Assembly: GCA_963707025.1 (NCBI GenBank)
Contig: CAVPOM010000005.1
Coordinates: 128,001 to 192,000, forward strand
DNA: 64,000 nucleotides
Direction: 5' to 3'
DNA from: an uncultured Verrucomicrobiae bacterium
GTDB taxonomy: Bacteria > Verrucomicrobiota > Verrucomicrobiia > Limisphaerales > Palsa-1400
Shown here: positions 1 through 64,000 of the stretch, piece after piece
How the letters are laid out: the number at the start of each line of letters is the position of its first letter
Position numbering within the stretch: the first letter of the stretch is position 1
Translations under genes and position numbers: made by a program
The notes under the pieces: model-generated
What the model was told of the DNA's origin: nothing
What the model saw: only the letters and a program-made list of their open reading frames with translations
Databases searched by the model: none

Positions 1-360
1 CAACGCCGCCTCCATCGTCTGGGTATCCCTTGCCGGAGTCGTACTTATGTTCTCGCTCCCCTCGCTGGCATACCGGGCATCGGAGGGAAAGCAGCGTTAA
101 GCCCTGAACACACTCGAAACCGCAGGACGGCGGGACCTGACGCCGGCCTCAATCATTGTTTTTGTCAATAACTCCACACATTTTTTCAATTAACACCGGG
201 ACGAATGCCAGGTTTAGCTTGTCGTTGTGAGAACAGCCAGGAACAGGATTCAACAAGCAACGCGCCGAACCTGCGCCAAATCGCGCTTGATACCGGGATG
301 GATTGGAGGACAATTAGCCCAGCATGCTACACAAAACATTCGATTAAGTAACACTAATCT

Positions 361-984
361 ATGAAATTAAACTTCAAAACCCTCTCTCTGGCGTTCGTGG
401 TCATGTCGTCCATCCAAAGCAGCACCGTGGCCTTCGCGGCGGCCAACGTCCACGAAGCGGACCATGTGGCGCTGCGCGCTTTACGCGACAAGGCGGCCAC
501 AGCAATTAACACGCAAGACATCAAGGCGCTGGCGTCCTGCTTCGCCAAGGATTTCGTTTTTGCGGCCGTCAACCAGACCGTCCTGACCAACGAGGCCCAG
601 ATGCAGGATTTCTTCGACCGCATGTTCAAGTCAAGCGATGCGTTGGTCACCAGCCTGAAGTCCGAGCCGACGGCGGATATCCTGACTCGTTTTGTGGATG
701 CCAACACGGGAGTGTGTTACGGCAGTTCCAAAGACACGTACACCATGAAGTCAGGAGAAGTGGTTGAGATGAACGTCCGCTGGAGCGCCACTGTGGTGAA
801 GGAGAATGGCGAGTGGAAGGTCGCCCTGGCTCATGTCGGCACCGACTTCCTGAACAATCCGGTCCTGGATGGGGCCAAGGCTCTGTTAAAAAAGGTCGGT
901 GTTGGCGCCGGCGTGGGCGGTCTGCTGGTCGGCGGCATTTTGGGGGTCATGATCGGTCGGGGCAAGAAGCCTAACCGCGCATAA
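361..984 (+). CDS. Exported/membrane-anchored NTF2/SnoaL-like (DUF4440-like) protein
   Basis: N-terminal signal-like segment. NTF2-fold pattern (AINTQDIKALASCFAKD...RWSATVVKENGEWKVALAH). C-terminal Gly-rich hydrophobic helix followed by a basic tail. Confidence 0.75.
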   Translation: MKLNFKTLSLAFVVMSSIQSSTVAFAAANVHEADHVALRALRDKAATAINTQDIKALASCFAKDFVFAAVNQTVLTNEAQMQDFFDRMFKSSDALVTSLKSEPTADILTRFVDANTGVCYGSSKDTYTMKSGEVVEMNVRWSATVVKENGEWKVALAHVGTDFLNNPVLDGAKALLKKVGVGAGVGGLLVGGILGVMIGRGKKPNRA

Positions 985-1057
985 GCCCGGTGGCCTGCAG
1001 CAGAGCGTGCGACCTCGCTTGGTTTCCGTTTGCCGACAGAATTTGCAAGGTAACTTT

Positions 1058-1782
1058 ATGGAATCAACTTCTTCGAGCGCGGTGAGAATCGGTGACGCTG
1101 GTGAGGCAAAGGTGTTAAGCCCGGTCCTCTCCGGTTCAAAGCGGTTGTTGATGTTGGTGATCAATTATTGCCCGCTCCTGCACGCCATTTTGATCGGGGT
1201 CACCCTCAGCATCACCTGGGCACCGTGGCACTGGCGGCTTCTCGCCGGGCTGGGTTTGCTCTATCTTCTGCCGCCGCTGGCCGCCAGGGTAATCCGGGCG
1301 GTGGCGCCTCTCCGGGAAGGGCGGATTCCAGTTGGCACGAGGCAATTCTTTTCGTGGTGGGTCTTGTTCAACCTGCAGGTGCTTTTCTGCCGGCTGCCGC
1401 GTTGGAGGAAGTGCTTCGGCTGGCGCCCGGTCTTTACACCCTCTGGCTGAGGCTTTGGGGCGCGCGCATTGGCCGGTTGACTTATTGGGCCGCCGGGCTG
1501 CGAATTCTTGATCGCTCTTTTATTTGCATCGGCGACGACGTTATCTTCGGCGCGGGGGTGCGGCTGAACCCACATGTCATGATACGCAATGACAGGGGCG
1601 AGTTGGAACTGATTCTGGCTACTGTGAACATTGGCGACCGTGTTGTTGTCGGCGGTTACTCGCTGCTGACGGCCGGGACCGTGATCGCGCCGGATGAATG
1701 CACGCGAGCCTTCCTGATTTCTCCGCCGTTCAGCAAGTGGAAGAACGGAACGCGCGTCGCCAAAAAGGACGCCACACCATGA
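1058..1782 (+). CDS. Membrane protein with left-handed beta-helix (hexapeptide acyltransferase-like) C-terminal domain; frameshift near 1400
   Basis: Joins ORF 1007..1450 (TM helices) with ORF 1168..1782 (LWGARIG, IGDDVIFGAGV, IGDRVVVGGYS hexapeptide repeats). Stop overlaps the next ATG (ATGA). Confidence 0.65.
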
Positions 1783-2789
1783 TCTGCGATATTCATGTTC
1801 ACGTCGCCGGCATCGGTTCCCAAGGGAACGGGAACTTTCTCGCTTCAGCGTTCCGGCGCAGCCTTGCCTTTCGGCTGTTCGTCCGCCGGCTTGGATTGCC
1901 GCCGGGAGTGGCCGGCGCCCCGGATTTCGACCAGCAGATCGCGCGGTTGATCGTGGACAAGCTCGACGCGAGCAAAGTGGATCGCGCCGTGTTGCTGGCC
2001 TTCGATGCTGCCTATCACGATGACGGAACGCGTGATGAGGAACGCACCTTGATTGTGACCGATAACGACTTCGTCGCCGACCTGGCGGCCTGTCACCAAA
2101 AGGTTCTCTTTGGCGCAAGCGTTCACCCCTGCCGTCCCAACGCCATAGCGGAGCTTGAACGTCTCATCGGGCGCGGCGCCTGTCTGGTCAAATGGCTCCC
2201 TGGCGCACAGAACATCCAGCCCGATGATCCGAGATGCTTCCCCTTCTACGACATGCTGGCGCAGCACCGGGTTCCATTGCTCTGCCACACCGGCAGCGAA
2301 CACACCTTGAAAGCATTTCCGGATAAGCTGAACGATCCCCGCCGTTTGGCGCCCGCTCTGGAACGGGGCGTCACGGTGATTGCCGCGCATTGCGGGGCGC
2401 GACTTTTCCTTCACGAAAAATCGTATTTCCGGGCCTGGCAGGAAATGGCTTTGCGCCACGAACGGTTTTACGGTGATATCAGCGCCTTCGGGGTGATCAC
2501 CCGGATATGGCTGCTGCGTTCCCTGCTCCGTTCGCCGCGACTGGCGGCAAAACTGGTGTTTGGCTCCGACTTCCCGGTCGCGCCGATGCCCCTGAGTTGC
2601 GTGGGGCAAGTCAGTCTCAGACGCGCATTGGAATTGAGACGAATTCCGAATCCCTTTGATCAAGCGGTCGAAATGATGAAATCCGCCGGCGTGCCGGACG
2701 AGGTCTTCGCGCGGTCGGGAAAACTTCTGCACATACCGGAAAAAAAACTCGCGCAAGTCACAGTGGAATCCCGAAAGGTGGCGGCATGA
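1779..2789 (+). CDS. Amidohydrolase family protein (Amidohydro_2-like)
   Basis: DIHVH metal motif, HTG, AAHCG and FGSDFP motifs. ATG at 1779 overlaps the upstream stop. Confidence 0.85.
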   Translation: MICDIHVHVAGIGSQGNGNFLASAFRRSLAFRLFVRRLGLPPGVAGAPDFDQQIARLIVDKLDASKVDRAVLLAFDAAYHDDGTRDEERTLIVTDNDFVADLAACHQKVLFGASVHPCRPNAIAELERLIGRGACLVKWLPGAQNIQPDDPRCFPFYDMLAQHRVPLLCHTGSEHTLKAFPDKLNDPRRLAPALERGVTVIAAHCGARLFLHEKSYFRAWQEMALRHERFYGDISAFGVITRIWLLRSLLRSPRLAAKLVFGSDFPVAPMPLSCVGQVSLRRALELRRIPNPFDQAVEMMKSAGVPDEVFARSGKLLHIPEKKLAQVTVESRKVAA

Positions 2790-3976
2790 AGAACTCTCCC
2801 CTGAAGTTGCCTTGGACGCCCGGGAACGTTCCGCATGCCATTCTGGACATTCTGAGAGGCTGCAACATCCGCTGCCGTGATTGCTACAATCTGCAACCGG
2901 ACCATGTCAAGCCGCTGGCGGAAATAGACGCGCAACTGGACGCGCTCACACGCCTCCGCAAGCTGCAGTCCATTTCCATCGTGGGCGGTGAACCAACTCT
3001 GCATCCAGACCTGGTCGAAATTGTCCGGCGGGTGCGGCGGCGCGGACTGTTTGTTGAGTTGTTCACCAATGGAGTTGACCTAAACGATCAACTTCTCACC
3101 GGGCTGAAGCGAGCCGGGACAAATGTCATTTTCCTCCACATCGAGCCAAACCAACGGCGGCCCGACCTGCCAGCGGAGGCGAGCACGGATGACCTGAGAC
3201 GCCTGCGCACGGAAAAGGCCGCCCTGATTGCCGCCCATGATATCGAGGTTGGACTGGCGGTTACCGCGTATCCGGACAAGCCCGCGGAGATCGAGGAAGC
3301 AGTCGGTTTCGCGCTGGACTCGCCCCACGTTTGCTACCTGCTGGTAACATGGTGGCGGGATGTCAGTCGGATGCCGCCGTTTCGCGGGGACCTTGAGAAT
3401 GGCATGTTCGCCCAATCCAGTTACGGCCGACAACTGATCCACTCGGAGGAAGCACGCAACCGGGAGAACAGCCGGTCATTGCAAGCGGAATTTGGGCTGA
3501 ACCCGTTCGCGTTCCTCGGCTCCAACCTTGATGCGAAGGACCCGCGCTGGCTGTCATTCATGGTGGGCGCGGTGCATCAGGAAGAGAAACTTTTATTTTA
3601 CCACAGTTTAAAGCCGACTTGGGTGGAAAGGGCGTTTCTTGGATTATCGCGCATGATGACGGGGCGATACCCGTTTTATCAACCTCAGCATGCCGGACGT
3701 TTTTCCGTGCATTTGCTGCTCAACGGCCTGGCCGGGGGCGGACTTGCCAGGCAATCTGAGGCTGCTGGCGCGCGCGCCGGCCCGGGCGCGCGCTTAACGG
3801 CCAAGCGGTTATTGTTCCAACGGCCCGCCGCATTTGACAAACAAGGCCGCGTGGTTCATTGCCAACCCTGTCCCGACGCGGTGGTGAAGGATGACCGCAT
3901 GGTGCCTTTGTGCATTTCCGACTGCGTGGCAAGCAACAGCCTCACGAACGAGCACGTCTTGGAGGAAGTTTCATGA
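2786..3976 (+). CDS. Radical SAM protein
   Basis: CNIRCRDC (CxxxCxxC), GGEPTLHP, TNG, and a C-terminal CxxCPD...C cluster. Confidence 0.85.
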   Translation: MKNSPLKLPWTPGNVPHAILDILRGCNIRCRDCYNLQPDHVKPLAEIDAQLDALTRLRKLQSISIVGGEPTLHPDLVEIVRRVRRRGLFVELFTNGVDLNDQLLTGLKRAGTNVIFLHIEPNQRRPDLPAEASTDDLRRLRTEKAALIAAHDIEVGLAVTAYPDKPAEIEEAVGFALDSPHVCYLLVTWWRDVSRMPPFRGDLENGMFAQSSYGRQLIHSEEARNRENSRSLQAEFGLNPFAFLGSNLDAKDPRWLSFMVGAVHQEEKLLFYHSLKPTWVERAFLGLSRMMTGRYPFYQPQHAGRFSVHLLLNGLAGGGLARQSEAAGARAGPGARLTAKRLLFQRPAAFDKQGRVVHCQPCPDAVVKDDRMVPLCISDCVASNSLTNEHVLEEVS

Positions 3977-5378
3977 TGCGCATTCTTCTCATCATGCCGG
4001 ACGCCCACATGCACAAGCTGCGGATCGGCGCGTTCGTGCGTTCAATGCGCGAGGCGCCGCTGACCCTCACCACGCTGGCTGCGCTGGTTCCTGCATTTTC
4101 CTGGGATTGAGATCAAGCTGGTGGACGGCAGCGTGGACCCGATTCCCTTGGACGAACCCGCCGATCTGGTGGGAATCAGCGTCATCACGGGTTGCGCTCG
4201 CCCAGCCTACGCGCTGGCCAAACATTTCCGTCAGCGCGGCATTCCTGTTGTGCTCGGTGGCGTTCATGTGACGATCCTGCCGGGCGAGGCGATTCAGCAC
4301 GCCGACAGCATCGTCATCGGACGTGCGGAACAGAGCCTGGCCCCGGCTCATCGAGGATTTTCGCCGCGGCAAACTGCAACGAGTTTACCGCGAACATGAG
4401 CTGCCCGACCATGTGCTGGCCGAGGTCCCCTCTCCGCGCAGGGATTTGCAGCGACGCAGCGGTTACATGCTGCCCAAACACAGTGCAGGCCACCCGGGGC
4501 TGCAAGCGCATCTGCGATTTCTGCACGGTCAACGCCGTCTGGCCGCGCTACCTGAAACGGCCGATTGCCGATGTGGTCCGCGACGTTCGCAGCATCCGGG
4601 GCAGTCATTTCGGCTTCAATGATGTCAGCCTCGTTGATGACGTGGAATACGCACGGGAACTGTTCACCGCCATCGTCCCGCTCCGCAAAACGCTGGGGCG
4701 GCCTGGTCACTGCCGACAGCCTCCAGAACACCGAACTGCTGGATCTCATGGCCCGAAGCGGCTGTGTTTACCTGCTGGTCGGTTTCGAGTCCGGAGACCA
4801 AACGACCCTCCAAGGCATCCGCAAGAGTTTCAACAAGACCCTGCACTACCACGATCTGATCCGCTCGCTTGCAACAGCGCGGCATCACCGTCCAGGGTTG
4901 CTTTGTCTTTGGGTTCGACCACGACGACGCCAGCGTATTTGAGTCCACCGTCCAACTGGTGCAGGACCTGGGCGTGGATATTCCGCGCTACTCGCTCTAC
5001 ACCCCTTACCCCGGCACTCAGTTGTTTGCGCGGATGCAGGCGGAGAATCGGATCCTCAGCTACAACTGGGACGATTACGACACCATGCATGTCGTCATCA
5101 AGCCCGCGCAGATGACGCCCGAGGAGCTGTATCGCGGATTCAAATGGGCCTACAAAGAAACTTTCCGGCTGGATCGCGTGGTCAGGCGCGTCAGCCGGCT
5201 GGACATCCGGTGCGCCATCAATTTCGTGGGCAATCTGTGCTACCGGATTTTCGTGAAGCGGCTTTACTCGGAGCCGCGTTTTGCCACGCCCTATTCAGTG
5301 CATGATCCCGGAAGCCCGCCTGAGCCAAGCCATTGGATTGTGCCAGAGGAAGAGGAGGAGGCATTGTGCGTCGGCTGA
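3973..5378 (+). CDS. B12-binding-domain radical SAM protein (several frameshifts)
   Basis: Pieces in successive frames: PLTLTTLAAL, DLVGISVITG...VVLGGVH, TRGCKRICDFC, VGFES, FVFGFDHD, YTPYPGT. Confidence 0.8.
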
Positions 5379-6695
5379 CGCTCATCTATCCAGCGATTGG
5401 CCGCAAACCGGGCAAGCCCTTCGTCCGCTCCTGGCAGTTGCAGCCACTGGCCATCGCCCGGTTGGCGGCGATGACGCCGCCGAACTGGCAGATCAGCTTT
5501 CTCGACGACCGGCTGGAGCCGATTGATTATGGTGTCGCCGACGGACCTGGTGGCGTTGTCCATCGAGACCTATTCCTCCAAGCGTGGTTACCATATCGCC
5601 GCCCGGTTTCGGGAGCGCGGCATTCCAGTGGTGCTCGGCGGATACCACGCGACGCTATGCCCGGAGGAAACCAAGGAGCACGCCGACGCGGTATGCATCG
5701 GCGAAGCGGAATCAGTCTGGCAGGAAATTCTGCAAGATGCGGGGCAACGGACATCTCAGACCATTCTACAAAGGCGACCGCGCCCGGCCCTTGCGGGGAC
5801 TCCAGCCGGATCGTCGCATTTTTCAGGGAAAGAACTACCTGCCCGTGGCGCTGGTGGAAACCAGCCGGGGGTGTCCGTTTCAATGCAATTTCTGCTCCAT
5901 TGGCGCCGTCTTCCAAGGCACTTACCGGCGCCGACCCGTGCAGGAAATCGTGGAGGAATTGCGCCAGGTTCACGACAAATATGTCTTTTTCGTGGATGAC
6001 AATATCGTGGGCGACCCGGCCGGCGCCCGCGAACTCTTCGAAGCCATCACGCCCCTTGGAATCCAATGGATGAGCCAGGGCAGCCTGCACGCCTTGAAGG
6101 ACGAATCGCTGATCCGGCAAATGGCACGCAGCGGATGCATGGGGTTGCTGATCGGTTTCGAGTCCCTCAATCCGCAGAATCTCGCGGCGATGGGCAAACG
6201 CATCAATAAAGTGGACGATTACCGGGCTGCGTTGGATCGCCTGCGGCGGGCGGGTGTTTTTGCTTATGGGACATTCATATTCGGCTATCCCCATGATACG
6301 CCGGAAAGTTTTGATGAGAGTGTTCGGTTCGCCAAAAAGGAAAATCTGTTCCTCGCCGCCTTCAATCATCTGGTTCCATTTCCCGGCACGCCGCTTTACC
6401 ATGATCTCGAAGTGGCGGGGCGTCTAAAATACCGGCAATGGTGGCTCAACGAGGAATATCGTTTCGGCCAGGTGCCGTTCCGTCCGACGACCATGCGCGC
6501 CGCGGAAGTGGAGCAAAACTGCCATCGGGCTAGAAGCTCATTTTACACCTGGGGATCCATCGTTCGCCGCAGCCTTGGAATTTCGATGCAACAGCCCGAC
6601 TCCAGGCCGCGCGTGGGCCTATCTGGATGCTCAATTGGATGTTGCGCCGGGAGTTGTCCCAAAAGGCTGGCATCCCACTTGGAGGCGCTCCATGA
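5366..6695 (+). CDS. Second B12-binding-domain radical SAM protein (several frameshifts)
   Basis: QPLAIARLAA, VVLGGYHAT, SRGCPFQCNFC, FVDDN, IGFES, PFPGTPLY. Reconstructed stop (6693-6695) overlaps the next ATG. Confidence 0.8.
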
Positions 6696-7858
6696 GTACC
6701 GGCGGTATTTCCACTTTTTCCGCCCTCATGCGCGCGCCTGTTCGCTCTAGCGGCTTCCGCTTCGATTTGGCGACCCCGGCGGACAATGCGGAACTTCTGC
6801 GCTTCAGTCGCAACGCCGAAATGCCTGGCGCGATCCACTTTTCGTTTGATCGAAGCCCTGATTATCTGGAGGCACTTTGCGTGGAAGGCCGGCAATCGGA
6901 AGTGCTCGTCTGCCGCGAAGCGCAAAACGGGCGCGTGGTGGCCGTCGGCCATCGTTCAGTCAAGTCAGTCATTCGTCAACGGCCAGCCCGCCTCCGTGGG
7001 TTATTTGAGCGGTCTGCGCTTGGACCAGTCGGTCAGGAACCGCCAGATTCTCGCGCACGGCTATGCATTCCTGCGCAAACTTCATGCGGCGTGGCCGGCG
7101 CAAATGTGTCTACCACCATCATGGAAGACAACCTTCCGGCCAAGGCCGTGCTTCTTTCGGGGCGTGGCGGCCTGCCCGGCTACCACGATTTTGGCCGATA
7201 TTGCTGCATGGCCCTCAGCCTTCAATCCAGGAGCGCCGGCAGTGGCCGTTCTGGAATTCGCGTGCGGCGCGCCAGCGCTGCCGACGGCCCGGCAATAATT
7301 GGATTTCTCAACCGTGAAGGCAGGTCCCGTCAGTTCTTCCCAAAATATCAGGTGGAGGACTTCGGTGCGCCAAAAGGGCTGCTGTCACATCTGCAATGGG
7401 AAGATGTCTTCCTGGCCTTCCGGGGCGACGACTTGATCGGTGTGGTTGCCGCGTGGGACCAACGGGCGTTTCGGCAATGGCGGGTGACGGGTTACGACTC
7501 ATGGCTGGGACTTTTGCGGATTCCGTTCAATCTGGTGGCGATGGTTAGGAAAATGCCGCTTTTGCCGAAACCGGCTTTGCCGCTGGATTATTTCATCCTG
7601 TCCTTGGCTTGTGTCCAGGGCAACGACCGCTCCGTGTTCAAGGTCTTGCTGGAGAAAGTCGTCCGCGAGAAGCGGAGGCATTATACCTTCTTCTTGGCGG
7701 GGCTGCACGAGCGGGATCCATTGCTGGCTGAACTACTGGCCCGACCGAACTTTCCATTGCCCAGCCGGCTGTTCGTGGTCGCTTGGGAAGACGAAGCGGG
7801 GGAGGTCCAAAAACTGGACCGGGAATTGGTTCCTTACTTGGAGCTGGGATCACTTTGA
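6692..7858 (+). CDS. GNAT-like (tandem acyltransferase-fold) protein; probable compensating frameshifts at about 6970-7110
   Basis: M.G.I...F.R.PDY N-terminus. Alternative frame gives VNGQPASVGYLSGLRL. STTIMEDNLPA and a second GNAT-like half (GVVAAWDQRAFRQ) follow. Confidence 0.6.
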   Translation: MSTGGISTFSALMRAPVRSSGFRFDLATPADNAELLRFSRNAEMPGAIHFSFDRSPDYLEALCVEGRQSEVLVCREAQNGRVVAVGHRSVKSVIRQRPARLRGLFERSALGPVGQEPPDSRARLCIPAQTSCGVAGANVSTTIMEDNLPAKAVLLSGRGGLPGYHDFGRYCCMALSLQSRSAGSGRSGIRVRRASAADGPAIIGFLNREGRSRQFFPKYQVEDFGAPKGLLSHLQWEDVFLAFRGDDLIGVVAAWDQRAFRQWRVTGYDSWLGLLRIPFNLVAMVRKMPLLPKPALPLDYFILSLACVQGNDRSVFKVLLEKVVREKRRHYTFFLAGLHERDPLLAELLARPNFPLPSRLFVVAWEDEAGEVQKLDRELVPYLELGSL

Positions 7859-8557
7859 TGAAACTGGAATCACAGACCCTATCGGTGAGTGAGTTGCACC
7901 CGGAATGCTTCGTGCAAATGCAGCAGTTGATGCGCGCGCATTACAACGGCGTCTCCGAGAGCCAGTTCCTCGCTGACCTTCTTGCCAAACAATGGGTGAT
8001 CCTCCTGCGCGACAGCGGCCATCTGTGCGGTTTTTCGACGCAGGTGCTGTTCGACTACCCGTTGGCCGGCCGGGACGTGAAAATCCTGTTCTCGGGAGAC
8101 ACCATTATTGAAAAAGACCACTGGGGATCGCTGGCTCTGCCGGTGGCCTGGGGGCGGCTGATGCTCTCGCTCTGCGCCGCTCATCCGGCCTCGGAACTCT
8201 ACTGGCTGCTCACCAGCAAAGGATACAAAACCTACCGCTTCCTCCCGGTCTTCTTTCACCAGTTTTATCCCTGCTGCACAAGTGAAACGCCGGCCTTTGA
8301 AAAAGCCTTGTTGGAGGGCGTGGCGAGCCAACGATTCGGCCAACGATTTGATCCGGCCACCGGCATCTTGCGGGCGGAAGCGGGTGCCCAGCGCCTACGG
8401 GATGGGATTGCCGGAATTGACGCCAGCCGCTTGCGCGATCCTCATGTGGCGTTCTTCCAGCAATAGGAACCCGGGCCATGCGCGCGGCGATGAACTGGTT
8501 TGTCTGGCGCGTTTCCACGGCGATAATCTGAAACCTTATATTCGCCGCCAACTTTGA
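7858..8557 (+). CDS. Conserved hypothetical protein, GNAT-like; frameshift near 8463
   Basis: LFSGDTII, YWLLTSKGYKTYRFLP, and after the shift NPGHARGDELVCLA. Translationally coupled on both sides. Confidence 0.6.
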
Positions 8558-8558
8558 T

Positions 8559-10179
8559 ATGTCGATTCGCTCCCTCACCTGCCACATGATCAATACCGCT
8601 TGGATCGCGGCGTGTTCCCGTGAACACGCGCGATTCACAGCTGCCGTCGGTCGCGTGGCGGAAGCGCAAACGAGCTGTCTGTTTGACCTGCTTAACCGAA
8701 ATATCGCAACACGTTTTGGGAAAAAAAACGGCTTCGCTCGAATCCGTTCGGTTGCAGAATACCAGGCCCAGGTGCCCATCACCGGATATGACGCGCTTGC
8801 AGAATCCATTGAAGCGATCGCGGGCGGTGAAGCCAGCGTGCTGACCGCCGACCGGGTCAAACTCTTCCAGCCGACCAGCGGCTCATCGTCACCAACCAAG
8901 CTGATCCCTTGGACGGTGACGCTGGGCCGGGAATTCCGCCGGGGCATCTCCACATGGTTGGCCGCGTTGTACCGCCGGAAGCCCGCACTGATGGGAGGAA
9001 CGGCCTACTGGTCCATATCACCACCGGCAACGGCTGCTCAGACACGAGGCCGATTGCGGGTGGGCTTTGACCACGATGCTGAATACCTGGGTTTCTTCGG
9101 AAAAAATTTGTTTTCGCTCGTCAGCGCTGCGCCGCCCGAACTGGCGCATTGCAGAAGCATGCAGGAATTTAAAACGAAAACGCTGGTTGCGTTGCTGGCC
9201 GATGAAAACCTGCGGCTTAATTTCGATTTGGAGCCCGACATTTTTGACGACCCTTCTTGAAGGTTTTACGACACAGCCTGAAGGAATTCTGGAACGTCTA
9301 AGCCGGATTGGGCGCAGTGGGGCGCACCGGCGCGCGAAATTCCTTCGACACATTTTGCGTGAAAGCGGCCGACAAACCTCCTTTGAAAAGGTGTGGCCAA
9401 AGCTACAGGTTATCAGTTGTTGGACTCACGGCCCTAGCGAATTATATGCCGAAAATCTTCGGAGCCAGTTTCCCAATGTCGAGATTCAGGGCAAGGGATT
9501 GGTCGCCACGGAAGCCTTCGTCTCGCTGCCGTTTCACGAGGACAAGGATCCGGTGTTGGCTGTCACTTCCCACTTCTTTGAATTTCAGGATGCGGCTGGC
9601 GAAAAATTTTCTTTGGCGCACGAACTCATTGCCGGAAAAACCTACCGCGTCATCGTCACCACCGGCGGCGGTTTATATCGCTATCCGCTGGGCGACTTGG
9701 TTCGGGTCACGGGTTTTATTCAAGACGCGCCATGCCTGCGTTTTATTGGACGTGAAGCCAATGTTTCCGATCTGTTTGGTGAAAAACTGCAAGGGACATT
9801 CGTCGAAGGCGTCATTCGCCGCGCGCTCGCGCAACAAAACATCAACCCCCGTTTTTTCCTTCTCGCTCCGGTTGCAGGGGCCATGCCGAAGCCGGCCTAC
9901 ACACTGTTTCTGGAGGCCAATGCAGTCCTGGACGCCGTCGTTCTCCAAAGAAATCTGGAGGAGGGATTGGCGGAGAATTTCCACTACAAGCACTGCCGCC
10001 GTTTGGGACAACTTTCCGGGGCCAGAATCTTTCAGATCAACCGGGGATCGCCGTCCTCCGAGACAGTCTTCCAGCGCGAAATGTTGTCCCGCGGCATCAA
10101 GCTCGGAGACATCAAGATGGGCGCTCTCGATTGCCAGTCAGGTTGGGAACAACGCTTCAGTGGACAATTTGTTTCTTAA
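8559..10179 (+). CDS. GH3 family acyl-acid amido synthetase; frameshift near 9220
   Basis: PTSGSS ATP-binding motif, ATEAFVS, GGLYRYPLGD and FIGR...GEKL, all typical of GH3/ANL adenylating enzymes. Confidence 0.85.
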
Positions 10180-10387
10180 CCCATCATAGGCGCTGATGCG
10201 GCGGAGCTTCAACGGGGCCGCGCCCGCGCGGGCGCGGAATGCTCTCTTGCAGCCTTTGACACCGTGCTATTGACGCCGCGCTTCAACGGGGCCGCGCCCG
10301 CGCGGGCGCGGAATGCCTTCGCATTGGGAAAATCCCAGTTCAGTATGTTATTGCTTCAACGGGGCCGCGCCCGCGCGGGCGCGGAAT

Positions 10388-10425
10388 GGCCCTCTGCGGC
10401 GTCCAGCCGCAGAGGGCCTTGTTTT
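10388..10425 (+). terminator. Intrinsic-terminator-like hairpin formed by CRISPR spacer 3
   Basis: Perfect 13-bp stem GGCCCTCTGCGGC/GCCGCAGAGGGCC, 5-nt loop GTCCA, followed by TTGTTTT. Confidence 0.55.
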
Positions 10426-10622
10426 GCTTCAACGGGGCCGCGCCCGCGCGGGCGCGGAATGCCAAGTCGCCCCGTTGTTCGCAATCTCGACAAGCTCTTG
10501 CTTCAACGGGGCCGCGCCCGCGCGGGCGCGGAATGGTGGATCGTCAACCCAGCCGCGCTTATGGGCGCTTCGCTTCAACGGGGCCGCGCCCGCGCGGGCG
10601 CGGAATGACCGTTATTCCCTAG

Positions 10623-12289
10623 CAGCCTGTCGGACTTAGGCGGGAGAATAAATTGACGGAGTTTGAATTGACTGGCGGTTTGAGCAGTCAATGCAAGGCA
10701 TGCCTGCGCGATTCGTCACCATTGATTACGATACGCCCCTGCTTTTGCCTCCGAACCTGCGCGACTGGGTGCCGGTGGGTCACTTGGCCCACTTCATCCT
10801 GGACGTAGTCGAGGAGTTGGATTTGCGTCAGGTTCGGGTCAACGAGCGGGGCACTGGGAGTGAGCAGTATCCGCCGCCGATGCTGTTGGCGCTGTTGCTC
10901 TACTGCTATGCCACCGGGGTATTTAGCTCGCGGCGTATTGAGCAAGCCACTTTGGACAGCGTGCCGGTGCGGATGATCTGCGGGGATACGCATCCGGACC
11001 ACGACACGATTTGCACGTTTCGGCGGGAGAACAAGGCCTTGGTGCAGGAGAGCTTCGTGCGCGTGTTGGAACTGGCCCAAGCGTTGAAGTTTCTGCAGGT
11101 GGGCCAGATCACCGTGGCGGTGGATGGGACCAAGGTGCTGGCCAACGCCAGCAAGCACGCGGCGGTCAGTTATGAGCATGCGGGCAAGACGATCCAGCAG
11201 TTGGAATTAGAGGTCAAAGAACTGCTGGCCAAAGCGGAGCAGGCCGACAGCACGCCGCTGGAAGAGGGGTTGACGATTCCGCAAGAAGTGCAACGGCGGC
11301 AAGAGCGCAAGGCCAAGCTGGCGGCGGCGCGGGCCGAGATTGAAGCGCGGGTCAAAGCCCGAGCAGCGGCGGAGATGGCCGAATACCAGGCCAAATTGGC
11401 CGAAAGGGAGGCCCAAAAAGACCGGGGAGAGAAGCCGCGCGGCCCTGAACCCAAGGCCCCCAGCTCAGAGCCCAAGCCTTCCGAGCAGTATAACTTTACC
11501 GACCCGCAGAGCCGGATCATGAAGGCGGGCAACGGCCAGCATTTTGAACAGAGTTACAATGCGCAGGCGGCCGTGGAGGTGGATAGCCGGTTGATTGTGG
11601 GCCAGCGGGTCAGCCAAGCGCCCAACGATAAACAGGAGTTGGTTCCCACCCTGAAGACCATTGCCTCACCGGTGGAGTCGGTGGCCGCGGTATTGACCGA
11701 CAGCGGATTTTACAGCGAAGCGGCGGTCCAGGCCGTGGAACGAACAGGCGAAGCTCAGCCTACTGGCACGATTGTCTATGCGGCAGTCGAGAAAAAGGAG
11801 CACCATCGCACCGTGGGCGATCTGGAGCGAAAGCCGGAGTCCGACGCACCGGGGCCGCAGGCCAGCACCAGCGAGGTGATGAAACACCGGCTGCGCACGG
11901 CGCAGGGTCGAGCCAGATACAAATTGCGGCAGCAGACGGTGGAACCGGTGTTTGGGATCATCAAGAGCGTCTTGGGCTTTCGACAGTTCCTGTTGCGAGG
12001 TCTGCAGAAAGTGGAGTTGGAATGGCAGTTGGTCTGCCTGGCCTATAACCTCAAACGGCTACATCGGATGGGCGCAAAGCTTCCCGGCGGCGGGATAAAA
12101 GTCGAACGCAGACCCCACCGGCTCGGCCAAGCACTCCGCCGAGAAGCTCCAGGGAAATCTTCAGAGGGTGAAAAAGCCGGCGAAATTGAGACAAAAGAAA
12201 TTGTTGCTTCTTTTTGAACACAATCCCGCTGCCGCCCGTCTCATTTGGATTCCTCAACAGCCAAAGTCAAATTCCAGTCCGACAGGCTG
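10623..12289 (+). mobile_element. IS1182-family insertion sequence with 14-bp terminal inverted repeats and CTAG target duplication
   Basis: IR CAGCCTGTCGGACT (10623-10636) / AGTCCGACAGGCTG (12276-12289), flanked by CTAG at 10619-10622 and 12290-12293. Removing it restores a 37-bp spacer. Confidence 0.93.
10691..12217 (+). CDS. IS1182-family DDE transposase (C-terminal tail possibly extended by a frameshift)
   Basis: LLLPPNLRDWVP.GHLA, YPPPMLLALLLY, SSRRIE, PDHDTI..FR, VDGTK, TDPQSRIM, YNAQAAV, DSGFYS, VEPVFG.IK. Confidence 0.93.
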   Translation: MQGMPARFVTIDYDTPLLLPPNLRDWVPVGHLAHFILDVVEELDLRQVRVNERGTGSEQYPPPMLLALLLYCYATGVFSSRRIEQATLDSVPVRMICGDTHPDHDTICTFRRENKALVQESFVRVLELAQALKFLQVGQITVAVDGTKVLANASKHAAVSYEHAGKTIQQLELEVKELLAKAEQADSTPLEEGLTIPQEVQRRQERKAKLAAARAEIEARVKARAAAEMAEYQAKLAEREAQKDRGEKPRGPEPKAPSSEPKPSEQYNFTDPQSRIMKAGNGQHFEQSYNAQAAVEVDSRLIVGQRVSQAPNDKQELVPTLKTIASPVESVAAVLTDSGFYSEAAVQAVERTGEAQPTGTIVYAAVEKKEHHRTVGDLERKPESDAPGPQASTSEVMKHRLRTAQGRARYKLRQQTVEPVFGIIKSVLGFRQFLLRGLQKVELEWQLVCLAYNLKRLHRMGAKLPGGGIKVERRPHRLGQALRREAPGKSSEGEKAGEIETKEIVASF

Positions 12290-14011
12290 CTAGGGAGCCG
12301 CACAACATCACAGACGCTTCAACGGGGCCGCGCCCGCGCGGGCGCGGAATGGACCCGCCAGTGGCGCAAGGCCGGACTGGCGCGTTAGATGCTTCAACGG
12401 GGCCGCGCCCGCGCGGGCGCGGAATGATGCCGGCAGTCGAACGCCTTCCGCGCTCATCGACGCTTCAACGGGGCCGCGCCCGCGCGGGCGCGGAATGGAA
12501 TGCGAGCGAGCATGTGACGAGCATGGCAAGCTTCAACGGGGCCGCGCCCGCGCGGGCGCGGAATGGCGATCGGCGCCATCGCCCATCTCGCATTGGCATG
12601 GCTTCAACGGGGCCGCGCCCGCGCGGGCGCGGAATGTACGGTGCCAATATTTCAACGGACGGCCACGCGGCCATGGACAGTATGCTTCAACGGGGCCGCG
12701 CCCGCGCGGGCGCGGAATGCGGTCCGTCGCGGCCCTGCCCAATCATCGCCGAAGCTTCAACGGGGCCGCGCCCGCGCGGGCGCGGAATGCCGCGCAGCAT
12801 CCGCCAGCCGCGCCCGTGCCGGTAATGCTCCGCTTCAACGGGGCCGCGCCCGCGCGGGCGCGGAATGGACGTCGCACGCAGTTGACGCCGGCCGCCGGCG
12901 CGATGACGCGAATGCGCAGTGCTTCAACGGGGCCGCGCCCGCGCGGGCGCGGAATGCGTCTGACGCGTGGCTACTGGCGAGCAGGACGCGTGCAGGCTTC
13001 AACGGGGCCGCGCCCGCGCGGGCGCGGAATGCCGGTCGACGGCTGCGCGCCTAGACAGCTCGCCGCAGCTTCAACGGGGCCGCGCCCGCGCGGGCGCGGA
13101 ATGATGCTGCGCGCCAAGGCCGACGATCCGCAGCTCATGGTGCTTCAACGGGGCCGCGCCCGCGCGGGCGCGGAATGCGAGGCAGCCAGCATCGGTCGCA
13201 TCAGCCGCAGCCTGGCGCTTCAACGGGGCCGCGCCCGCGCGGGCGCGGAATGCGCGCCGTCGCATGCTCGACGCTGCATGCCGCATCGCTTCAACGGGGC
13301 CGCGCCCGCGCGGGCGCGGAATGCGACGCCATCGTCGCGGCGCATGCGTCACCTGCGCTTCAACGGGGCCGCGCCCGCGCGGGCGCGGAATGTGTCGAAG
13401 TGCGCCAGCGCGGCTTCAACGGGGCCGCGCTCGCGCGGGCGCGGAATGCTGCGATGGGCAGCCTGCACGCTTCAACGGGGCCGCGCCCGCGCGGGCGCGG
13501 AATGGCCGACCGTGTCGACTGGCCAGCCGTGGCGGACGCTTCAACGGGGCCGCGCCCGCGCGGGCGCGGAATGATGCCTCGCCACGCGAGCACGCCGCGC
13601 CACGTCAAGGCTTCAACGGGGCCGCGCCCGCGCGGGCGCGGAATGTACGTGGACGGCCGCTGGACATCAGCGCTCGATAGTGAGCTTCAACGGGGCCGCG
13701 CCCGCGCGGGCGCGGAATGCAGCGCTGCGGCATGCCTCGCCAGCCGGCGACCGTCTCGCCGGCTTCAACGGGGCCGCGCCCGCGCGGGCGCGGAATGCGA
13801 ATGGCTGGCCGCGGCCAGCGCAGTGGCCAAGCTGCTTCAACGGGGCCGCGCCCGCGCGGGCGCGGAATGCTGGCGCGAGGCCCAGCTGGCGCGCTGCGAT
13901 ACGCGCTTCAACGGGGCCGCGCCCGCGCGGGCGCGGAATGGCAATTGGCTGCTGGCCTTGCGCGCAGGCGGATGCGCTTCAACGGGGCCGCGCCCGCGCG
14001 GGCGCGGAATG

Positions 14012-14215
14012 TTCTCTCTCGTAACTCTTTCCAGCGCAAGCTCGCAACGACTGATTTGCGATTGCCTGCGTCCATTTCGTTTCCATTCTTTTCCTGCTGT
14101 GGATCTGTCTCACACTATTCGTTCAATATCAAGCGTTTACGTCATGCGAGCACCAGCGGGGTTTTCCGCGTCACCTCGCCGCTCGCAGGTTCGATTATCA
14201 AAGAACACCAAAGTC
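14012..14215 (-). promoter_or_regulatory. CRISPR leader with IHF-consensus site and short inverted repeat
   Basis: AT-richer non-coding stretch between the array and cas2. TATCAAGCGTTTA (14127-14139) fits WATCAANNNNTTR. TGCGAGC (14145-14151) / GCTCGCA (14181-14187) form an inverted repeat. Confidence 0.7.
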
Positions 14216-14506
14216 TCACACCACATAACACGGCGCGTCCAGTTTCACATAGGGCAGTCCCAACGCCGTAATTACCCGATCCCCTCGCCCCTCCGCTGGC
14301 CCCAGCCCAACAAAAATTACTTGATCCTCATCGTGGTTGATGATTTCGGTCAAAGCAGATTCCAGTTCAATCTTCTCCGACGGGTTCAGATCGCACTCGA
14401 ACACCGAAAATTGCAGGTGGTCGCCAAAATTGCTGCAAGTCTTGAATACCTTCCGCAACCGTTTGTCGTCTGCAATATCGTAACACACCAAATACGTAGT
14501 TCTCAT
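14216..14506 (-). CDS. cas2: CRISPR-associated endoribonuclease Cas2
   Basis: YLVCYDIADDKRLRKVFK...GDHLQFSVFEC. Confidence 0.95.
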   Translation of the reverse strand: MRTTYLVCYDIADDKRLRKVFKTCSNFGDHLQFSVFECDLNPSEKIELESALTEIINHDEDQVIFVGLGPAEGRGDRVITALGLPYVKLDAPCYVV

Positions 14507-14509
14507 GGG

Positions 14510-16642
14510 TCACCTGGTCAACAATGGAATGTATTCAGCGATTTCGCCGGTCAGGGTTTTTGCCAGCAGTCGCGCCTGCAATTCCAGCGCCCGACGATAG
14601 CTGACTTTGTAGTCGAACAACGGATGCGTGATCAACGAACTCATGCGCTGCTCGTACATCTGGAAAAAGCGCTTCCGCCCGGGTGCGGTCAGATTCACTG
14701 CTTGGCCGGCCCGCACAAAATCCTTTTCCGTGACGACGTGATTGTTGATGCAACTCAACACTGTGGACTCCGCCACCAACGGCCTCATTTCTTCCATCAA
14801 ATCCAACCCCAACGCCGGCCGCCCAAACCGGGGTTGGTGGTAAAACCCAATGTACGGGTCAAAACCGACTGCCAAGGCGGCGAGCGTGCAATCCTTGCTC
14901 AACATGCTATACGCCAGGGAAAGCATCGCGTTGACGGGGTCAGTCGGCGGCCGGCGGTTGCGATTGGTGAAGTTGAAGTTGAACGCAAGTTGTTTGGGAT
15001 CTTTGCCAGGCATTTCGAGGCCGGGCAGGTCGTCTTCCACCTTGATCATGCCGCTGAACTGCTGGAAATACTGGCTCGCAGCGGCCCCCTCGATGCCGAG
15101 GAGTTCCTCGACTGAAGCCGCCGCCAGCGCATCCTCGGATGCCCGCTTCAGTTTCAGGATGATTGGTTCCGGAGGCTCCAGGTGATTGCGCATAAGGAGG
15201 GTGCGGTGGTTGCGGATTTTTCCATGGACAAATCGTCTGGCGAGCGAAAGGCACATCGCCTCATCTCGCGCCAGCCGAAATTGCTCCATCCGCAAGAACA
15301 CATTCTTCAACGAGTGCCCGCGCGTGATGCCGTAAAACCAGCCGCCCATCGAAAAGTAAGTGATCGGGATTTCCTGGTCGCAAAGCGATTGAATGGCCTG
15401 AGTCGAGATCTGGATGTTTCCGAACAGCGCAACATGTGAAAGATCGCGCATCCGCACTTCCTCGATGACCCTGTCCTTTTCTTTGACCGTCAACACCTCG
15501 TCTTTGCATCCCACACGATAACCCTGGGTGTTCAGATAAAGCGGGCGGGTGTCGTCGCGGGCGGCGATCAATCTCCTGGGCGGCTTGCCCGCCACGGCAG
15601 ATTTATCGTCTGGTGCGGACGGATTCTCCAGCAAAGCCGCCTCAAGATCCGGGGGAATTTGCGCCAGCATCCGCGTTTCGTCCGGCAGGCAAACCGGCGC
15701 AAGCGAACACCGCACGCATTTTGGAGAATTGACCAATGGCTTCGGGATTGGCCCGGTGACAATCCGTTTGGCTTCCCCAATGCTTTGCAAAATCCAGCTT
15801 TCCAGTTCGGGCGTGATCGGCAGGCGAACGCGCTGCTTCGCGGCGCGATAATAGATAATGCCATCGTTGCAGGTGTAGCCGTTGTCACGCAGGATGAGCG
15901 CCTGCAATCCAAGCTGCATTTTGTCCGTGTCCCACAGTTCGTTTGCCTCTTCCCCCTCTTTGGGCGCACCCGCCTTGTAATCAACCGGACAGACCTCCAA
16001 CGCGGTGAGCAAATCCCCTTTTTCCGCCTTGGTTTCAACGAGGTCCATCTTTGCCACGACGCCCAACCGCTCTGATCCCATTTGGACGGAACGCGAATGG
16101 ATTGTCTCCGGCTCGGCGTTCTTGGTTTCAGCCTCCTTGCTGGTGGATTCAGTCGCCGCTGATGTCTCCTTTTCCGCACTTGGCTTGTCGGCGTCCGCCT
16201 TCCGCTTGGCTTTTGGCAGGGCGCCGCTGCCCGAATCAACGCGCTGGTGGATCGCGCCTCCCCGCAACGTGTCCGCGCTTTCGACGAAAACCCCCTCGAC
16301 GAATTCGTAATAGAAGAGCCGCTGGCAATACACGAATTCGTTCAGCATCCGCGCCGGAATTTGCTGCGGCTCAGACTCTTGGCGGGAAGGCGATGGCGGA
16401 GACTGAGAGATTGCGGGCGGCGGAGTTTCAACCTGAGCTTGCGCAAGACTGGCCAATTGAGCTTCAACAGCCTCCACCCGCAAAGTTATCTTCATCGGCT
16501 GCGGTTCGTCGGTCTGCCGGCGCAACCCCGGTTGGTCACTGGTTCTTGCGCCGCCTGCTCCGGGAGTAATGCCTCTTGGCACCACGGTTATTTCCGGTTC
16601 TGTCGAACGTGATCCTGCGAGTATTGGTTTTTTTTCGTCCAT
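14510..16642 (-). CDS. cas1: Cas4/Cas1 fusion protein (type I-G style)
   Basis: Cas4 part: NEFVYCQRLFYY, PVDYKAG, PKCVRCSLAPVCLPDE. Cas1 part: LLGIEGAAA, RNRRPPTDPVNAMLS, GFYHQPRFGRPALGLDLMEE. Confidence 0.95.
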   Translation of the reverse strand: MDEKKPILAGSRSTEPEITVVPRGITPGAGGARTSDQPGLRRQTDEPQPMKITLRVEAVEAQLASLAQAQVETPPPAISQSPPSPSRQESEPQQIPARMLNEFVYCQRLFYYEFVEGVFVESADTLRGGAIHQRVDSGSGALPKAKRKADADKPSAEKETSAATESTSKEAETKNAEPETIHSRSVQMGSERLGVVAKMDLVETKAEKGDLLTALEVCPVDYKAGAPKEGEEANELWDTDKMQLGLQALILRDNGYTCNDGIIYYRAAKQRVRLPITPELESWILQSIGEAKRIVTGPIPKPLVNSPKCVRCSLAPVCLPDETRMLAQIPPDLEAALLENPSAPDDKSAVAGKPPRRLIAARDDTRPLYLNTQGYRVGCKDEVLTVKEKDRVIEEVRMRDLSHVALFGNIQISTQAIQSLCDQEIPITYFSMGGWFYGITRGHSLKNVFLRMEQFRLARDEAMCLSLARRFVHGKIRNHRTLLMRNHLEPPEPIILKLKRASEDALAAASVEELLGIEGAAASQYFQQFSGMIKVEDDLPGLEMPGKDPKQLAFNFNFTNRNRRPPTDPVNAMLSLAYSMLSKDCTLAALAVGFDPYIGFYHQPRFGRPALGLDLMEEMRPLVAESTVLSCINNHVVTEKDFVRAGQAVNLTAPGRKRFFQMYEQRMSSLITHPLFDYKVSYRRALELQARLLAKTLTGEIAEYIPLLTR

Positions 16643-16645
16643 ATT

Positions 16646-18061
16646 TCACCTTCCAGCCGCCACACAGGAGTCGTGCCATGCCCTGATGCCCTTGATCACG
16701 CGCCGATGTTTAACAGCCTTGATTGTTCGATTAAGCCGCGCCGCAATTTCCTGGTCCGGCCCCGTTCCCAGCAGGGAATCTTCATCGGGCCGCCAGGCCG
16801 GTGCCGCCCTCCGCACACTCAGAATGCCCCTTTTGCCCCGGGCGCGACGGACGGTGGCCAAAGAATGTCCCGTGCGGCGAACGATTTCCTCGTCCGGCAA
16901 TTCTCCCAGTAATGACAATTCGTTGGGTTTCCAGATTTCGTAGTGGGGATTGCAGAACGGAATACCCAGGTTGAGCCGCTTATCACGCACATTTGCCAGC
17001 GACCGGTTGACCAGCTTGCCCACTTCCCGGTCTGGACGGGTGCCAAGCAACGCAATCTCCTCCTTCGTCCAATGCCGGTTATTGGGATTGTTGTTCGGCA
17101 ACCCGAGCAACCACCGCCGCCGGCGGACCCTCGACAGGGAATAGCCCAGCCTGCGCGCCACTTCTTCGTCTGTGAACTTGCCCAGCAACGCGTCCTCTTC
17201 CTCCGTCCAAGTGATATAACGTGCCCCCGGTTTGGCACGCACCCCGTTCACCGGTTGCCTTCCACGACCATCAGGCGCGACGAGCTTGACGATTTTGAAC
17301 ACAGCATCCGGCTTGGTCCGGCCCAATGCACAGCGGCGCGCTTCCACCGCTTGAAACGTGCGCCCAAACGCGAGCGCCAGTTCCTTGTCCGGCTTCGAGC
17401 CGAGTAATGCTTCCTCCTCCGGCGTCCACGGACGAGACCTGTATTTGGGCGGGATGCCCAGCTTTTTGCGCCGCCAACCCACATTCGTCAGGCTACGGCC
17501 GAGAAGCATGGCGACCTCACGATCGTTGCGCATTCCGAGAATCCAGTCGTCTTCCGGACGCCAATCCTTTTTCACCCGGATGCGCTTCTTCCAACGGCGA
17601 TGCCGCACCGTACTGACCGGACGGCCAAACTTCCGGGCCAGCACCTTGTCCGGCTGCGTCCCCAGCAACCGATCCTCCTCCTGTGTCCAGTCCGGCTGCT
17701 TTTGCCTCGCCTTGCCGCCGGCCAACTGGAGTCGCATTTTGCAAACCCGTTCGTGGCTCCAGCCGAGGATGGCGCGCAGTTCCCGGTTTGATTTCGTGGC
17801 GAACAAATGCGAGTAATGATCCTGCGGCTCCCGTTCCATGCGAAAGGGCTGCGGCGCATGTCCAACCGCTCGTTTTCCGAGCAATTGGCGCCGGTCCCGC
17901 ACGCCAAGCAACGTGCGATGCAGCTTTTCCGTCACTTCGCGGTCGGTCAATTTGCCGAGCAACGCATCCTCCTCCTTTGTCCACGGAAACTGCCGCGTCG
18001 AACGAAGCCCCTCTTCCTGGCCGATTTTCCGCTGCGGACGGGGTGGAGGCGGGGCTTTCAT
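16646..18061 (-). CDS. Tandem Myb/SANT-like HTH repeat protein (9 units of about 44 aa)
   Basis: Repeated WTxEEDxLLGxxxDxEVAxxLGRSxxxVxxRRxxLG (8 clear units, 1 degenerate). ATGA overlap with the upstream gene. Ends 3 bp before cas4/1. Confidence 0.8.
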   Translation of the reverse strand: MKAPPPPRPQRKIGQEEGLRSTRQFPWTKEEDALLGKLTDREVTEKLHRTLLGVRDRRQLLGKRAVGHAPQPFRMEREPQDHYSHLFATKSNRELRAILGWSHERVCKMRLQLAGGKARQKQPDWTQEEDRLLGTQPDKVLARKFGRPVSTVRHRRWKKRIRVKKDWRPEDDWILGMRNDREVAMLLGRSLTNVGWRRKKLGIPPKYRSRPWTPEEEALLGSKPDKELALAFGRTFQAVEARRCALGRTKPDAVFKIVKLVAPDGRGRQPVNGVRAKPGARYITWTEEEDALLGKFTDEEVARRLGYSLSRVRRRRWLLGLPNNNPNNRHWTKEEIALLGTRPDREVGKLVNRSLANVRDKRLNLGIPFCNPHYEIWKPNELSLLGELPDEEIVRRTGHSLATVRRARGKRGILSVRRAAPAWRPDEDSLLGTGPDQEIAARLNRTIKAVKHRRVIKGIRAWHDSCVAAGR

Positions 18062-18534
18062 ACAGGTAGACTCGTTGATGTTAGCTCTGGCGCTGATCCG
18101 CCTTGCGCGCGCTTGAACATTCCATAATGACGGCGAAGACGGTCAATATAGGCGCGATCCTCAAGGAGAATTTGGCGAAACAACTCCAGCAGCGCCGGAG
18201 ACAGTTTGGACTGCGTATTCAACGGGTCCAGGTCGGCGCTGGCCAACTCCCGCGCGCTCTCGCGGTCGCCGTGCAGCCATTTAGCGTAAAAATCCTCGCT
18301 CTCCCAGCCGTAATTGATCGTGGCCAGAACTTTATTGGGCCGGTCAGCGCGGCAGACCTGAAAGAGGACGCGCCGGCAGTCGCAAGTCGGCTCATTGCAA
18401 TACAATTCCAGAAACCCATATTCGCCGGCGGGCAACCCGGCGTGGGGTTCCAGGAGCCTGATCGTGCGCGTCTCGCGCGCCGCCAACTCTGGGAAACGCG
18501 AGAAAAACGGGGCCATGTGTGCAAGAGGCTTCAT
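18058..18534 (-). CDS. Hypothetical protein with Cys cluster (YCNEPTCDCRRV)
   Basis: Clean 158-aa ORF coupled to both neighbours, with a CxxxxCxC motif. Confidence 0.7.
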   Translation of the reverse strand: MKPLAHMAPFFSRFPELAARETRTIRLLEPHAGLPAGEYGFLELYCNEPTCDCRRVLFQVCRADRPNKVLATINYGWESEDFYAKWLHGDRESARELASADLDPLNTQSKLSPALLELFRQILLEDRAYIDRLRRHYGMFKRAQGGSAPELTSTSLPV

Positions 18535-18540
18535 TGTAAC

Positions 18541-18787
18541 TCACTCGCAAAACAGGCGTCGAAACAACTTCTTCGGACAGTTGCCGGCCTTCCTGAGACA
18601 GCACCACCGATTTGGCCTTCTTTTTCGGATCAGAAATCAGGCCCTTCTTGTGGAGGCGGTCCAGAGCATCCCAATCGTGACTCTTCCACGCCCGGGTAAG
18701 CGCCAATTCGTCCTTTCCCTCGGTAAAGCTGGTCAAATAGAGCAACGCCAGCACCGCGTCATCAATTTTGTCGAGGTTGGGTTTCAT
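18541..18787 (-). CDS. Small DUF6429-like winged-helix protein; frameshift near the 3' end
   Basis: KIDDAVLALLYL...RAWKSHDWDALDRLHKKGLISDPKKKAKSVVLS.EG. The shifted frame ends LFRRLFCE*. Confidence 0.7.
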
Positions 18788-18797
18788 AGTTGTGAAA

Positions 18798-19545
18798 TCA
18801 TTGGACGGTTTCCGTGGCAACTGGAACAAACTGGCCAAGACCGAAGTGGCAGGAATGGCCGAGAACGAGGGGGCCGCAGATCGGTTTTTCGGTTTGGAAC
18901 TCAACGGTGAAAGCCAGTCGCCTGGACGGCGAAAGCCTGTTGATTGCGCAGTGTTTAGCGATCCGCACTCGAATATCACCCCATCGAACGATCCGCACTT
19001 CCCGGGGCTTGCAATTTGGAACCTGTTCCAACTCCTGGCACAGTTGGTTTTCTGGTAGGAGATGACGCTTCCCATGTGTTCCCCAAAATTGACGTAGCGG
19101 TACATACGGCGTTGCGCTAATCCAACGAGTCGCAAGTTGCCGGAAACACTGGTCATCTGTGTCGGCAAGTTCCAGGAAAATCCTAGTGGAAGGGCCATTC
19201 CACTGTAGTGCCTTGACAATTCTGAGTGCCTCTATCTCCTCTTTGGAAAACCGCAGATGTGGGTCTCACGAGAACAATTCCGACAATCGCTCCGTCCGCA
19301 GCGGGTTGGGGCAAGTAGAAAGCGTGATGATGGCCCCTATCTGGTTGGCCGTCGGGTTGATGGCCGGTCAACAGAAACGAGTCCTTACTCCCGGTTGTCG
19401 CATGAAAAGCTGATAAGGCCGCTGCGCGAAATGCTTCAGCCACCGCGACGGTAGAACGCACCGGTGGGCGACCCTGAGCGAAGGTGAATCGTACTATTTG
19501 ACCCGAGGGTTGTGTGAATTCTGTGGCCGGTTTGAGAAGGCTCAT
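18798..19545 (-). CDS. csb2: Stand-alone C-terminal (Cas6-like) half of type I-G Csb2, about 248 aa; one frameshift near 19265
   Basis: Frame 1: VAEAFRAAAL...LTGH..DG....HHHAFYLP. Frame 2: RWISATPYV...ICGPLVLGHSCHFGLGQFVP. GGAGGAG RBS upstream and ATG overlapping the cas3 stop. Confidence 0.8.
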
Positions 19546-21854
19546 CGGTTTCTCCTCCATCCTGTCGTTGTGTCGTAGTAATCGGACGAGATTGCCAGCG
19601 GCATGTGAACACAATCAAACCGTTCGTCCGGCTCAATGCTATATGCGTGTTCTCGCGGAATTTCAACCATCCGTTGGGCGATCTCGTTGCGCAGCATCCG
19701 AAGTCGCTTTCTCCGAGTCTGCAAGTCGGCCAGTTCATGGGCCGCTGTCAGTTTCTCCCACACTCGTTGATCCGACTCGTCTGTCTCTACAAAGTGGGCA
19801 ATCCGGTTCGGGGCCTCCTCGATAAGTCGGACGGCTTTCGTGTCCCGATCTCGGTCTTCGCCTTCTCCGCGCAATGCCGCAAACTGCATCATGCGCACAG
19901 CCTCCAGAATCTTCTGCGTCGTGTCCTGTCCCAAACGGGACTCTAATCTCTCAAAATACTGGTTCACGAGACTGCGCAGTTCTGGCTCGCGAAACGAGGT
20001 TCTCCTTTGGAATATCTCGCGTACAAGGCCCGAGTGAACCTGTCCATAGATGACGACTCCGCTGTAGCCTTCCAAATCGAAAACATACACTACCCCACGT
20101 TGACCTGTGCCATGCCGGTTGCAACGCCCGGCAGCTTGGATAATCGCATCCAGGGGAGCTAAAGCCCGGAAAACTACGTCAAACGACAGGTCCACACCGG
20201 CCTCGACCACTTGGGTTGCCACGAGAATATGGGGTTGGCGGCAGGAGTTCACCTGTTTCAATATCTCATTGCGATCCTTGGGGCGCAGATTGGTTGAAAG
20301 GTGAAAGAGCCTGTAACCGCGAAGATCAGGCGCCCTCTTTAACGAAGCGTGTAGTTCAAGGGCTTCCCGTACGGTGTTTAGAATGACCAAACATGAGCAC
20401 TGACTGTTCTTGGACAACTCGCTTACGACGCGGCACGTCAGGTTTTCCATGGACAGCGTAGTAGTGATATCCACGTACATGTCATAGCGGTCAAAGACAC
20501 TCACAAATTCCGCTGGATCAACACCGATTTCCTCCCTCTCCGACTGCGAGAAAAGTGCTGGCTGGGTAGCGGTAACCAACAGAATGTCAGTTCCAAATCG
20601 GTGGCTGAGCGACTGGAGTGCTAATCGCAATACCGGCCATAACTCGGCTGGAAAAGCTTGAACCTCATCCAGAATAAGGATTGCCCCTGCCAACTTGCTA
20701 AACCGCCGGGCATTAGCTGACGTGGCGTGGAACATTGCATTAGCGACCTGCACGAAGGTAGTGCAAACGACATCGGCACGCCAACCCTCCACCCAGCTTC
20801 GAGCCAACGATTCCTCGCCGCTTTGTTCCATCTGACCTAGCTCGGCAAGATGATGGTGAACTGCTATGGCGCTCTCATCAACGGGACCATCTCCCCAAAG
20901 CTTGCGGATGACGGCTACGTTTTGGTCAATAATGCTCGTGAACGGGAGCGCATAGATGACCGGGCAAATACACAGACCCGCCTTGATGCGAGCTTGCCGG
21001 CGAGCCAATGCCCAACCCAGTGCGGCAAGTGTTTTTCCTGCCCCAGTGGGAACGGTCAGAGTCCACAAGTGCCCGGAATTCGCCGGATGATCATTAGCGT
21101 GTGCGACCGCCGAAGCATAAACTCGGTTGCGCGCATCTGCAATCGTAGGTTGCGCCGCCGCGCCAAAACTCCGAGCGCTGCGGAATGCTGCGACGTGTTC
21201 CAACGAGAGTTGCGGCGGAGCGTCGAAGGTTCCAACGGCGTATCGGGCGGCCGAATCACGGTCTGCTTCAATGAGACGGCCAAAGTCGCGCAGCGCCGTT
21301 TGAAAGCGCACCATCGTGTCGCCATCGGAACAGGGTTGACGCAGGGCAATGTTCGCTTTCACCCTAAGTTCAATCAGACCACGCCTGTCCAGCACAGGCC
21401 GGACTACCGGCCCGCCAAGCCGTTCCGCAAACCAACCTGCGATTCCCGTAGCGTCCATCGTTCCGAATTGCTGCTGCAACCGATTCAGAGTGTGCTGATC
21501 GGGGTAGGTGGCCCCATCCAGAAGGTCGTCCAAACTCCCGTGATGGCGACGCACAAAGAGGAAAGCCAGTGCTGCATGAACTGCCATCACGCTTTCCCCT
21601 GAGGAAACAATAGGCTGCAGGAACTGCATCAGCCAAAAAGCTCCAACCTCCGCGTGCCAACGCAGCTCCGGCGACACATTCTCTCCATGCAGATAAGCTT
21701 GGAAAAAGCTGGTACCCTTACCAAGATCGTGGAACAACGCCGCCCAAGCCAGCCAGTAGCCATCACCAACATCGAGCCGGCTCCTCACATCCAGCAGATG
21801 GTCAATCAGCAATCGGCCAGGGTGTGATTCACAATGCGGAAATGCAGGTGCCAT
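19542..21854 (-). CDS. cas3: CRISPR-associated helicase/HD nuclease Cas3
   Basis: HLLDV/FHDLGK HD domain, PTGAGKT, DEVQ, TAT, VATQVVEAGVD, QAAGRCNRHG. Confidence 0.95.
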   Translation of the reverse strand: MAPAFPHCESHPGRLLIDHLLDVRSRLDVGDGYWLAWAALFHDLGKGTSFFQAYLHGENVSPELRWHAEVGAFWLMQFLQPIVSSGESVMAVHAALAFLFVRRHHGSLDDLLDGATYPDQHTLNRLQQQFGTMDATGIAGWFAERLGGPVVRPVLDRRGLIELRVKANIALRQPCSDGDTMVRFQTALRDFGRLIEADRDSAARYAVGTFDAPPQLSLEHVAAFRSARSFGAAAQPTIADARNRVYASAVAHANDHPANSGHLWTLTVPTGAGKTLAALGWALARRQARIKAGLCICPVIYALPFTSIIDQNVAVIRKLWGDGPVDESAIAVHHHLAELGQMEQSGEESLARSWVEGWRADVVCTTFVQVANAMFHATSANARRFSKLAGAILILDEVQAFPAELWPVLRLALQSLSHRFGTDILLVTATQPALFSQSEREEIGVDPAEFVSVFDRYDMYVDITTTLSMENLTCRVVSELSKNSQCSCLVILNTVREALELHASLKRAPDLRGYRLFHLSTNLRPKDRNEILKQVNSCRQPHILVATQVVEAGVDLSFDVVFRALAPLDAIIQAAGRCNRHGTGQRGVVYVFDLEGYSGVVIYGQVHSGLVREIFQRRTSFREPELRSLVNQYFERLESRLGQDTTQKILEAVRMMQFAALRGEGEDRDRDTKAVRLIEEAPNRIAHFVETDESDQRVWEKLTAAHELADLQTRRKRLRMLRNEIAQRMVEIPREHAYSIEPDERFDCVHMPLAISSDYYDTTTGWRRNR

Positions 21855-22546
21855 CAGCTAATCTCCAATAAGCTCTCAAGGAGGCCGCGATAGAACGGCC
21901 CGTGGTGTCCATCACATAAGCCTCGTACCGAGTCACTTCGCGGTTGGGTTGCATCACAGCCGGCAGACGAACCCGCTGATAAACCCCGTCCGCGTTCCAG
22001 TGGATTTCGTCTTGTACGTCATCCGAGCGTACAAGCGAAACGAATTCCCGATGATTCTTGTCGCCGGAGACCTCCTCCGCCTCCACGATTTGCACGCCGT
22101 CTCCGAACCAAGCGATCATCCAGGCGAGTCCCAGGCAGGGGGTGTAGCACGATTCCCCATGTTTTAGCGATTCCGCCAATTGACGAGCGAGGGTCGGATG
22201 ACTGAACATCACCCGGTAGCGTGGCTGTCGCAAGACCTCATACCGCACCGTCGTGCGTGGATTCACCGCTTTGAGGCGAAAGCTCGGATTCTGTTTCGTA
22301 TCCACCAGATTGATGGAGACGTATCCTGTGCGGAGTGGGCTCAGAATCTGTAGAACCGAACACCGCTTCGCTATCTTGGAAGTGTGCGAGTGACTCGTTC
22401 TTCGGCAGGCCAAGCACCGCACCGACCAATCCGCAGAGCGCCGTTCGCGGCGGAACGGGATACGTGAGAGCAGTCGTGATCGCGTATTGCCGCCTAAAGT
22501 GCGCCAAGTCGGACGCCACATCGAAGATGACAAACTCTCGACGCAT
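21829..22546 (-). CDS. cas5: Type I-B Cas5 (Cas5h-like); frameshift near 22355
   Basis: FDVASDLAHFRR.....ALTYPVPPRTALCGLVGAVLG, then EVLRQPRYRV...YTPCLGLA. Confidence 0.88.
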
Positions 22547-22547
22547 C

Positions 22548-23617
22548 TTAATCGAACTCCAGCTTATCGGCTTCCGAACCTAGAAATGTCCATTTGCCGT
22601 CCTGCGCCTGCGGCGGTTGTGACAGCTTTAGAAGGTTGTTCCATGCGAAGCGGATTCGTGCGATTTTGTCTTTTCGCTCCGACAAAACCGTATTTAGATT
22701 TGTCAGGTCCAGCGTGACTTGGGTGACGTCACGCAGCTCTTCATCGCGGATTTCACCATCCCCACTCGCGCTCGGTTTGCCCACGTCCACACCGCCATTC
22801 TTGCCACGCTTGAGGTCTAAGAATCGGTCAGAAACGTCCAATATAGTGCTTTGAATTCGCATCGTTATATTCCACCGATCGGAGCAGAAGAGGCCGCTGC
22901 CCCATCTTGGACCGGGTGATCAGGCTCTTCGTGCCATACCAAATCGCCTCATAGAGCTTTTCCTCATCGCGGCTAGTGAGCATCGTGGCTTCGGCCGCTT
23001 TCTGGTTCACGATTCCATAAATGGCGATCAACCCATACGGCAGTACCGTACTCCTCACGAAACGTCTTCTGTTGCGCGCCTTGCCCGGAGGCGAACGCCC
23101 CCGTTCCTTTGATGAACCTCGGCTCAACGCGATGCAGCGATGTTCCCATGGCGAACTGGGCCGCGCCGGTTAGCGTGACGCTTGAGTCCTTCTCGCCCTC
23201 CTTGAGCTTCGAGACCGGTATCGTGCCGCCGAAAAGACGGACATCAATGCACTGCGCGATGACGCCCGCTTTAATGAGATCACGCTTTTGGAGGACGCTC
23301 TTCGCGTTCGCTTTCGCCTCTTTAGAGAGTTGGCTGAAAAAATCCTCTGACCGGTCCTTGCCGTCCTGTATCGTCCCGTCCTCCTTTTCGATCTGGCGGC
23401 AAAAGATTTCCTCTCCGCCATAAGCCCGCAAGTAGTCGCGGATCGTCCGTTTCAAACGGACATCGGACACCTTGGCTCTTCCGGATTCCAAATCCATTCT
23501 CGGCCGGTTCTCGTCATTCGGATCGCCATTCGGATTTGCGTCGGCGATGTCGTACACAAATAGGATCTCAGTGCGTGTCGTGATGTGTCCTGGTTCCTCT
23601 GCTGTTGTTGCATTCAT
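22548..23617 (-). CDS. cas7: Type I-B Cas7 (Csh2-like); two frameshifts at about 23050 and 22870
   Basis: EILFVYDIADANPNGDP..ENRPRMD......VSDVRLKRTIRDYL, DVRLFG, TGAAQFAMG.SLH, LYEAIWYGT...TRSKMGQRP. Confidence 0.9.
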
Positions 23618-23634
23618 GATGTTTGATTCTCCGT

Positions 23635-25566
23635 TCACTGGGGTTGGCTGGTTGGGTTTTCGTCAGCATCCTTCGCGAAACGTGGCCGCAAAGCATGGCC
23701 CAACGTAAAGAAATAGGAAATCTCATCTGGCGAGAGCGGCCACTGGTCTGGTGTCGCTGCAAGGGCGGCCGCGGCACACTCCAATAAGCCGCTTACTTTT
23801 CGCTCCTGCTCAATTCCGTATGCCTTTGCCTTGTCCATAGCCGCGACAAACAGACCCTGCACATCCGAGCGATCTATGCGAAACCCCTTCAGTTTTCCCG
23901 AAAAAGGAGTCGCGCCTCGCATGTGCGCCTGTATTTGTTCAATCCGGCTGCAACATGCACCCACTAGGAATGCCGCTTGCGGCGCGGGATCAGTTCGCAG
24001 CTTTCCCGACGCTTGGTCGAGGACCTTGCGCACTCGGTTGGCTTGGTCAGAATCACCATAATCAACTTGCATATTTTGTTCTCTCCTCTCTGTATCTGGG
24101 TTGGTCAATGTTTCGAAAAACAAAATTGTGCGAAACAAATCTGCGAGACGAAACTGCCACGCCTTGCCTGCCCGATAGTCGTCCTGAACCCATCGCATAC
24201 CGACTTGAAGCAGCCGACGGGTCGAAAACTCCCGCAGTTCCAAGGCTGCCCGTGTGGCGGCCAAGAAATCGTTATCAAAATTGCTGCCTCCATGGGCGGC
24301 TGGGAATACGTTGCGGAGAGAACCGAAGGTGAATTGGCCGTTCGCGAATGAACCCGGGCTTGATGCATTGAGCCATGGATGGCGATCCACGCGGCTTTTG
24401 GCTTCAAATAGCTCTCGGAACCGAGTCGGCAAAAGCCCGGAGACATATAACGCAGGACGGAACGACTGTGGATCCGGTTGATAAAACAGCAAGTCCACTT
24501 GCAGTAGATTCTTCTCTTGCGACACAACGTAAAACAACTCGTCCTCGGCCGCGGTCAACCGTGCCTGTGCAGTCTTGTTGATCCGCGCATTTATCAGACG
24601 GTCCAAGAACTGGTACGCCATCGTTGGCGTAGGCAGTACAGGTGATGGCAAGAGCAGATACTTGAAACCGTAGTAATCAAAATTCAACTCTTTCTTCACG
24701 CGCTCCCCTGCGAAATCCACTTTGTCGCAGCATTCCCTACAGGCTGGGAAGTTGCGCCAAGCCCCGGATGGATCAAACCCGCCTGACACCGAGCCTGGCT
24801 TGTCCAACGTGTAGAGCTTGAATTGCTGGATTTGCAGTAGGCCCGAAACTTCCGTGTTCGTCTTCCCGCAGATACTGCATTGCCCAATTCCCTGCACTGC
24901 GCCCTTGATGCCCTTCTTCGTTGTCGCGGACTCCTTCCCGGACCGCACCAAGGACTGCTGAAACGTGTCGAAGTCGCCGACGTGTCTTAACGGCTCCTTT
25001 TCTTCCTGCCACGCAACCGAAATAATTGCGGGTTGGGAAACAATCGATTTCTTTTTCGCCACAGGGGGGTTGTACCGTTGGATCTGATCGCGTAGCGCCA
25101 CACGCTTTGCCGTGCTTGATTCGTCATTTGCATTTGCCGAATCCAACCACTCTCGAATCTTTCCAAGCGTCTTGGTCTCTGGTCCAGGGAGATTTACGCC
25201 TCTATCAACCGCATCCCGAATGCTTTCCGACAAACGGACCAGTTTCTTTCTGATTTCCTCTAATAGTGCTGCTTGATACTTCGCGTCGGTATCTCCTTTT
25301 GCGGCCCGCAATCCGGATGTTGGCGTCGCATCCCAACCGTTCGGCGGCCCTTCCCGGTAGAGGTAGGCTCGGCGTTTAACTGGATCGCATTCCTCGACCT
25401 GAATCCGCTGGAAGCCTTTGCCGGAGAAAATCAACAGGAGCACAGTTTTTGTCCGGAATTTCGCCACCGGGTCACGCATATATTGCGCAACCGGGTCGCC
25501 AGCCCCTTTTCCGAGTCCTTCCCGATCCCGGTAAAACGCCCCGAGTTCGGCAAACTGATGGATCAT
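23635..25566 (-). CDS. cas8b: Type I-B large subunit Cas8b (Csh1/TM1802-like)
   Basis: CSICG and FKLYTLDKPG..SGGF...AWRNFPACREC Zn-binding signature, YLLLP, helical C-terminal domain (AFLVG, ISYFFTLG). First gene of the cas operon. Confidence 0.85.
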   Translation of the reverse strand: MIHQFAELGAFYRDREGLGKGAGDPVAQYMRDPVAKFRTKTVLLLIFSGKGFQRIQVEECDPVKRRAYLYREGPPNGWDATPTSGLRAAKGDTDAKYQAALLEEIRKKLVRLSESIRDAVDRGVNLPGPETKTLGKIREWLDSANANDESSTAKRVALRDQIQRYNPPVAKKKSIVSQPAIISVAWQEEKEPLRHVGDFDTFQQSLVRSGKESATTKKGIKGAVQGIGQCSICGKTNTEVSGLLQIQQFKLYTLDKPGSVSGGFDPSGAWRNFPACRECCDKVDFAGERVKKELNFDYYGFKYLLLPSPVLPTPTMAYQFLDRLINARINKTAQARLTAAEDELFYVVSQEKNLLQVDLLFYQPDPQSFRPALYVSGLLPTRFRELFEAKSRVDRHPWLNASSPGSFANGQFTFGSLRNVFPAAHGGSNFDNDFLAATRAALELREFSTRRLLQVGMRWVQDDYRAGKAWQFRLADLFRTILFFETLTNPDTERREQNMQVDYGDSDQANRVRKVLDQASGKLRTDPAPQAAFLVGACCSRIEQIQAHMRGATPFSGKLKGFRIDRSDVQGLFVAAMDKAKAYGIEQERKVSGLLECAAAALAATPDQWPLSPDEISYFFTLGHALRPRFAKDADENPTSQPQ

Positions 25567-25936
25567 CTTGACCGCCTCCCTTTCTCAGCACACACAATAA
25601 GCCTTCGTTGGCAGCCGAGTTGCTCATGGCCTGTCGCGCCATCGAAAAAACGGTCGAAGCCCGGCGAGTTCATCGCTCACCGCCTTCCCCGACTTCACTC
25701 TCAAGATGTCCGATCCTGAATTGCATGAAATCACCTTATTCGCGCCAAAGTGGGACCCGCATTGGGTCATTTCCCGGCGTGGTTTTATCCTTGTATCAGA
25801 ACGACTTGCGGAATGCGAGCATAAAAATGACGGTTTGCAGCATTATTCAAGAGACGCTGATTTGCCGCACGGTTCATGCATCATTCCAGAGGTGGCGCTT
25901 GCCGTTCTTGGCCACAAGTTTCAAAATCAGCGCACG

Positions 25937-28123
25937 GTGCAAAACACAGCCACACCACTGCCGGAGAGCCTTTCGGGGCTGATCGAGCGCGTCACGTTTT
26001 TCGACGAGGACGGCGGATTCGGTGTGCTCAAGGTCAAAGCCCAGGGGCACCGTGACCTGGTGACCGTGGTCGGCTCCCTGCCGTCCGTCAGCGCCGGGGA
26101 ATGGCTCACGGCCCAGGGCCGCTGGGTTCAGGACCGGGAATATGGGCAGCAGTTCCGGGCCGAGATGCTGACCAGCACGCCGCCGACCAGCAAGGAAGGC
26201 ATCGAGAAATACCTGGGCAGCGGCATGGTTAAGGGCATCGGGCCCGTTTACGCCAAGAAGCTCGTGGACAGATTTGGCGAGGGTGTTTTTGACATTATTG
26301 AGAAGGCGTCTGCCCGCCTGGAGGAGGTGGACGGTATCGGCCCAAAGCGCCGGAAACGAATCAAAGCGGCCTGGGACGAACAAAAGGTCGTCCGGGACAT
26401 CATGCTTTTCCTCCACTCCAACGGCGTCAGCACCAGCCGGGCCGTGCGCATTTACAGGACGTATGGCGAGGCCGCCATTGAGAAGGTCCGCAACGACCCG
26501 TACCGACTGGCCAAGGACATTCACGGCATTGGTTTCAAGACTGCCGACCAAATTGCGCGGAAGGTAGGCATCCCGGTAGATTCGCTGGTCCGCGCCTGCG
26601 CCGGATTAAACCACGTTTTGCTGGAGGCAACCGGTGACGGCCATTGTGCCCTGCCGGTGGAACTGCTCAAGGACAAGGCCGGAAAGCTCCTGTTGGTGGA
26701 GGAGAAGATCGTGGCCGACGCTTTGGAGCGCACGGTGGCCAGCAACGATCTGGTCAAGGAAACGATCAACGGGCAGGAGTTGGTTTTCCTGCCGCACCTG
26801 AAACGGGCGGAGGAAATAGTCGCGGACAGGATCAGGAGTCTCGCCAGATCGCCTTCATCCTTCCCACCAATTGACTTCGAGAAGGCGGTCGTGTGGTGTC
26901 AGCAGAAAACCGGCAAGGAGCTTGCCCCAAGCCAGCGGGATGCGCTCAAGCTGGCCCTGACGAGTCGAGCCTTGGTCATTACGGGCGGGCCGGGGACTGG
27001 CAAAACGACCCTCCTTAACTCCATTCTGCTGATTCTGCGGGCAAAGAAAGTGCGGTGTTTGCTCTGCGCGCCCACGGGCCGGGCGGCCAAACGACTTTCC
27101 GAGGCGACCGGCGTGGAGGCCAAGACGATCCACAGGCTGCTTGAAGTCCAGTCCGCCGCAGGCCGTTTTGCCCGAAACGAGGCTAATCCTCTGGACTGTG
27201 ATGCCCTTGTTGCGGACGAGGTCTCTATGATTGACGTTGTTCTCATGGCGAATCTGCTCCGTGCCTTGCCGGCGAAGGCCAGCCTGCTGCTGGTGGGCGA
27301 CATCGACCAATTGCCTTCCGTGGGGCCTGGCATGGTATTGCGGCATGTGATCGAAAGCAAAGTCGTGCCGGTAGTGCGGTTGACCGAGGTCTTCAGACAG
27401 GTGGCCCACAGCCGGATCATCGCCACCGCCCACCGAATAAATGGAGGACGGATGCCGGAGGTTCCCGGCAAGGAAACCGATTCTGATTTCTATTTCATCG
27501 ACCGAGCGGAGCCGGGGCAGATTGCGGACACGCTGGTCGAGATGGTCAAGACGCGCATCCCGGCCAAATTCCGGCTTGACGCTATTCGGGACATCCAGGT
27601 GCTCTGCCCGATGAACCGGGGATCACTGGGAGTCCGCGAATTGAATGTCCGGCTCCAGAATGAACTCAATCCTGCCCGCGCCGATGAGCCGGTCGTGGAG
27701 AAATTCGGCTGGCATTTCCGTCCCCGGGACAAAGTAATCCAGACCGAGAACGATTATGACAAAGACGTGTTCAATGGCGACATTGGGCAGGTCGTGAAGA
27801 TCGACCCAGTTGAACGGGATGTCACAATCCGGTTCGACCAGCGGGAGGTGGTTTACGATTTCGGAGAACTTGATGAAGTCTCGCTTGCCTACGCCATCAC
27901 CATTCATAAATCGCAAGGATCGGAGTTCCCGGCCGTGGTCATCCCGTTGGCAACGCAGCAATACCTGCTTTTGCAGCGCAACCTCGTTTACACGGGGATT
28001 ACCCGGGGCAAGAAGCTGGTCGTGCTCATCGGTCAGCGAAAGGCGCTGGGGATGGCGGTGCGAAATAACCGGACGGAAAATCGGTTCTCTGGACTGCTGG
28101 CGCGCCTACTCACACCGGGCTAA
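25937..28123 (+). CDS. recD2: ATP-dependent RecD2-like DNA helicase
   Basis: SGLIERVTF, YLGSG.VKGIGP, HhH motifs, TGGPGTGKTT, APTGRAAKRL, TIHRLL, GDIDQLPSVG, YAITIHKSQGSEF. GTG at 25937 is preferred over the ATG at 25706. Confidence 0.93.
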   Translation: MQNTATPLPESLSGLIERVTFFDEDGGFGVLKVKAQGHRDLVTVVGSLPSVSAGEWLTAQGRWVQDREYGQQFRAEMLTSTPPTSKEGIEKYLGSGMVKGIGPVYAKKLVDRFGEGVFDIIEKASARLEEVDGIGPKRRKRIKAAWDEQKVVRDIMLFLHSNGVSTSRAVRIYRTYGEAAIEKVRNDPYRLAKDIHGIGFKTADQIARKVGIPVDSLVRACAGLNHVLLEATGDGHCALPVELLKDKAGKLLLVEEKIVADALERTVASNDLVKETINGQELVFLPHLKRAEEIVADRIRSLARSPSSFPPIDFEKAVVWCQQKTGKELAPSQRDALKLALTSRALVITGGPGTGKTTLLNSILLILRAKKVRCLLCAPTGRAAKRLSEATGVEAKTIHRLLEVQSAAGRFARNEANPLDCDALVADEVSMIDVVLMANLLRALPAKASLLLVGDIDQLPSVGPGMVLRHVIESKVVPVVRLTEVFRQVAHSRIIATAHRINGGRMPEVPGKETDSDFYFIDRAEPGQIADTLVEMVKTRIPAKFRLDAIRDIQVLCPMNRGSLGVRELNVRLQNELNPARADEPVVEKFGWHFRPRDKVIQTENDYDKDVFNGDIGQVVKIDPVERDVTIRFDQREVVYDFGELDEVSLAYAITIHKSQGSEFPAVVIPLATQQYLLLQRNLVYTGITRGKKLVVLIGQRKALGMAVRNNRTENRFSGLLARLLTPG

Positions 28124-28485
28124 TGCCCGCCAGTGACCGTGTAACCGGCCCGGCGCAAATCCTCCGCCAAGTCCTTTTCCATCTGCGTGGCAGCCTCATA
28201 CGGCATCGGGTTCAGGTGCTCATACAATTCCGGCAGAAGGCGGAGGCCGTAGCGTTTGACCACCGCGGCTGCTTTGGTTCCCGCCTTATGGTTGGCGAAA
28301 CGTTCCTCCGGGGTCAGCCCTGTCATCCCAACGTAGATGCAGGTTTTCTTGGGATTGCGCTTCGGGTTTTCGGCACGAACTTTTCGCATTTTGCAGACCG
28401 CCGGCTCAAGCAGCACGACGTAAACATTGTGATGGTGCTCCGGCAGTTGGCCGGGGCGGAGTCGCTTGAGCGTTCGACGCTTCAT
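28120..28485 (-). CDS. GIY-YIG-like small protein
   Basis: VYVVLL...IYVGMTG..PEERF..HK.G pattern. Confidence 0.65.
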   Translation of the reverse strand: MKRRTLKRLRPGQLPEHHHNVYVVLLEPAVCKMRKVRAENPKRNPKKTCIYVGMTGLTPEERFANHKAGTKAAAVVKRYGLRLLPELYEHLNPMPYEAATQMEKDLAEDLRRAGYTVTGGH

Positions 28486-28557
28486 TCGGCATCCATCGGG
28501 AAATCTGGTTCGTCGTCATCCAACCTAAATTAATTCCGTCCACCATAAGCACGGCAA

Positions 28558-29007
28558 TCAATCGCTGTTCCGCCAAGTAAGCAAAACGTCGCCCCGGAAC
28601 CCAACTATACCCAAACACAGGTACGTGGGGCCGGTCAAGGTCATCCATATCCACGCCTCCTGGCTTTGTTGCATCCGATCCCGATTCACTTTGAATGGAA
28701 CTCCTTTGCGCTGATTTCTGCATGCATCGCTGACCCAGGCTTCGATCAAATCGGCCGTCTCAGCGTCTATCTCACTATCACACCAGCCACCCCACTTCGG
28801 CCCGGTGAAGTGGCGTTCAAGACATTCTGTGCTCCACCGTATTGGGACAAACACCCCCTCCATGCCATGATCATTGCACGCATGACCGCCAACTTGGTTG
28901 TAAATCCACACCCCCGATTTGCAGGGCACAATTAAGCCCGCGCCATGGTATCCGAGCAGGTCAATTTTGGGCAAATGTTCCTCGTTTTCAAAAATGTTCT
29001 CGTCCAT
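28558..29007 (-). CDS. Hypothetical protein (DUF6210-like)
   Basis: GLIVPCKSGV...NQVGG.AC....EGVFVP...EAW...LTWRNSD. Confidence 0.6.
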   Translation of the reverse strand: MDENIFENEEHLPKIDLLGYHGAGLIVPCKSGVWIYNQVGGHACNDHGMEGVFVPIRWSTECLERHFTGPKWGGWCDSEIDAETADLIEAWVSDACRNQRKGVPFKVNRDRMQQSQEAWIWMTLTGPTYLCLGIVGFRGDVLLTWRNSD

Positions 29008-29119
29008 ACGTCAAATAAATCTGGTTGGTTCTGCTTCCATCAGCTTTCGGCGCGCGGTGATTCCCTGGCCCTGGCCAACCGATTATCAGCCTCGGGAATT
29101 GCCTCACGCTTTTTTATTT

Positions 29120-29323
29120 TCACCATAGCCATACGACGAGGGAATACAGGCCACCCATCAAGATCGCCCACCCGGCCAGACCGATGGCATAGCCTTTCCA
29201 GGTTGTGCCCCAAACGCGCCAGTGGTCCAGCGAATGAACATCCCAATATCGAAACAGGTGGGGATCGAAATGGGCGGTCACCCGCACCAATAAAATGAAC
29301 GGCAAGAGGACAATGATTTTCAT
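29120..29323 (-). CDS. Small membrane protein (may extend to 29040 via frameshift)
   Basis: Two hydrophobic segments, located within a co-oriented gene string. Confidence 0.4.
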   Translation of the reverse strand: MKIIVLLPFILLVRVTAHFDPHLFRYWDVHSLDHWRVWGTTWKGYAIGLAGWAILMGGLYSLVVWLW

Positions 29324-29326
29324 GCG

Positions 29327-29731
29327 TCAAGAAGGCTCCCCCGATTCCAGTTCGTAGAGCATTCGGCTCACTTGCTCCTCCGTCATCCCGTTCAATCTCC
29401 GCCGCATGGCTTCGGCAATGCTCTCTCCTCGGTTCCGCTGTATTTTCCCAGCGTCCAAAAGTGCTGCCAGCCGTTGCAAGGCGCGAGACCGAAAGTCCTC
29501 TTCCGGGTCCGTGCCTGATTCGGGTTCAAGAAATGAACCGGTGACACCACCCGGGCCCCAGCCGAGATCCTCGTCGATCTCCGCCCCGCTCTGGCGTTCG
29601 AACTCCCAAGCGCCGCAAATAATGCGATCTGCCGTGAGCTGGGTCACCTTCAACCGCATCGGTTTCGGAATTCCCCCGAACCAGCGCAAGACAAAATCCC
29701 CAACTGCTATTTCTGCAAGTTTTTTGCTCAT
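29327..29731 (-). CDS. Hypothetical protein
   Basis: Clean 134-aa ORF coupled to the upstream gene (ATGA). Confidence 0.6.
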   Translation of the reverse strand: MSKKLAEIAVGDFVLRWFGGIPKPMRLKVTQLTADRIICGAWEFERQSGAEIDEDLGWGPGGVTGSFLEPESGTDPEEDFRSRALQRLAALLDAGKIQRNRGESIAEAMRRRLNGMTEEQVSRMLYELESGEPS

Positions 29732-30641
29732 AATTCTTTCCCGATGCCGGATGACTGCTCAACCGCCGTGACGGCTGTAGGGGGCCCTTCGGGGCTGTGC
29801 TTTTTGCAAAACGTCCGAACAACCGCCGCCGCGCCTTGGCAACAACTTCCGGCGCAGAAATGTGGCATGGCCAAAACAGTCCCACCACTTCGCCCGCCCG
29901 GCGCAAATGGATGGCCGAACTGTCCCTGTGCCATGTGAACCTGACCGAATCCAGCAGTCGGACGGTGTGGTCATACAAGATCGCCGGGACGGCGGCGCCG
30001 TGACTGAACCAAACATAGTCCAGCAATCCGACGCGATGGTAAAACACAGGACGCACAGGACGACCCCGGCCTTTGGAGATTTCAGCCGTGAAAACCTCAT
30101 CTTTCTCCGTCGGCCTGAGACCTCTGGGCGGGTGTCCCAGCACCTGAACGACCGCGCCGGACATGTTGCGACCGCTCCCCCAGGCCGGGTTGTCCCGCAA
30201 GTCCACAGAGTAGGCTGGCTGGTTTTGCCAACGGCCCAGGCCGCAGCGCAATCGAACCCGCATTCTCTTCAGGGGACCAGAATTCATGGGGAGAAAGAGG
30301 TCCTCGTCCTCGCGATGGATCCGCGTCCACCAGACCGCGTCCCGCAGGACCCGGGCCATCGGTATCGAACCGGGTTTCCAAAAGGGACTCGGATCGCTCT
30401 CGTAGAGCACGTAGAAGTTCTCTCCCGCAGCGCGCGCTGCCTGCGTGAGCTTCTCCCCGTCCAACGTCAGGTCCAGGTCGGCCTGTTTGAGCACCCGGCC
30501 GCCGAGGCTACAAACCTGCGCGTTGAACACAACAAAGTGGCTACGGTGCCGCTTGTAATAGCCACTTTTTGAATTCGCGATCAGGCGTCCCTCGGCAAAA
30601 CCATGTTCCTGAAGGACGGCTATGATTTGGTTGTAGTGCAT
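29728..30641 (-). CDS. Hypothetical protein (probable frameshift near 29810)
   Basis: Long ORF. An alternative frame ends at 29728, overlapping the next ATG. Confidence 0.55.
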
Positions 30642-30759
30642 GGATTACGTATGGACCCAATTATTCCTCAAAATCTCACATAACGCCGTCACGGTGCTTC
30701 GTTCTTGAGGCCAAGGCCAGAAATGTTCAATCCATTGAACGGCCTTTTTTTCCAAAACC

Positions 30760-31608
30760 TCAATTCCCCGGGCGTTTGGCGCGCTGCACGCGCCGGCAAT
30801 TCACCAGGATACCCTCTGGAACGGATTGGGCGGTTGAAAGCGTCAGTACATGAATAGGGGTGGAGACCCTGGACTTCAGGTTACCCACGTTCAACGCCCC
30901 CTCTTCGGCGATGACGACGTGCTTGAACCCGGCGCAGCGCAACAGATCATCGCGAACCTCCGGCACGGAGGACCACACGCGGTTAAAAAACAAACGCGGC
31001 GCCCCCGAAGTCAGAATCCTGGGCCATATTCTCTGAGTGAGTCGGCGGGCATGATCCGGGCCCAGATCTCCATTGATGTAAATCAGCGATTCCACCGGCA
31101 CGAAAAGGTTGGAGCGATGGAGATCAATTCCCGCCGCCGCGGGAAGCTTTCCGTCCGCCCGGCTGGCGGCATGGGCCAGGGCGGTAAACACGAAGGTGCG
31201 TGAGAAATCCGTGCCGCCGGTGATGATGGTCAGACCCGCCTTCTGGTCCAGCAACTCCAGCAATTGGCCTGTTTTTCCACGGGCATGGGCCAGGCGCGGG
31301 TCATCCAAAGTCGGGTAAGCCCGACAGTGGGCCTCGATGAAAGAATGGCGTTCTGCAGGCGGCAATCGCTCCAACAGGCACAAAAAGCCGAGCACATGCG
31401 GGTGGTGAAAGATGTCGAACCAGTTGTAAGTGGTGCTCTTGGACCGGCCGAGCATTTTGGCCAATCGCTCGAAACTCATCGGGTGCCGATGCACCGCGGC
31501 AAGCCTGGAGCGCAAATCGCCGAAGATGTCGCGGGCCGAAAACGGATAGCCCGGAGCGGTCATAAATCCGTCCTCGAGAAGTCTTGTTTTCCGCGTTTGC
31601 TTGTTCAT
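30760..31608 (-). CDS. HTH protein fused to a degenerate PilT/GspE-like P-loop domain
   Basis: MSFERLAKMLGRSKSTTYNW (HTH). PTLDD...LLELLDQKAGLTIITGGTDFSRT resembles the secretion-ATPase Walker A region without GKT. Confidence 0.55.
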   Translation of the reverse strand: MNKQTRKTRLLEDGFMTAPGYPFSARDIFGDLRSRLAAVHRHPMSFERLAKMLGRSKSTTYNWFDIFHHPHVLGFLCLLERLPPAERHSFIEAHCRAYPTLDDPRLAHARGKTGQLLELLDQKAGLTIITGGTDFSRTFVFTALAHAASRADGKLPAAAGIDLHRSNLFVPVESLIYINGDLGPDHARRLTQRIWPRILTSGAPRLFFNRVWSSVPEVRDDLLRCAGFKHVVIAEEGALNVGNLKSRVSTPIHVLTLSTAQSVPEGILVNCRRVQRAKRPGN

Positions 31609-31984
31609 GCCTTTTGGTTTGCCAGCAAACTCGCGGCGGCGACCCCTGTTCGCCCATTCGCGTAGGCCCAGACGCACAGAGCGAGCGGAGCGAGACCGAG
31701 CACCGTAGTCGGAGCAAATGGGCGAAGGTGCGAAACGGAAGGGTTTTCAGGCCGAGGAACAAGCTGGAATCGGAGGCGGCGTGAGTGCGGCGGTTTTGCG
31801 GAGTGCAGCCGGAGCACGGAGGGGCAGCGTAGCGAGAGCAAAAGCCGCCGCTCGCAGGACGCCGGGGAAGGGCGACCGACGGGATCATCGTGGTCAATCA
31901 GCCGAATCTTGAGATCAGCGGATCAATGCAAGTGGCTTGTAATCAATGGGTTAATGCTATGGTGCTCCCTGGTCGGAAACGCGC

Positions 31985-32204
31985 GTGAGAGGAAATTGCG
32001 CTCAGGCATTTACTTTCAGCGAATTGGCAACCATAGTGTCAGTTGTGGTTACGCTGATTTTGTTGGCGATTCCGTCTGCCAACTGGATTCGTTGCAAGTC
32101 CAAAGAATCGGTGTGCTTGTCAAATTTGCGACAATTGGGGACGGCATGTCCTCAAACGAAACAAGGATTTGCGATTCTGAATCAACCTGTTATCATCCCA
32201 GCTT
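31985..32204 (+). pseudogene. Truncated prepilin-type (type II secretion/pseudopilin-like) gene remnant
   Basis: AFTFSELATIVSVVVTLILLAIP...CLSNLRQLG.A, the N-terminus typical of PVC-group prepilin-like proteins. Similarity is lost after about 55 codons. Confidence 0.5.
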
Positions 32205-35200
32205 ATGACGAGGCTCCTGAATCAGTTTTTCGCGGTGCGGGTGCGTCATGGTGGGTTTGCACGTCTTTTGGTTTTTGTCGCTTGCATCATCCCGGTTTTC
32301 GACCGTTTAGGAGCTCAGACGTTGTTCCGCGAAGGCGAGGCGGCACCTGCAAACGTTCGGAGCGCGTCCGATCCATCGGTCAAACGCAGCCGGTTGGCTC
32401 CGATCTCCGGCACGAATTGGCTGCAATCAGTCGAAACGCCGTCAGTTCCGCAATCCCTCAGCATCAATCTTTTCACCAACCTCGCAGTTACCGGAATCAT
32501 GCAGTCTGTGACGGCACCCGGTCCGGGTCGGGAAATAATCCAGGGCGCTATCGTCGGCGTGAAGGGGGGATGCTTTATATTGGCGGTGGAAAGCAATGTT
32601 GTCGCCGGGACGGTCGTCCTCCCCGGCCAGGGATTTTTTGAAATTCAATACGCCGGCAATGGCTATCACCGCATCATCGAACGTGACGTCGGGAAGATGC
32701 CTCTATGCGGCGTGAACGCGGCCACGAGTGCCATTACCGGCCATGCGGAAGAAAGTCCCGAAGTGGCCCTGGCAGCCGCGGGATCGGCCTCCGCCGAGAC
32801 AATTCCCGTGGTGGATGTAGTCGTGGGTTACACACCGGAAGCGCGAGACGGCGCGGGTGGAGATGAAGGCATCCACACCTTGATTGATTTGGCGGTCGCT
32901 CAGGCCAACCAGATTTACCTCTCCAGCAACGCGAAATTGCTTTTGCGGTTGGCCGCCACCACAAAGGTGACATACGACGATTCAGGGGTTCTGAGCGTTG
33001 ACCTGCAGCGGTTGATGAATCCAGCCGATGGCTATCTTGACGATTTTTTGGCGCTCAAACAGCAATACCACGCCGATCTCATTTGTCTTTTGGTGGAGAA
33101 GTCCGACGGCCCGGTGGGAATTGCCCGGCAGACGGCCAGCGCCGCCAACGCCTGCAGTGTTGTGCAGCGCGGATTCGCGGTCGCCCACTACACGTTTGCA
33201 CACGAACTGGCACACAATTTCGGCTGCCAACACGATCGTCCTAATGCCGCCACTCCCGGAGTTTATTCCTTCTCCTATGGCTGGACCTTTGTTGATTCCA
33301 ATGATTATCAACAATACGGGACCGTCATGAGCTACGAAGGAATCCGCATCCCCTACTTTTCCGATCCTTCAGTCAAGTATGACACCTTCCCGACTGGGGT
33401 GGCCTCCGGCCCGCACGCGGCCAACAATGCCCTTACATTGACGTTGCGCGCGCCGACGGTTTCCGCTTTTAGCGGCGTTCCCACGATGGTCGCTCCTCCC
33501 GCAATCGAAATTGTATCACCGCGCAATGGTGCGACCGTGTTCTTGGACAGCAATGTGCTGATCACCGCCTCAGTCCAACGCGGTACGGCCGCCATCGCCC
33601 AGGTCAATTTTTTCGAGAATGGCGCGCCGTTGGCTTCATCCCCGCGGCCCCCCTATCAGTGTGTATTGAGCAATCCTCCCGTTGGCCCGGTCATACTGAC
33701 CGCACAAGTGATCAACGCTTCGGGATTGCTCGCCGCCTCGTCTCCGGTCACCATTACGTCGCGTTATCATGCTCCAGCCAACGACAATTTCGCCCATCGT
33801 CAAGTATTGAACGGTACGAATATTGAAATGACCGTAAACAACACCGGAGCCACGTTCGAAACCGGCGAGACTGAACATGGAACGGTTGATTCCCTCCATT
33901 CCATCTGGTTCACCTGGACGGCGCCGGCCTCTGGTGAGGCGGTATTCGGGACCTCGGATACCGATGCCACGCCGATCGTCGCAGTTTACCGCGGCGCCAG
34001 TCTAAAAACTCTGAAGGGGGTGGGAGGTTCCGTTGGCTCTTCCCTGGGGTCCTTCCAGGCCGTTCGCGGAACGAACTATCAAATCGCCTATGACACCGCT
34101 TATGGTTACGGAGCGACCACGCTTTTCCTCCAACTCCATTCCGGGGCGCTGAATGACGATTTCGGCCAGGCGATTATTATTGGCTCAGTTCCGTTCCAGA
34201 CGCTGGCGGACAACGGTGCTGCCACCAAGGAGCCGGGGGAACCAAACCATGCGGGCGATCCTGGCGGCAAATCCTTGTGGTGGAGGTGGACCGCGCCCGC
34301 CACCGGCTCGGTGACCGTCGCCGTTACCACCTATTATGACGCCCTTCTTGGTATTTATACTGGCGACGCGGTTTCAAATCTCACGGGAGTCGCATCTGCG
34401 AGCGTTGGCGCTTGGCCGGGACCGGCCAGCGTTTCTTTCGATGTCATCGCTGGTCAGGCGTATTCTATTGCCGTAGATGGCAAGGGCGGGCAACCCGGCT
34501 TGTTTCAATTAACCGTGGACATGACGGCGGTTGTGGCGCGCAATGACAACTTTGCCAACCGAATCGCGTTGTCGGGAACGAACGTTCTGTTCGCGGGCAC
34601 AAATTTCGCCGCGTCGGTTGAGCCGGGCGAACCGGCGGGTTCTCATACCATCTGGTGGACATGGACCGCGCCCGATAACGGCGAGTTGACCGTGAGTGCC
34701 AATCAGGCCAATGCGTGGTTTCGACTTTTTCGCGGTTCGGAGTTAACGAATCTGGCCGATCTCCGTGAAGGAAATCCGGCCATGTGCTACGTGCAAGCAG
34801 GCGAAGTCTGCCAGATTCAGATGGATGGATACGAAGGAGCCGAACTCGCAGCGCAATGCTCTCTGCAGTTCTCGCCAATGACATGGAATGATAACTTTGA
34901 CGATCGGTTCGTGCTCGCTGGAGACTCGAACATCGTCCAAGGCACGAACCGCTACGCGAGCATGGAACCCGGAGAACCCAACCCCGCCGGGAGGGGTGCC
35001 GGACGGACTTTATGGTGGAGCTGGACGGCTCCGAGCAACGGAGTGCTTCACATCCAAACCGATGCACAGTGGGACTGCGGCTCCATCGGCGTTTATACTG
35101 GAACGAACGTCACCGAGCTTGATCTGGTTGGCCAGGCGGGAGCGGCCAGCGATTATCAGTACATCACGTCTCCCGCACAGTTGGATGTGACCGTGACAGC

Positions 35201-38200
35201 GGGTACAGCTTACCAAATTCAGGTCGATGCGCTTGCGGGTGGCTGGGGATGGTTGATCAATGACGTTTTCAATTTGACGCTTCAATTCTCGGCCGTCCCG
35301 TCCAATGCTTTTTTCCACGACCGCGCGTCGCTGGCCGGGACTGATGTCACCTTTGCGGCCACAAACACAGGTGTCACGGGTGAAACCAACGACCCGGCTG
35401 TTGGAGGTTCCGGCAAACCTGTGTGGTGGACTTGGACTGCGCTCCAGGACGGCACCGTGACGATCACCTCCACAAATAGCAGCATCAATCCTCTATTCGC
35501 CGTGTTTACGGGCAGCGCCCTTGACGCGTTGACCCCAATTGTCACCGGGGCAAACTCCGTCCAGTTCTTCGTTCATCAAGGCTTCGTTTACCAGATCATG
35601 GCGGACGGACAAGGAGGGGCCAGTGGGACAATTGAAGCACAGCTTGAATGGCAGCCGGTGGCGGCGAACGACGACTTTGCCAACCGCTTCGCGCTTCCCG
35701 GCAGTTCGGGCACAGCCGAGGGTTTGAGTTATGGCGCCACGGTGGAGCCGGGAGAGCCTGCTATGGGCCAGGGGATACCGGCTCAACACACGATTTGGTG
35801 GACGTGGACTGCACCGGCGATTGGTGAAGTGACCTTTGCGTTTTCCGGATCTTATTCCCAGAATCAGATGGCTGTGTTCACGGGCAGCAGCCTAGCCACC
35901 GCCGTGAGGGTGGGTACCGCCACGTCCGGAACGTACTTTAACAATCCGGTGACCTTGCGCACAATTGCTGGGATGCCGTACCAAATTGCAATTGGTGGTG
36001 CCGAAGGGAACCTCCAATTTAGCTACACCTTTGTCGCGGCTCCCAGCAACGACAATTTCACCAATCGAATTGTGCTCTCTGGGTTGCCCGTGTCCGGCAG
36101 CGCCGATAATACGTATGCGACGTCCGAACCGGGCGAACCATTGCAAGGCGACGGCCGGTCGGTGTGGTGGTCCTGGACAGCGCCGCAATCAATGTTGGTG
36201 GCTGTGGCATCCGATTGGTCCGCACGTATCGGTGTTTACACTGGAGACTCTCTGACAAACCTGATTCTGACTCCTCTCTTCACCTCAGCAGGCCAAACGG
36301 TTTTTAACGCAACAGGAGGCGTCACGTATCAGATTTCCATCGACAGCGGGTGGGGCAATTTCGTGGTCAGCAACGTGTTACTATGGGCCGCACCGCTCGA
36401 TCCTCCGAATGACTATTTCACTAATCGCGCCATGATTGTTGGGACCAACGCCGTTATTTCCGCCTACAATGGCCTGGCCACAAGCGAACCATCAGAACCG
36501 ATCGCGCCGAATGCCGCTGGCCAAACGCTTTGGTGGACTTGGACTGCACCTGAGACCGGCAGGGTCAGCATTGCCTGCCCTTCCTACTACGGGATTTTCC
36601 AGGTTTTCACAGGAACGGCGTTGACGAACCTGGTTCCAATTGCTTCAGGCGTGGGCGGCTACTGGCCATTCTCATTCACGGCCTGCGCAGGAACAAATTA
36701 CCAAATATGCTTTGACACTTCTTCCACCGGCGGAGTCGGAAGCAATTCCTTCACCCTCCAGCAATCACCCGCTCCTCCCAACGACAATTCTTCCAACGCC
36801 ATCATTATCTCTGACTCACCGGCGCAGACTAACGGCTCCAATGTCGGCGCCACCCGCGAGGCAGGCGAGCCCATGTTCGCGGGAACCAACAGCCAAGCTT
36901 CGGTGTGGTGGACTTGGATCGCCCCCAATACGAGGGAGATGACGATCAGCGTGGGCGGTGCCACCGGCGGCACTTTTTCCAGTGGTTTCTCGGTCAGCTA
37001 CGGGATCTACGTCGGTAACTCCGTCTCGAATTTAACCGCGATTGCGACAGGTCATGATGCGGGAGAATTCGCCGCCGTTGCTGGAACGCGGTACTATATC
37101 GCCTTGGATGGCGCCAATGGAGAAATCGGCGACCTCAGCCTCCTTCTCATGCCGGACCCAATCAACGATAACTTCACCAACCGGATCGTTCTATCCGGTT
37201 ACACAACTCATGCCGCCGGGTCGAATGTAGGCGCGACGACCGAGCCTGGAGAAAGCCAGCATGTTTTCAATCCCGATGGCGCTTCAGTCTGGTTCACTTG
37301 GACGGCTCCAGCGGCGGGGACCGTGACCATCAATTACAGCGGAGAGGGATTCTATCCCGGCGTCGCAGTTTACACCGGCTCCAGCGTGTCGAATTTGAGC
37401 TTGGTCGCCTACAACACATTTTTCGGCACACTGAGTTTTACAACCGATGCCAGCGCAACGTATCAAATCGTTTTAGCAGGGGCGTGGGGAGGCAGCGGCA
37501 ATTACACGATGGATTTAATTTTGAACGCGGGCGCGCACAACGATAATTTTGGCAACAGAATTGTTCTGACGGGCACGAACCTTACGATTCTGGCCAACAA
37601 CTCCACCGCCGCCAATCATTCATTGTGGTGGGAATATATCGCGCCAGCCAACGGCAGCGTGCGTGTTGACTATTCCGCAGTGACTGAATTTACGCCTCTG
37701 TTCAACCTCTATACCGGGGCGAACCAAAGCTCGCTCAAGTTGACCCCGGTGGAAGTAATCTCCGACATGCCTCAAATCTACTTTAATACCGTTAAAGGGG
37801 GCGTTTACCAAATTGCGGTGGCTGGCAATAAGGGAGGCCAAGGCGACATCGATCTGCAATTGGAATTCGAACCGAGTCCTGTCAACGACGATTTCGAAAA
37901 TCGAACGCCCCTCAGCGGCGATTCCGTGGGCGTGACCGGTAATAACAGGGGGGCCTCTGAGCAAACGGGCGAACCAAGGGACGACAGTCTAACCGGCTAT
38001 CATTCTGTGTGGTGGACCTGGACCGCCGATACCAACGAAACCGTCGTTTTAGATGTCACTGGGAATGGCTTTTCGCCACGGGTTGCGGTTTATAGGGGGA
38101 TTTCCAGGAATAGGCTTTCGCTTGTCAAAAACAATGCATTTAGCGGCCATCTGCTGCCCAGCTTGGCCTTTTCGGCCAGCGCCGGCGTCGCCTACCAAAT

Positions 38201-38879
38201 TGCCGTCGATTCCGCCTTTGGGGAATTTGGCGACATCACTCTGACACTAAACGCATTGGCGACGCCGCCAAACGACAGTTTTACCAATGCCAACACCTTG
38301 GTCGGCACCTCTGTGAGCATCGCTGCCACCAATCTTGCTGCCACCAGCGAACCCGGCGAACCCGCTCATGCCGGCTCCCCGGCGAGCCACTCCCTTTGGT
38401 GGGCTTGGACGCCGGCTGCCTCAGGAACCGCCACGATTGACACGCTTGGAAGCTCGTTTGATACTGTGCTCGCCGTTTACACTGGCACCAAGCTCAACCG
38501 TTTGGCGGTCATCGCCGCGAATGACGATATTCCCTCCGGAGGCGGAGCCAGTCGGGTTGCATTTTCCGCGGTGGCCGGCACGACCTATCGGATCGCGGTC
38601 GATGGGTTTGAAGGGGCCTCCGGAGACGTGCAACTGAACCTGAACCAGGCCGCATCGCCACAGTTGTCCATGACGATTGATTCAGCGACAGGTCCCCACG
38701 CTTTTGCGATGCGCCTTCACGGCGCAGCCGGGAGCAGGTTTCTGATTCAAACCTCCACCGATCTTCTCGATTGGACCACTATTTCCACCAATCAACTTGA
38801 GGGCGACGTGCTGAACATCACTCAGCCATTGGACGCTACATCGCCCGGGCGGTTCTATCGCGTCATCCCCTTGCAATAA
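32205..38879 (+). CDS. Large secreted M12/reprolysin-like zinc metalloprotease with Ig-like domain and 13 tandem beta-sandwich repeats
   Basis: Signal peptide, HELAHNFGCQH zinc motif with TVMSY Met-turn, 13 repeats (NDNF.NR...AT.EPGEP...SVWW.WTAP...YQIAVDG), and a C-terminal QTSTDL.DW...RFYR domain. Confidence 0.88.
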   Translation: MTRLLNQFFAVRVRHGGFARLLVFVACIIPVFDRLGAQTLFREGEAAPANVRSASDPSVKRSRLAPISGTNWLQSVETPSVPQSLSINLFTNLAVTGIMQSVTAPGPGREIIQGAIVGVKGGCFILAVESNVVAGTVVLPGQGFFEIQYAGNGYHRIIERDVGKMPLCGVNAATSAITGHAEESPEVALAAAGSASAETIPVVDVVVGYTPEARDGAGGDEGIHTLIDLAVAQANQIYLSSNAKLLLRLAATTKVTYDDSGVLSVDLQRLMNPADGYLDDFLALKQQYHADLICLLVEKSDGPVGIARQTASAANACSVVQRGFAVAHYTFAHELAHNFGCQHDRPNAATPGVYSFSYGWTFVDSNDYQQYGTVMSYEGIRIPYFSDPSVKYDTFPTGVASGPHAANNALTLTLRAPTVSAFSGVPTMVAPPAIEIVSPRNGATVFLDSNVLITASVQRGTAAIAQVNFFENGAPLASSPRPPYQCVLSNPPVGPVILTAQVINASGLLAASSPVTITSRYHAPANDNFAHRQVLNGTNIEMTVNNTGATFETGETEHGTVDSLHSIWFTWTAPASGEAVFGTSDTDATPIVAVYRGASLKTLKGVGGSVGSSLGSFQAVRGTNYQIAYDTAYGYGATTLFLQLHSGALNDDFGQAIIIGSVPFQTLADNGAATKEPGEPNHAGDPGGKSLWWRWTAPATGSVTVAVTTYYDALLGIYTGDAVSNLTGVASASVGAWPGPASVSFDVIAGQAYSIAVDGKGGQPGLFQLTVDMTAVVARNDNFANRIALSGTNVLFAGTNFAASVEPGEPAGSHTIWWTWTAPDNGELTVSANQANAWFRLFRGSELTNLADLREGNPAMCYVQAGEVCQIQMDGYEGAELAAQCSLQFSPMTWNDNFDDRFVLAGDSNIVQGTNRYASMEPGEPNPAGRGAGRTLWWSWTAPSNGVLHIQTDAQWDCGSIGVYTGTNVTELDLVGQAGAASDYQYITSPAQLDVTVTAGTAYQIQVDALAGGWGWLINDVFNLTLQFSAVPSNAFFHDRASLAGTDVTFAATNTGVTGETNDPAVGGSGKPVWWTWTALQDGTVTITSTNSSINPLFAVFTGSALDALTPIVTGANSVQFFVHQGFVYQIMADGQGGASGTIEAQLEWQPVAANDDFANRFALPGSSGTAEGLSYGATVEPGEPAMGQGIPAQHTIWWTWTAPAIGEVTFAFSGSYSQNQMAVFTGSSLATAVRVGTATSGTYFNNPVTLRTIAGMPYQIAIGGAEGNLQFSYTFVAAPSNDNFTNRIVLSGLPVSGSADNTYATSEPGEPLQGDGRSVWWSWTAPQSMLVAVASDWSARIGVYTGDSLTNLILTPLFTSAGQTVFNATGGVTYQISIDSGWGNFVVSNVLLWAAPLDPPNDYFTNRAMIVGTNAVISAYNGLATSEPSEPIAPNAAGQTLWWTWTAPETGRVSIACPSYYGIFQVFTGTALTNLVPIASGVGGYWPFSFTACAGTNYQICFDTSSTGGVGSNSFTLQQSPAPPNDNSSNAIIISDSPAQTNGSNVGATREAGEPMFAGTNSQASVWWTWIAPNTREMTISVGGATGGTFSSGFSVSYGIYVGNSVSNLTAIATGHDAGEFAAVAGTRYYIALDGANGEIGDLSLLLMPDPINDNFTNRIVLSGYTTHAAGSNVGATTEPGESQHVFNPDGASVWFTWTAPAAGTVTINYSGEGFYPGVAVYTGSSVSNLSLVAYNTFFGTLSFTTDASATYQIVLAGAWGGSGNYTMDLILNAGAHNDNFGNRIVLTGTNLTILANNSTAANHSLWWEYIAPANGSVRVDYSAVTEFTPLFNLYTGANQSSLKLTPVEVISDMPQIYFNTVKGGVYQIAVAGNKGGQGDIDLQLEFEPSPVNDDFENRTPLSGDSVGVTGNNRGASEQTGEPRDDSLTGYHSVWWTWTADTNETVVLDVTGNGFSPRVAVYRGISRNRLSLVKNNAFSGHLLPSLAFSASAGVAYQIAVDSAFGEFGDITLTLNALATPPNDSFTNANTLVGTSVSIAATNLAATSEPGEPAHAGSPASHSLWWAWTPAASGTATIDTLGSSFDTVLAVYTGTKLNRLAVIAANDDIPSGGGASRVAFSAVAGTTYRIAVDGFEGASGDVQLNLNQAASPQLSMTIDSATGPHAFAMRLHGAAGSRFLIQTSTDLLDWTTISTNQLEGDVLNITQPLDATSPGRFYRVIPLQ

Positions 38880-39093
38880 TCAGCGAAACCACGCACATTT
38901 CGCGCCATGCCACCACGGGTTATTGTTAAACATTGGATTTTCCGAAGCCTGATGCTTTGGCAGTAATCGCAATTGGGATTCGTTTGGAAGGCGATTGGCA
39001 AGATACTCAGGCAGGGCGTGTTCTGTTTTCCCCTCATTTGACAGAAAGCCCATGTTCACCTGCTTGCGGGAATACTGCTTCACCTTGATACCG

Positions 39094-39694
39094 TCAGCCA
39101 TGGAGTTCGCTGGAACCGCGCAGGGCCTGTCCGGGGCGGCTGGACTGGGAGTCTTTGCGGGCGTGATGAACCAGCATGACGGCCAGTTGGAACTGGCGTT
39201 GGAGTTCCCGCAGATAAGAGAGCAGCCCGGCGATTTGGGTGGCGTCGTTTTCATCGACCCGGTGCAGGCGGATGAGCGGGTCCAGGATCAGCAGGACGGG
39301 CCGGAGTTGTTGGACGGTCTGGGAGAGGCGCGACGCGGTCGGTGGCGGTGTCCAACCGAAGGGACGGGGCGGTAATGACTTGCACCGGCAGCGAGTCAAA
39401 GGGCACTTGGGCGGCCGCCGCGATGCCTTCCAAGCGCTGGCGCACGACGGCCAGCGAGTCCTCGGCCGGGAAGAGCAACACCGGGCCGCTGCGCCGCACC
39501 GGGAACTGGCGCAGACAGGCGGCGCCGGAAGCGACGCTGACCGCGACATCCAAAGCCAGGAAGCTTTTGCAGCATTTGGGTTCGCCGCCCAGGATGCCGA
39601 CGGCCTGCTCGGTCCAGAGACCTTCGACCAGCCACTGGGTTTGCGGGCCGGTGCTGGCCAGTTGGCTGGCGCGTTGAACCGGGAACGGGTTCAT
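39094..39694 (-). pseudogene. RecA-like AAA ATPase (AAA_25-like), frameshifted and 3'-truncated
   Basis: WLVEGLW, GGEPKCCKS, LLILDP, VHHARK, ALRGSSELHG followed by an abrupt stop. Confidence 0.7.
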
Positions 39695-40293
39695 GGCTTT
39701 TTGGCGGGCTTGGGGTCCAGGGCGAAGACTTCGAAGTAGAGTTTTTCATCGATGACCTCGCGTTCCTGCTGGCAGGCGGCCGCCAGGAGATCATTGGCCA
39801 TATTCATGAGCAGGCGCAGGTTGCCGGCGGCATGTTCGCAGAGCGTTTGGATCAGCGAAGGGGCCAGCAGCTTGGGATTGCCGGCGGCTTTGAGCAGGTG
39901 ATTGAGGCATTCCTGCAGGGCCTTGGGCGGCAGGGCTTCCAGGCGCAAGCGGCTGCGAATGCGGCTGGCGATGGGCAGCAAGTCAGCAGTTCGATGAGCT
40001 GGGGAGTCAGCGAGGGATGTTGCCCGTGGTCGGAGCGGATTTTGCGTTTGAGCGCCTCGACCGGCCCGGCCTTGGAGCGGAGGGCCTTGTAATACCAGCG
40101 CTCGATCGTGGAAAGCCCGAATACCACCCATTCTCCGGAAATGGGGTGGCGCCACTTTTTGGCGGCCAGTTCCTGGAGTTGCGCTTGGAGTTCGCCTGCG
40201 GGCGGGAGGCGCGGCCAAAAGCGGTCCGATGACGCTGAAGCGAAAATGCGCCCAGCGCTCATGGGACCGCGAGGTTGACGATGTTTCTTTCAT
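39691..40293 (-). pseudogene. Deletion fusion of an HTH/DDE transposase N-terminus to the C-terminus of an ExeA-like AAA ATPase
   Basis: RWAHFRFSVIGPLLAAPP..GEL...STIERWYY (transposase start) joins DLLPIASRIRSRLRLE...EHAAGNLRLLMNMA (ExeA tail) at about 39985. Confidence 0.65.
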
Positions 40294-40404
40294 AGGATGC
40301 CGTTATTTTTATTTTTTCCACCCGTTCGGTGGTGCGGCCAGGGTTCTACACCGGCTCCCTGCCGGTGTCGCCCGGCATCCTCTGCGGAGATTGGAAGCGA
40401 GCCT

Positions 40405-40970
40405 CACATAACGAACTCTTTCCAGGCGGTCGGCGTCGTGATCGGGGCCAGGAACTTGAGCAACTCCAGCAGCCGGTCGCGCCGTTCGACCGCAAAGCTC
40501 ACGCACAAGGACAAGGGCATCGTCTTTGGGCACAACGGCGGCATGAACCGGGCGCGAGCTTCTCTCCAAAACGAACTTTCCACGAAAGAGGCCCAGCCAC
40601 CACTGACGCCACCGCTCCAGCGTGCGGCGGTCGATCCCCAGGGCCTCGCGCAGCAACTGCACTCGTTCGGGCTTCAGGCCGTGGATCATGGCCGACACCA
40701 GCACCACGACCAAACCGGCATAAACGCGCCGCCCCATGAAGCGCACCGAGGGCGGAGTATGCCGCCGCCGGCAGCCCTCCCTGGCGCAACACAAGCTGAA
40801 GCGCAGTGTCCCATTGCGGGCCGCCCCGGGGCTTGCGGTCATAATCGCTGCGGTGCAAGCGTGCCACCGCAAAGCAGGCAGCCCTTCAGGCGCGCCTCCT
40901 GGCCGTCAAATCGGCATCGACTTTTTCCAGCAGTTGAAATAGCTGTTGATCCGCCAGATGGTTCTGGCAC
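40405..40970 (-). pseudogene. Zn-ribbon/HTH hypothetical protein of the same transposon-like cassette, frameshifted (approximate limits)
   Basis: Fragments CLLCGG.LH...Y.RKPRGG, RFSLCC...CRRR.TPPSVRF.GRRVY and RRTLERWRQWW. Confidence 0.5.
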
Positions 40971-41017
40971 CAGTTTTCTCCGGTTCTATTTTTCAACACC
41001 TTAGATCGGAGAGAAAA

Positions 41018-41049
41018 AACCCTCGCAGAGCAAGCTCTCTGCGAGGGTT
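41018..41049 (-). terminator. Intrinsic terminator-like hairpin
   Basis: AACCCTCGCAGAG / CTCTGCGAGGGTT 13-bp stem with a T-run on the minus strand. Confidence 0.6.
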
Positions 41050-41200
41050 CCCGCGTCCGCGGCGGACTATCTTTTGACATGGAATTGCCGTCCTCTGGCC
41101 ACCGCTCAAATATTGACGCGCCTGGAACAAGAGGCCCGGCACTTGGGCTGGCAATTACCGAAGGTTTGCACTCCAGCGGAACTGATGGGAGATTCATCTG

Positions 41201-41428
41201 ATGAAACCTGATTCGATTTTGGGAGAGCTATGGGCAGTCAAAGACAAATTCGCCCGTGACGCCGGATATGACGTTGATCGCTTTGTTCAAAACTTGCGGC
41301 AATGGGAAAAGGAGCATCCGCAGAGCGGCCGCTCCGTTCGCAATGCCGAGGAGTTGCGCCAGTTCGTGGCGGAGGAAGAAGATAGGCGGGCCGCGAGTAA
41401 ACGGATTAGAAAAATTGAGGGAACTTAA
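41201..41428 (+). CDS. Small hypothetical protein
   Basis: 75-aa helical ORF preceded by GGAGA. Confidence 0.5.
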   Translation: MKPDSILGELWAVKDKFARDAGYDVDRFVQNLRQWEKEHPQSGRSVRNAEELRQFVAEEEDRRAASKRIRKIEGT

Positions 41429-41489
41429 ACCTCATCCGTCATCATCCGTGAAAAAAATGAAGCTTCTGACGCTCATTTTTCCCGACTAG

Positions 41490-42150
41490 GCTCAATTCCG
41501 CCCGCAACCGCAAGGCGCTCGACATCATCCCTGAAGGCAAACCCCTGCCCAAACCAGGGAAGGTGAATACGACCGTCTTCGATGGACAGTTTTTAAGTCC
41601 GGCCAACGGGAAGGACTTCCCTGACGGCAAAGGAAAGGCGAACACACTCTGGGGCTGGATCGCCTGGTCGCTTCGCGGCGCCGAAGGCTACAAAATCCTC
41701 CGCAAGGACGACGAGGCCCGCGTTGCGCCGGGCGGCGACGACATCCTGAAATTGCTCGGCGACGCCCCCAATCTGATCCTGCTGGATGAGGTTCTCGAAT
41801 ACCTCATCAGCGCGGGAGGCATCAAAGTCCTCGACACGACCTTGCGTGACGAAACCCTGAGCTTCTTAAAACGTCTTACAGTAGCGGTCGGAAACACGCC
41901 CCACAGCGTGTTGGTCTTCTCGTTGCAGTCGAGCAAACGCGAATCACTCGACTACATCAATCTGCTCCAGACAATTGACCATTTGGCCGCCCGAAAGGAC
42001 CAGCGACGCGAGCCGGTCAAGGGAGATGAAGTGCTTCGCGTCATCCAGCGCCGCCTGCTGGGCGCGATGCCTACCGAAGCGGATTCCACGCCCGCAGCGG
42101 CCGCTTACCAGGAGGTTGTCACGCAAATGCGCCGGGCCTACCCGAGCCCT
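41490..42150 (+). pseudogene. Internal fragment of a DUF499-like AAA+ ATPase
   Basis: NTLWGWIAWSL.G..GY, RVAPG, LILLDEVLEY, EPV..DE...VIQRRL. No proper start or end. Confidence 0.65.
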
Positions 42151-42520
42151 GCTCGGCGGCCAAGCGGTCGAGAAACTGCATCAAATCCCCGACATGAAAA
42201 AGAGTGACTCCCTTGGCTGCTCCAGGCTCTTTGAGTTGTACAACTCGGACGTGTGCTCGCGCAACACCACCCTCCGATAACAACTTGTACAGCCGAGCAT
42301 GCTTCAATCCGGAGAACGGGCAAATCTCTCCGTTCCGCGGAATAGCCCTGTAGAAGTTCGCGTAATTGCCTCCCTGCTTGCAGATGTCTGCGCCAGGGAC
42401 CTCAATGAGAATGTCGGTCGCTTTGTTCATGCATTTTTGTTTGGCCGGAAACTGGCCTGCGCTTCTCAAAAGCCCACAGCCTCTCAGGATCATGTTGATC
42501 ATCCTCGTTCCGACTCGCAT
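42119..42520 (-). CDS. Excisionase/AlpA-like DNA-binding protein (start uncertain)
   Basis: IPRNGEICPFSGLKHARLYKL...VRVVQLKEPGAAKGVTLFHVGDLMQFL, located downstream of an integrase. Confidence 0.55.
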   Translation of the reverse strand: MRVGTRMINMILRGCGLLRSAGQFPAKQKCMNKATDILIEVPGADICKQGGNYANFYRAIPRNGEICPFSGLKHARLYKLLSEGGVARAHVRVVQLKEPGAAKGVTLFHVGDLMQFLDRLAAEQGSGRPGAFA

Positions 42521-42891
42521 CCAGGCAACCCGACAATAGTACTTTCCAAAATCTTGTCAGCAGCACCATGGGTTTCAAAGTGCCGTGAGTATTGGGGCTA
42601 GCGTGGGGTAGCGTAATAGTTGCGAAGGGGCCTGAATTCGGACGGGCCATCTTCCCGAACACGGCCGAGCGCATTTGCAAGAATACTATTCCTGCACTGG
42701 ACCAACTGGGAACGCTTTCGGACAGAAGCTAAAGCCGGGATGTCTCTGAAACGAACTGCCGTCAAACCCCACGAAAGGGCCCTCACCTCCGACATCGGCG
42801 CGGAAGTCCCAAGGGAAGCAGTTCCGACAATCTGGAGCAGCGCCTCGTGCTTTTGTTATGTCGTCGCCACCAGAGTTTGGTTTACGCGTCT

Positions 42892-43746
42892 TTAGGAATT
42901 CACAATTGCAGATTCTATCTTTTGGGAAGCTTTTGCTGACGCGCCATCAGTCGCACCATCTTCAGGTGGGTCCGAATCCGTTAACAAACGACTGCGCTCC
43001 TGCATTTCCTTCTCATTGAGGGGAAAAGAGCCGAAATTCTTGGTGTCGAGTCCCTCTTTCTCGAGGAGCGGTGGTGCGTGCTGGTCCAAGAAGACCTTAA
43101 CCCACGCATCTCCGAGCCAGCAACGCGTTAGTTTGATCGCCGCCCTGATGTTCGCAACAATTTCCTGACGGCGCACGTAAGTTCTTCGATACGGGCCACA
43201 CATTGAGCTGAGGGATATCCGCGGCAATCTCAGTTTCTCAACGACGAGCGCCCACCTGTCGCATAGGCTGGTTCGATCCCGAAGAATCGGGCATAAATAT
43301 CGCGCTTTGGGCGTTTTCTTCCGCAGGTCTGCCAAATAGCTTAGAACCTCAGGCGGCAGAGGCACCTCATACGGGGTCCAGTGTCCCCCCCGCCTCTCGA
43401 TGTACTTCACCGTGCCCCTGTCAAAGGAGACAGCGACCCATTCAAGGTTTACCACAGTGCTTGCAAACACTCCCGCATGATGACCAAGGAGACATACCGT
43501 CGCCCACTCTGGGACGATTCGCTCCTCCCGACAAGCCTCAAGCACCACGGCGAGTGTTTCGTGACACAAGGAGGTATACAGGTACTTCGCGCGGCCTTTA
43601 CGTTCGTTGCTGCGATCCTTCAATTCCACGAGGACGGCAGGATTTGTATTGAAATCCGCCTCTTCAATGACCTCGGCACCGGCCTGCTGTTCTGCGTCGT
43701 TCCGTTTCATCGTTAGCCCATGTTCATTTTTCCATCTTTGTTCCAA
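42892..43746 (-). CDS. Tyrosine-recombinase catalytic-domain paralogue lacking catalytic residues
   Basis: EWATVCLLGHHAGVFASTVVNLEWVAVSFD aligns with EWKTLVLIAGFTAMRLADALNLTWEEVDLD of the adjacent integrase. No catalytic Arg or HxxR. Confidence 0.55.
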   Translation of the reverse strand: MEQRWKNEHGLTMKRNDAEQQAGAEVIEEADFNTNPAVLVELKDRSNERKGRAKYLYTSLCHETLAVVLEACREERIVPEWATVCLLGHHAGVFASTVVNLEWVAVSFDRGTVKYIERRGGHWTPYEVPLPPEVLSYLADLRKKTPKARYLCPILRDRTSLCDRWALVVEKLRLPRISLSSMCGPYRRTYVRRQEIVANIRAAIKLTRCWLGDAWVKVFLDQHAPPLLEKEGLDTKNFGSFPLNEKEMQERSRLLTDSDPPEDGATDGASAKASQKIESAIVNS

Positions 43747-45088
43747 CCCGCTTGGCTAGCTCGCCCATCAGAGCTTCTGTCGGAATAGAGGAAAGGGCGA
43801 TCTCGGGCGCGGCCAGCGGCTCAGTGTCGCCAGTCTCATCCGGATCAGCATCAAGGCTTGGAAGCGCGCTCAACACATGTTTCCGCAGGACCCCCGCGTC
43901 GTTTTTGGCGTGATCGTAATCGTCATGAGATGCGCTTTCTTCGGAATGTCCGGCAAATTCCTTCCGAAGCTCCTTGGCGATGCCGGCTTTCTTCATCCAG
44001 GTAATCACCGCGTGACGGAAGGAGTGGAATCCCCTCCGGAGAGGCTTGCGATCAAAGCCCTTTTGAGGCGCCTGCTCCGTCCACAGTCCCGCTTGGTTTA
44101 ACAGCTTAATGAAGGCACCACCAATTTGATCTTCACCACGCCCCTGCAAATAAGGGACGATATACCCCTTCAATGGCTTCCCTGCTCGGAGCACCAGATC
44201 CCGATGGTATCGGAGCCGCCGGAGCAACTCCCCGTGTATTGGAATGCACATCTGTGGAATCTCCACACCTTTTCGTCGGAGGTAATCGAGTTTGTTCTGG
44301 TCGAATCGGATTTCTTCCGCATCGAGATCCACTTCCTCCCACGTTAGATTTAGCGCATCTGCCAACCGCATGGCAGTGAATCCCGCGATGAGAACCAACG
44401 TCTTCCATTCAACGCCGGTTTCGCCGATGGTTTCAAGCCAGCGCAAAAGGCAGCGAACCTCATTGACTTCGAAGGCCACGCGTCCGCGCCCACGCTTCGC
44501 CTCTGACGGCATCCCTAATCCCCGCGCCGGGTTTATGCCGATTACATGAACCACCTCCTTTGCGTAGTGGTAGATTTGTTTGATGACCTTGATGTGAGTC
44601 CTTATCGTGGCTTTCCGATACTGGCCGGAGGTAGCCCGTTGCTTGGAGAACGTTTCGAGATCAGCGTGTATGACGCGTGAGGGATCCTGCCGGGCTTTCT
44701 TGTCCACGAACGTCAATAGGCAGTGGATCATGGCCTGAATCGATGAGAATCTGGAGTAGGCAAGTCCTAAATTTTTCCAAAGCCACTCAATCATCAAGTG
44801 CGCTGTGGTTTCTCCGCTATTGGCTCGCGCAGCTCGGGCGACGATTTCTTGCACCCCCCGCTCGACCTCCTCAACGGTGAGAGCTCCGTTTCCAAGAAGC
44901 TGAAATCGGCGCAATACGTCTTCGGCGATCTCGCGGTTGCGCTTCGTGTTTCCAGCTCGCTCCGCATCATTGTCGCCGGCTCCCTCAATCGGGATACCCA
45001 AATTAATTGCCGGGAGGTAGTTCCCGCGCTCGTCCCGCCGACCAATTCTATACGTGCGATACTTGTCCGGGTCATCAATGAGCCACAT
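43724..45088 (-). CDS. Tyrosine recombinase/integrase
   Basis: INPA, TAMRLADALNLTW, FHSFRH, AGHS...HDDY catalytic set. Confidence 0.9.
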   Translation of the reverse strand: MWLIDDPDKYRTYRIGRRDERGNYLPAINLGIPIEGAGDNDAERAGNTKRNREIAEDVLRRFQLLGNGALTVEEVERGVQEIVARAARANSGETTAHLMIEWLWKNLGLAYSRFSSIQAMIHCLLTFVDKKARQDPSRVIHADLETFSKQRATSGQYRKATIRTHIKVIKQIYHYAKEVVHVIGINPARGLGMPSEAKRGRGRVAFEVNEVRCLLRWLETIGETGVEWKTLVLIAGFTAMRLADALNLTWEEVDLDAEEIRFDQNKLDYLRRKGVEIPQMCIPIHGELLRRLRYHRDLVLRAGKPLKGYIVPYLQGRGEDQIGGAFIKLLNQAGLWTEQAPQKGFDRKPLRRGFHSFRHAVITWMKKAGIAKELRKEFAGHSEESASHDDYDHAKNDAGVLRKHVLSALPSLDADPDETGDTEPLAAPEIALSSIPTEALMGELAKRVGTKMEK

Positions 45089-45205
45089 AATGCTTGTTCG
45101 CTTTCAGTGTGAAATCCTGGCGTTTTGCTCGCAGGCACGTAATTCCGCGCTGCCCATAAATTTGCTTGTGGAAGAATGTTTGACGGCGTTTTGGTCTTCC
45201 AAGAA

Positions 45206-45458
45206 ACCTCCGACAAAATGCACAGCAAACTCACGTAGTCCTACAGGTTTTGCCGCCGTTTCCAGGTTTTGGCGTGTTTTGCGCCCTTGACACGCTCGAT
45301 CTAAGTCATTGAATATCAACAGATTCGCCGTGACGCGCTCGCACCCAAGGCAAGTAATGCTCCCCCGTGGGCGTGCGGTATTTCCCCCGCCGGGCCTTTC
45401 GGTTGCTTGGTCGAGGCGGCTTCCGTCAAAAGCCACCTCCAGCAAAATGCACAGCAAA
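45206..45458. repeat. Direct repeat pair upstream of the integrase (candidate arm-type sites)
   Basis: ACCTCCgaCAAAATGCACAGCAAA (45206-45229) and ACCTCCagCAAAATGCACAGCAAA (45435-45458). Confidence 0.7.
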
Positions 45459-47341
45459 GGTGCGATCGTTACCAGAGTCGCTTGATCGGCAACATAGTTA
45501 TTGGGGTTACGATCACCGCCGGGCGGGAGACGTCGGTTTTCCTCCACGGCCCGCAAAAGCATTGCCTGGATCCAATCGCATGCAGGAGCGAATGGCCTCA
45601 GGGGGCCTCCCCTGAAGCCGAGGCTGATGCCGCAGTACCATGCCCGACTCCCCAGCAAAGTGCGCAGCAGAAAAAATGCAGTTCGCATGGTTCCTGTTTG
45701 AGGTTTTGGGTCCTGTGGGAAGATACAGGGGTTGTTCCACGCGAGGCAGGCGACATGAATTATGGCCGAACTTTGAATTGCGCCCACGGTCTGAACCGAC
45801 GCTGGCGTTTCCGCTTCTGCCATTCTCGGCGCCGACAGGATGGTTCCCTTGCCGGCGAAGGTCGCCAGGGCTTGATTCGGATGCTCCCCAATTGCGACTG
45901 CAAGCGGTTGACCAGGGTCAGCGGCGGAGTTTCCAAACCGGCATCCAGCCGCTAGAGTCCCGTGACAATCCTGCTTTTCAAATAGTGTTTCCATTTGCTT
46001 TCAGCCTACGGCCCGCCAGTGTCCTTGGAACCGAAGGGTTTGTTGGATTGGTGACCAATCCGGCAAAGAGAGGGCCGACATTGGCATGCGACCGGTGCCC
46101 GAACAGGCTGCTTGGCGGCGCTTCTGCCGGTTGCGCGGGCATTGACCTGGGGTGCGCATGCTTAATGAGTTTCGTCAGCAATCGGGGTCACCTCCCTTTG
46201 CTGGCCGGCGTTTGGAACCGGGCGCCGGTTGCTTCCCGCCGCGGCGTCAGTGTAGGCGTCGCCACCGGCGCCGTTGCCGGCCCCCTCCAACTTTCGCAGT
46301 GCAGCCTGGTTTTTGGCGGCCATGTTTTCGCGGAGCAGGACGATGGCCTTTCTGAGCCCCTTTTTCGCCGTCCGCGAGCGAATGCAGGTATTTTGTGGCG
46401 AAGTACCGCTGCCCGCCCGGCGGCAGGTTCGCCAAAGCAGGCCTGTGGCCGCGGCGGCACAGCAGGAGCACGTCCTTCCGCGACCACCGCTCACAGTCGC
46501 CTTCGATGAAATGGGGAGGGGACTTTGCGCACAACCCGCGTCTTGCCCTGCCGGTGGCAGTGCCGGGGCGCACTGCAGGACGACAGGCACACCTTCAGCC
46601 AGTGCGGTTGCAAAGGATGGATGCCCTTTTGACTTGGTGCGGCAATTCACGAGTCCCTCCTGTGTCGGCGGCGGAGCGTCGGCGGCATCACTACCGCCCG
46701 TTGTGGCGTATGGGCGGCCAGCAGCGCGCCAATATCCGGCCTGCCGGCCGGCGCGATAATGGAGTCTCGAAGATCGGACCAGTTGCAGCCCAGACAACAT
46801 GGGACATATAGCTATTCCGGAGCGTCGGGTCGTAGGACAACCCTTTGTACTTACTACTCGTCATGCCCCATTGTAAGGCCCTCTATGTGTGTTGTTCCGA
46901 AAAAATTGCTTTATTCGCTCTGCGCAACGTGACTATTCCGACTTGCGGGCAATAATTCCACGCTGCAACTCATCCACCCCTGTCCAATTGAATGTATTTC
47001 CATTCCAGTCCCATGCGAAGGAGGGTGCAACGCCAGAAATGGCACATTCGGGCGCCGGCTGTTGGAGATCGGGCATCCGGCTTCGCTAGAGCAGGTGTTA
47101 GTAGCACTTCACGGGTTGTAATTGAGACTTCACTACCTATAATAAGTTGTGAATACTCACACTTTACTTCCAGGCGACAACCTGGGTTCGCTACGGAAGC
47201 TCAAGAACAACTCCATTCACTCAGTCGCAACCGGCGCTCCGTGTGGCCTTGGCAGCCCCCAGATCCTCTGGAGATGGTTCTGGCGCGGATGGAACACCGG
47301 TCCCCTGGCAGCAGGGCGCAGCAACAGTGTGACAGAATAAT

Positions 47342-47551
47342 ATGTTGGAATATACAAAATGGGCAAGCCTATCGGGTGCGGCAGCGTATATTGACGTCTC
47401 CACTGACACGATTGGCCGCCGAGCTGTCCCTTTTGTTGAGGGAAAGCCCCGCGTTCCAGGGAAGATCCGTTGGAAGCTGTTGAAGTTAGGCGAAGGTACC
47501 CGCATGGAGCGGCGTTATTTCGTTGACGATTTGGATTTCTGGCTGGAGTGA
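47342..47551 (+). CDS. Small excisionase-like winged-HTH protein
   Basis: SLSGAAAYIDVSTDTIGRR...RRYFVDDLD. Confidence 0.6.
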   Translation: MLEYTKWASLSGAAAYIDVSTDTIGRRAVPFVEGKPRVPGKIRWKLLKLGEGTRMERRYFVDDLDFWLE

Positions 47552-48231
47552 GCCATTTTGATCTTCAACACCATTTTTAGAGGTACCGAGCTTGAAATAG
47601 GTCCCCTCGCGCCTGGAACCGCCACGCCGGTACCACTCAAGCCCGCTTCCGGCCTTGCACGAGCTTCAGCGTCTCCCGATCCGGCTTGTGGCCATGCCAG
47701 TTTTCCTCCTATACAAAATAAGATGCGACGAACTCAAACCCAGCAAAGGCGGCAGAATTATCAAGCGGTACCACTTGCCGGACCTGGACGCGTTGCTGGT
47801 CGCTCGGTCGCCTCAGCGGCCTGCGAATTTGACGCCGGCATTCCACCCGGAGAAAAGCGGAAGCGGAAAGCACGCATGAAATCCGGTTGCCACCTCACGG
47901 ACCAAAATGCAGTTGGCGTTTCCCTTGTCGCCGGAGTTGGAGAACATGACCCGGGGCGGGTATTGCTGGTGCCCAACGTACCTGCGTGCGACCCCTTTGG
48001 CCAATTGTGTTCCGGCCAATGATCTTTCCCTCAAGCTGGTTGATTCGACCTTGAGTGGCTGGTTTAAGCGACCTCTGACACTTGTTACAAACCCCAATCT
48101 CAAATTAATCCTAGCAATAGTCATAACCAGTGGATGTTGTGGGACTAATAGCGGATGCTTGCGATGCTCATTCTACTCAAAAAAAAGCAGCGATTCCCCT
48201 GTTGATTATTCAAACTGCATATAATGTAGCT

Positions 48232-48408
48232 GTGAGTGATAGCGATAGATTGCTAACGATAGAAGAACTGGCCGAGCGTATCCAGTTATCAGTTGAGTGG
48301 ATACGTGAAAAGGTCCAGGCTGGCATTATTCCTGCCATTAGGTTCAACTCCAGGACTTGGCGGTTTCACTGGCCTACGGTTTTGGCTGCGCTTCAGCGGA
48401 TGCAGTAA
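48232..48408 (+). CDS. Excisionase-family HTH protein
   Basis: LLTIEELAERIQLSVEWIREKVQAGIIPAIRF...WRF, convergent with the integrase. Confidence 0.75.
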   Translation: MSDSDRLLTIEELAERIQLSVEWIREKVQAGIIPAIRFNSRTWRFHWPTVLAALQRMQ

Positions 48409-49657
48409 CTTCGACCTTCTTTTCGGCTTCGGCCTTTTCGAACGCCGCTTTAGCCGCCGTTTCCACTACCTTCTTCCACTCTTTGGTCCTGAGATACGCA
48501 TTCACTTTTTCGGGGGTGATTTTCCAGTGTTCCAAGGATACATCATCTGGTACGTGCAAAGCGGCGTAGTGCTTGAGCAAAACTCGAATCGAGTTCCCGC
48601 AGTCCTTGACGACATCATAATCATTGCGATAAACGGCCCGCAGATGTGTAGCGCAGTTCTTCCTCATCCCGTCACGGATCCAGTTTTGCAGGCCTATCAG
48701 TTCGCAGCACTGATCGACCAGGCGGCGTTCGTTAACCGGGGGCAGTGGGTTACCCAATTCCTTGGCCCGATGCAGCCACTGGACCGCGACGGGTTGCAGG
48801 CGAATGGTGCGTTCGTCGCCAGTTTTGGCCACTTCTGCCGTGACCTTGACAAGCCCATTTTTGAGGTTGATGAATTGCCAACCAAACTTCTCGTGCCTGC
48901 GCTTCTTCCGGCCGCATGCATCCGAAAAACCCCAAGGCCATCGGGGCGATGATTTGCTTGGTGGCGTTGTTCGACATAACGGCGGCCATCAAGTTCAACG
49001 TGGTTTCGTTCGGGTAAATCTCGACCGTGACGCCAATTTTGCCGACGGGTTCCAGGCGATCTACGATATTGAGCGAGCACCATCCTTTGGCAATTGCGAC
49101 CTCCCACAAGCTGGAAAATCGCCCCTGGTTGGTCCTTTTTGTGCTCAGTCCCCAGGGCTTATGCGCCTTATCCTCCTGGGTCTTAATCCACGCCTCCAGA
49201 TCGGCTGCCAGGATTTCGTGGATGGGCTGCTTCTCCCGGCCCATGCCAAACTTCTTGAACAGGTCCGCCACTTCATTAACGTATTCTTCTGTTTTTCCTA
49301 CTGCCAGCTTCCGTTTTCTGAACTCAGCCACAACATCCTCGTAGGGCATGGGGGTGGTAGTCGTTTGCTGGTTGTCCTTTTTCCAGCGCTTGTGATCTTC
49401 CCAAACCTGTCTGGGAGTCATGTTTGCTGCCTTGATTTCTTCCAGGACAGAAACGGCTTCCTTACGCGCCGGGGTTGACATTCGGTCCCAGAACTCCCCG
49501 CCTTTTTTGAGGTCCTTCTTGTAATTGTCGATGGCCGCATCGGCGTCAGCCTCTGTGGCGAAATAGGGCCGGCGCTGACGCCATTTTCATCAATACCGAA
49601 GTCCACCTCCCACTTTTTCTTTCCGCTTTTTTGGATCTCTCGCTTTGTTGGTTCCAT
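48374..49657 (-). CDS. tRNA-associated tyrosine integrase (two frameshifts, at about 49575 and 48890)
   Basis: N-terminal arm-binding-like WEVDFG...RRPYF, FGCMRPEE, AKT..ERTI, DGMRK, GNS....KHY. Lies about 190 bp from the tRNA 3' end. Confidence 0.8.
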
Positions 49658-49687
49658 AATTGTTCGAGACTTTCTTGTTGGAGGCTT

Positions 49688-49728
49688 TTTGCTCCAGTTT
49701 GCTCCGTTATATGCTCCAATTTGCTCCA
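49688..49728. repeat. Four direct repeats TWTGCTCC (candidate integrase arm-type sites)
   Basis: tttgctcca-g-tttgctccg-tta-tatgctcca-a-tttgctcca between the integrase start and the tRNA. An IHF-consensus site lies at 49798-49810 (minus). Confidence 0.65.
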
Positions 49729-49847
49729 CGTCAAGTCCCGAACAAGCCCCCAGCAACTCCCGCGCAACTTTTGCCGTTGGTTTGGCTAATAATCTCGTAA
49801 GTGATTGATTATCAACTCACAACGCCTTGATTTCCCTAAGGTTAGGA

Positions 49848-49923
49848 TGGTGGAGCCGACAGGAATCGAACCTGCGACCTTCTCATTGCGAACGAGACGC
49901 TCTGCCAACTGAGCTACGACCCC
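49848..49923 (-). tRNA. tRNA-Ala (CGC)
   Basis: GGGGTCGTAGCTCAGTTGGCAGAGCGTCTCGTTCGCAATGAGAAGGTCGCAGGTTCGATTCCTGTCGGCTCCACCA: cloverleaf, anticodon CGC, G3:U70, encoded CCA. Confidence 0.96.
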
Positions 49924-49987
49924 ATCCCACTGTCGTGAAAATCATTCCGTTGCCGCGAAATTGCAAGAAATGTTTTCGACAGAAACA

Positions 49988-50015
49988 AAAAGGCCGGACT
50001 TTCGTCCGGCCTTTT
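49988..50015. terminator. Bidirectional intrinsic terminator
   Basis: AAAAGGCCGGAC-TTTC-GTCCGGCCTTTT downstream of the mutT-like gene. Confidence 0.8.
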
Positions 50016-50164
50016 CGCACACATCAACAAAACTTAAATCTTCGCTCTTGCCCGGCGGTTGTCGAATCCCGCCGTCAACTATGTGAACACCATACTGCAC
50101 TGGCCGGAAACCGCCAGTCACCAGGTACCTGGTGACACGGGGGACAACCCGAAAAAGGCGCGTT

Positions 50165-50590
50165 TTACCAGAGTTCCGGGGCGTGGCGCAGCTTGTCCAG
50201 GAGGCGGCTGTCGGCGGCGGGAAAGGCGTATTCGGAGAGCTGGCCGGCTGTAATCCAAGCCAGACTCTGGCATAAAACCGGCGGGGGTTCGTGGCGGAGC
50301 CAGCGGCAATGGAAGAATTTCAGCCGGACCGGGCGCGCGGGATAGTGATGGAGGATGTCCTCGATCAGGGAGAGGATTTGCACTTCGATGCCCAGTTCTT
50401 CACGAAGCTCGCGGTGGAGGCATTGCTCAAAAGTTTCGCCGGCTTCGCGTTTGCCGCCGGGAAATTCCCACAGGCCGGCCAGGTGCCCGCCGGCGGCCCG
50501 CCGGGTGATCAACAGTTTTCCATCGCGAAAAATCAATCCGGCGGCAACTTCAACCGGGTCCTGGGCTGGCGGCGCAGAACGCTGGATCAT
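50165..50590 (-). CDS. mutT: MutT/NUDIX (d)NTP pyrophosphohydrolase
   Basis: GLWEFPGGKREAGETFEQCLHRELREELG Nudix box and FPAAD. Confidence 0.88.
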   Translation of the reverse strand: MIQRSAPPAQDPVEVAAGLIFRDGKLLITRRAAGGHLAGLWEFPGGKREAGETFEQCLHRELREELGIEVQILSLIEDILHHYPARPVRLKFFHCRWLRHEPPPVLCQSLAWITAGQLSEYAFPAADSRLLDKLRHAPELW

Positions 50591-51435
50591 GGCTTGCCGG
50601 CGGGCGTGGCATTGGTGGCCGGCGGGGCGGTTTTTGGAGCTTGATTGGTGGCCGGCGCGGCGGGCGGCGGCGGCACTGCGCCCGGTTTTCCCGGCGGGGC
50701 GGAAAGTTGCATTTCAGCCTCGGATGGAGTCAGCAGGCTTGACGGGGCGGCAGCGCGGGCCTGGGGCGGGCTGGGGTTCAGTTCAGGATGCTTGGCCACG
50801 AGAAGCCGCAATCGCTCATAGGCTTCACTCACCCACGGATCGTCCGGGGCATTGATGTTCAACAACTCCTTGTAGTAATTGACCGCCTGCGCCGGTTTAT
50901 TGTCGGCCTCACTCAAGCGGCCCAAGGTCAATTTGACTGGCAGGACGATGCCGGGGCTGGTGGAGTAGATGGTGTTGATCTTTTTGTACTGTTGCACGGC
51001 GTCGCCAATTTTGCCTTGGGCCTCCAGGCAGGCGGCGATGCCGACATTGGCCTGGGGCAGCAGGGCATTGCCGGAATAGTCGGCCACAAACTTGGAGAAT
51101 TCTTGCTGTGCCTCGGCATATTGGCCCCCCAGAAACAACTCCTTGGCGGCCAGCAATTGGGCGGCGGCCCCGGCGCTGGTGCCGGGGTATCGCTGGCTGA
51201 TCTTGAGCAACTCCTTCGCGTCGGCAGAATCCCCCGGAGGCGCCTCGGCCAACAGCGACGGGACGGCGAGCAAGGCCTGGTTGGCGTTGGATTCGTTCCG
51301 GCTCTTGTTCCACATCACAGCCCCGGCCACGAGGGCGATCACCCCCGCCACGATCGCTCCGGCCAAAACCCGCTTCCGGTTGGTGTGCAGCCAACCGTAA
51401 AAATGATAAAGAGTTGCCGTTGTATCAGCTTCCAT
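50587..51435 (-). CDS. Membrane-anchored TPR protein (YfgM-like)
   Basis: N-terminal TM helix, TPR-like helices, Pro/Ala-rich tail. Confidence 0.75.
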   Translation of the reverse strand: MEADTTATLYHFYGWLHTNRKRVLAGAIVAGVIALVAGAVMWNKSRNESNANQALLAVPSLLAEAPPGDSADAKELLKISQRYPGTSAGAAAQLLAAKELFLGGQYAEAQQEFSKFVADYSGNALLPQANVGIAACLEAQGKIGDAVQQYKKINTIYSTSPGIVLPVKLTLGRLSEADNKPAQAVNYYKELLNINAPDDPWVSEAYERLRLLVAKHPELNPSPPQARAAAPSSLLTPSEAEMQLSAPPGKPGAVPPPPAAPATNQAPKTAPPATNATPAGKP

Positions 51436-51562
51436 AAGAGGCGGAGAATAGTCCGGCCTGCCCGAAAAAAGGCAAGCTTAATTGTTGGCGTCGCATCGGA
51501 GCAATATAAGGGGATGGCCGGCGCCTGGCAATGTTTCTTGGCAAAAGGGAAGAGGGCGCCGC

Positions 51563-51922
51563 TCAGGCAGCGCCCCGGCCAGGGTCAGGACGGGTCACCC
51601 GCACGGAAACGTGGCGGGCCTCGGGGATGATAAATTTTTTGACCTCGACCGTGACGCGGGCCGGCTTGAACTCACCCAGGATCATTTCCGCCAACTCCAC
51701 GGCAAGGGTCTCGATCAGTTTCCAGCTTCGCCCCCGGCCAAAGTCCAGCAACCGCCGGCTGACGGCCTGGTAGTCAATGGTCCGGTCCAGGGCGTCGGCG
51801 ATGAGGGAAAAGTCGCGGTCCATTTCCACCGTCAGGGCCAGGCGCTGCGGATTGGCCCGTTCCCCGTCCGAAACGCCGACGCGGCAAAAGACGGTCAAAT
51901 CCTGGATGGCAATGCGGTCCAT
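51563..51922 (-). CDS. folB: Dihydroneopterin aldolase
   Basis: DRIAIQDL...GV...ER..PQ, TIDY, LIETLA, V.VKK. Confidence 0.9.
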   Translation of the reverse strand: MDRIAIQDLTVFCRVGVSDGERANPQRLALTVEMDRDFSLIADALDRTIDYQAVSRRLLDFGRGRSWKLIETLAVELAEMILGEFKPARVTVEVKKFIIPEARHVSVRVTRPDPGRGAA

Positions 51923-51931
51923 GGCGCAAGC

Positions 51932-53332
51932 TCAGGCGTTGGCCTGGACGGCGGCCAATTCCCGGCGGTTGAAAAGAAGGATGCCGGCCAGGGCGAAAAC
52001 TCCGCCCATCAACAGCACGATCTGCTCCACCGCCCGGGCCAGTTGCCCCCAGGTAATGCTGTGGCCGGTGCTCAAGTCGTCCACCGGCGAAAAGCTCTCC
52101 ACCAGGTTGACCACCTTCAAGACGGCGCCGAATACCGGCACGGAAACACTGTCAATGAACTTGGCGAGTTGGCCGGGCTTCCCCTGGCTGTCGTAGGGAA
52201 AAATGCTTTTGTTCTCCTGCACCGCGCTCAAGGTGCCGGTGGAAAGGCCCACCAGCAAGACCGCCAGCGAACAAAACGCCGCCACCGGGAAGGAAAGAAA
52301 ACTGGCCGAGGCCAGGCCGATGGCCGAAAGCAAGGCCAGCCAGCACAGGATGACTGCCAGGCCGCGGCCGAAGTTGACGCCAAAGCTGCTCTCCCGGTAG
52401 AGAACCTCAAAACCATCCTCCATCGGGAAGAACAACGAGGTGTTGTTGTCATTGCGGCAGGCCACCGTGAGGATGCCGCCCGCATCCAGCAAAGGGGACA
52501 CGTCCATTTCCTGAAACGAATCCGGCGGCAGTGTCTCAACAAAGGTTTGCGGCGTGGGGGATTCGACGGGGCCGACCCGCCACGACAGGTCATAGGTCGC
52601 CGCCGGATTGGGAGCAGCCACATGAAACTTGACGCGCACTTGCATGGGTTGACTGCGCACACGCGGCGACAGGCTGCTCAAATTGATCTTCCACATCCTG
52701 TAGCTCCCGGCGGGCACTTCTTCCACCTCGGAACGAACTCGCGCCAGAATTTGGTTGCCGACCTGTTTCAGGTCGTCGGCGTTGGTGAAAGATTCACCCG
52801 GATGACCGGCCTGCCAGTTGCGGAGCCAGTCGGCCGCCATTTTCTTTGCCTGGGCCGTGATATCCGGCGGCCTCTCCCGGGCGGCGGCGCGCGCCACAAA
52901 TATCTCGCTGCGCAGTTTGGCCTGCTGCCCGGCCGGAAGCCGCTGGGCCCGCCATTGCAGCAGCATAAAAACCGCGGCCCCGGAGATGGCGAGCAACATG
53001 GCGTTGAGGGCGAGTATTCCCAGCCACTTGCCCAGCCAGATTTGCCAGCGCGCAATCGGTTTGGTGCAGACCACCTGAATCTGGCAGTCCTCGACATCCC
53101 GGGCCAGCGTGCCACAGGACAGCCAGAGCGTGGCGATGCCCAGCAGGACGGTGATGGCGCTCAAGGTGTAGGTGAGCACAATCTGGGTCAACCCTTCCGC
53201 CGTGTCGTCGGCGCGCACGACCAGCGGCAGTCCCACCACCGCCGCCACCAGCAGCGCGGCCATCACCCAGAAAAGCCGGTAACGAAAGGCCGACTTCCAG
53301 GTCAGGCGGGCAATGGCGAGGAGGCGCTGCAT
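51932..53332 (-). CDS. ABC transporter permease subunit
   Basis: LLAIARLTWK, TKPIARWQIWLGKWLG, multiple TM helices, FNRRELA C-terminus. Confidence 0.8.
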   Translation of the reverse strand: MQRLLAIARLTWKSAFRYRLFWVMAALLVAAVVGLPLVVRADDTAEGLTQIVLTYTLSAITVLLGIATLWLSCGTLARDVEDCQIQVVCTKPIARWQIWLGKWLGILALNAMLLAISGAAVFMLLQWRAQRLPAGQQAKLRSEIFVARAAARERPPDITAQAKKMAADWLRNWQAGHPGESFTNADDLKQVGNQILARVRSEVEEVPAGSYRMWKINLSSLSPRVRSQPMQVRVKFHVAAPNPAATYDLSWRVGPVESPTPQTFVETLPPDSFQEMDVSPLLDAGGILTVACRNDNNTSLFFPMEDGFEVLYRESSFGVNFGRGLAVILCWLALLSAIGLASASFLSFPVAAFCSLAVLLVGLSTGTLSAVQENKSIFPYDSQGKPGQLAKFIDSVSVPVFGAVLKVVNLVESFSPVDDLSTGHSITWGQLARAVEQIVLLMGGVFALAGILLFNRRELAAVQANA

Positions 53333-53344
53333 GTCTATAAAATG

Positions 53345-53489
53345 GCGGACTGCGGATTGCGGATTGCGGATTTGGGGGAGCGCTGGGGGCGATTAAGCAA
53401 TGGGGCGGGGCAAGCCGGTTTTTCGCGCGCTTGCTCCGTTATCGGGAAGGTCTGAACCATCCGCAATCCGCAAACCGCAATCCGCAATC
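53345..53489. repeat. Intergenic inverted heptamer arrays (GCGGATT)n / (AATCCGC)n
   Basis: About 4 copies at 53345-53372 and about 4 inverted copies at 53459-53489. Confidence 0.75.
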
Positions 53490-53494
53490 GGGCT

Positions 53495-54729
<1,235 letters not shown>

Positions 54730-54738
54730 GGAAGGCGG

Positions 54739-56789
54739 CTATGCCGGCGTCGGGGCCAATTGCGGACGGGCGGCGGGAGGGGGTGCGGCGGGCGGTTCGG
54801 CGGCCGCCGCCAGATGGAAATGTTCCAGTTCCTCGCCCTTGCGCACCAGGCGGGCGCTGTTGAAAACCACCATCAGCGAGCCGGCGATGTGCAGAACGGC
54901 GGCCACGATCGGGCTGATGTAGCTCGAGCGCCGCCAGCGTCAGGCCGCCGATGATGAACAGGACGCCGAACAGGAAATTCTGGTTGATGACCGCGCGGGT
55001 GCTGCGGGAGAGCTTCACCAGGAACGGCAGCCGGCGCAGGTCGTTGTTCATCAGCGCAATGGTCGCGCTGTGAATGGCCACTTCGCTGCCCGCCGCGCCC
55101 ATGGCGATGCCGATGTCGCCGGCCGCCAGCGCCGGGCGCGTCGTTCACGCCGTCGCCCGACCACCGCCACCCGGTAGCCCTTGGCTTTGACTGGCGCGCA
55201 CAAACTCGACCTTGTTCTGCGGCAGGCATTCGCCCTCGGCCTCTTCGCAGCCGATCTCGCGCGGCCACCCGCGTGGCCACCGGCTGGCGGTCGCCGGAAA
55301 CCATCGCCACGCGGCGCACGCCGCTGGTCTTCAATTCGGCCAGCGCTTCGCGCGCCTCGGCGCGGGTCTGGTCCTGCAAACCCACCCAGCCGATGCACTG
55401 GCCATTGCGCGCGACAAAAATCAGGCTCCAGCCTTCGGTTTCATTCAGGTCCACCGATTTCAGAAAATCCTGCGTCACGCCGTTGTCCTTGAGCCATTGC
55501 GCGCGGCCCACCAGGACTTTCGCCCCGTCAATTTGCGCCTTGACGCCGCGCCCGGCGGTTTCGGAAAAATCCTTCGGCTCGAGCCAGCGGCACGCCGGCT
55601 TCGCCGGCCAGTTGCGCCAGCGCCTTGGCGGTCGGATGGTTGCTGTATTTCTCCGCCGAGGCCGCCAGGCGCAGCAATTCGGCGGGCTTGGTGCCGGCCA
55701 GCGGGGCCAGGCGGCTGACGGCCAGCTGGCCGGTGGTGAGCGTGCCGGTTTTGTCAAAGACAAACGCGTTGATCTTGGCCGCCAGTTCGATGTCGGCCAC
55801 GTTCTTGATCAGAATGCCCAGGCGCGCGGCGGCGGAGAGCGCGGCGACCATCGCGCGTCGGCGTGGCCAGGATGAAGGCGCACGGGCAGGAGACGATGAA
55901 GACGGCGATGACGCGGTTCAAGTCGTGGGTGAACGCCCAGACCAGCGCGCCGATGACCAGCACCAGCGGCGTGTAAAAGCCCATGTATTGGTCCACGATT
56001 TTCATGATGGGCAGCTTGGTCTTTTCCGCCGCCAGAATCAGTTCGCGCACGCGGCCCAGCGTCGTGTCCTGCGCCGGCGCGGCTGACCTTGATCTCCAGC
56101 ACGCCGGTCAGGTTCTGCGTGCCGGCAAAAACTTCGTCGCCCGGCTTTCTTGTCCGCCGGCAACGATTCGCCGGTGATGGTCGCCTGGTTGAACGAACCC
56201 TGGCCGCTGACGATGACGCCGTCCGCCGCCACGTTGTCGCCGGGCCGGATGCGGATCACGTCGCCGACGCCGAGGAGTTTTGTGGCGCACTTCCTCCTCG
56301 CCTTGTGGGGTGATGCGGCGGGCTTTGGTGGGCGTGAGCTTGATGAGCGATTCGATGGAAGCGCGCGCGCCTTCGGCGGTGCGCGTTTCGATGATCTCGC
56401 CCAGCGAGCATGAAGAAGGCGACCACGCCGGCTTCTTGATAATGGCCCGAACCAAAGGAGATGGGGACCGCCAGCGCGACCAGTTCATTGATGGTGAGAA
56501 GGCCGCCGCGCAAATCCACAAAGGCGGTCAGCAAAATGGGATAGCCCAGGATGATGGCTCCGATCATGGCGCTGGCCGCCGACACCGGGTCCGCGGCGCC
56601 CTGGAAAAACCCCGACATCCAGTGTACCGCAAAAGAGTTGATCACGAAAAGCAGGCCAACGAGCGTCTGCGCCAGGGGCAGCATGGCATGGCTGTGCTCC
56701 TGCTCGTGATCGTGGCCGCAATCAGCGCAGGAAGGGTCATGGTCATGGTGCTCATGTTCATGCCGGCTCAACAATGATGTAACTTGCAT
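54739..56789 (-). CDS. Heavy-metal translocating P1B-type ATPase (many frameshifts)
   Basis: His-rich N-terminus, [26 protein letters not shown]. Confidence 0.88.
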
Positions 56790-56865
56790 AAGTTAATGGT
56801 AGCTCAAAATCGGAGGATTCCCAGCAAGAGAAAGGATGGCGGCGTCCGCCCGGTTGGTTTTTCGC

Positions 56866-57972
56866 TCATGGGCTGGGTGGTTGATTGGTCGAGCCGGTCA
56901 AGGCCGGCGGCTGCTCGCCCAAGTGATAGCGCATGGAACTGTTGGTCAGATCGGGCAGAACGTCAGTGGATTGGGCATTAGCCCAAACTCGCTTGAAGGT
57001 TTCCGCCTGGAGCAGGCTGGTCACCAGCGCCGGATTGCGCTGGTAATCACCCAGAAACCGCGAGAAATTGGTCTGTTCGACCTTAACCAGCCCCACCATG
57101 CGGGCCGTGTCGGCGGCGGCGGTGTTGGTGCGCGAGATCTTTTGGCCGTTGGCGTTGCCCAGGGTCTGGCTTCGGTAACTTTCCGCCGCGCTCAGCGTGG
57201 TGTCGCGCTCCGTGCGGGCCTGGTCAACTTTGTAGAAATCAGTCCACAACGCCACCGGAGGGGAGGCCTGGGGATACACGCTTTCCACGGTAATGCCTAA
57301 ATCCTGCCCGGCCACCAGTTCGCGCATGCGCGCCTCCACCGCCTCTCTGAATTCAGTGGGTCGCACCGAGAGAATGTCGTCCACCGTGAAACGGCTGGCG
57401 GCGAACAGGAGCGCATTGTTCAGGTCGTTGGTGACAAAACTGGCTGCGTCGGCAAAGTCAAAATAGAAGGTGACCGGTTGGGTAATCCGGTAGGTGACCG
57501 AGGCGATGAGGTGGATGATGTTGGTATCGGCCGTCAGCACGTAGCTGACGCTGGAGGCGGGGTCCAGCTTTTGCATGGGCTGAGGCGGCGGCGCATTCTT
57601 GACATACTCCTCGATGGATTGGTACCAGCCCACGCTGGAATAGGCGCGCTGCAGCGAGCTGAAGGGAATGTTGGTCACCTCGTCTATCGGCCTGGGAAAG
57701 GCCAAATGGGCTCCCGGTCCAAGCAAGACCCCCTCCCCCTGGCCCACCGGCCTGCCCATGCGCAGGATGATCGCCTTGTTCTGCTCCTTCACGGTAAAGA
57801 AGCCGGAGCCAAAGAACATCACCACCAGCAGGACCATGATGATCTGGATAATGAAAAAGCTGCTGCGCAAGGCCTCCGACAGCGCCTGCGTCCCCGGATC
57901 ATCGGCGCCCGGCGGCTCCGGCGCGGGCGGGCCGGGCGGCGGCGGCAAGGGCTTGGATTCCTGGTCACTCAT
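56866..57972 (-). CDS. SPFH-domain HflK-like protein
   Basis: TM helix, ILRMGRP, GPGAHLAFPRPIDEV, LTADTNII. Confidence 0.75.
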   Translation of the reverse strand: MSDQESKPLPPPPGPPAPEPPGADDPGTQALSEALRSSFFIIQIIMVLLVVMFFGSGFFTVKEQNKAIILRMGRPVGQGEGVLLGPGAHLAFPRPIDEVTNIPFSSLQRAYSSVGWYQSIEEYVKNAPPPQPMQKLDPASSVSYVLTADTNIIHLIASVTYRITQPVTFYFDFADAASFVTNDLNNALLFAASRFTVDDILSVRPTEFREAVEARMRELVAGQDLGITVESVYPQASPPVALWTDFYKVDQARTERDTTLSAAESYRSQTLGNANGQKISRTNTAAADTARMVGLVKVEQTNFSRFLGDYQRNPALVTSLLQAETFKRVWANAQSTDVLPDLTNSSMRYHLGEQPPALTGSTNQPPSP

Positions 57973-57985
57973 CTGTCAATACTAT

Positions 57986-58945
57986 TTAATGAGGTGGTGG
58001 CGGTTCCAGCTCCGGCGCGGCGGCATTGGTGACGGCGGCGGCCGGCTTGGCTTGCAGCAATTCCAGGCCGGTGGTGTTGTGGTCCAGAATCCAGGTGGTC
58101 TTGTCCTTGCTCAACTCCTCCAGCATGTCCAGGTCCATGAGGAACTTGGCGAACTGGGGGTTTTGGGCCATCACCTGCAGAGATTCGACCATGGCCTGCT
58201 GGCCCTCGCCGCGCAGGTCTTTGGCCCGGGCATCCGCCTCCGACAGGAGTTTGGCGGCCGCGCTGTCCGCGACGCCCCGAATCCCGATGGACTGCCCGTC
58301 GGCGTCGGCCTTGATGGCGTCGGCCAGCTTGTTGCGCTCAGCCTTCATGCGGTCGAACACGGTCTGGGAGACGCTGGCGGGCAGTTCGATGCTTTTAATT
58401 TGCACGAATTTAATTTCGATGCCGTATTTGCCGGCGGCGGCCCTTTGGCGGACATCATCGAGGATTTCCTTTTCGATCTGGGTGAATTTCATCTGGCTGG
58501 GATCGGCGGAAAGGAAATCGGAAAAAACGTGCCGGCTTGCCACCTCCAATTTGGCCGAGCGCACAATCCCCTGCAAATTGGTCTCGGCCTGGATCAGGGA
58601 GCCATTCTCAAAATTTTGGAAAAACCTGGCGGGGTCGGAGATGCGCCAGCCGACGTAGGTGAGCAACAAAATGATGTTTTGATCGGGCAGTGTGACCGGC
58701 TCCAACTTGTCTTCCGCCTCCATGTCCAGGCTATGCACGCGCTGATCCAGCTTATAGACCCGCTCGATGGGCCAGGGCCATTGCAGATGGGGACCCGGGT
58801 TGGTCCGCGTGTTGTCCGATTCCATCTTGTCGAAGAGGGTGACGACGGCGACCTCGGATTGGCGCACCTGGAAGACAAAGAGCATGAGGCCGAAAATGGC
58901 GATGAGCAGGAGGGCGACGAGGATGGTCAGGGGGCTTCGTTTCAT
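57986..58945 (-). CDS. hflC: SPFH-domain HflC-like protein
   Basis: FQVRQSEVAVVT.F, PGPHLQWPWP, WRISDP, VFDRMKAER. Confidence 0.8.
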   Translation of the reverse strand: MKRSPLTILVALLLIAIFGLMLFVFQVRQSEVAVVTLFDKMESDNTRTNPGPHLQWPWPIERVYKLDQRVHSLDMEAEDKLEPVTLPDQNIILLLTYVGWRISDPARFFQNFENGSLIQAETNLQGIVRSAKLEVASRHVFSDFLSADPSQMKFTQIEKEILDDVRQRAAAGKYGIEIKFVQIKSIELPASVSQTVFDRMKAERNKLADAIKADADGQSIGIRGVADSAAAKLLSEADARAKDLRGEGQQAMVESLQVMAQNPQFAKFLMDLDMLEELSKDKTTWILDHNTTGLELLQAKPAAAVTNAAAPELEPPPPH

Positions 58946-58946
58946 G

Positions 58947-60843
58947 TTACTTGTTTTCTTTGGGAATGATCAGGGCGCTTCCCAAATCGCGTATTTTGGG
59001 TTCTTCATTGAACTCGAAGATCTGCCGGGTGTTGCCGGTGGCGTTGATGATTTTCCTTTGGGCGTCATGGGTGGATTTGGCCAGCACGTCCAAATAGGCC
59101 CGGTGCTCATAGACCCCATCCAGGCCGGGGGCGGCGGCGTAGGCCAGGGACTGTTTGGCAAACAGACTGGCGCGCGCCACCGCATTGGTGGTGGCGCTGA
59201 ACTTATCGGCTTCCGCCATGAACACCCGGTTGCTGGCGGCGCCGCGCGCCAGGGCGTTGGTCATGATGGCGTGGGCCTGCGCGTCCAGAATTTTGGCTTC
59301 CCGGTTTTCCCGTTCCCCGACCACCTTTTCATATTCCCCGGCCACCTTGACCGGGGGATGAATATCCTCCAAACCGACAAAGATAATATTCACGCCCAAC
59401 TCCAGCTCGTTGCTCTGCTCCTGGACGAGTTGCCGCAACGTATCGGCCGCCTCGCCCCGTCCGGCTGACATCAGGCTGGCCATTTCCGCCCCCGCCAGAT
59501 AACGGGCCACCACCCGGCGGGAGAGCCTCTCCAGCAGGGCGGTGGGATCCTCATTCTGATAGGCCCAATTGGTCAGGTTGGTGATTTGAAATTGCACCGG
59601 AATGCTCACCGAGAGCAAGCTGACCGGCGGGGTGGGATGCCCGCCCGGTTGATTGGTGGTTGCCCCCGGATTATTCGTGTCGCCCGCCAATTCACGACCC
59701 CGGTTGGCCACCAGGAAATTATCTTCCTTGGCGTGGGGAACCGTCCATTGAATGGTTTTGAGGCTTTCCGGCTCCGCCCCCACCACAAAGCTCTGAATCT
59801 GTTCGGTGCGAGTGCGATAGACCCGATCAATGGGCCAGGGCAGCTTGAAGTGCAATCCCGGCCCGATCACTCCGCGTCCCGCCACCGGCCGGCCCCCGCG
59901 CTCCAGCAGCGCCTGCCAGCCGGGCGGAATCACTGCAATGCAGGAGGAAAGCACCAAAAGGCCGAGCTGCGCCAGCACCAGCCAGGCGAACGCCTTTTCC
60001 AGAAAACGATAGAACCAGGTCTCGGAAACCTTGAAGCCGAATTGGTAATCCAAGGCGTGCGCCGCGGTGGTGATGAGGGCTTCGGGCTGGCCCAACAAAC
60101 CGACCAGCCGGCTGTCGTAGAGCAGGCGCACATCCTTGCCTTTCAGGCGCACCCGGTAGATCTCCAGCACCAATCCCACCAGGGTTTCCAAAGTGATCAA
60201 GCCGACCACGACGCACAAAGCGCGGCCCACAAAAAAATCCGCCTTCGAGAAATTGAAATAGACGGCCGCCATGGTGGCCGCCGCCGTCCAACACGCATAG
60301 GCGCTCAAGAGCAAATAGGCCGCGCCCGGCCGCAGCAATCGCTGCTTTTGCAGGCGGGCCAGCCCGCTGGAATACTTGCCCAAAATAAAGAGAATCAGCC
60401 CGAGCAAGCCGAACAAGGCCAGGGCCAGCGGCGCGCGCCCCGGATCAACCCCGGAAACCGGGCTGGCGTAGCGCCAGGGAAAATAGGCCGACGCCAACTG
60501 TCCGAAAAACAACAAGCCCGTCAGCGCCGGAATGAAATACTTCTCGAATTGCTCGCGGGAACGCCGCGCCGGAAAAGTGTCCTCCCCAGCCGTGGCAAAA
60601 AGGGAGGCGCCGCCCCGGCTCTTGCTCAACTCGTCCAACTCCAGTCTCTCCAACTGTTCCCGCCCCTCCAGGCTCATCTGGCAATAGCTCAAAAGCGCCA
60701 CCCCCAGGCCCAGGCCGCCCAGGATCCCCTCCCATCAGCCCGGCCAACGAGTTGACCGAGCGGGCAATGAGCAACATCCCCGCCGTGCCGGCCAGCAGTG
60801 CCATCCAATTGATCAATCCTGTTCTTTTAACGTTTCGCTCCAT
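58947..60843 (-). CDS. Polytopic membrane protein fused to an HflK-like SPFH domain (frameshift near 60725)
   Basis: About 7 N-terminal TM helices, then GPGLHFKLPWPIDRV and LEDIHPPVKVA. Confidence 0.75.
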
Positions 60844-60851
60844 CAATTACC

Positions 60852-61813
60852 TCAACTCAATTCCCGGTCCTCAAACAGCACCAGGGCCAGCGCCAGCACC
60901 GCCCCAACATATCCCACCGTGTAACCCAGCGCCTTGCCCAGGTAATCCGCCGGGATCGGCCCCTGGCCTTCCAGCAGGTCCGACACCCAGAACAATTGCC
61001 AATTGGGTGTCACGGTGTAAAGCACCGAGGCCCAAAGGTTCCCTCCTTCAGCGCGCGTTCCCCAGAAATAATCCGACACCAAACCCAATAAAAAGAAAGC
61101 CGAACAAACGCTCAACGTCGGAATCACCTCCAGCCGCGTCGAGCAGGCCAGGGCCAGCGCCGCCAAGATCAGCAGGGCCATCAAGATCAGCGCCGAGGCC
61201 GGCACCACCCGCCAATCCAGGCCCAGAAACTCATTCGGCGCCCGTTGCGCCGCCCGCGGAATGAATTGCAGCACGATAAACGCCACCGTCACCATCAACG
61301 CCACCGCCAGCACCGCGTCCGACACAAAGGGCCGGCGCATGAAATAATTGGTCAACCCCCCAATGGCGTAGGCCGCCGCCACCGCTCCGCAAAAAATCAG
61401 CAGCCCGGGAATGTCGGCGTCCCCGTACGCGTCAAACGTCATCCGCGTCGCCAGCAGCGCCGCCACGCAATTGACATAAGTCAGCACCACCAGCGACAGG
61501 GCCAGCCCGGCATATTTGGCCAGCAGGAATTGCGAGCGGCTGACCGGCTTGGCCAACACGGCCAGGGCCGTCCCGCTGCGAATCTCCCGCGCCACCGAAG
61601 CCGACGCGCTCATCACCGCGCTGAACAGCCCGGCCACCAGCATCACCGCCAGCACGCTGATCTTGACCATTTTGGCTCGTCCCCAAAACCGAAGTAACTC
61701 ACACACGACAGGCCCACCTCGAACAACGCCGACGTTGTCATGAGCAGCAGGAAAATCGGCTGCCGGATCAATTCCATGAAGGCATTGGCGGCTATGGCGA
61801 TAAATTGTCGCAT
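60852..61813 (-). CDS. ABC transporter permease subunit (frameshift near 61672)
   Basis: MRQFIAIAANAFMELIRQP, EIRSGTALAVLAKPVSR..FLLAKY, FEDREL. Confidence 0.8.
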
Positions 61814-62119
61814 CTCGGCAATAGTTCAATGCGTTTATTCTCGTGTCATCCCGCCACAAATTACAAACCCAGCCTTTAATTGCAACGGCTTATTTTGGCC
61901 AGGCCGGCCCTGGCAGGGCGGCCACTCCCCCGCCCGCCGCGGCGCGCGCCCAACGCGCGACCGGCCGTCCCGCACTGAACGGTCACGGTAGTCAACCCGC
62001 GTCCATCCGCGGTTCCCCATGGTGCCCTGAGCTTGATGGCGCCGCGCGAGAGAGATTGCCGGGAAACCGCAATTTGTCCTTGACATACATCTAACCATGA
62101 TGTATTACATGAATCCATT

Positions 62120-62882
62120 ATGAAATCGTCCATCTCTTGTTTCCGGCATTGGATCAAGCCCGGGCTTTCTGCCGGGCGCTCTTCTCGTTCTGCTCAGCGG
62201 CTGCGCCTCCGGCCCGCCGCAGCCTGAAATCACCCACCAGCGCGGCTGGATCGGCGGCGAATATCAACTGGCCCGGCCCGAGCGCTTCTGGCATTCGTCG
62301 GAGACGGTCAACGCCTTTCCCAAATCGCTCCAACCCGCGCACCAGGCCGGCCTCCTCGTCACCGCCCTGGCCACCAACACCCCGGCCCGGCTGGCCGGGC
62401 TGCGCGAAGGTGATTTGATTTTGGAAGTCAATCATCAGCCGGCGACCGATTTGAGCCATTTCCGCCGCACCATTGATCAAACCGCACCGGGGACGTTGCT
62501 GCCGGTGCAGGCCTGGCGTGACGGACAAACCGTGGAGTTCAATGTGCCGGTGGGCCGGGAAACCTTCCGACACCTGGGCACCCTTGGCCTCTGGGTGGGC
62601 TGGGAAGGCCTTGATTTGAGCTTCAACCCCGGCTTTTCCCTCATCGTGCTCGGGTACGATTCGTCCAGCGAGGACCGCACGGAACTTGGCTCCGTCAAAT
62701 CCACTTATCTGCGCAATTGCCACTCCGGCAAATACGAGCCAACCGACGACGACTGGGCCGCTTGGCTGGCCATTCTGCGGCTCTCCAAAGCAAAAACGAT
62801 TCTGACCCAGGAGACCGTGCTGCCGCCCGCCCCGGCGCCGCCCCCCGCCGCGCCGCCCTCAGCCGTCGCGCTCGGTCCTTAA
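62120..62882 (+). CDS. PDZ-domain (lipo)protein, frameshifted
   Basis: LLSGC lipobox-like segment and TPARLAGLREGDLILEVN PDZ signature. Confidence 0.6.
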
Positions 62883-62887
62883 AGGTC

Positions 62888-64000
62888 TCAGCCTGACGCA
62901 CCGCCCTGGCGCGCCTGGACGAGCGCGCGAAAGCGGTGGCCGAGGTGCTCGGGATGGGTCAGGGTTTGAAATTGCCGAACCCGCGCGGGGGTCCATTCCT
63001 CAAAACCCGCCCCGTCCGCCAGGCTGCGCTGAAAGATTTCCGTCAGGAATTTGGCTTGCCGGACCACGCCCTCCGTGCGCAATCCGGCCGCCTCCCCCGC
63101 TTGCCGAAGGACAGAGAAATTGACGTGCGCGGTGATGTCCTGCTCGCCGGGGTTGGCCAGGATGTTCCCGGAAATTTGTTGCCCGGCGAAGGCGCGCAGG
63201 GTTCCGCGGGCGCGCCCGGGGTCGAGCCATTCCTCCCCGTCCAGCCCGTAGTCCAGCGTCAGGAGCTTGCCGCAATCCAGGCTGGCCGCGGCGCGCCTCC
63301 ACCATTGCGTGGCCGCCGGGGAAAGCTCGATGACAAATCCGTCGGGCAACACCGATTCCACTGCGGCGGGAAGGTCCGGCAGACAGGCCGCCGCTTCCCT
63401 TGACATCGGCCCCTTTTGCCAGACGAAGCCGTTCCCGCCGCAATTCACCCGCCATTCCAGCCACTTTTTCCCGGCGGTGTCCCGGCACAAACGATGCACC
63501 GGCATGGCGTCGAGCAATTCGTTGGAAAAAATGACGCCGCGCACCCGGCGCGCACCCGGTTGGCCAAAGTCGCCCGCCCATTGCACGTTGGCGAATTCGT
63601 TCCCCAGTTTTTCCTCCTGCCAGGCGCGGCGGACGGGCGACGGCTCGATCAGCCGGTATTCCAGGCGCGCGAAAATATCCGGGCGGCGCCGGCGCAACCA
63701 GCGCAAAACATCCAGCGCCAGCCGGCCGTCGTGAGCGCCCGCTTCCACAATTTGCCATTGGGCGGGCGGGGGTGGCGGCGGGATTTTCTCCAGCCATCGG
63801 GCGAATTGCCACGCCAGCAATTGGCCAAAGACCGGGCCGACGCTGACGCTGGTGAAAAAATCGCCGCGCCGGCCAATTTCCCGCGGCCGTTCGTAATAAC
63901 CGCAACCCGGCGCATAGAGCGCCCATTCCATGAAGCGGGCGAACGAGACCGGCCCGCTCCGGGCGATCTCCTCCCGAAGGTCACAGCCGGGTGGCGGCAT
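62888..64000 (-). CDS. SAM-dependent methyltransferase, MidA/NDUFAF7 family (start may lie outside the window)
   Basis: FARFMEWALY, GDFFTS, EAGAHDG, SNELLDAMP, DYG, PGEQDITAHVNF. Confidence 0.88.
   Translation of the reverse strand: MPPPGCDLREEIARSGPVSFARFMEWALYAPGCGYYERPREIGRRGDFFTSVSVGPVFGQLLAWQFARWLEKIPPPPPPAQWQIVEAGAHDGRLALDVLRWLRRRRPDIFARLEYRLIEPSPVRRAWQEEKLGNEFANVQWAGDFGQPGARRVRGVIFSNELLDAMPVHRLCRDTAGKKWLEWRVNCGGNGFVWQKGPMSREAAACLPDLPAAVESVLPDGFVIELSPAATQWWRRAAASLDCGKLLTLDYGLDGEEWLDPGRARGTLRAFAGQQISGNILANPGEQDITAHVNFSVLRQAGEAAGLRTEGVVRQAKFLTEIFQRSLADGAGFEEWTPARVRQFQTLTHPEHLGHRFRALVQARQGGASG

Follow-up and report, generated by a model that had tools for sequence, protein, structure and literature searches.

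The window analyzed here, a 64,000-nt stretch of DNA from an uncultured Verrucomicrobiae bacterium, contains a CRISPR-Cas operon in which a gene for a protein of tandem helix-turn-helix (HTH) units, called REP in the following, is located directly before the fused cas4/cas1 gene (cas4/1). This arrangement raises the question whether REP is an ancillary factor of the CRISPR-Cas system, acting on the repeat, the leader or the cas promoter, or whether it is cargo of the element that carries the system. In the direction of transcription, the order is cas8b(TM1802)-cas7-cas5-cas3, a Csb2-type cas6, DUF6429, orf158, REP, cas4g/1g and cas2, followed by the leader and the array (Table 1).

Table 1. 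Positions of REP, its units and the surrounding features in the window.
Feature	Position	Strand	Evidence or remark
CRISPR array, 30 copies of a 36-bp I-G-type repeat	10206..14011	-	
DDE transposase gene, interrupts the CRISPR array	10691-12217		
I-G leader, 205-211 bp layout alike with or without REP	14012..14215	-	
cas2	14216..14506	-	
cas4g/cas1g fusion, type I-G adaptation	14510..16642	-	NF049935, 700 bits, above cut-off
REP, nine-unit tandem HTH protein, 471 aa	16646..18061	-	Open ORF, AlphaFold2, relatives, dN/dS
REP units 6-9, residues 285-458	16688..17209	-	Unit alignment, model
REP linker, residues 248-284, modeled at low confidence; basic ends conserved, middle variable	17210..17320	-	Model, alignment
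REP units 1-5, residues 27-247	17321..17983	-	Unit alignment, model
REP unit 2, divergent, without W	17720-17827	-	Unit alignment, model
orf158, small protein with a Cys motif, outside the named families, coupled to REP; optional, also occurs without REP	18058..18534	-	
DUF6429, an optional gene of the slot, one extra base in assembly	18541..18787	-	
Stand-alone Cas6, Csb2 C-terminal type, one extra base in assembly	18798..19545	-	TIGR02165 weak, C-terminal piece
Type I-B interference genes cas8b(TM1802)-cas7-cas5-cas3, swapped into I-G element	19542..25566	-	
Element backbone: recD2, small GIY-YIG, DUF6210, HTH protein	25706..31677	-	Further copies in same genome
Small GIY-YIG-like gene of element	28120-28485		E 0.0016, below cut-off

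The open reading frame encodes a very basic protein (pI 10.97; 103 K+R against 57 D+E), the units of which start at residues 27, 79, 125, 167 and 212 and, after a 37-aa linker following unit 5, at residues 285, 331, 377 and 423, with a spacing of 42-52 aa. AlphaFold2 modeling with 65 sequences yielded nine three-helix bundles connected by low-confidence linkers (mean pLDDT 76.5, pTM 0.30), and a single unit modeled alone reached a pLDDT of 86.6. Unit 2 lacks the leading W, yet has the same fold as the other units, and four of the units are also detectable as repeats at the DNA level (family D5 of the repeat scan). The start of REP overlaps the stop of the upstream 158-aa gene by 4 nt and its stop lies 3 nt ahead of the cas4/1 ATG; REP is translationally coupled to cas4g/1g. 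A sequence-only reading of the window had described a 471-aa, very basic protein with nine units arranged 5+4, the sequences of its nine putative recognition helices and both gene junctions, and all of this was recovered on re-examination, and the DNA-binding tandem HTH anatomy proposed there is supported by the nine predicted bundles. A protein search covering lengths of 259-825 aa yielded 209 relatives, among them 62 near-full-length ones at 56-95% identity, of which those with a name belong to the Verrucomicrobiota. The median pairwise dN/dS was 0.17 for REP (311 pairs) vs 0.10 for cas4/1 (79 pairs), and these values indicate a real gene under purifying selection. Near-identical contigs cover parts of REP in two metatranscriptome studies, which is a weak indication of expression as contigs from RNA runs may be DNA.

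The units had been labeled as Myb-like. A Myb/SANT repeat is about 52 aa long and has three regularly spaced Trp or other aromatic core residues; in the closer-spaced REP units, the first W is conserved and the later core positions are occupied by L/F and R. The label therefore applies only loosely, since the three-helix HTH is present, but only the first of the three W is kept and the Pfam Myb profile PF00249 scores 19.7 bits, below its gathering score of 24.4. With either the complete model or a single unit as query, Foldseek found nothing in the PDB at E<=0.001, the PDB sequence search returned nothing useful, no NCBIfam family matched, and PADLOC reported only a weak mad1 HTH row. The best solved structural match was the DNA-binding domain of GcrA at a middling level (Z 5.9, rmsd 1.8, 43 aligned), which also came out on top in a second comparison (5yiu; Z 4.7, rmsd 1.3, 37 aligned, again middling), with c-Myb, WER and SNAPC4 among the weak structural rows. 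GcrA and Myb/SANT domains share with REP a three-helix bundle starting with W-T-x-E, whereas the REP units are shorter, contain only the first Trp and are not accompanied by a sigma-binding domain. REP is thus neither a true Myb repeat nor GcrA and is only loosely D5-like (PMC13405049).

The closest named relative of REP is the DNA-binding arm of a phage homing endonuclease. The GIY-YIG homing endonuclease YP_007877424.1 of Vibrio phage helene 12B3 is composed of a GIY-YIG domain at residues 1-85 and a C-terminal arm of HTH units with the same tandem pattern as REP (W..E..LLG..D..hA..hG....V...R..LGI), and REP aligns to this arm with an hhalign probability of 98.6% and 38% identity over 173 columns. 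Unlike the phage enzyme, REP has nine units, lies in the cas operon of a bacterial element and contains no nuclease: the whole protein consists of units and linkers, and Pfam assigns HTH families only. Binding arms of homing endonucleases are described (PMC3664794, PMC5009752) as recognizing extended sites in a sequence-tolerant manner.

How REP might read DNA was deduced from an alignment of GcrA residues 3-45 to unit positions 1-37, a mapping which rests on the middling structural match. According to PMC5887438, R33, N34, I37, G38, H41 and R42 of GcrA contact bases, and W3, T32 and K39 contact the backbone. The equivalents of the base-contacting residues, unit positions 25, 26, 29, 30, 33 and 34, form the least conserved class in REP, with an entropy of 1.80 bits vs 1.32 for other surface positions and 0.45 for basic/backbone positions; at the equivalents of R33, N34, I37, G38 and R42, which read the bases and m6A in GcrA, the residues are mixed and drifting. 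The pN/pS values from 11 non-overlapping pairs of living sequences follow the same order, with 0.47 for the base-contact equivalents, 0.35 for other surface positions, 0.09 for basic/backbone positions and 0.07 for the core. The variable positions of helix 3 are under relaxed purifying selection (pN/pS 0.34-0.77, the upper value at unit position 26), no position exceeds 1, and the backbone-gripping arginines are invariant. An exception within helix 3 is position 27, which is conserved in a unit-specific manner (pN/pS 0.11); the same holds for a few other residues, among them the W of unit 4 and the R of unit 6, and some units may therefore read bases. The earlier reading had taken the variation of helix 3 between units as a hint at a zinc-finger- or TALE-like modular code. 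Such a code is not supported: a survey of unit number revealed near constancy, with all nine units retained in order in 55 of 65 orthologue rows, and the base-facing positions drift while the backbone residues stay invariant. This pattern of neither a fixed nor a diversifying code would fit an avid, tolerant mode of binding.

The system at 18798-25566 is a hybrid, in which an I-B cascade with cas3 and a stand-alone Csb2-type cas6 is combined with repeats and adaptation genes of type I-G. Two independent short-read runs lack the frameshifts at about 18567, 19264, 22354, 22831 and 23046; the breaks seen in cas7, cas5, cas6 and DUF6429 come from single extra bases in the assembly, and decay of the interference genes was rejected on these grounds. 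Up to five partial copies of the element backbone are present in the genome (window, contigs C4, C8 twice, C15), and CRISPR-Cas systems are present in two of these; they use the same repeat and have no spacer in common. The I-G system of the sister element on C4 is a plain one: its cas4/1, 85% identical, directly abuts csb2, and REP is absent. Six other loci with a 96-100% identical REP have both flanks in common with the window, and each contains a different I-G interference block; in the seven loci together (window, L007, L009, L026, L043, L046 and L047; L numbers denote the fetched loci), the flanks are 86-97% identical around seven interference blocks, one of them I-B. The boundaries of the swap (18830-25630 in the window) are the start of the cas3 region and the 3′ end of csb2/cas6. 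Since near-identical loci differ in their interference blocks, REP belongs to a constant DUF6429-orf158-REP-cas4/1-cas2 block and not to the effector. DUF6429 and orf158 persist through the same seven swaps, so little can be concluded from the retention of REP alone.

Linkage to cas genes was assessed for 55 orthologue loci, of which L037 (42% identity) was below the identity filter and eight were too short, leaving 46. Among these informative loci, 36 are cas-linked, one lies beside a lone repeat and nine are unlinked, in records that are not independent of each other, as many come from one peat population. Most REP orthologues are thus found in cas loci, as for a CRISPR ancillary gene; the homologue survey suggested in the sequence-only reading yielded enrichment at cas loci, and the opposite outcome, which together with a lack of sequence-specific DNA binding would have made REP passenger cargo, was not seen. 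In L037, REP sits directly after csb2. Of the nine unlinked records, four retain the beginning of cas4/1 as a remnant, three of these representing a single locus. Two copies with seven units adjoin a TrwC relaxase, another record is a stub, and the remaining two are complete in length, one of which has only 230 bp of downstream DNA. Together with the lone-repeat record, five non-cas-linked records retain a cas4/1 start remnant or a repeat. REP and cas4/1 have broadly congruent trees, apart from some recombination, and REP is co-inherited with the cas4/1-cas2 block. As seen from cas4/1, a REP orthologue is held by 6 of the 67 genomes with cas4/1 at >=55% identity (401 genomes of the order searched), and REP is located upstream in 3 of the 30 best cas4/1 loci, one of which had no upstream DNA, vs DUF6429 in 3 and orf158 in 2. 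The distribution of REP on a quickly built cas4/1 tree is patchy, with 7 changes, at least 5 of them forced, and broken or shortened copies occur in L004, L006, L028, L039/40 and L041. REP is thus conserved, but optional and dispensable, and it shares its slot with DUF6429 and orf158, which are equally optional; neither point was noticed in the sequence-only reading.

Two arrangements are suggestive of a role at the repeat or leader. In L004, REP lies between cas1 and cas2, and in L085 a lone I-G repeat without a recognizable leader (L085:9017; G051 C1:336000) is found about 320 bp after an intact REP. The genome containing L085 (G051) is near-complete and lacks this cas4/1, and the lone repeat is the only I-G repeat found in it; the arrangement may equally be a deletion scar.

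Some loci differ further in their surroundings. In L010 (781-10774), REP-cas4/1 is followed by a Cas_APE2256 gene with no cas2 in between, and the genes after it look like type III-B cmr. In L086 (8700-10800) and L023, a seven-unit REP lies between direct repeats of about 220 bp from the region upstream of trwC, which are 72% identical and suggest that this REP copy was captured by the relaxase element.

The unit family as a whole is considerably wider than REP. It is present in 63 of the 401 genomes of the order, a paralogue query found it in only 1 of 300 genomes from elsewhere in the phylum, and 6389 representatives match it at E<=0.001, with 3-16 units per protein in the family loci examined; viral contigs contained just 3 distant relatives. 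For 111 relatives scanned, the best 25 of 32 Pfam families were almost all HTH and included no nuclease family. The slot before cas4/1 is occupied by REP together with one or two paralogues in L013, L027, L028 and L037 and by a paralogue alone in L138, at least three other subfamilies having entered it at these loci. In one of these, a second subfamily (L013:4946-6559, L138:3343-4932, L037:6316-7539), seven HTH units follow a conserved but unnamed domain of about 180 aa at the N-terminus. Two further paralogues lie directly before cas12b (L092, L167), and a direct search of cas12b showed that 1 of 18 loci has a paralogue within 1.5 kb. At L092:8407-11330, L096:10453 and L167:7251-7944, the repeat genes are flanked or followed by short pieces that copy the 5′ end of cas12b, as if insertion at the cas12b start duplicated the 5′ end of this gene. 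Among 76 listed paralogue loci, from which 49 weaker matches were left out, to which one cas1 was added and in which kin are not independent, 4 lie within 10 kb of cas1 vs 0.31 expected, with the other 72 farther away, and 5 lie within 10 kb of TrwC vs 0.60 expected, so that the enrichment beside TrwC relaxases is about as strong as that near cas1. The family favors mobile and defense DNA in general, and the REP clade is one that settled at cas4/1.

The reading to which we give about even chances is that REP is a nuclease-less, sequence-tolerant DNA binder with a long footprint and optional defense cargo of the adaptation block. REP would be expressed with the operon, and each unit would dock its third helix into a successive major groove, so that the chain could coat about 35-45 bp, a footprint estimated by allowing about 4-5 bp per Myb-like unit, with high avidity and a loose sequence preference. 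Acting as a chromatin-like occluder, it might dampen or shield DNA of the element or of invaders, being neither required by the Cas enzymes nor tuned to them, and like DUF6429 and orf158 it would ride in the slot that directly precedes cas4/1 in a mobile type I-G element. Against this stands that the link to cas exceeds what a random passenger needs: besides the 36 of 46 linked loci, the five records with a cas4/1 start remnant or a lone repeat, the at least three other subfamilies in the same slot and the two paralogues directly before cas12b have to be accounted for, as well as the unit-specific conservation of position 27, of the unit 4 W and of the unit 6 R.

In the main alternative explanation, REP would be a bacterial Cbp-like factor on the 36-bp repeat or the leader, its nine units covering a long, substitution-tolerant site at about 4 bp each and tuning either transcription of the array or leader-end integration by Cas4/1-Cas2. 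Cbp1 and Cbp2 consist of tandem HTH units with basic linkers and bind CRISPR repeats (PMC3597662, PMC10883916). They resemble REP in the beads-on-a-string arrangement and in that each unit is nearest its counterpart in other species (PMC3597662), but they are archaeal, have 2-3 units and are encoded away from cas, whereas REP is bacterial, operon-embedded and optional. The fold of Cbp2 (2lvs) matches REP weakly (Z 3.8-4.1) and sequence homology to it was not found, as the PDB search gave no match at E<=1 and the profile three unrelated weak rows; REP is Cbp-like in architecture, but it is not a member of Cbp1/Cbp2. In favor of this explanation, REP stays with the adaptation block and array through the seven interference swaps and broadly shares its tree with cas4/1, it lies between cas1 and cas2 in L004 and close to the sole I-G repeat found in the L085 genome, paralogues recur at I-G and V-B loci, both of which use Cas4/1, and PMC10274657 suggests a host factor for I-G Cas4/1. 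The I-G repeats compared share only their 3′ half, and a tolerant recognition would fit this. On the other hand, the 10 leaders from REP-positive loci follow the same layout of 205-211 bp as the 22 from REP-negative ones, a single leader being longer, and no REP-specific motif was found in them; an identical repeat is found with and without REP, and neither a REP-specific feature of the repeat nor covariation with repeat or leader was detected. Binding to the repeat, the leader or the cas promoter, as the earlier reading had envisaged, therefore gains no support from these comparisons, in which all three are alike with and without REP. In addition, about 9/10 of such systems do without REP, DUF6429 and orf158 come through the same swaps, and 72 of the 76 paralogues lie beyond 10 kb of cas1. 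We regard a Cbp-like role as a tentative possibility that is rather unlikely, and the same applies to the wider proposal that Cas4/1-Cas2 modules of Limisphaerales (I-G, V-B) repeatedly domesticated nuclease-stripped HTH arrays of the homing-endonuclease type as bacterial counterparts of Cbp1, which would bind long, substitution-tolerant sites in the repeat or leader, tune integration or array transcription and remain with the adaptation block when effectors are exchanged. Cargo is somewhat more likely for REP than a counterpart of the archaeal CRISPR-repeat binders.

A third explanation, in which REP would regulate transcription of the cas operon or the element from an operator situated ahead of the first cas gene or in the recD2-cas interval, is doubtful. 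It would suit an HTH array lying inside the operon and coupled to it, and the recD2-cas intergenic region remains unchanged while the effector genes vary. The PHROG 323 profile ('D5-like regulator') matches REP in 5 stretches at E 1.9e-44, a D5 of a Vibrio phage is among the viral fold matches, and T5 D5, like REP a DNA-binding protein with several HTHs, is annotated as affecting transcription; however, T5 D5 itself is a weak match (hhalign 6% over 35 columns, with a single-sequence target) and is an analogue or very distant kin of REP. The base-reading positions drift, and the aligned parts of the upstream region reach 83-87% identity in the sister element that lacks REP. No REP-specific motif was found ahead of the first cas gene, and a comparison of the flanks (400 bp) of 24 repeat genes revealed no shared motif beyond element-specific homology, no common element ends and no shared operator. 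A promoter/terminator scan of 16400-19300 gave chance levels only.

TALEs and C2H2 zinc-finger arrays are tandem modular DNA binders as well. That REP is a programmable reader of this kind, with a per-unit code and arrays re-shuffled toward new targets, would agree with helix-3 residues differing unit by unit and with the range of unit numbers in the wider family, but is very unlikely given a different fold, the nine units in order in 55 of 65 rows, no sign of re-shuffling among orthologues and variable positions that are neither fixed nor above a pN/pS of 1. Just as improbable is a split homing system, in which REP would anchor a separate nuclease such as the GIY-YIG-like gene of the element and thereby aid its own spread, as suggested by the fusion of REP-type units to GIY-YIG in phages, by that stand-alone gene and by the patchy spread of REP with at least 5 forced changes, because the gene is also present in three or more REP-less backbone copies, the best 25 of 32 Pfam families of the 111 relatives include no nuclease, and REP and cas4/1 mostly descend together.

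Literature searches found no description of REP or of a bacterial tandem-HTH CRISPR ancillary protein; the word 'Myb' does not occur in the searched text of the preprint on CRISPR-linked genes (10.1101/270033) and of the 2025 classification (PMC12669027), the supplements of which could list the family by cluster number. Should REP bind the repeat or the leader, the locus itself would encode a bacterial equivalent of Cbp1 or IHF/HU, and REP would become a candidate host factor of the kind that has been proposed for I-G Cas4/1. As cargo, too, REP opens up a large, unstudied family of natural HTH arrays of 3 to 16 units. Near-identical elements with and without REP in one genome provide a ready control.

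A few further observations were made at this and related loci. The leader-side spacers of the array in the window (12316-14011) are GC-rich, mostly 0.66-0.79, have uneven lengths of 20-53 nt and thereby differ from the distal ones; they may be long-read artefacts. The spacers of both arrays of this genome (28 and 35) matched nothing notable in the genome or in the fetched loci. About 10 copies of a unit of about 370 bp at 33700-38100 are probably repeated domains of a large secreted protein. In L009, a reverse-oriented mini-array of two repeats (L009:2795-2867) is located just upstream of cas3 and could be regulatory.

Follow-up and report, generated by a model that had tools for sequence, protein, structure and literature searches.

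Csb2 (Cas5/6g, TIGR02165), the closest described relative of the protein under study, has been characterized biochemically in two systems. For Thioalkalivibrio sulfidiphilus (Tsu), the passages on repeat processing in PMC9638904 report that a Csb2 fragment starting at R262 cleaves the repeat alone, that H503 is required and H331 dispensable for cleavage, and that the cut falls 4 nt 3' of the stem and leaves an 8-nt handle. According to the same passages, the R262 fragment remains on the hairpin after cutting, and no RNA tested was bound by the N-terminal domain. In the second system, that of B. animalis, the passages on the nuclease place the activity in the C-terminal domain (H520 and D530) and locate the cut toward the 5' side, in that region of the repeat (10.1101/2022.08.19.504415). 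In type I-B, Cas5b holds the 5' handle in a structure described in part of PMC11096372, and systems with Cas4-Cas1 fusions are already known (PMC6547450, section on these fusions).

The locus investigated here lies in a window of 64,000 nt (the whole stretch of DNA that was analyzed) and encodes a short protein that shares with Csb2 of Tsu (PMC9638904, passages on the nuclease domain) the C-terminal sequence, the predicted Cas6 fold, the conserved histidines, and the glycine loop. Also in common with the I-G Csb2 system are the 36-nt hairpin repeat, in which 4 nt separate the stem from the 8-nt handle, and the Cas4g-Cas1g partner. Unlike Csb2, the short protein has no Cas5-like N-terminal half and has its own start, in which it resembles the engineered Tsu fragment starting at R262; and whereas csb2 of type I-G follows cas7g, short csb2 follows an I-B cas3 in an operon without Cas7g, Cas8g, and Cas3g. 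With type I-B (Cas8b TM1802/Csh1, Hmari-like), the locus shares Cas8b, Cas7b/Csh2, Cas5b, a Cas3 with an N-terminal HD domain, and a likely internal Cas11. In contrast to I-B systems with Cas6 or Cas6b, the nuclease of the hybrid appears to be Csb2-derived instead of belonging to TIGR01877, PF01881, or PF17262, and the adaptation genes and repeats are those of type I-G. An I-B effector together with a fused Cas4-Cas1 is common to this locus and the systems of PMC6547450; however, the window fusion scores above the cut-off of the I-G model NF049935, and the section of that paper on the fusions mentions no Csb2-derived Cas6. The short protein is not a Csb2 member, yet would work like the Csb2 nuclease domain; the locus combines an I-B effector with an I-G memory. 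Our main reading, to which we assign a probability of about 85%, is that the short protein processes crRNA as the nuclease of a conserved I-B/I-G hybrid and that its cut lies 4 nt beyond the stem of the repeat, not at the stem base.

The gene order in the window is cas8b-cas7b-cas5b-cas3, short csb2, three unrelated genes, cas4g-cas1g, cas2, and the array:

23635..25566, minus strand: cas8b (TM1802/Csh1 family), 643 aa; PF09484 281 bits, PADLOC best match Cas8b
23635-24072, minus strand: likely internal Cas11 in cas8b, 145 aa; AGGAG, then ATG at Cas8b Met499
22548..23617, minus strand: cas7b/Csh2; spurious bases at 22831 and 23046, PADLOC best match Cas7b
21829..22546, minus strand: cas5b; spurious base at 22354, PADLOC best match Cas5b
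19542..21854, minus strand: cas3 of I-B type, 770 aa; N-terminal HD, then helicase, best PADLOC match Cas3b (E 1.5e-153)
19552..19558, minus strand: RBS-like GGAGGAG within the 3' end of cas3, 6 nt before the short csb2 ATG
19542-19545, minus strand: ATGA, start/stop overlap of the short csb2 ATG and the cas3 stop
18798..19545, minus strand: short csb2 (Csb2 C-terminal, Cas6-like), 248 aa; base 19264 of the window assembly is spurious
18058-18787, minus strand: DUF6429 gene, then a 158-aa ORF of no family, directly after short csb2; indel at 18566-18569 in reads
16646-18061, minus strand: 471-aa protein with repeated HTH-like units W[T/K]xEEDALLG (weak Pfam HTH matches), between effector and adaptation genes
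14510..16642, minus strand: cas4g-cas1g fusion, type I-G; NF049935 700 bits, cut-off 560
14216..14506, minus strand: cas2
14012..14215, minus strand: leader region, resembling the leader of the type I-G array on contig C4 of the same genome
10206..14011, minus strand: CRISPR array of I-G type, 30 repeats of 36 nt, 29 of them identical
10691-12217, plus strand: DDE transposase (PF13751, DUF772), splitting the array, with six repeats on its trailer side

The I-B effector set (Cas8b, Cas7b, Cas5b, and Cas3 with N-terminal HD) is present in the window; its scores on TIGR02556 and TIGR02591 lie under the cut-offs, as does the Cas4-Cas1 fusion on I-MYXAN. An internal start of the Cas11 type was present in four of seven Cas8b checked, the other three being unmatched by the search pattern. 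The window repeat comprises an 8-bp stem and, 4 nt further on, an 8-nt handle; owing to the G+C content, its fold does not differ significantly from that of shuffled sequences (z −1.1). The leader-side spacers (window positions 12316-14011, and likewise in the C4 array) are G+C rich and of irregular length (20-53 nt) with many GCAT and GCGC words, a pattern that may be an artefact of consensus building from a mixed population. No spacer of the array matched its own genome over the full length. The spacers of the trailer part gave one phage match (81%, E 0.1), which was treated as chance; no credible protospacer or PAM was found in these searches. The window genome (88% complete) contained no match to the Cas6/Cas6b models TIGR01877, PF01881, PF10040, or PF17262.

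On the minus strand from 19545 to 18798, short csb2 runs from its start to HHHAFYLP in one frame, and WISATPYV and GPLVLGHSCHFGLGQFVP lie in another, the two crossing near 19265. The initial annotation had joined both frames into a protein of about 248 aa carrying all three elements. Read through with an X at the break, the gene gives exactly 248 aa, its second frame ending at 18798, and an intact 248-aa protein (P0002) is present on seven contigs. The gene also has its own RBS and an ATG overlapping the cas3 stop, as had been stated. Correction of the indel from reads, which had been recommended, removed one base: position 19264 is absent from the contigs of all three DNA runs (X1, X2, and X4), one of which may itself be the source sample of the window. 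The same runs also lack one base at 22354 (cas5) and one each at 22831 and 23046 (cas7). Metagenome contig L088, which matches the window at 99.7% identity along 5828 nt, shows these indel differences as well, and all of its frames are open. Short csb2 is a real gene and its frameshift is an assembly error, not biology, because base 19264 is missing in 3/3 DNA runs and intact copies exist. A real frameshift or pseudogene with no intact homologues, which had been named as a threat to the proposal, is ruled out by the read contigs, the open frames of L088, and the purifying selection described below; a programmed frameshift is unnecessary since other assemblies have an open frame. Contigs of RNA run X15 cover parts of short csb2 and of other cas genes and, for want of a silent control, were not counted as expression.

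The short protein matches the Csb2 family TIGR02165 at positions 250-492 of 492 only (48 bits, cut-off 45), and the PADLOC model Cas56g with the C-terminal half of that model (E 6e-35). TIGR02165 was the only NCBIfam hit, Pfam gave no family at E 0.01, and no standard Cas6 sequence model was matched in either collection. An AlphaFold2 model built from a 43-row alignment (pLDDT 91.8) found its best structural match in 8fcj_B, the Cas6 of an I-B CAST (Z 12.6, rmsd 3.5, 190 aligned); Csf5 reached Z 12.2, and the top 10 Foldseek rows were all of the Cas6 family. The tandem ferredoxin/RAMP fold and the terminal glycine loop are present in this predicted structure. Sequence searches of solved structures returned chance matches alone for the single protein and none for the alignment. 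The partial TIGR02165 match and the model support the proposal of the initial annotation that the protein is the Cas6-like C-terminal half of Csb2 as a separate protein, and the structure comparison that it had asked for gave the RAMP/Cas6 fold it had anticipated.

The short-clade rows retain the glycine loop and keep His74 in 18/18, His230 in 18/18, and His233 in 17/18 cases (Tyr in the remaining one), counts that are biased because the source loci were picked by the glycine-loop pattern. His233 is also His in all 84 full-length Csb2 matching this pattern, from representatives chosen without it, and His230 is His in 16 of these 84. Because His233 is invariant in full-length Csb2 while His230 varies, we infer that His233 is the catalytic residue of the short protein. 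By position and conservation, not by alignment to either protein, it would correspond to H503 of Tsu and H520 of B. animalis. If this mapping holds, the counterpart of B. animalis D530 is A243, a variable and hence not conserved position. A basic motif, RRFWGTHGKxH, is specific to the short-Csb2 clade.

This clade comprises about 46 proteins near 247 aa. In a protein search, 46 of 60 matches were 43-100% identical, and 43 of these 46 measured 212-265 aa, mostly 229-265 aa. A length-free search gave top full-length matches of 246-254 aa (>230 bits), followed by two-domain Csb2 at about 120 bits, and no long form of the clade above 150 bits appeared among its best 150 matches. The short rows grouped together in a FastTree phylogeny of 140 rows, built without truncated or identical Csb2 rows (18/18, support 100), and in an IQ-TREE phylogeny of a 45-row subset, from which six long-branch full-length rows were omitted on purpose (11/11, support 99). 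Two pairs gave dN/dS values of 0.26 and 0.27 for short csb2; the clade is under purifying selection. Hosts named in the sequence records include Acidobacteriota, Planctomycetota, and Binatota, and the clade is rare in the phylum of the window genome: 400 other genomes yielded 15 weak matches, all <70 bits and none of this clade. Short Csb2 was absent from the IMG/VR contigs and PLSDB plasmids searched, and 40 relatives showed no long DNA match to the locus. A first genome scan with a single protein as query found nothing, and an alignment query gave matches. The locus searches covered the best 80 of 188 and the best 80 of 373 loci. Between L088:4709-5452 and L089:4081-4824, which stem from close strains, dS is 0.22 for short csb2 versus 0.006-0.04 for cas3, cas5b, and cas7b, which suggests an allele swap of the nuclease gene.

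Upstream DNA is available for 19 of the 23 clade loci listed, which include near-copies (L088-89, L090-92, and L100-102). In 18 of these 19, cas3 lies directly upstream; 11 reach cas5b and cas7b, nine reach cas8b, and none has cas7g upstream. In all four linked arrays, the repeats are of I-G type, and their fold consists of a stem of 8 bp followed by 4 nt and a handle of 8 nt. The claim that a short nuclease serves an I-B module with an I-G hairpin repeat is supported by the position after cas3 and by these folds. Over 10 loci, pairwise identity of short csb2 tracks that of cas5b (rho 0.81), cas3 (0.76), and cas7b (0.54), values reached in 0, 0, and 22 of 2000 permutations, respectively. The Cas1 proteins of six hybrid loci are scattered among 54 I-G Cas1 (five changes). 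In two more distant Cas8b loci, ordinary Cas6 or Cas6b is encoded, with Cas6b directly after cas3 in G491.

True I-G debris flanks the I-B block in L008, L091, and L097, with an N-terminal Csb2 piece in L097, and L020 carries an interrupted orphan short csb2 with no cas neighbours. Both would fit a decaying remnant of I-G csb2, stranded at an I-B insertion and with no present function. The single clade with its uniform length and start, dN/dS of about 0.26, co-divergence with the I-B genes, and distance from the full-length Csb2 of the window genome all speak against such decay, which is largely refuted and to which we give next to no weight. The intact copies, together with the selection and co-divergence data, instead agree with the initial annotation that short csb2 is a functional gene rather than debris.

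A second CRISPR locus is found in the window genome:

G000:C4:591102-604244 (L241:5102-18223), minus strand: complete type I-G system, comprising a 566-aa full-length Csb2 and a 36-repeat array

Of its 36 repeats, 32 differ from the window repeat in the last base alone, and the four trailer repeats are identical to it. Cas2 is 98% and Cas4-Cas1 85% identical between the loci, the leaders are alike, the RecD2-like upstream flanks share 91% nucleotide identity, and the effectors differ. The two loci resemble a single cassette fitted with unlike effector blocks. Elsewhere on the same contig (G000:C4:47853-49850), a distant Cas1-like gene lies near a 10-copy array of a different repeat. The full-length Csb2 of the complete I-G locus, whose repeat is almost that of the window, could process the window array in trans, and the short protein may be redundant in this genome.

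The presence of this locus, and of Csb2 matches starting at the N-terminus in three of five other genomes tested (full-length in G042 and G044), lends some plausibility to a purely structural role, in which the short protein would cap the crRNA hairpin while full-length Csb2 or another nuclease cuts in trans; the basic clade motif could serve such binding or docking. The MAGs G041 and G043, of unstated completeness, argue otherwise, as neither showed Cas7g, full-length Csb2, or a match to any of four Cas6 models; G041 contained Csb2 fragments and G043 a second short Csb2-like frame beside an array. The conserved histidines and glycine loop likewise favor a nuclease, and we consider a cap without cutting activity very improbable. 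Among 400 genomes of the phylum of G041, no second member of this Cas8b clade was found. In G043 (L010:14714-20727), cas2 is followed by a WYL-like gene, genes resembling a type III Cmr module, and a 140-repeat I-G-type array with the short Csb2-like frame.

As the nuclease of the hybrid, the short protein would bind the 8-bp repeat hairpin and cut 4 nt past the stem via His233. The cut would leave an 8-nt 5' handle (GUUGAAGC) that goes to Cas5b, Cas7b would coat the spacer, the short protein would cap the 3' hairpin of the crRNA, and Cas8b and Cas3 would locate and destroy DNA. Site-specific cleavage is here projected from the data on the Csb2 C-terminal domain. The cut at the 3' base of the stem that had been expected at first is probably wrong, because the Tsu Csb2 site and the window repeat geometry (stem, 4 nt, and 8 nt) agree. 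By occupying the slot of Cas6 or Cas6b in ordinary I-B operons, the short protein would make the I-B block compatible with I-G arrays; most likely, it lets the I-B effector use type I-G spacer arrays.

A long branch (about 1.0) leads to the short clade, which has no supported sister among full-length Csb2 and lies far from the Csb2 of the window genome. This placement would fit a surviving unfused Cas6 lineage whose sister was the Cas6 component that joined Cas5 in Csb2. The trees are unrooted, however, and the 140-row tree carries a warning of long branches meeting. Furthermore, other short Csb2 forms nest inside full-length clades, with at least seven forced label changes in the 140-row tree and four in the 45-row tree, so that loss of the N-terminal half appears to be recurrent. 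An unfused relic is therefore unlikely in our judgment, and truncation of Csb2 is the more likely origin on present phylogenies. The initial annotation had reasoned that the Cas5-like half is dispensable because the I-B module supplies its own Cas5. This explanation is not supported by the data: ordinary I-G loci contain short Csb2 halves too, and loss of the N-terminal half appears to need no Cas5b, because such halves originated repeatedly within I-G clades.

In 12 I-G loci (L025, L027, L028, L033, L039, L043, L062, L125, L130, L142, L150, and L155), full-length csb2 is followed by a second, short gene for the Csb2 C-terminal part, and several of these loci adjoin arrays whose repeats form a distinct family. 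In five of them (L025, L028, L039, L043, and L142), the full-length Csb2 lacks the histidines of HxHxxYLP and GHSxH, the short copy retains them, and it is as if the short Csb2 supplied the nuclease.

A literature search returned no description of this hybrid; most subscription papers lay outside it, and mentions in figures or tables are possible. The main text and text supplements of the 2025 classification (PMC12669027) do not contain 'csb2', its figures and one scanned file lying outside the search. In current annotation, the recurrent I-B/I-G hybrid is misread: databases label the proteins plain Csb2 or 'type I-U Cas5/Cas6', and Pfam is silent.

Module swapping in CRISPR-Cas systems is already familiar, which limits the surprise of the hybrid. 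As a tentative proposal, somewhat more likely to fail than to hold, a portable cassette of cas8b-cas7b-cas5b-cas3-short csb2 might repeatedly enter resident I-G loci, replacing the effector and inheriting adaptation genes and spacer memory, with the short nuclease as adapter. The scattered Cas1 of the six hybrid loci, the I-G debris at three loci, and the modules shared by the C4 and window loci were counted in its favor. Where both effectors coexist, two hairpin-capping nucleases might then route guide RNAs, one memory serving both; this routing and any benefit against anti-CRISPR proteins are speculation. The short protein is a natural counterpart of the engineered Csb2 truncation and offers a direct test of the purpose of the Cas5-like half. 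With both effectors on nearly one repeat in a single genome, crRNA sharing is testable, and a processing nuclease specific to a single kind of repeat would allow effector modules to be swapped under a fixed array.
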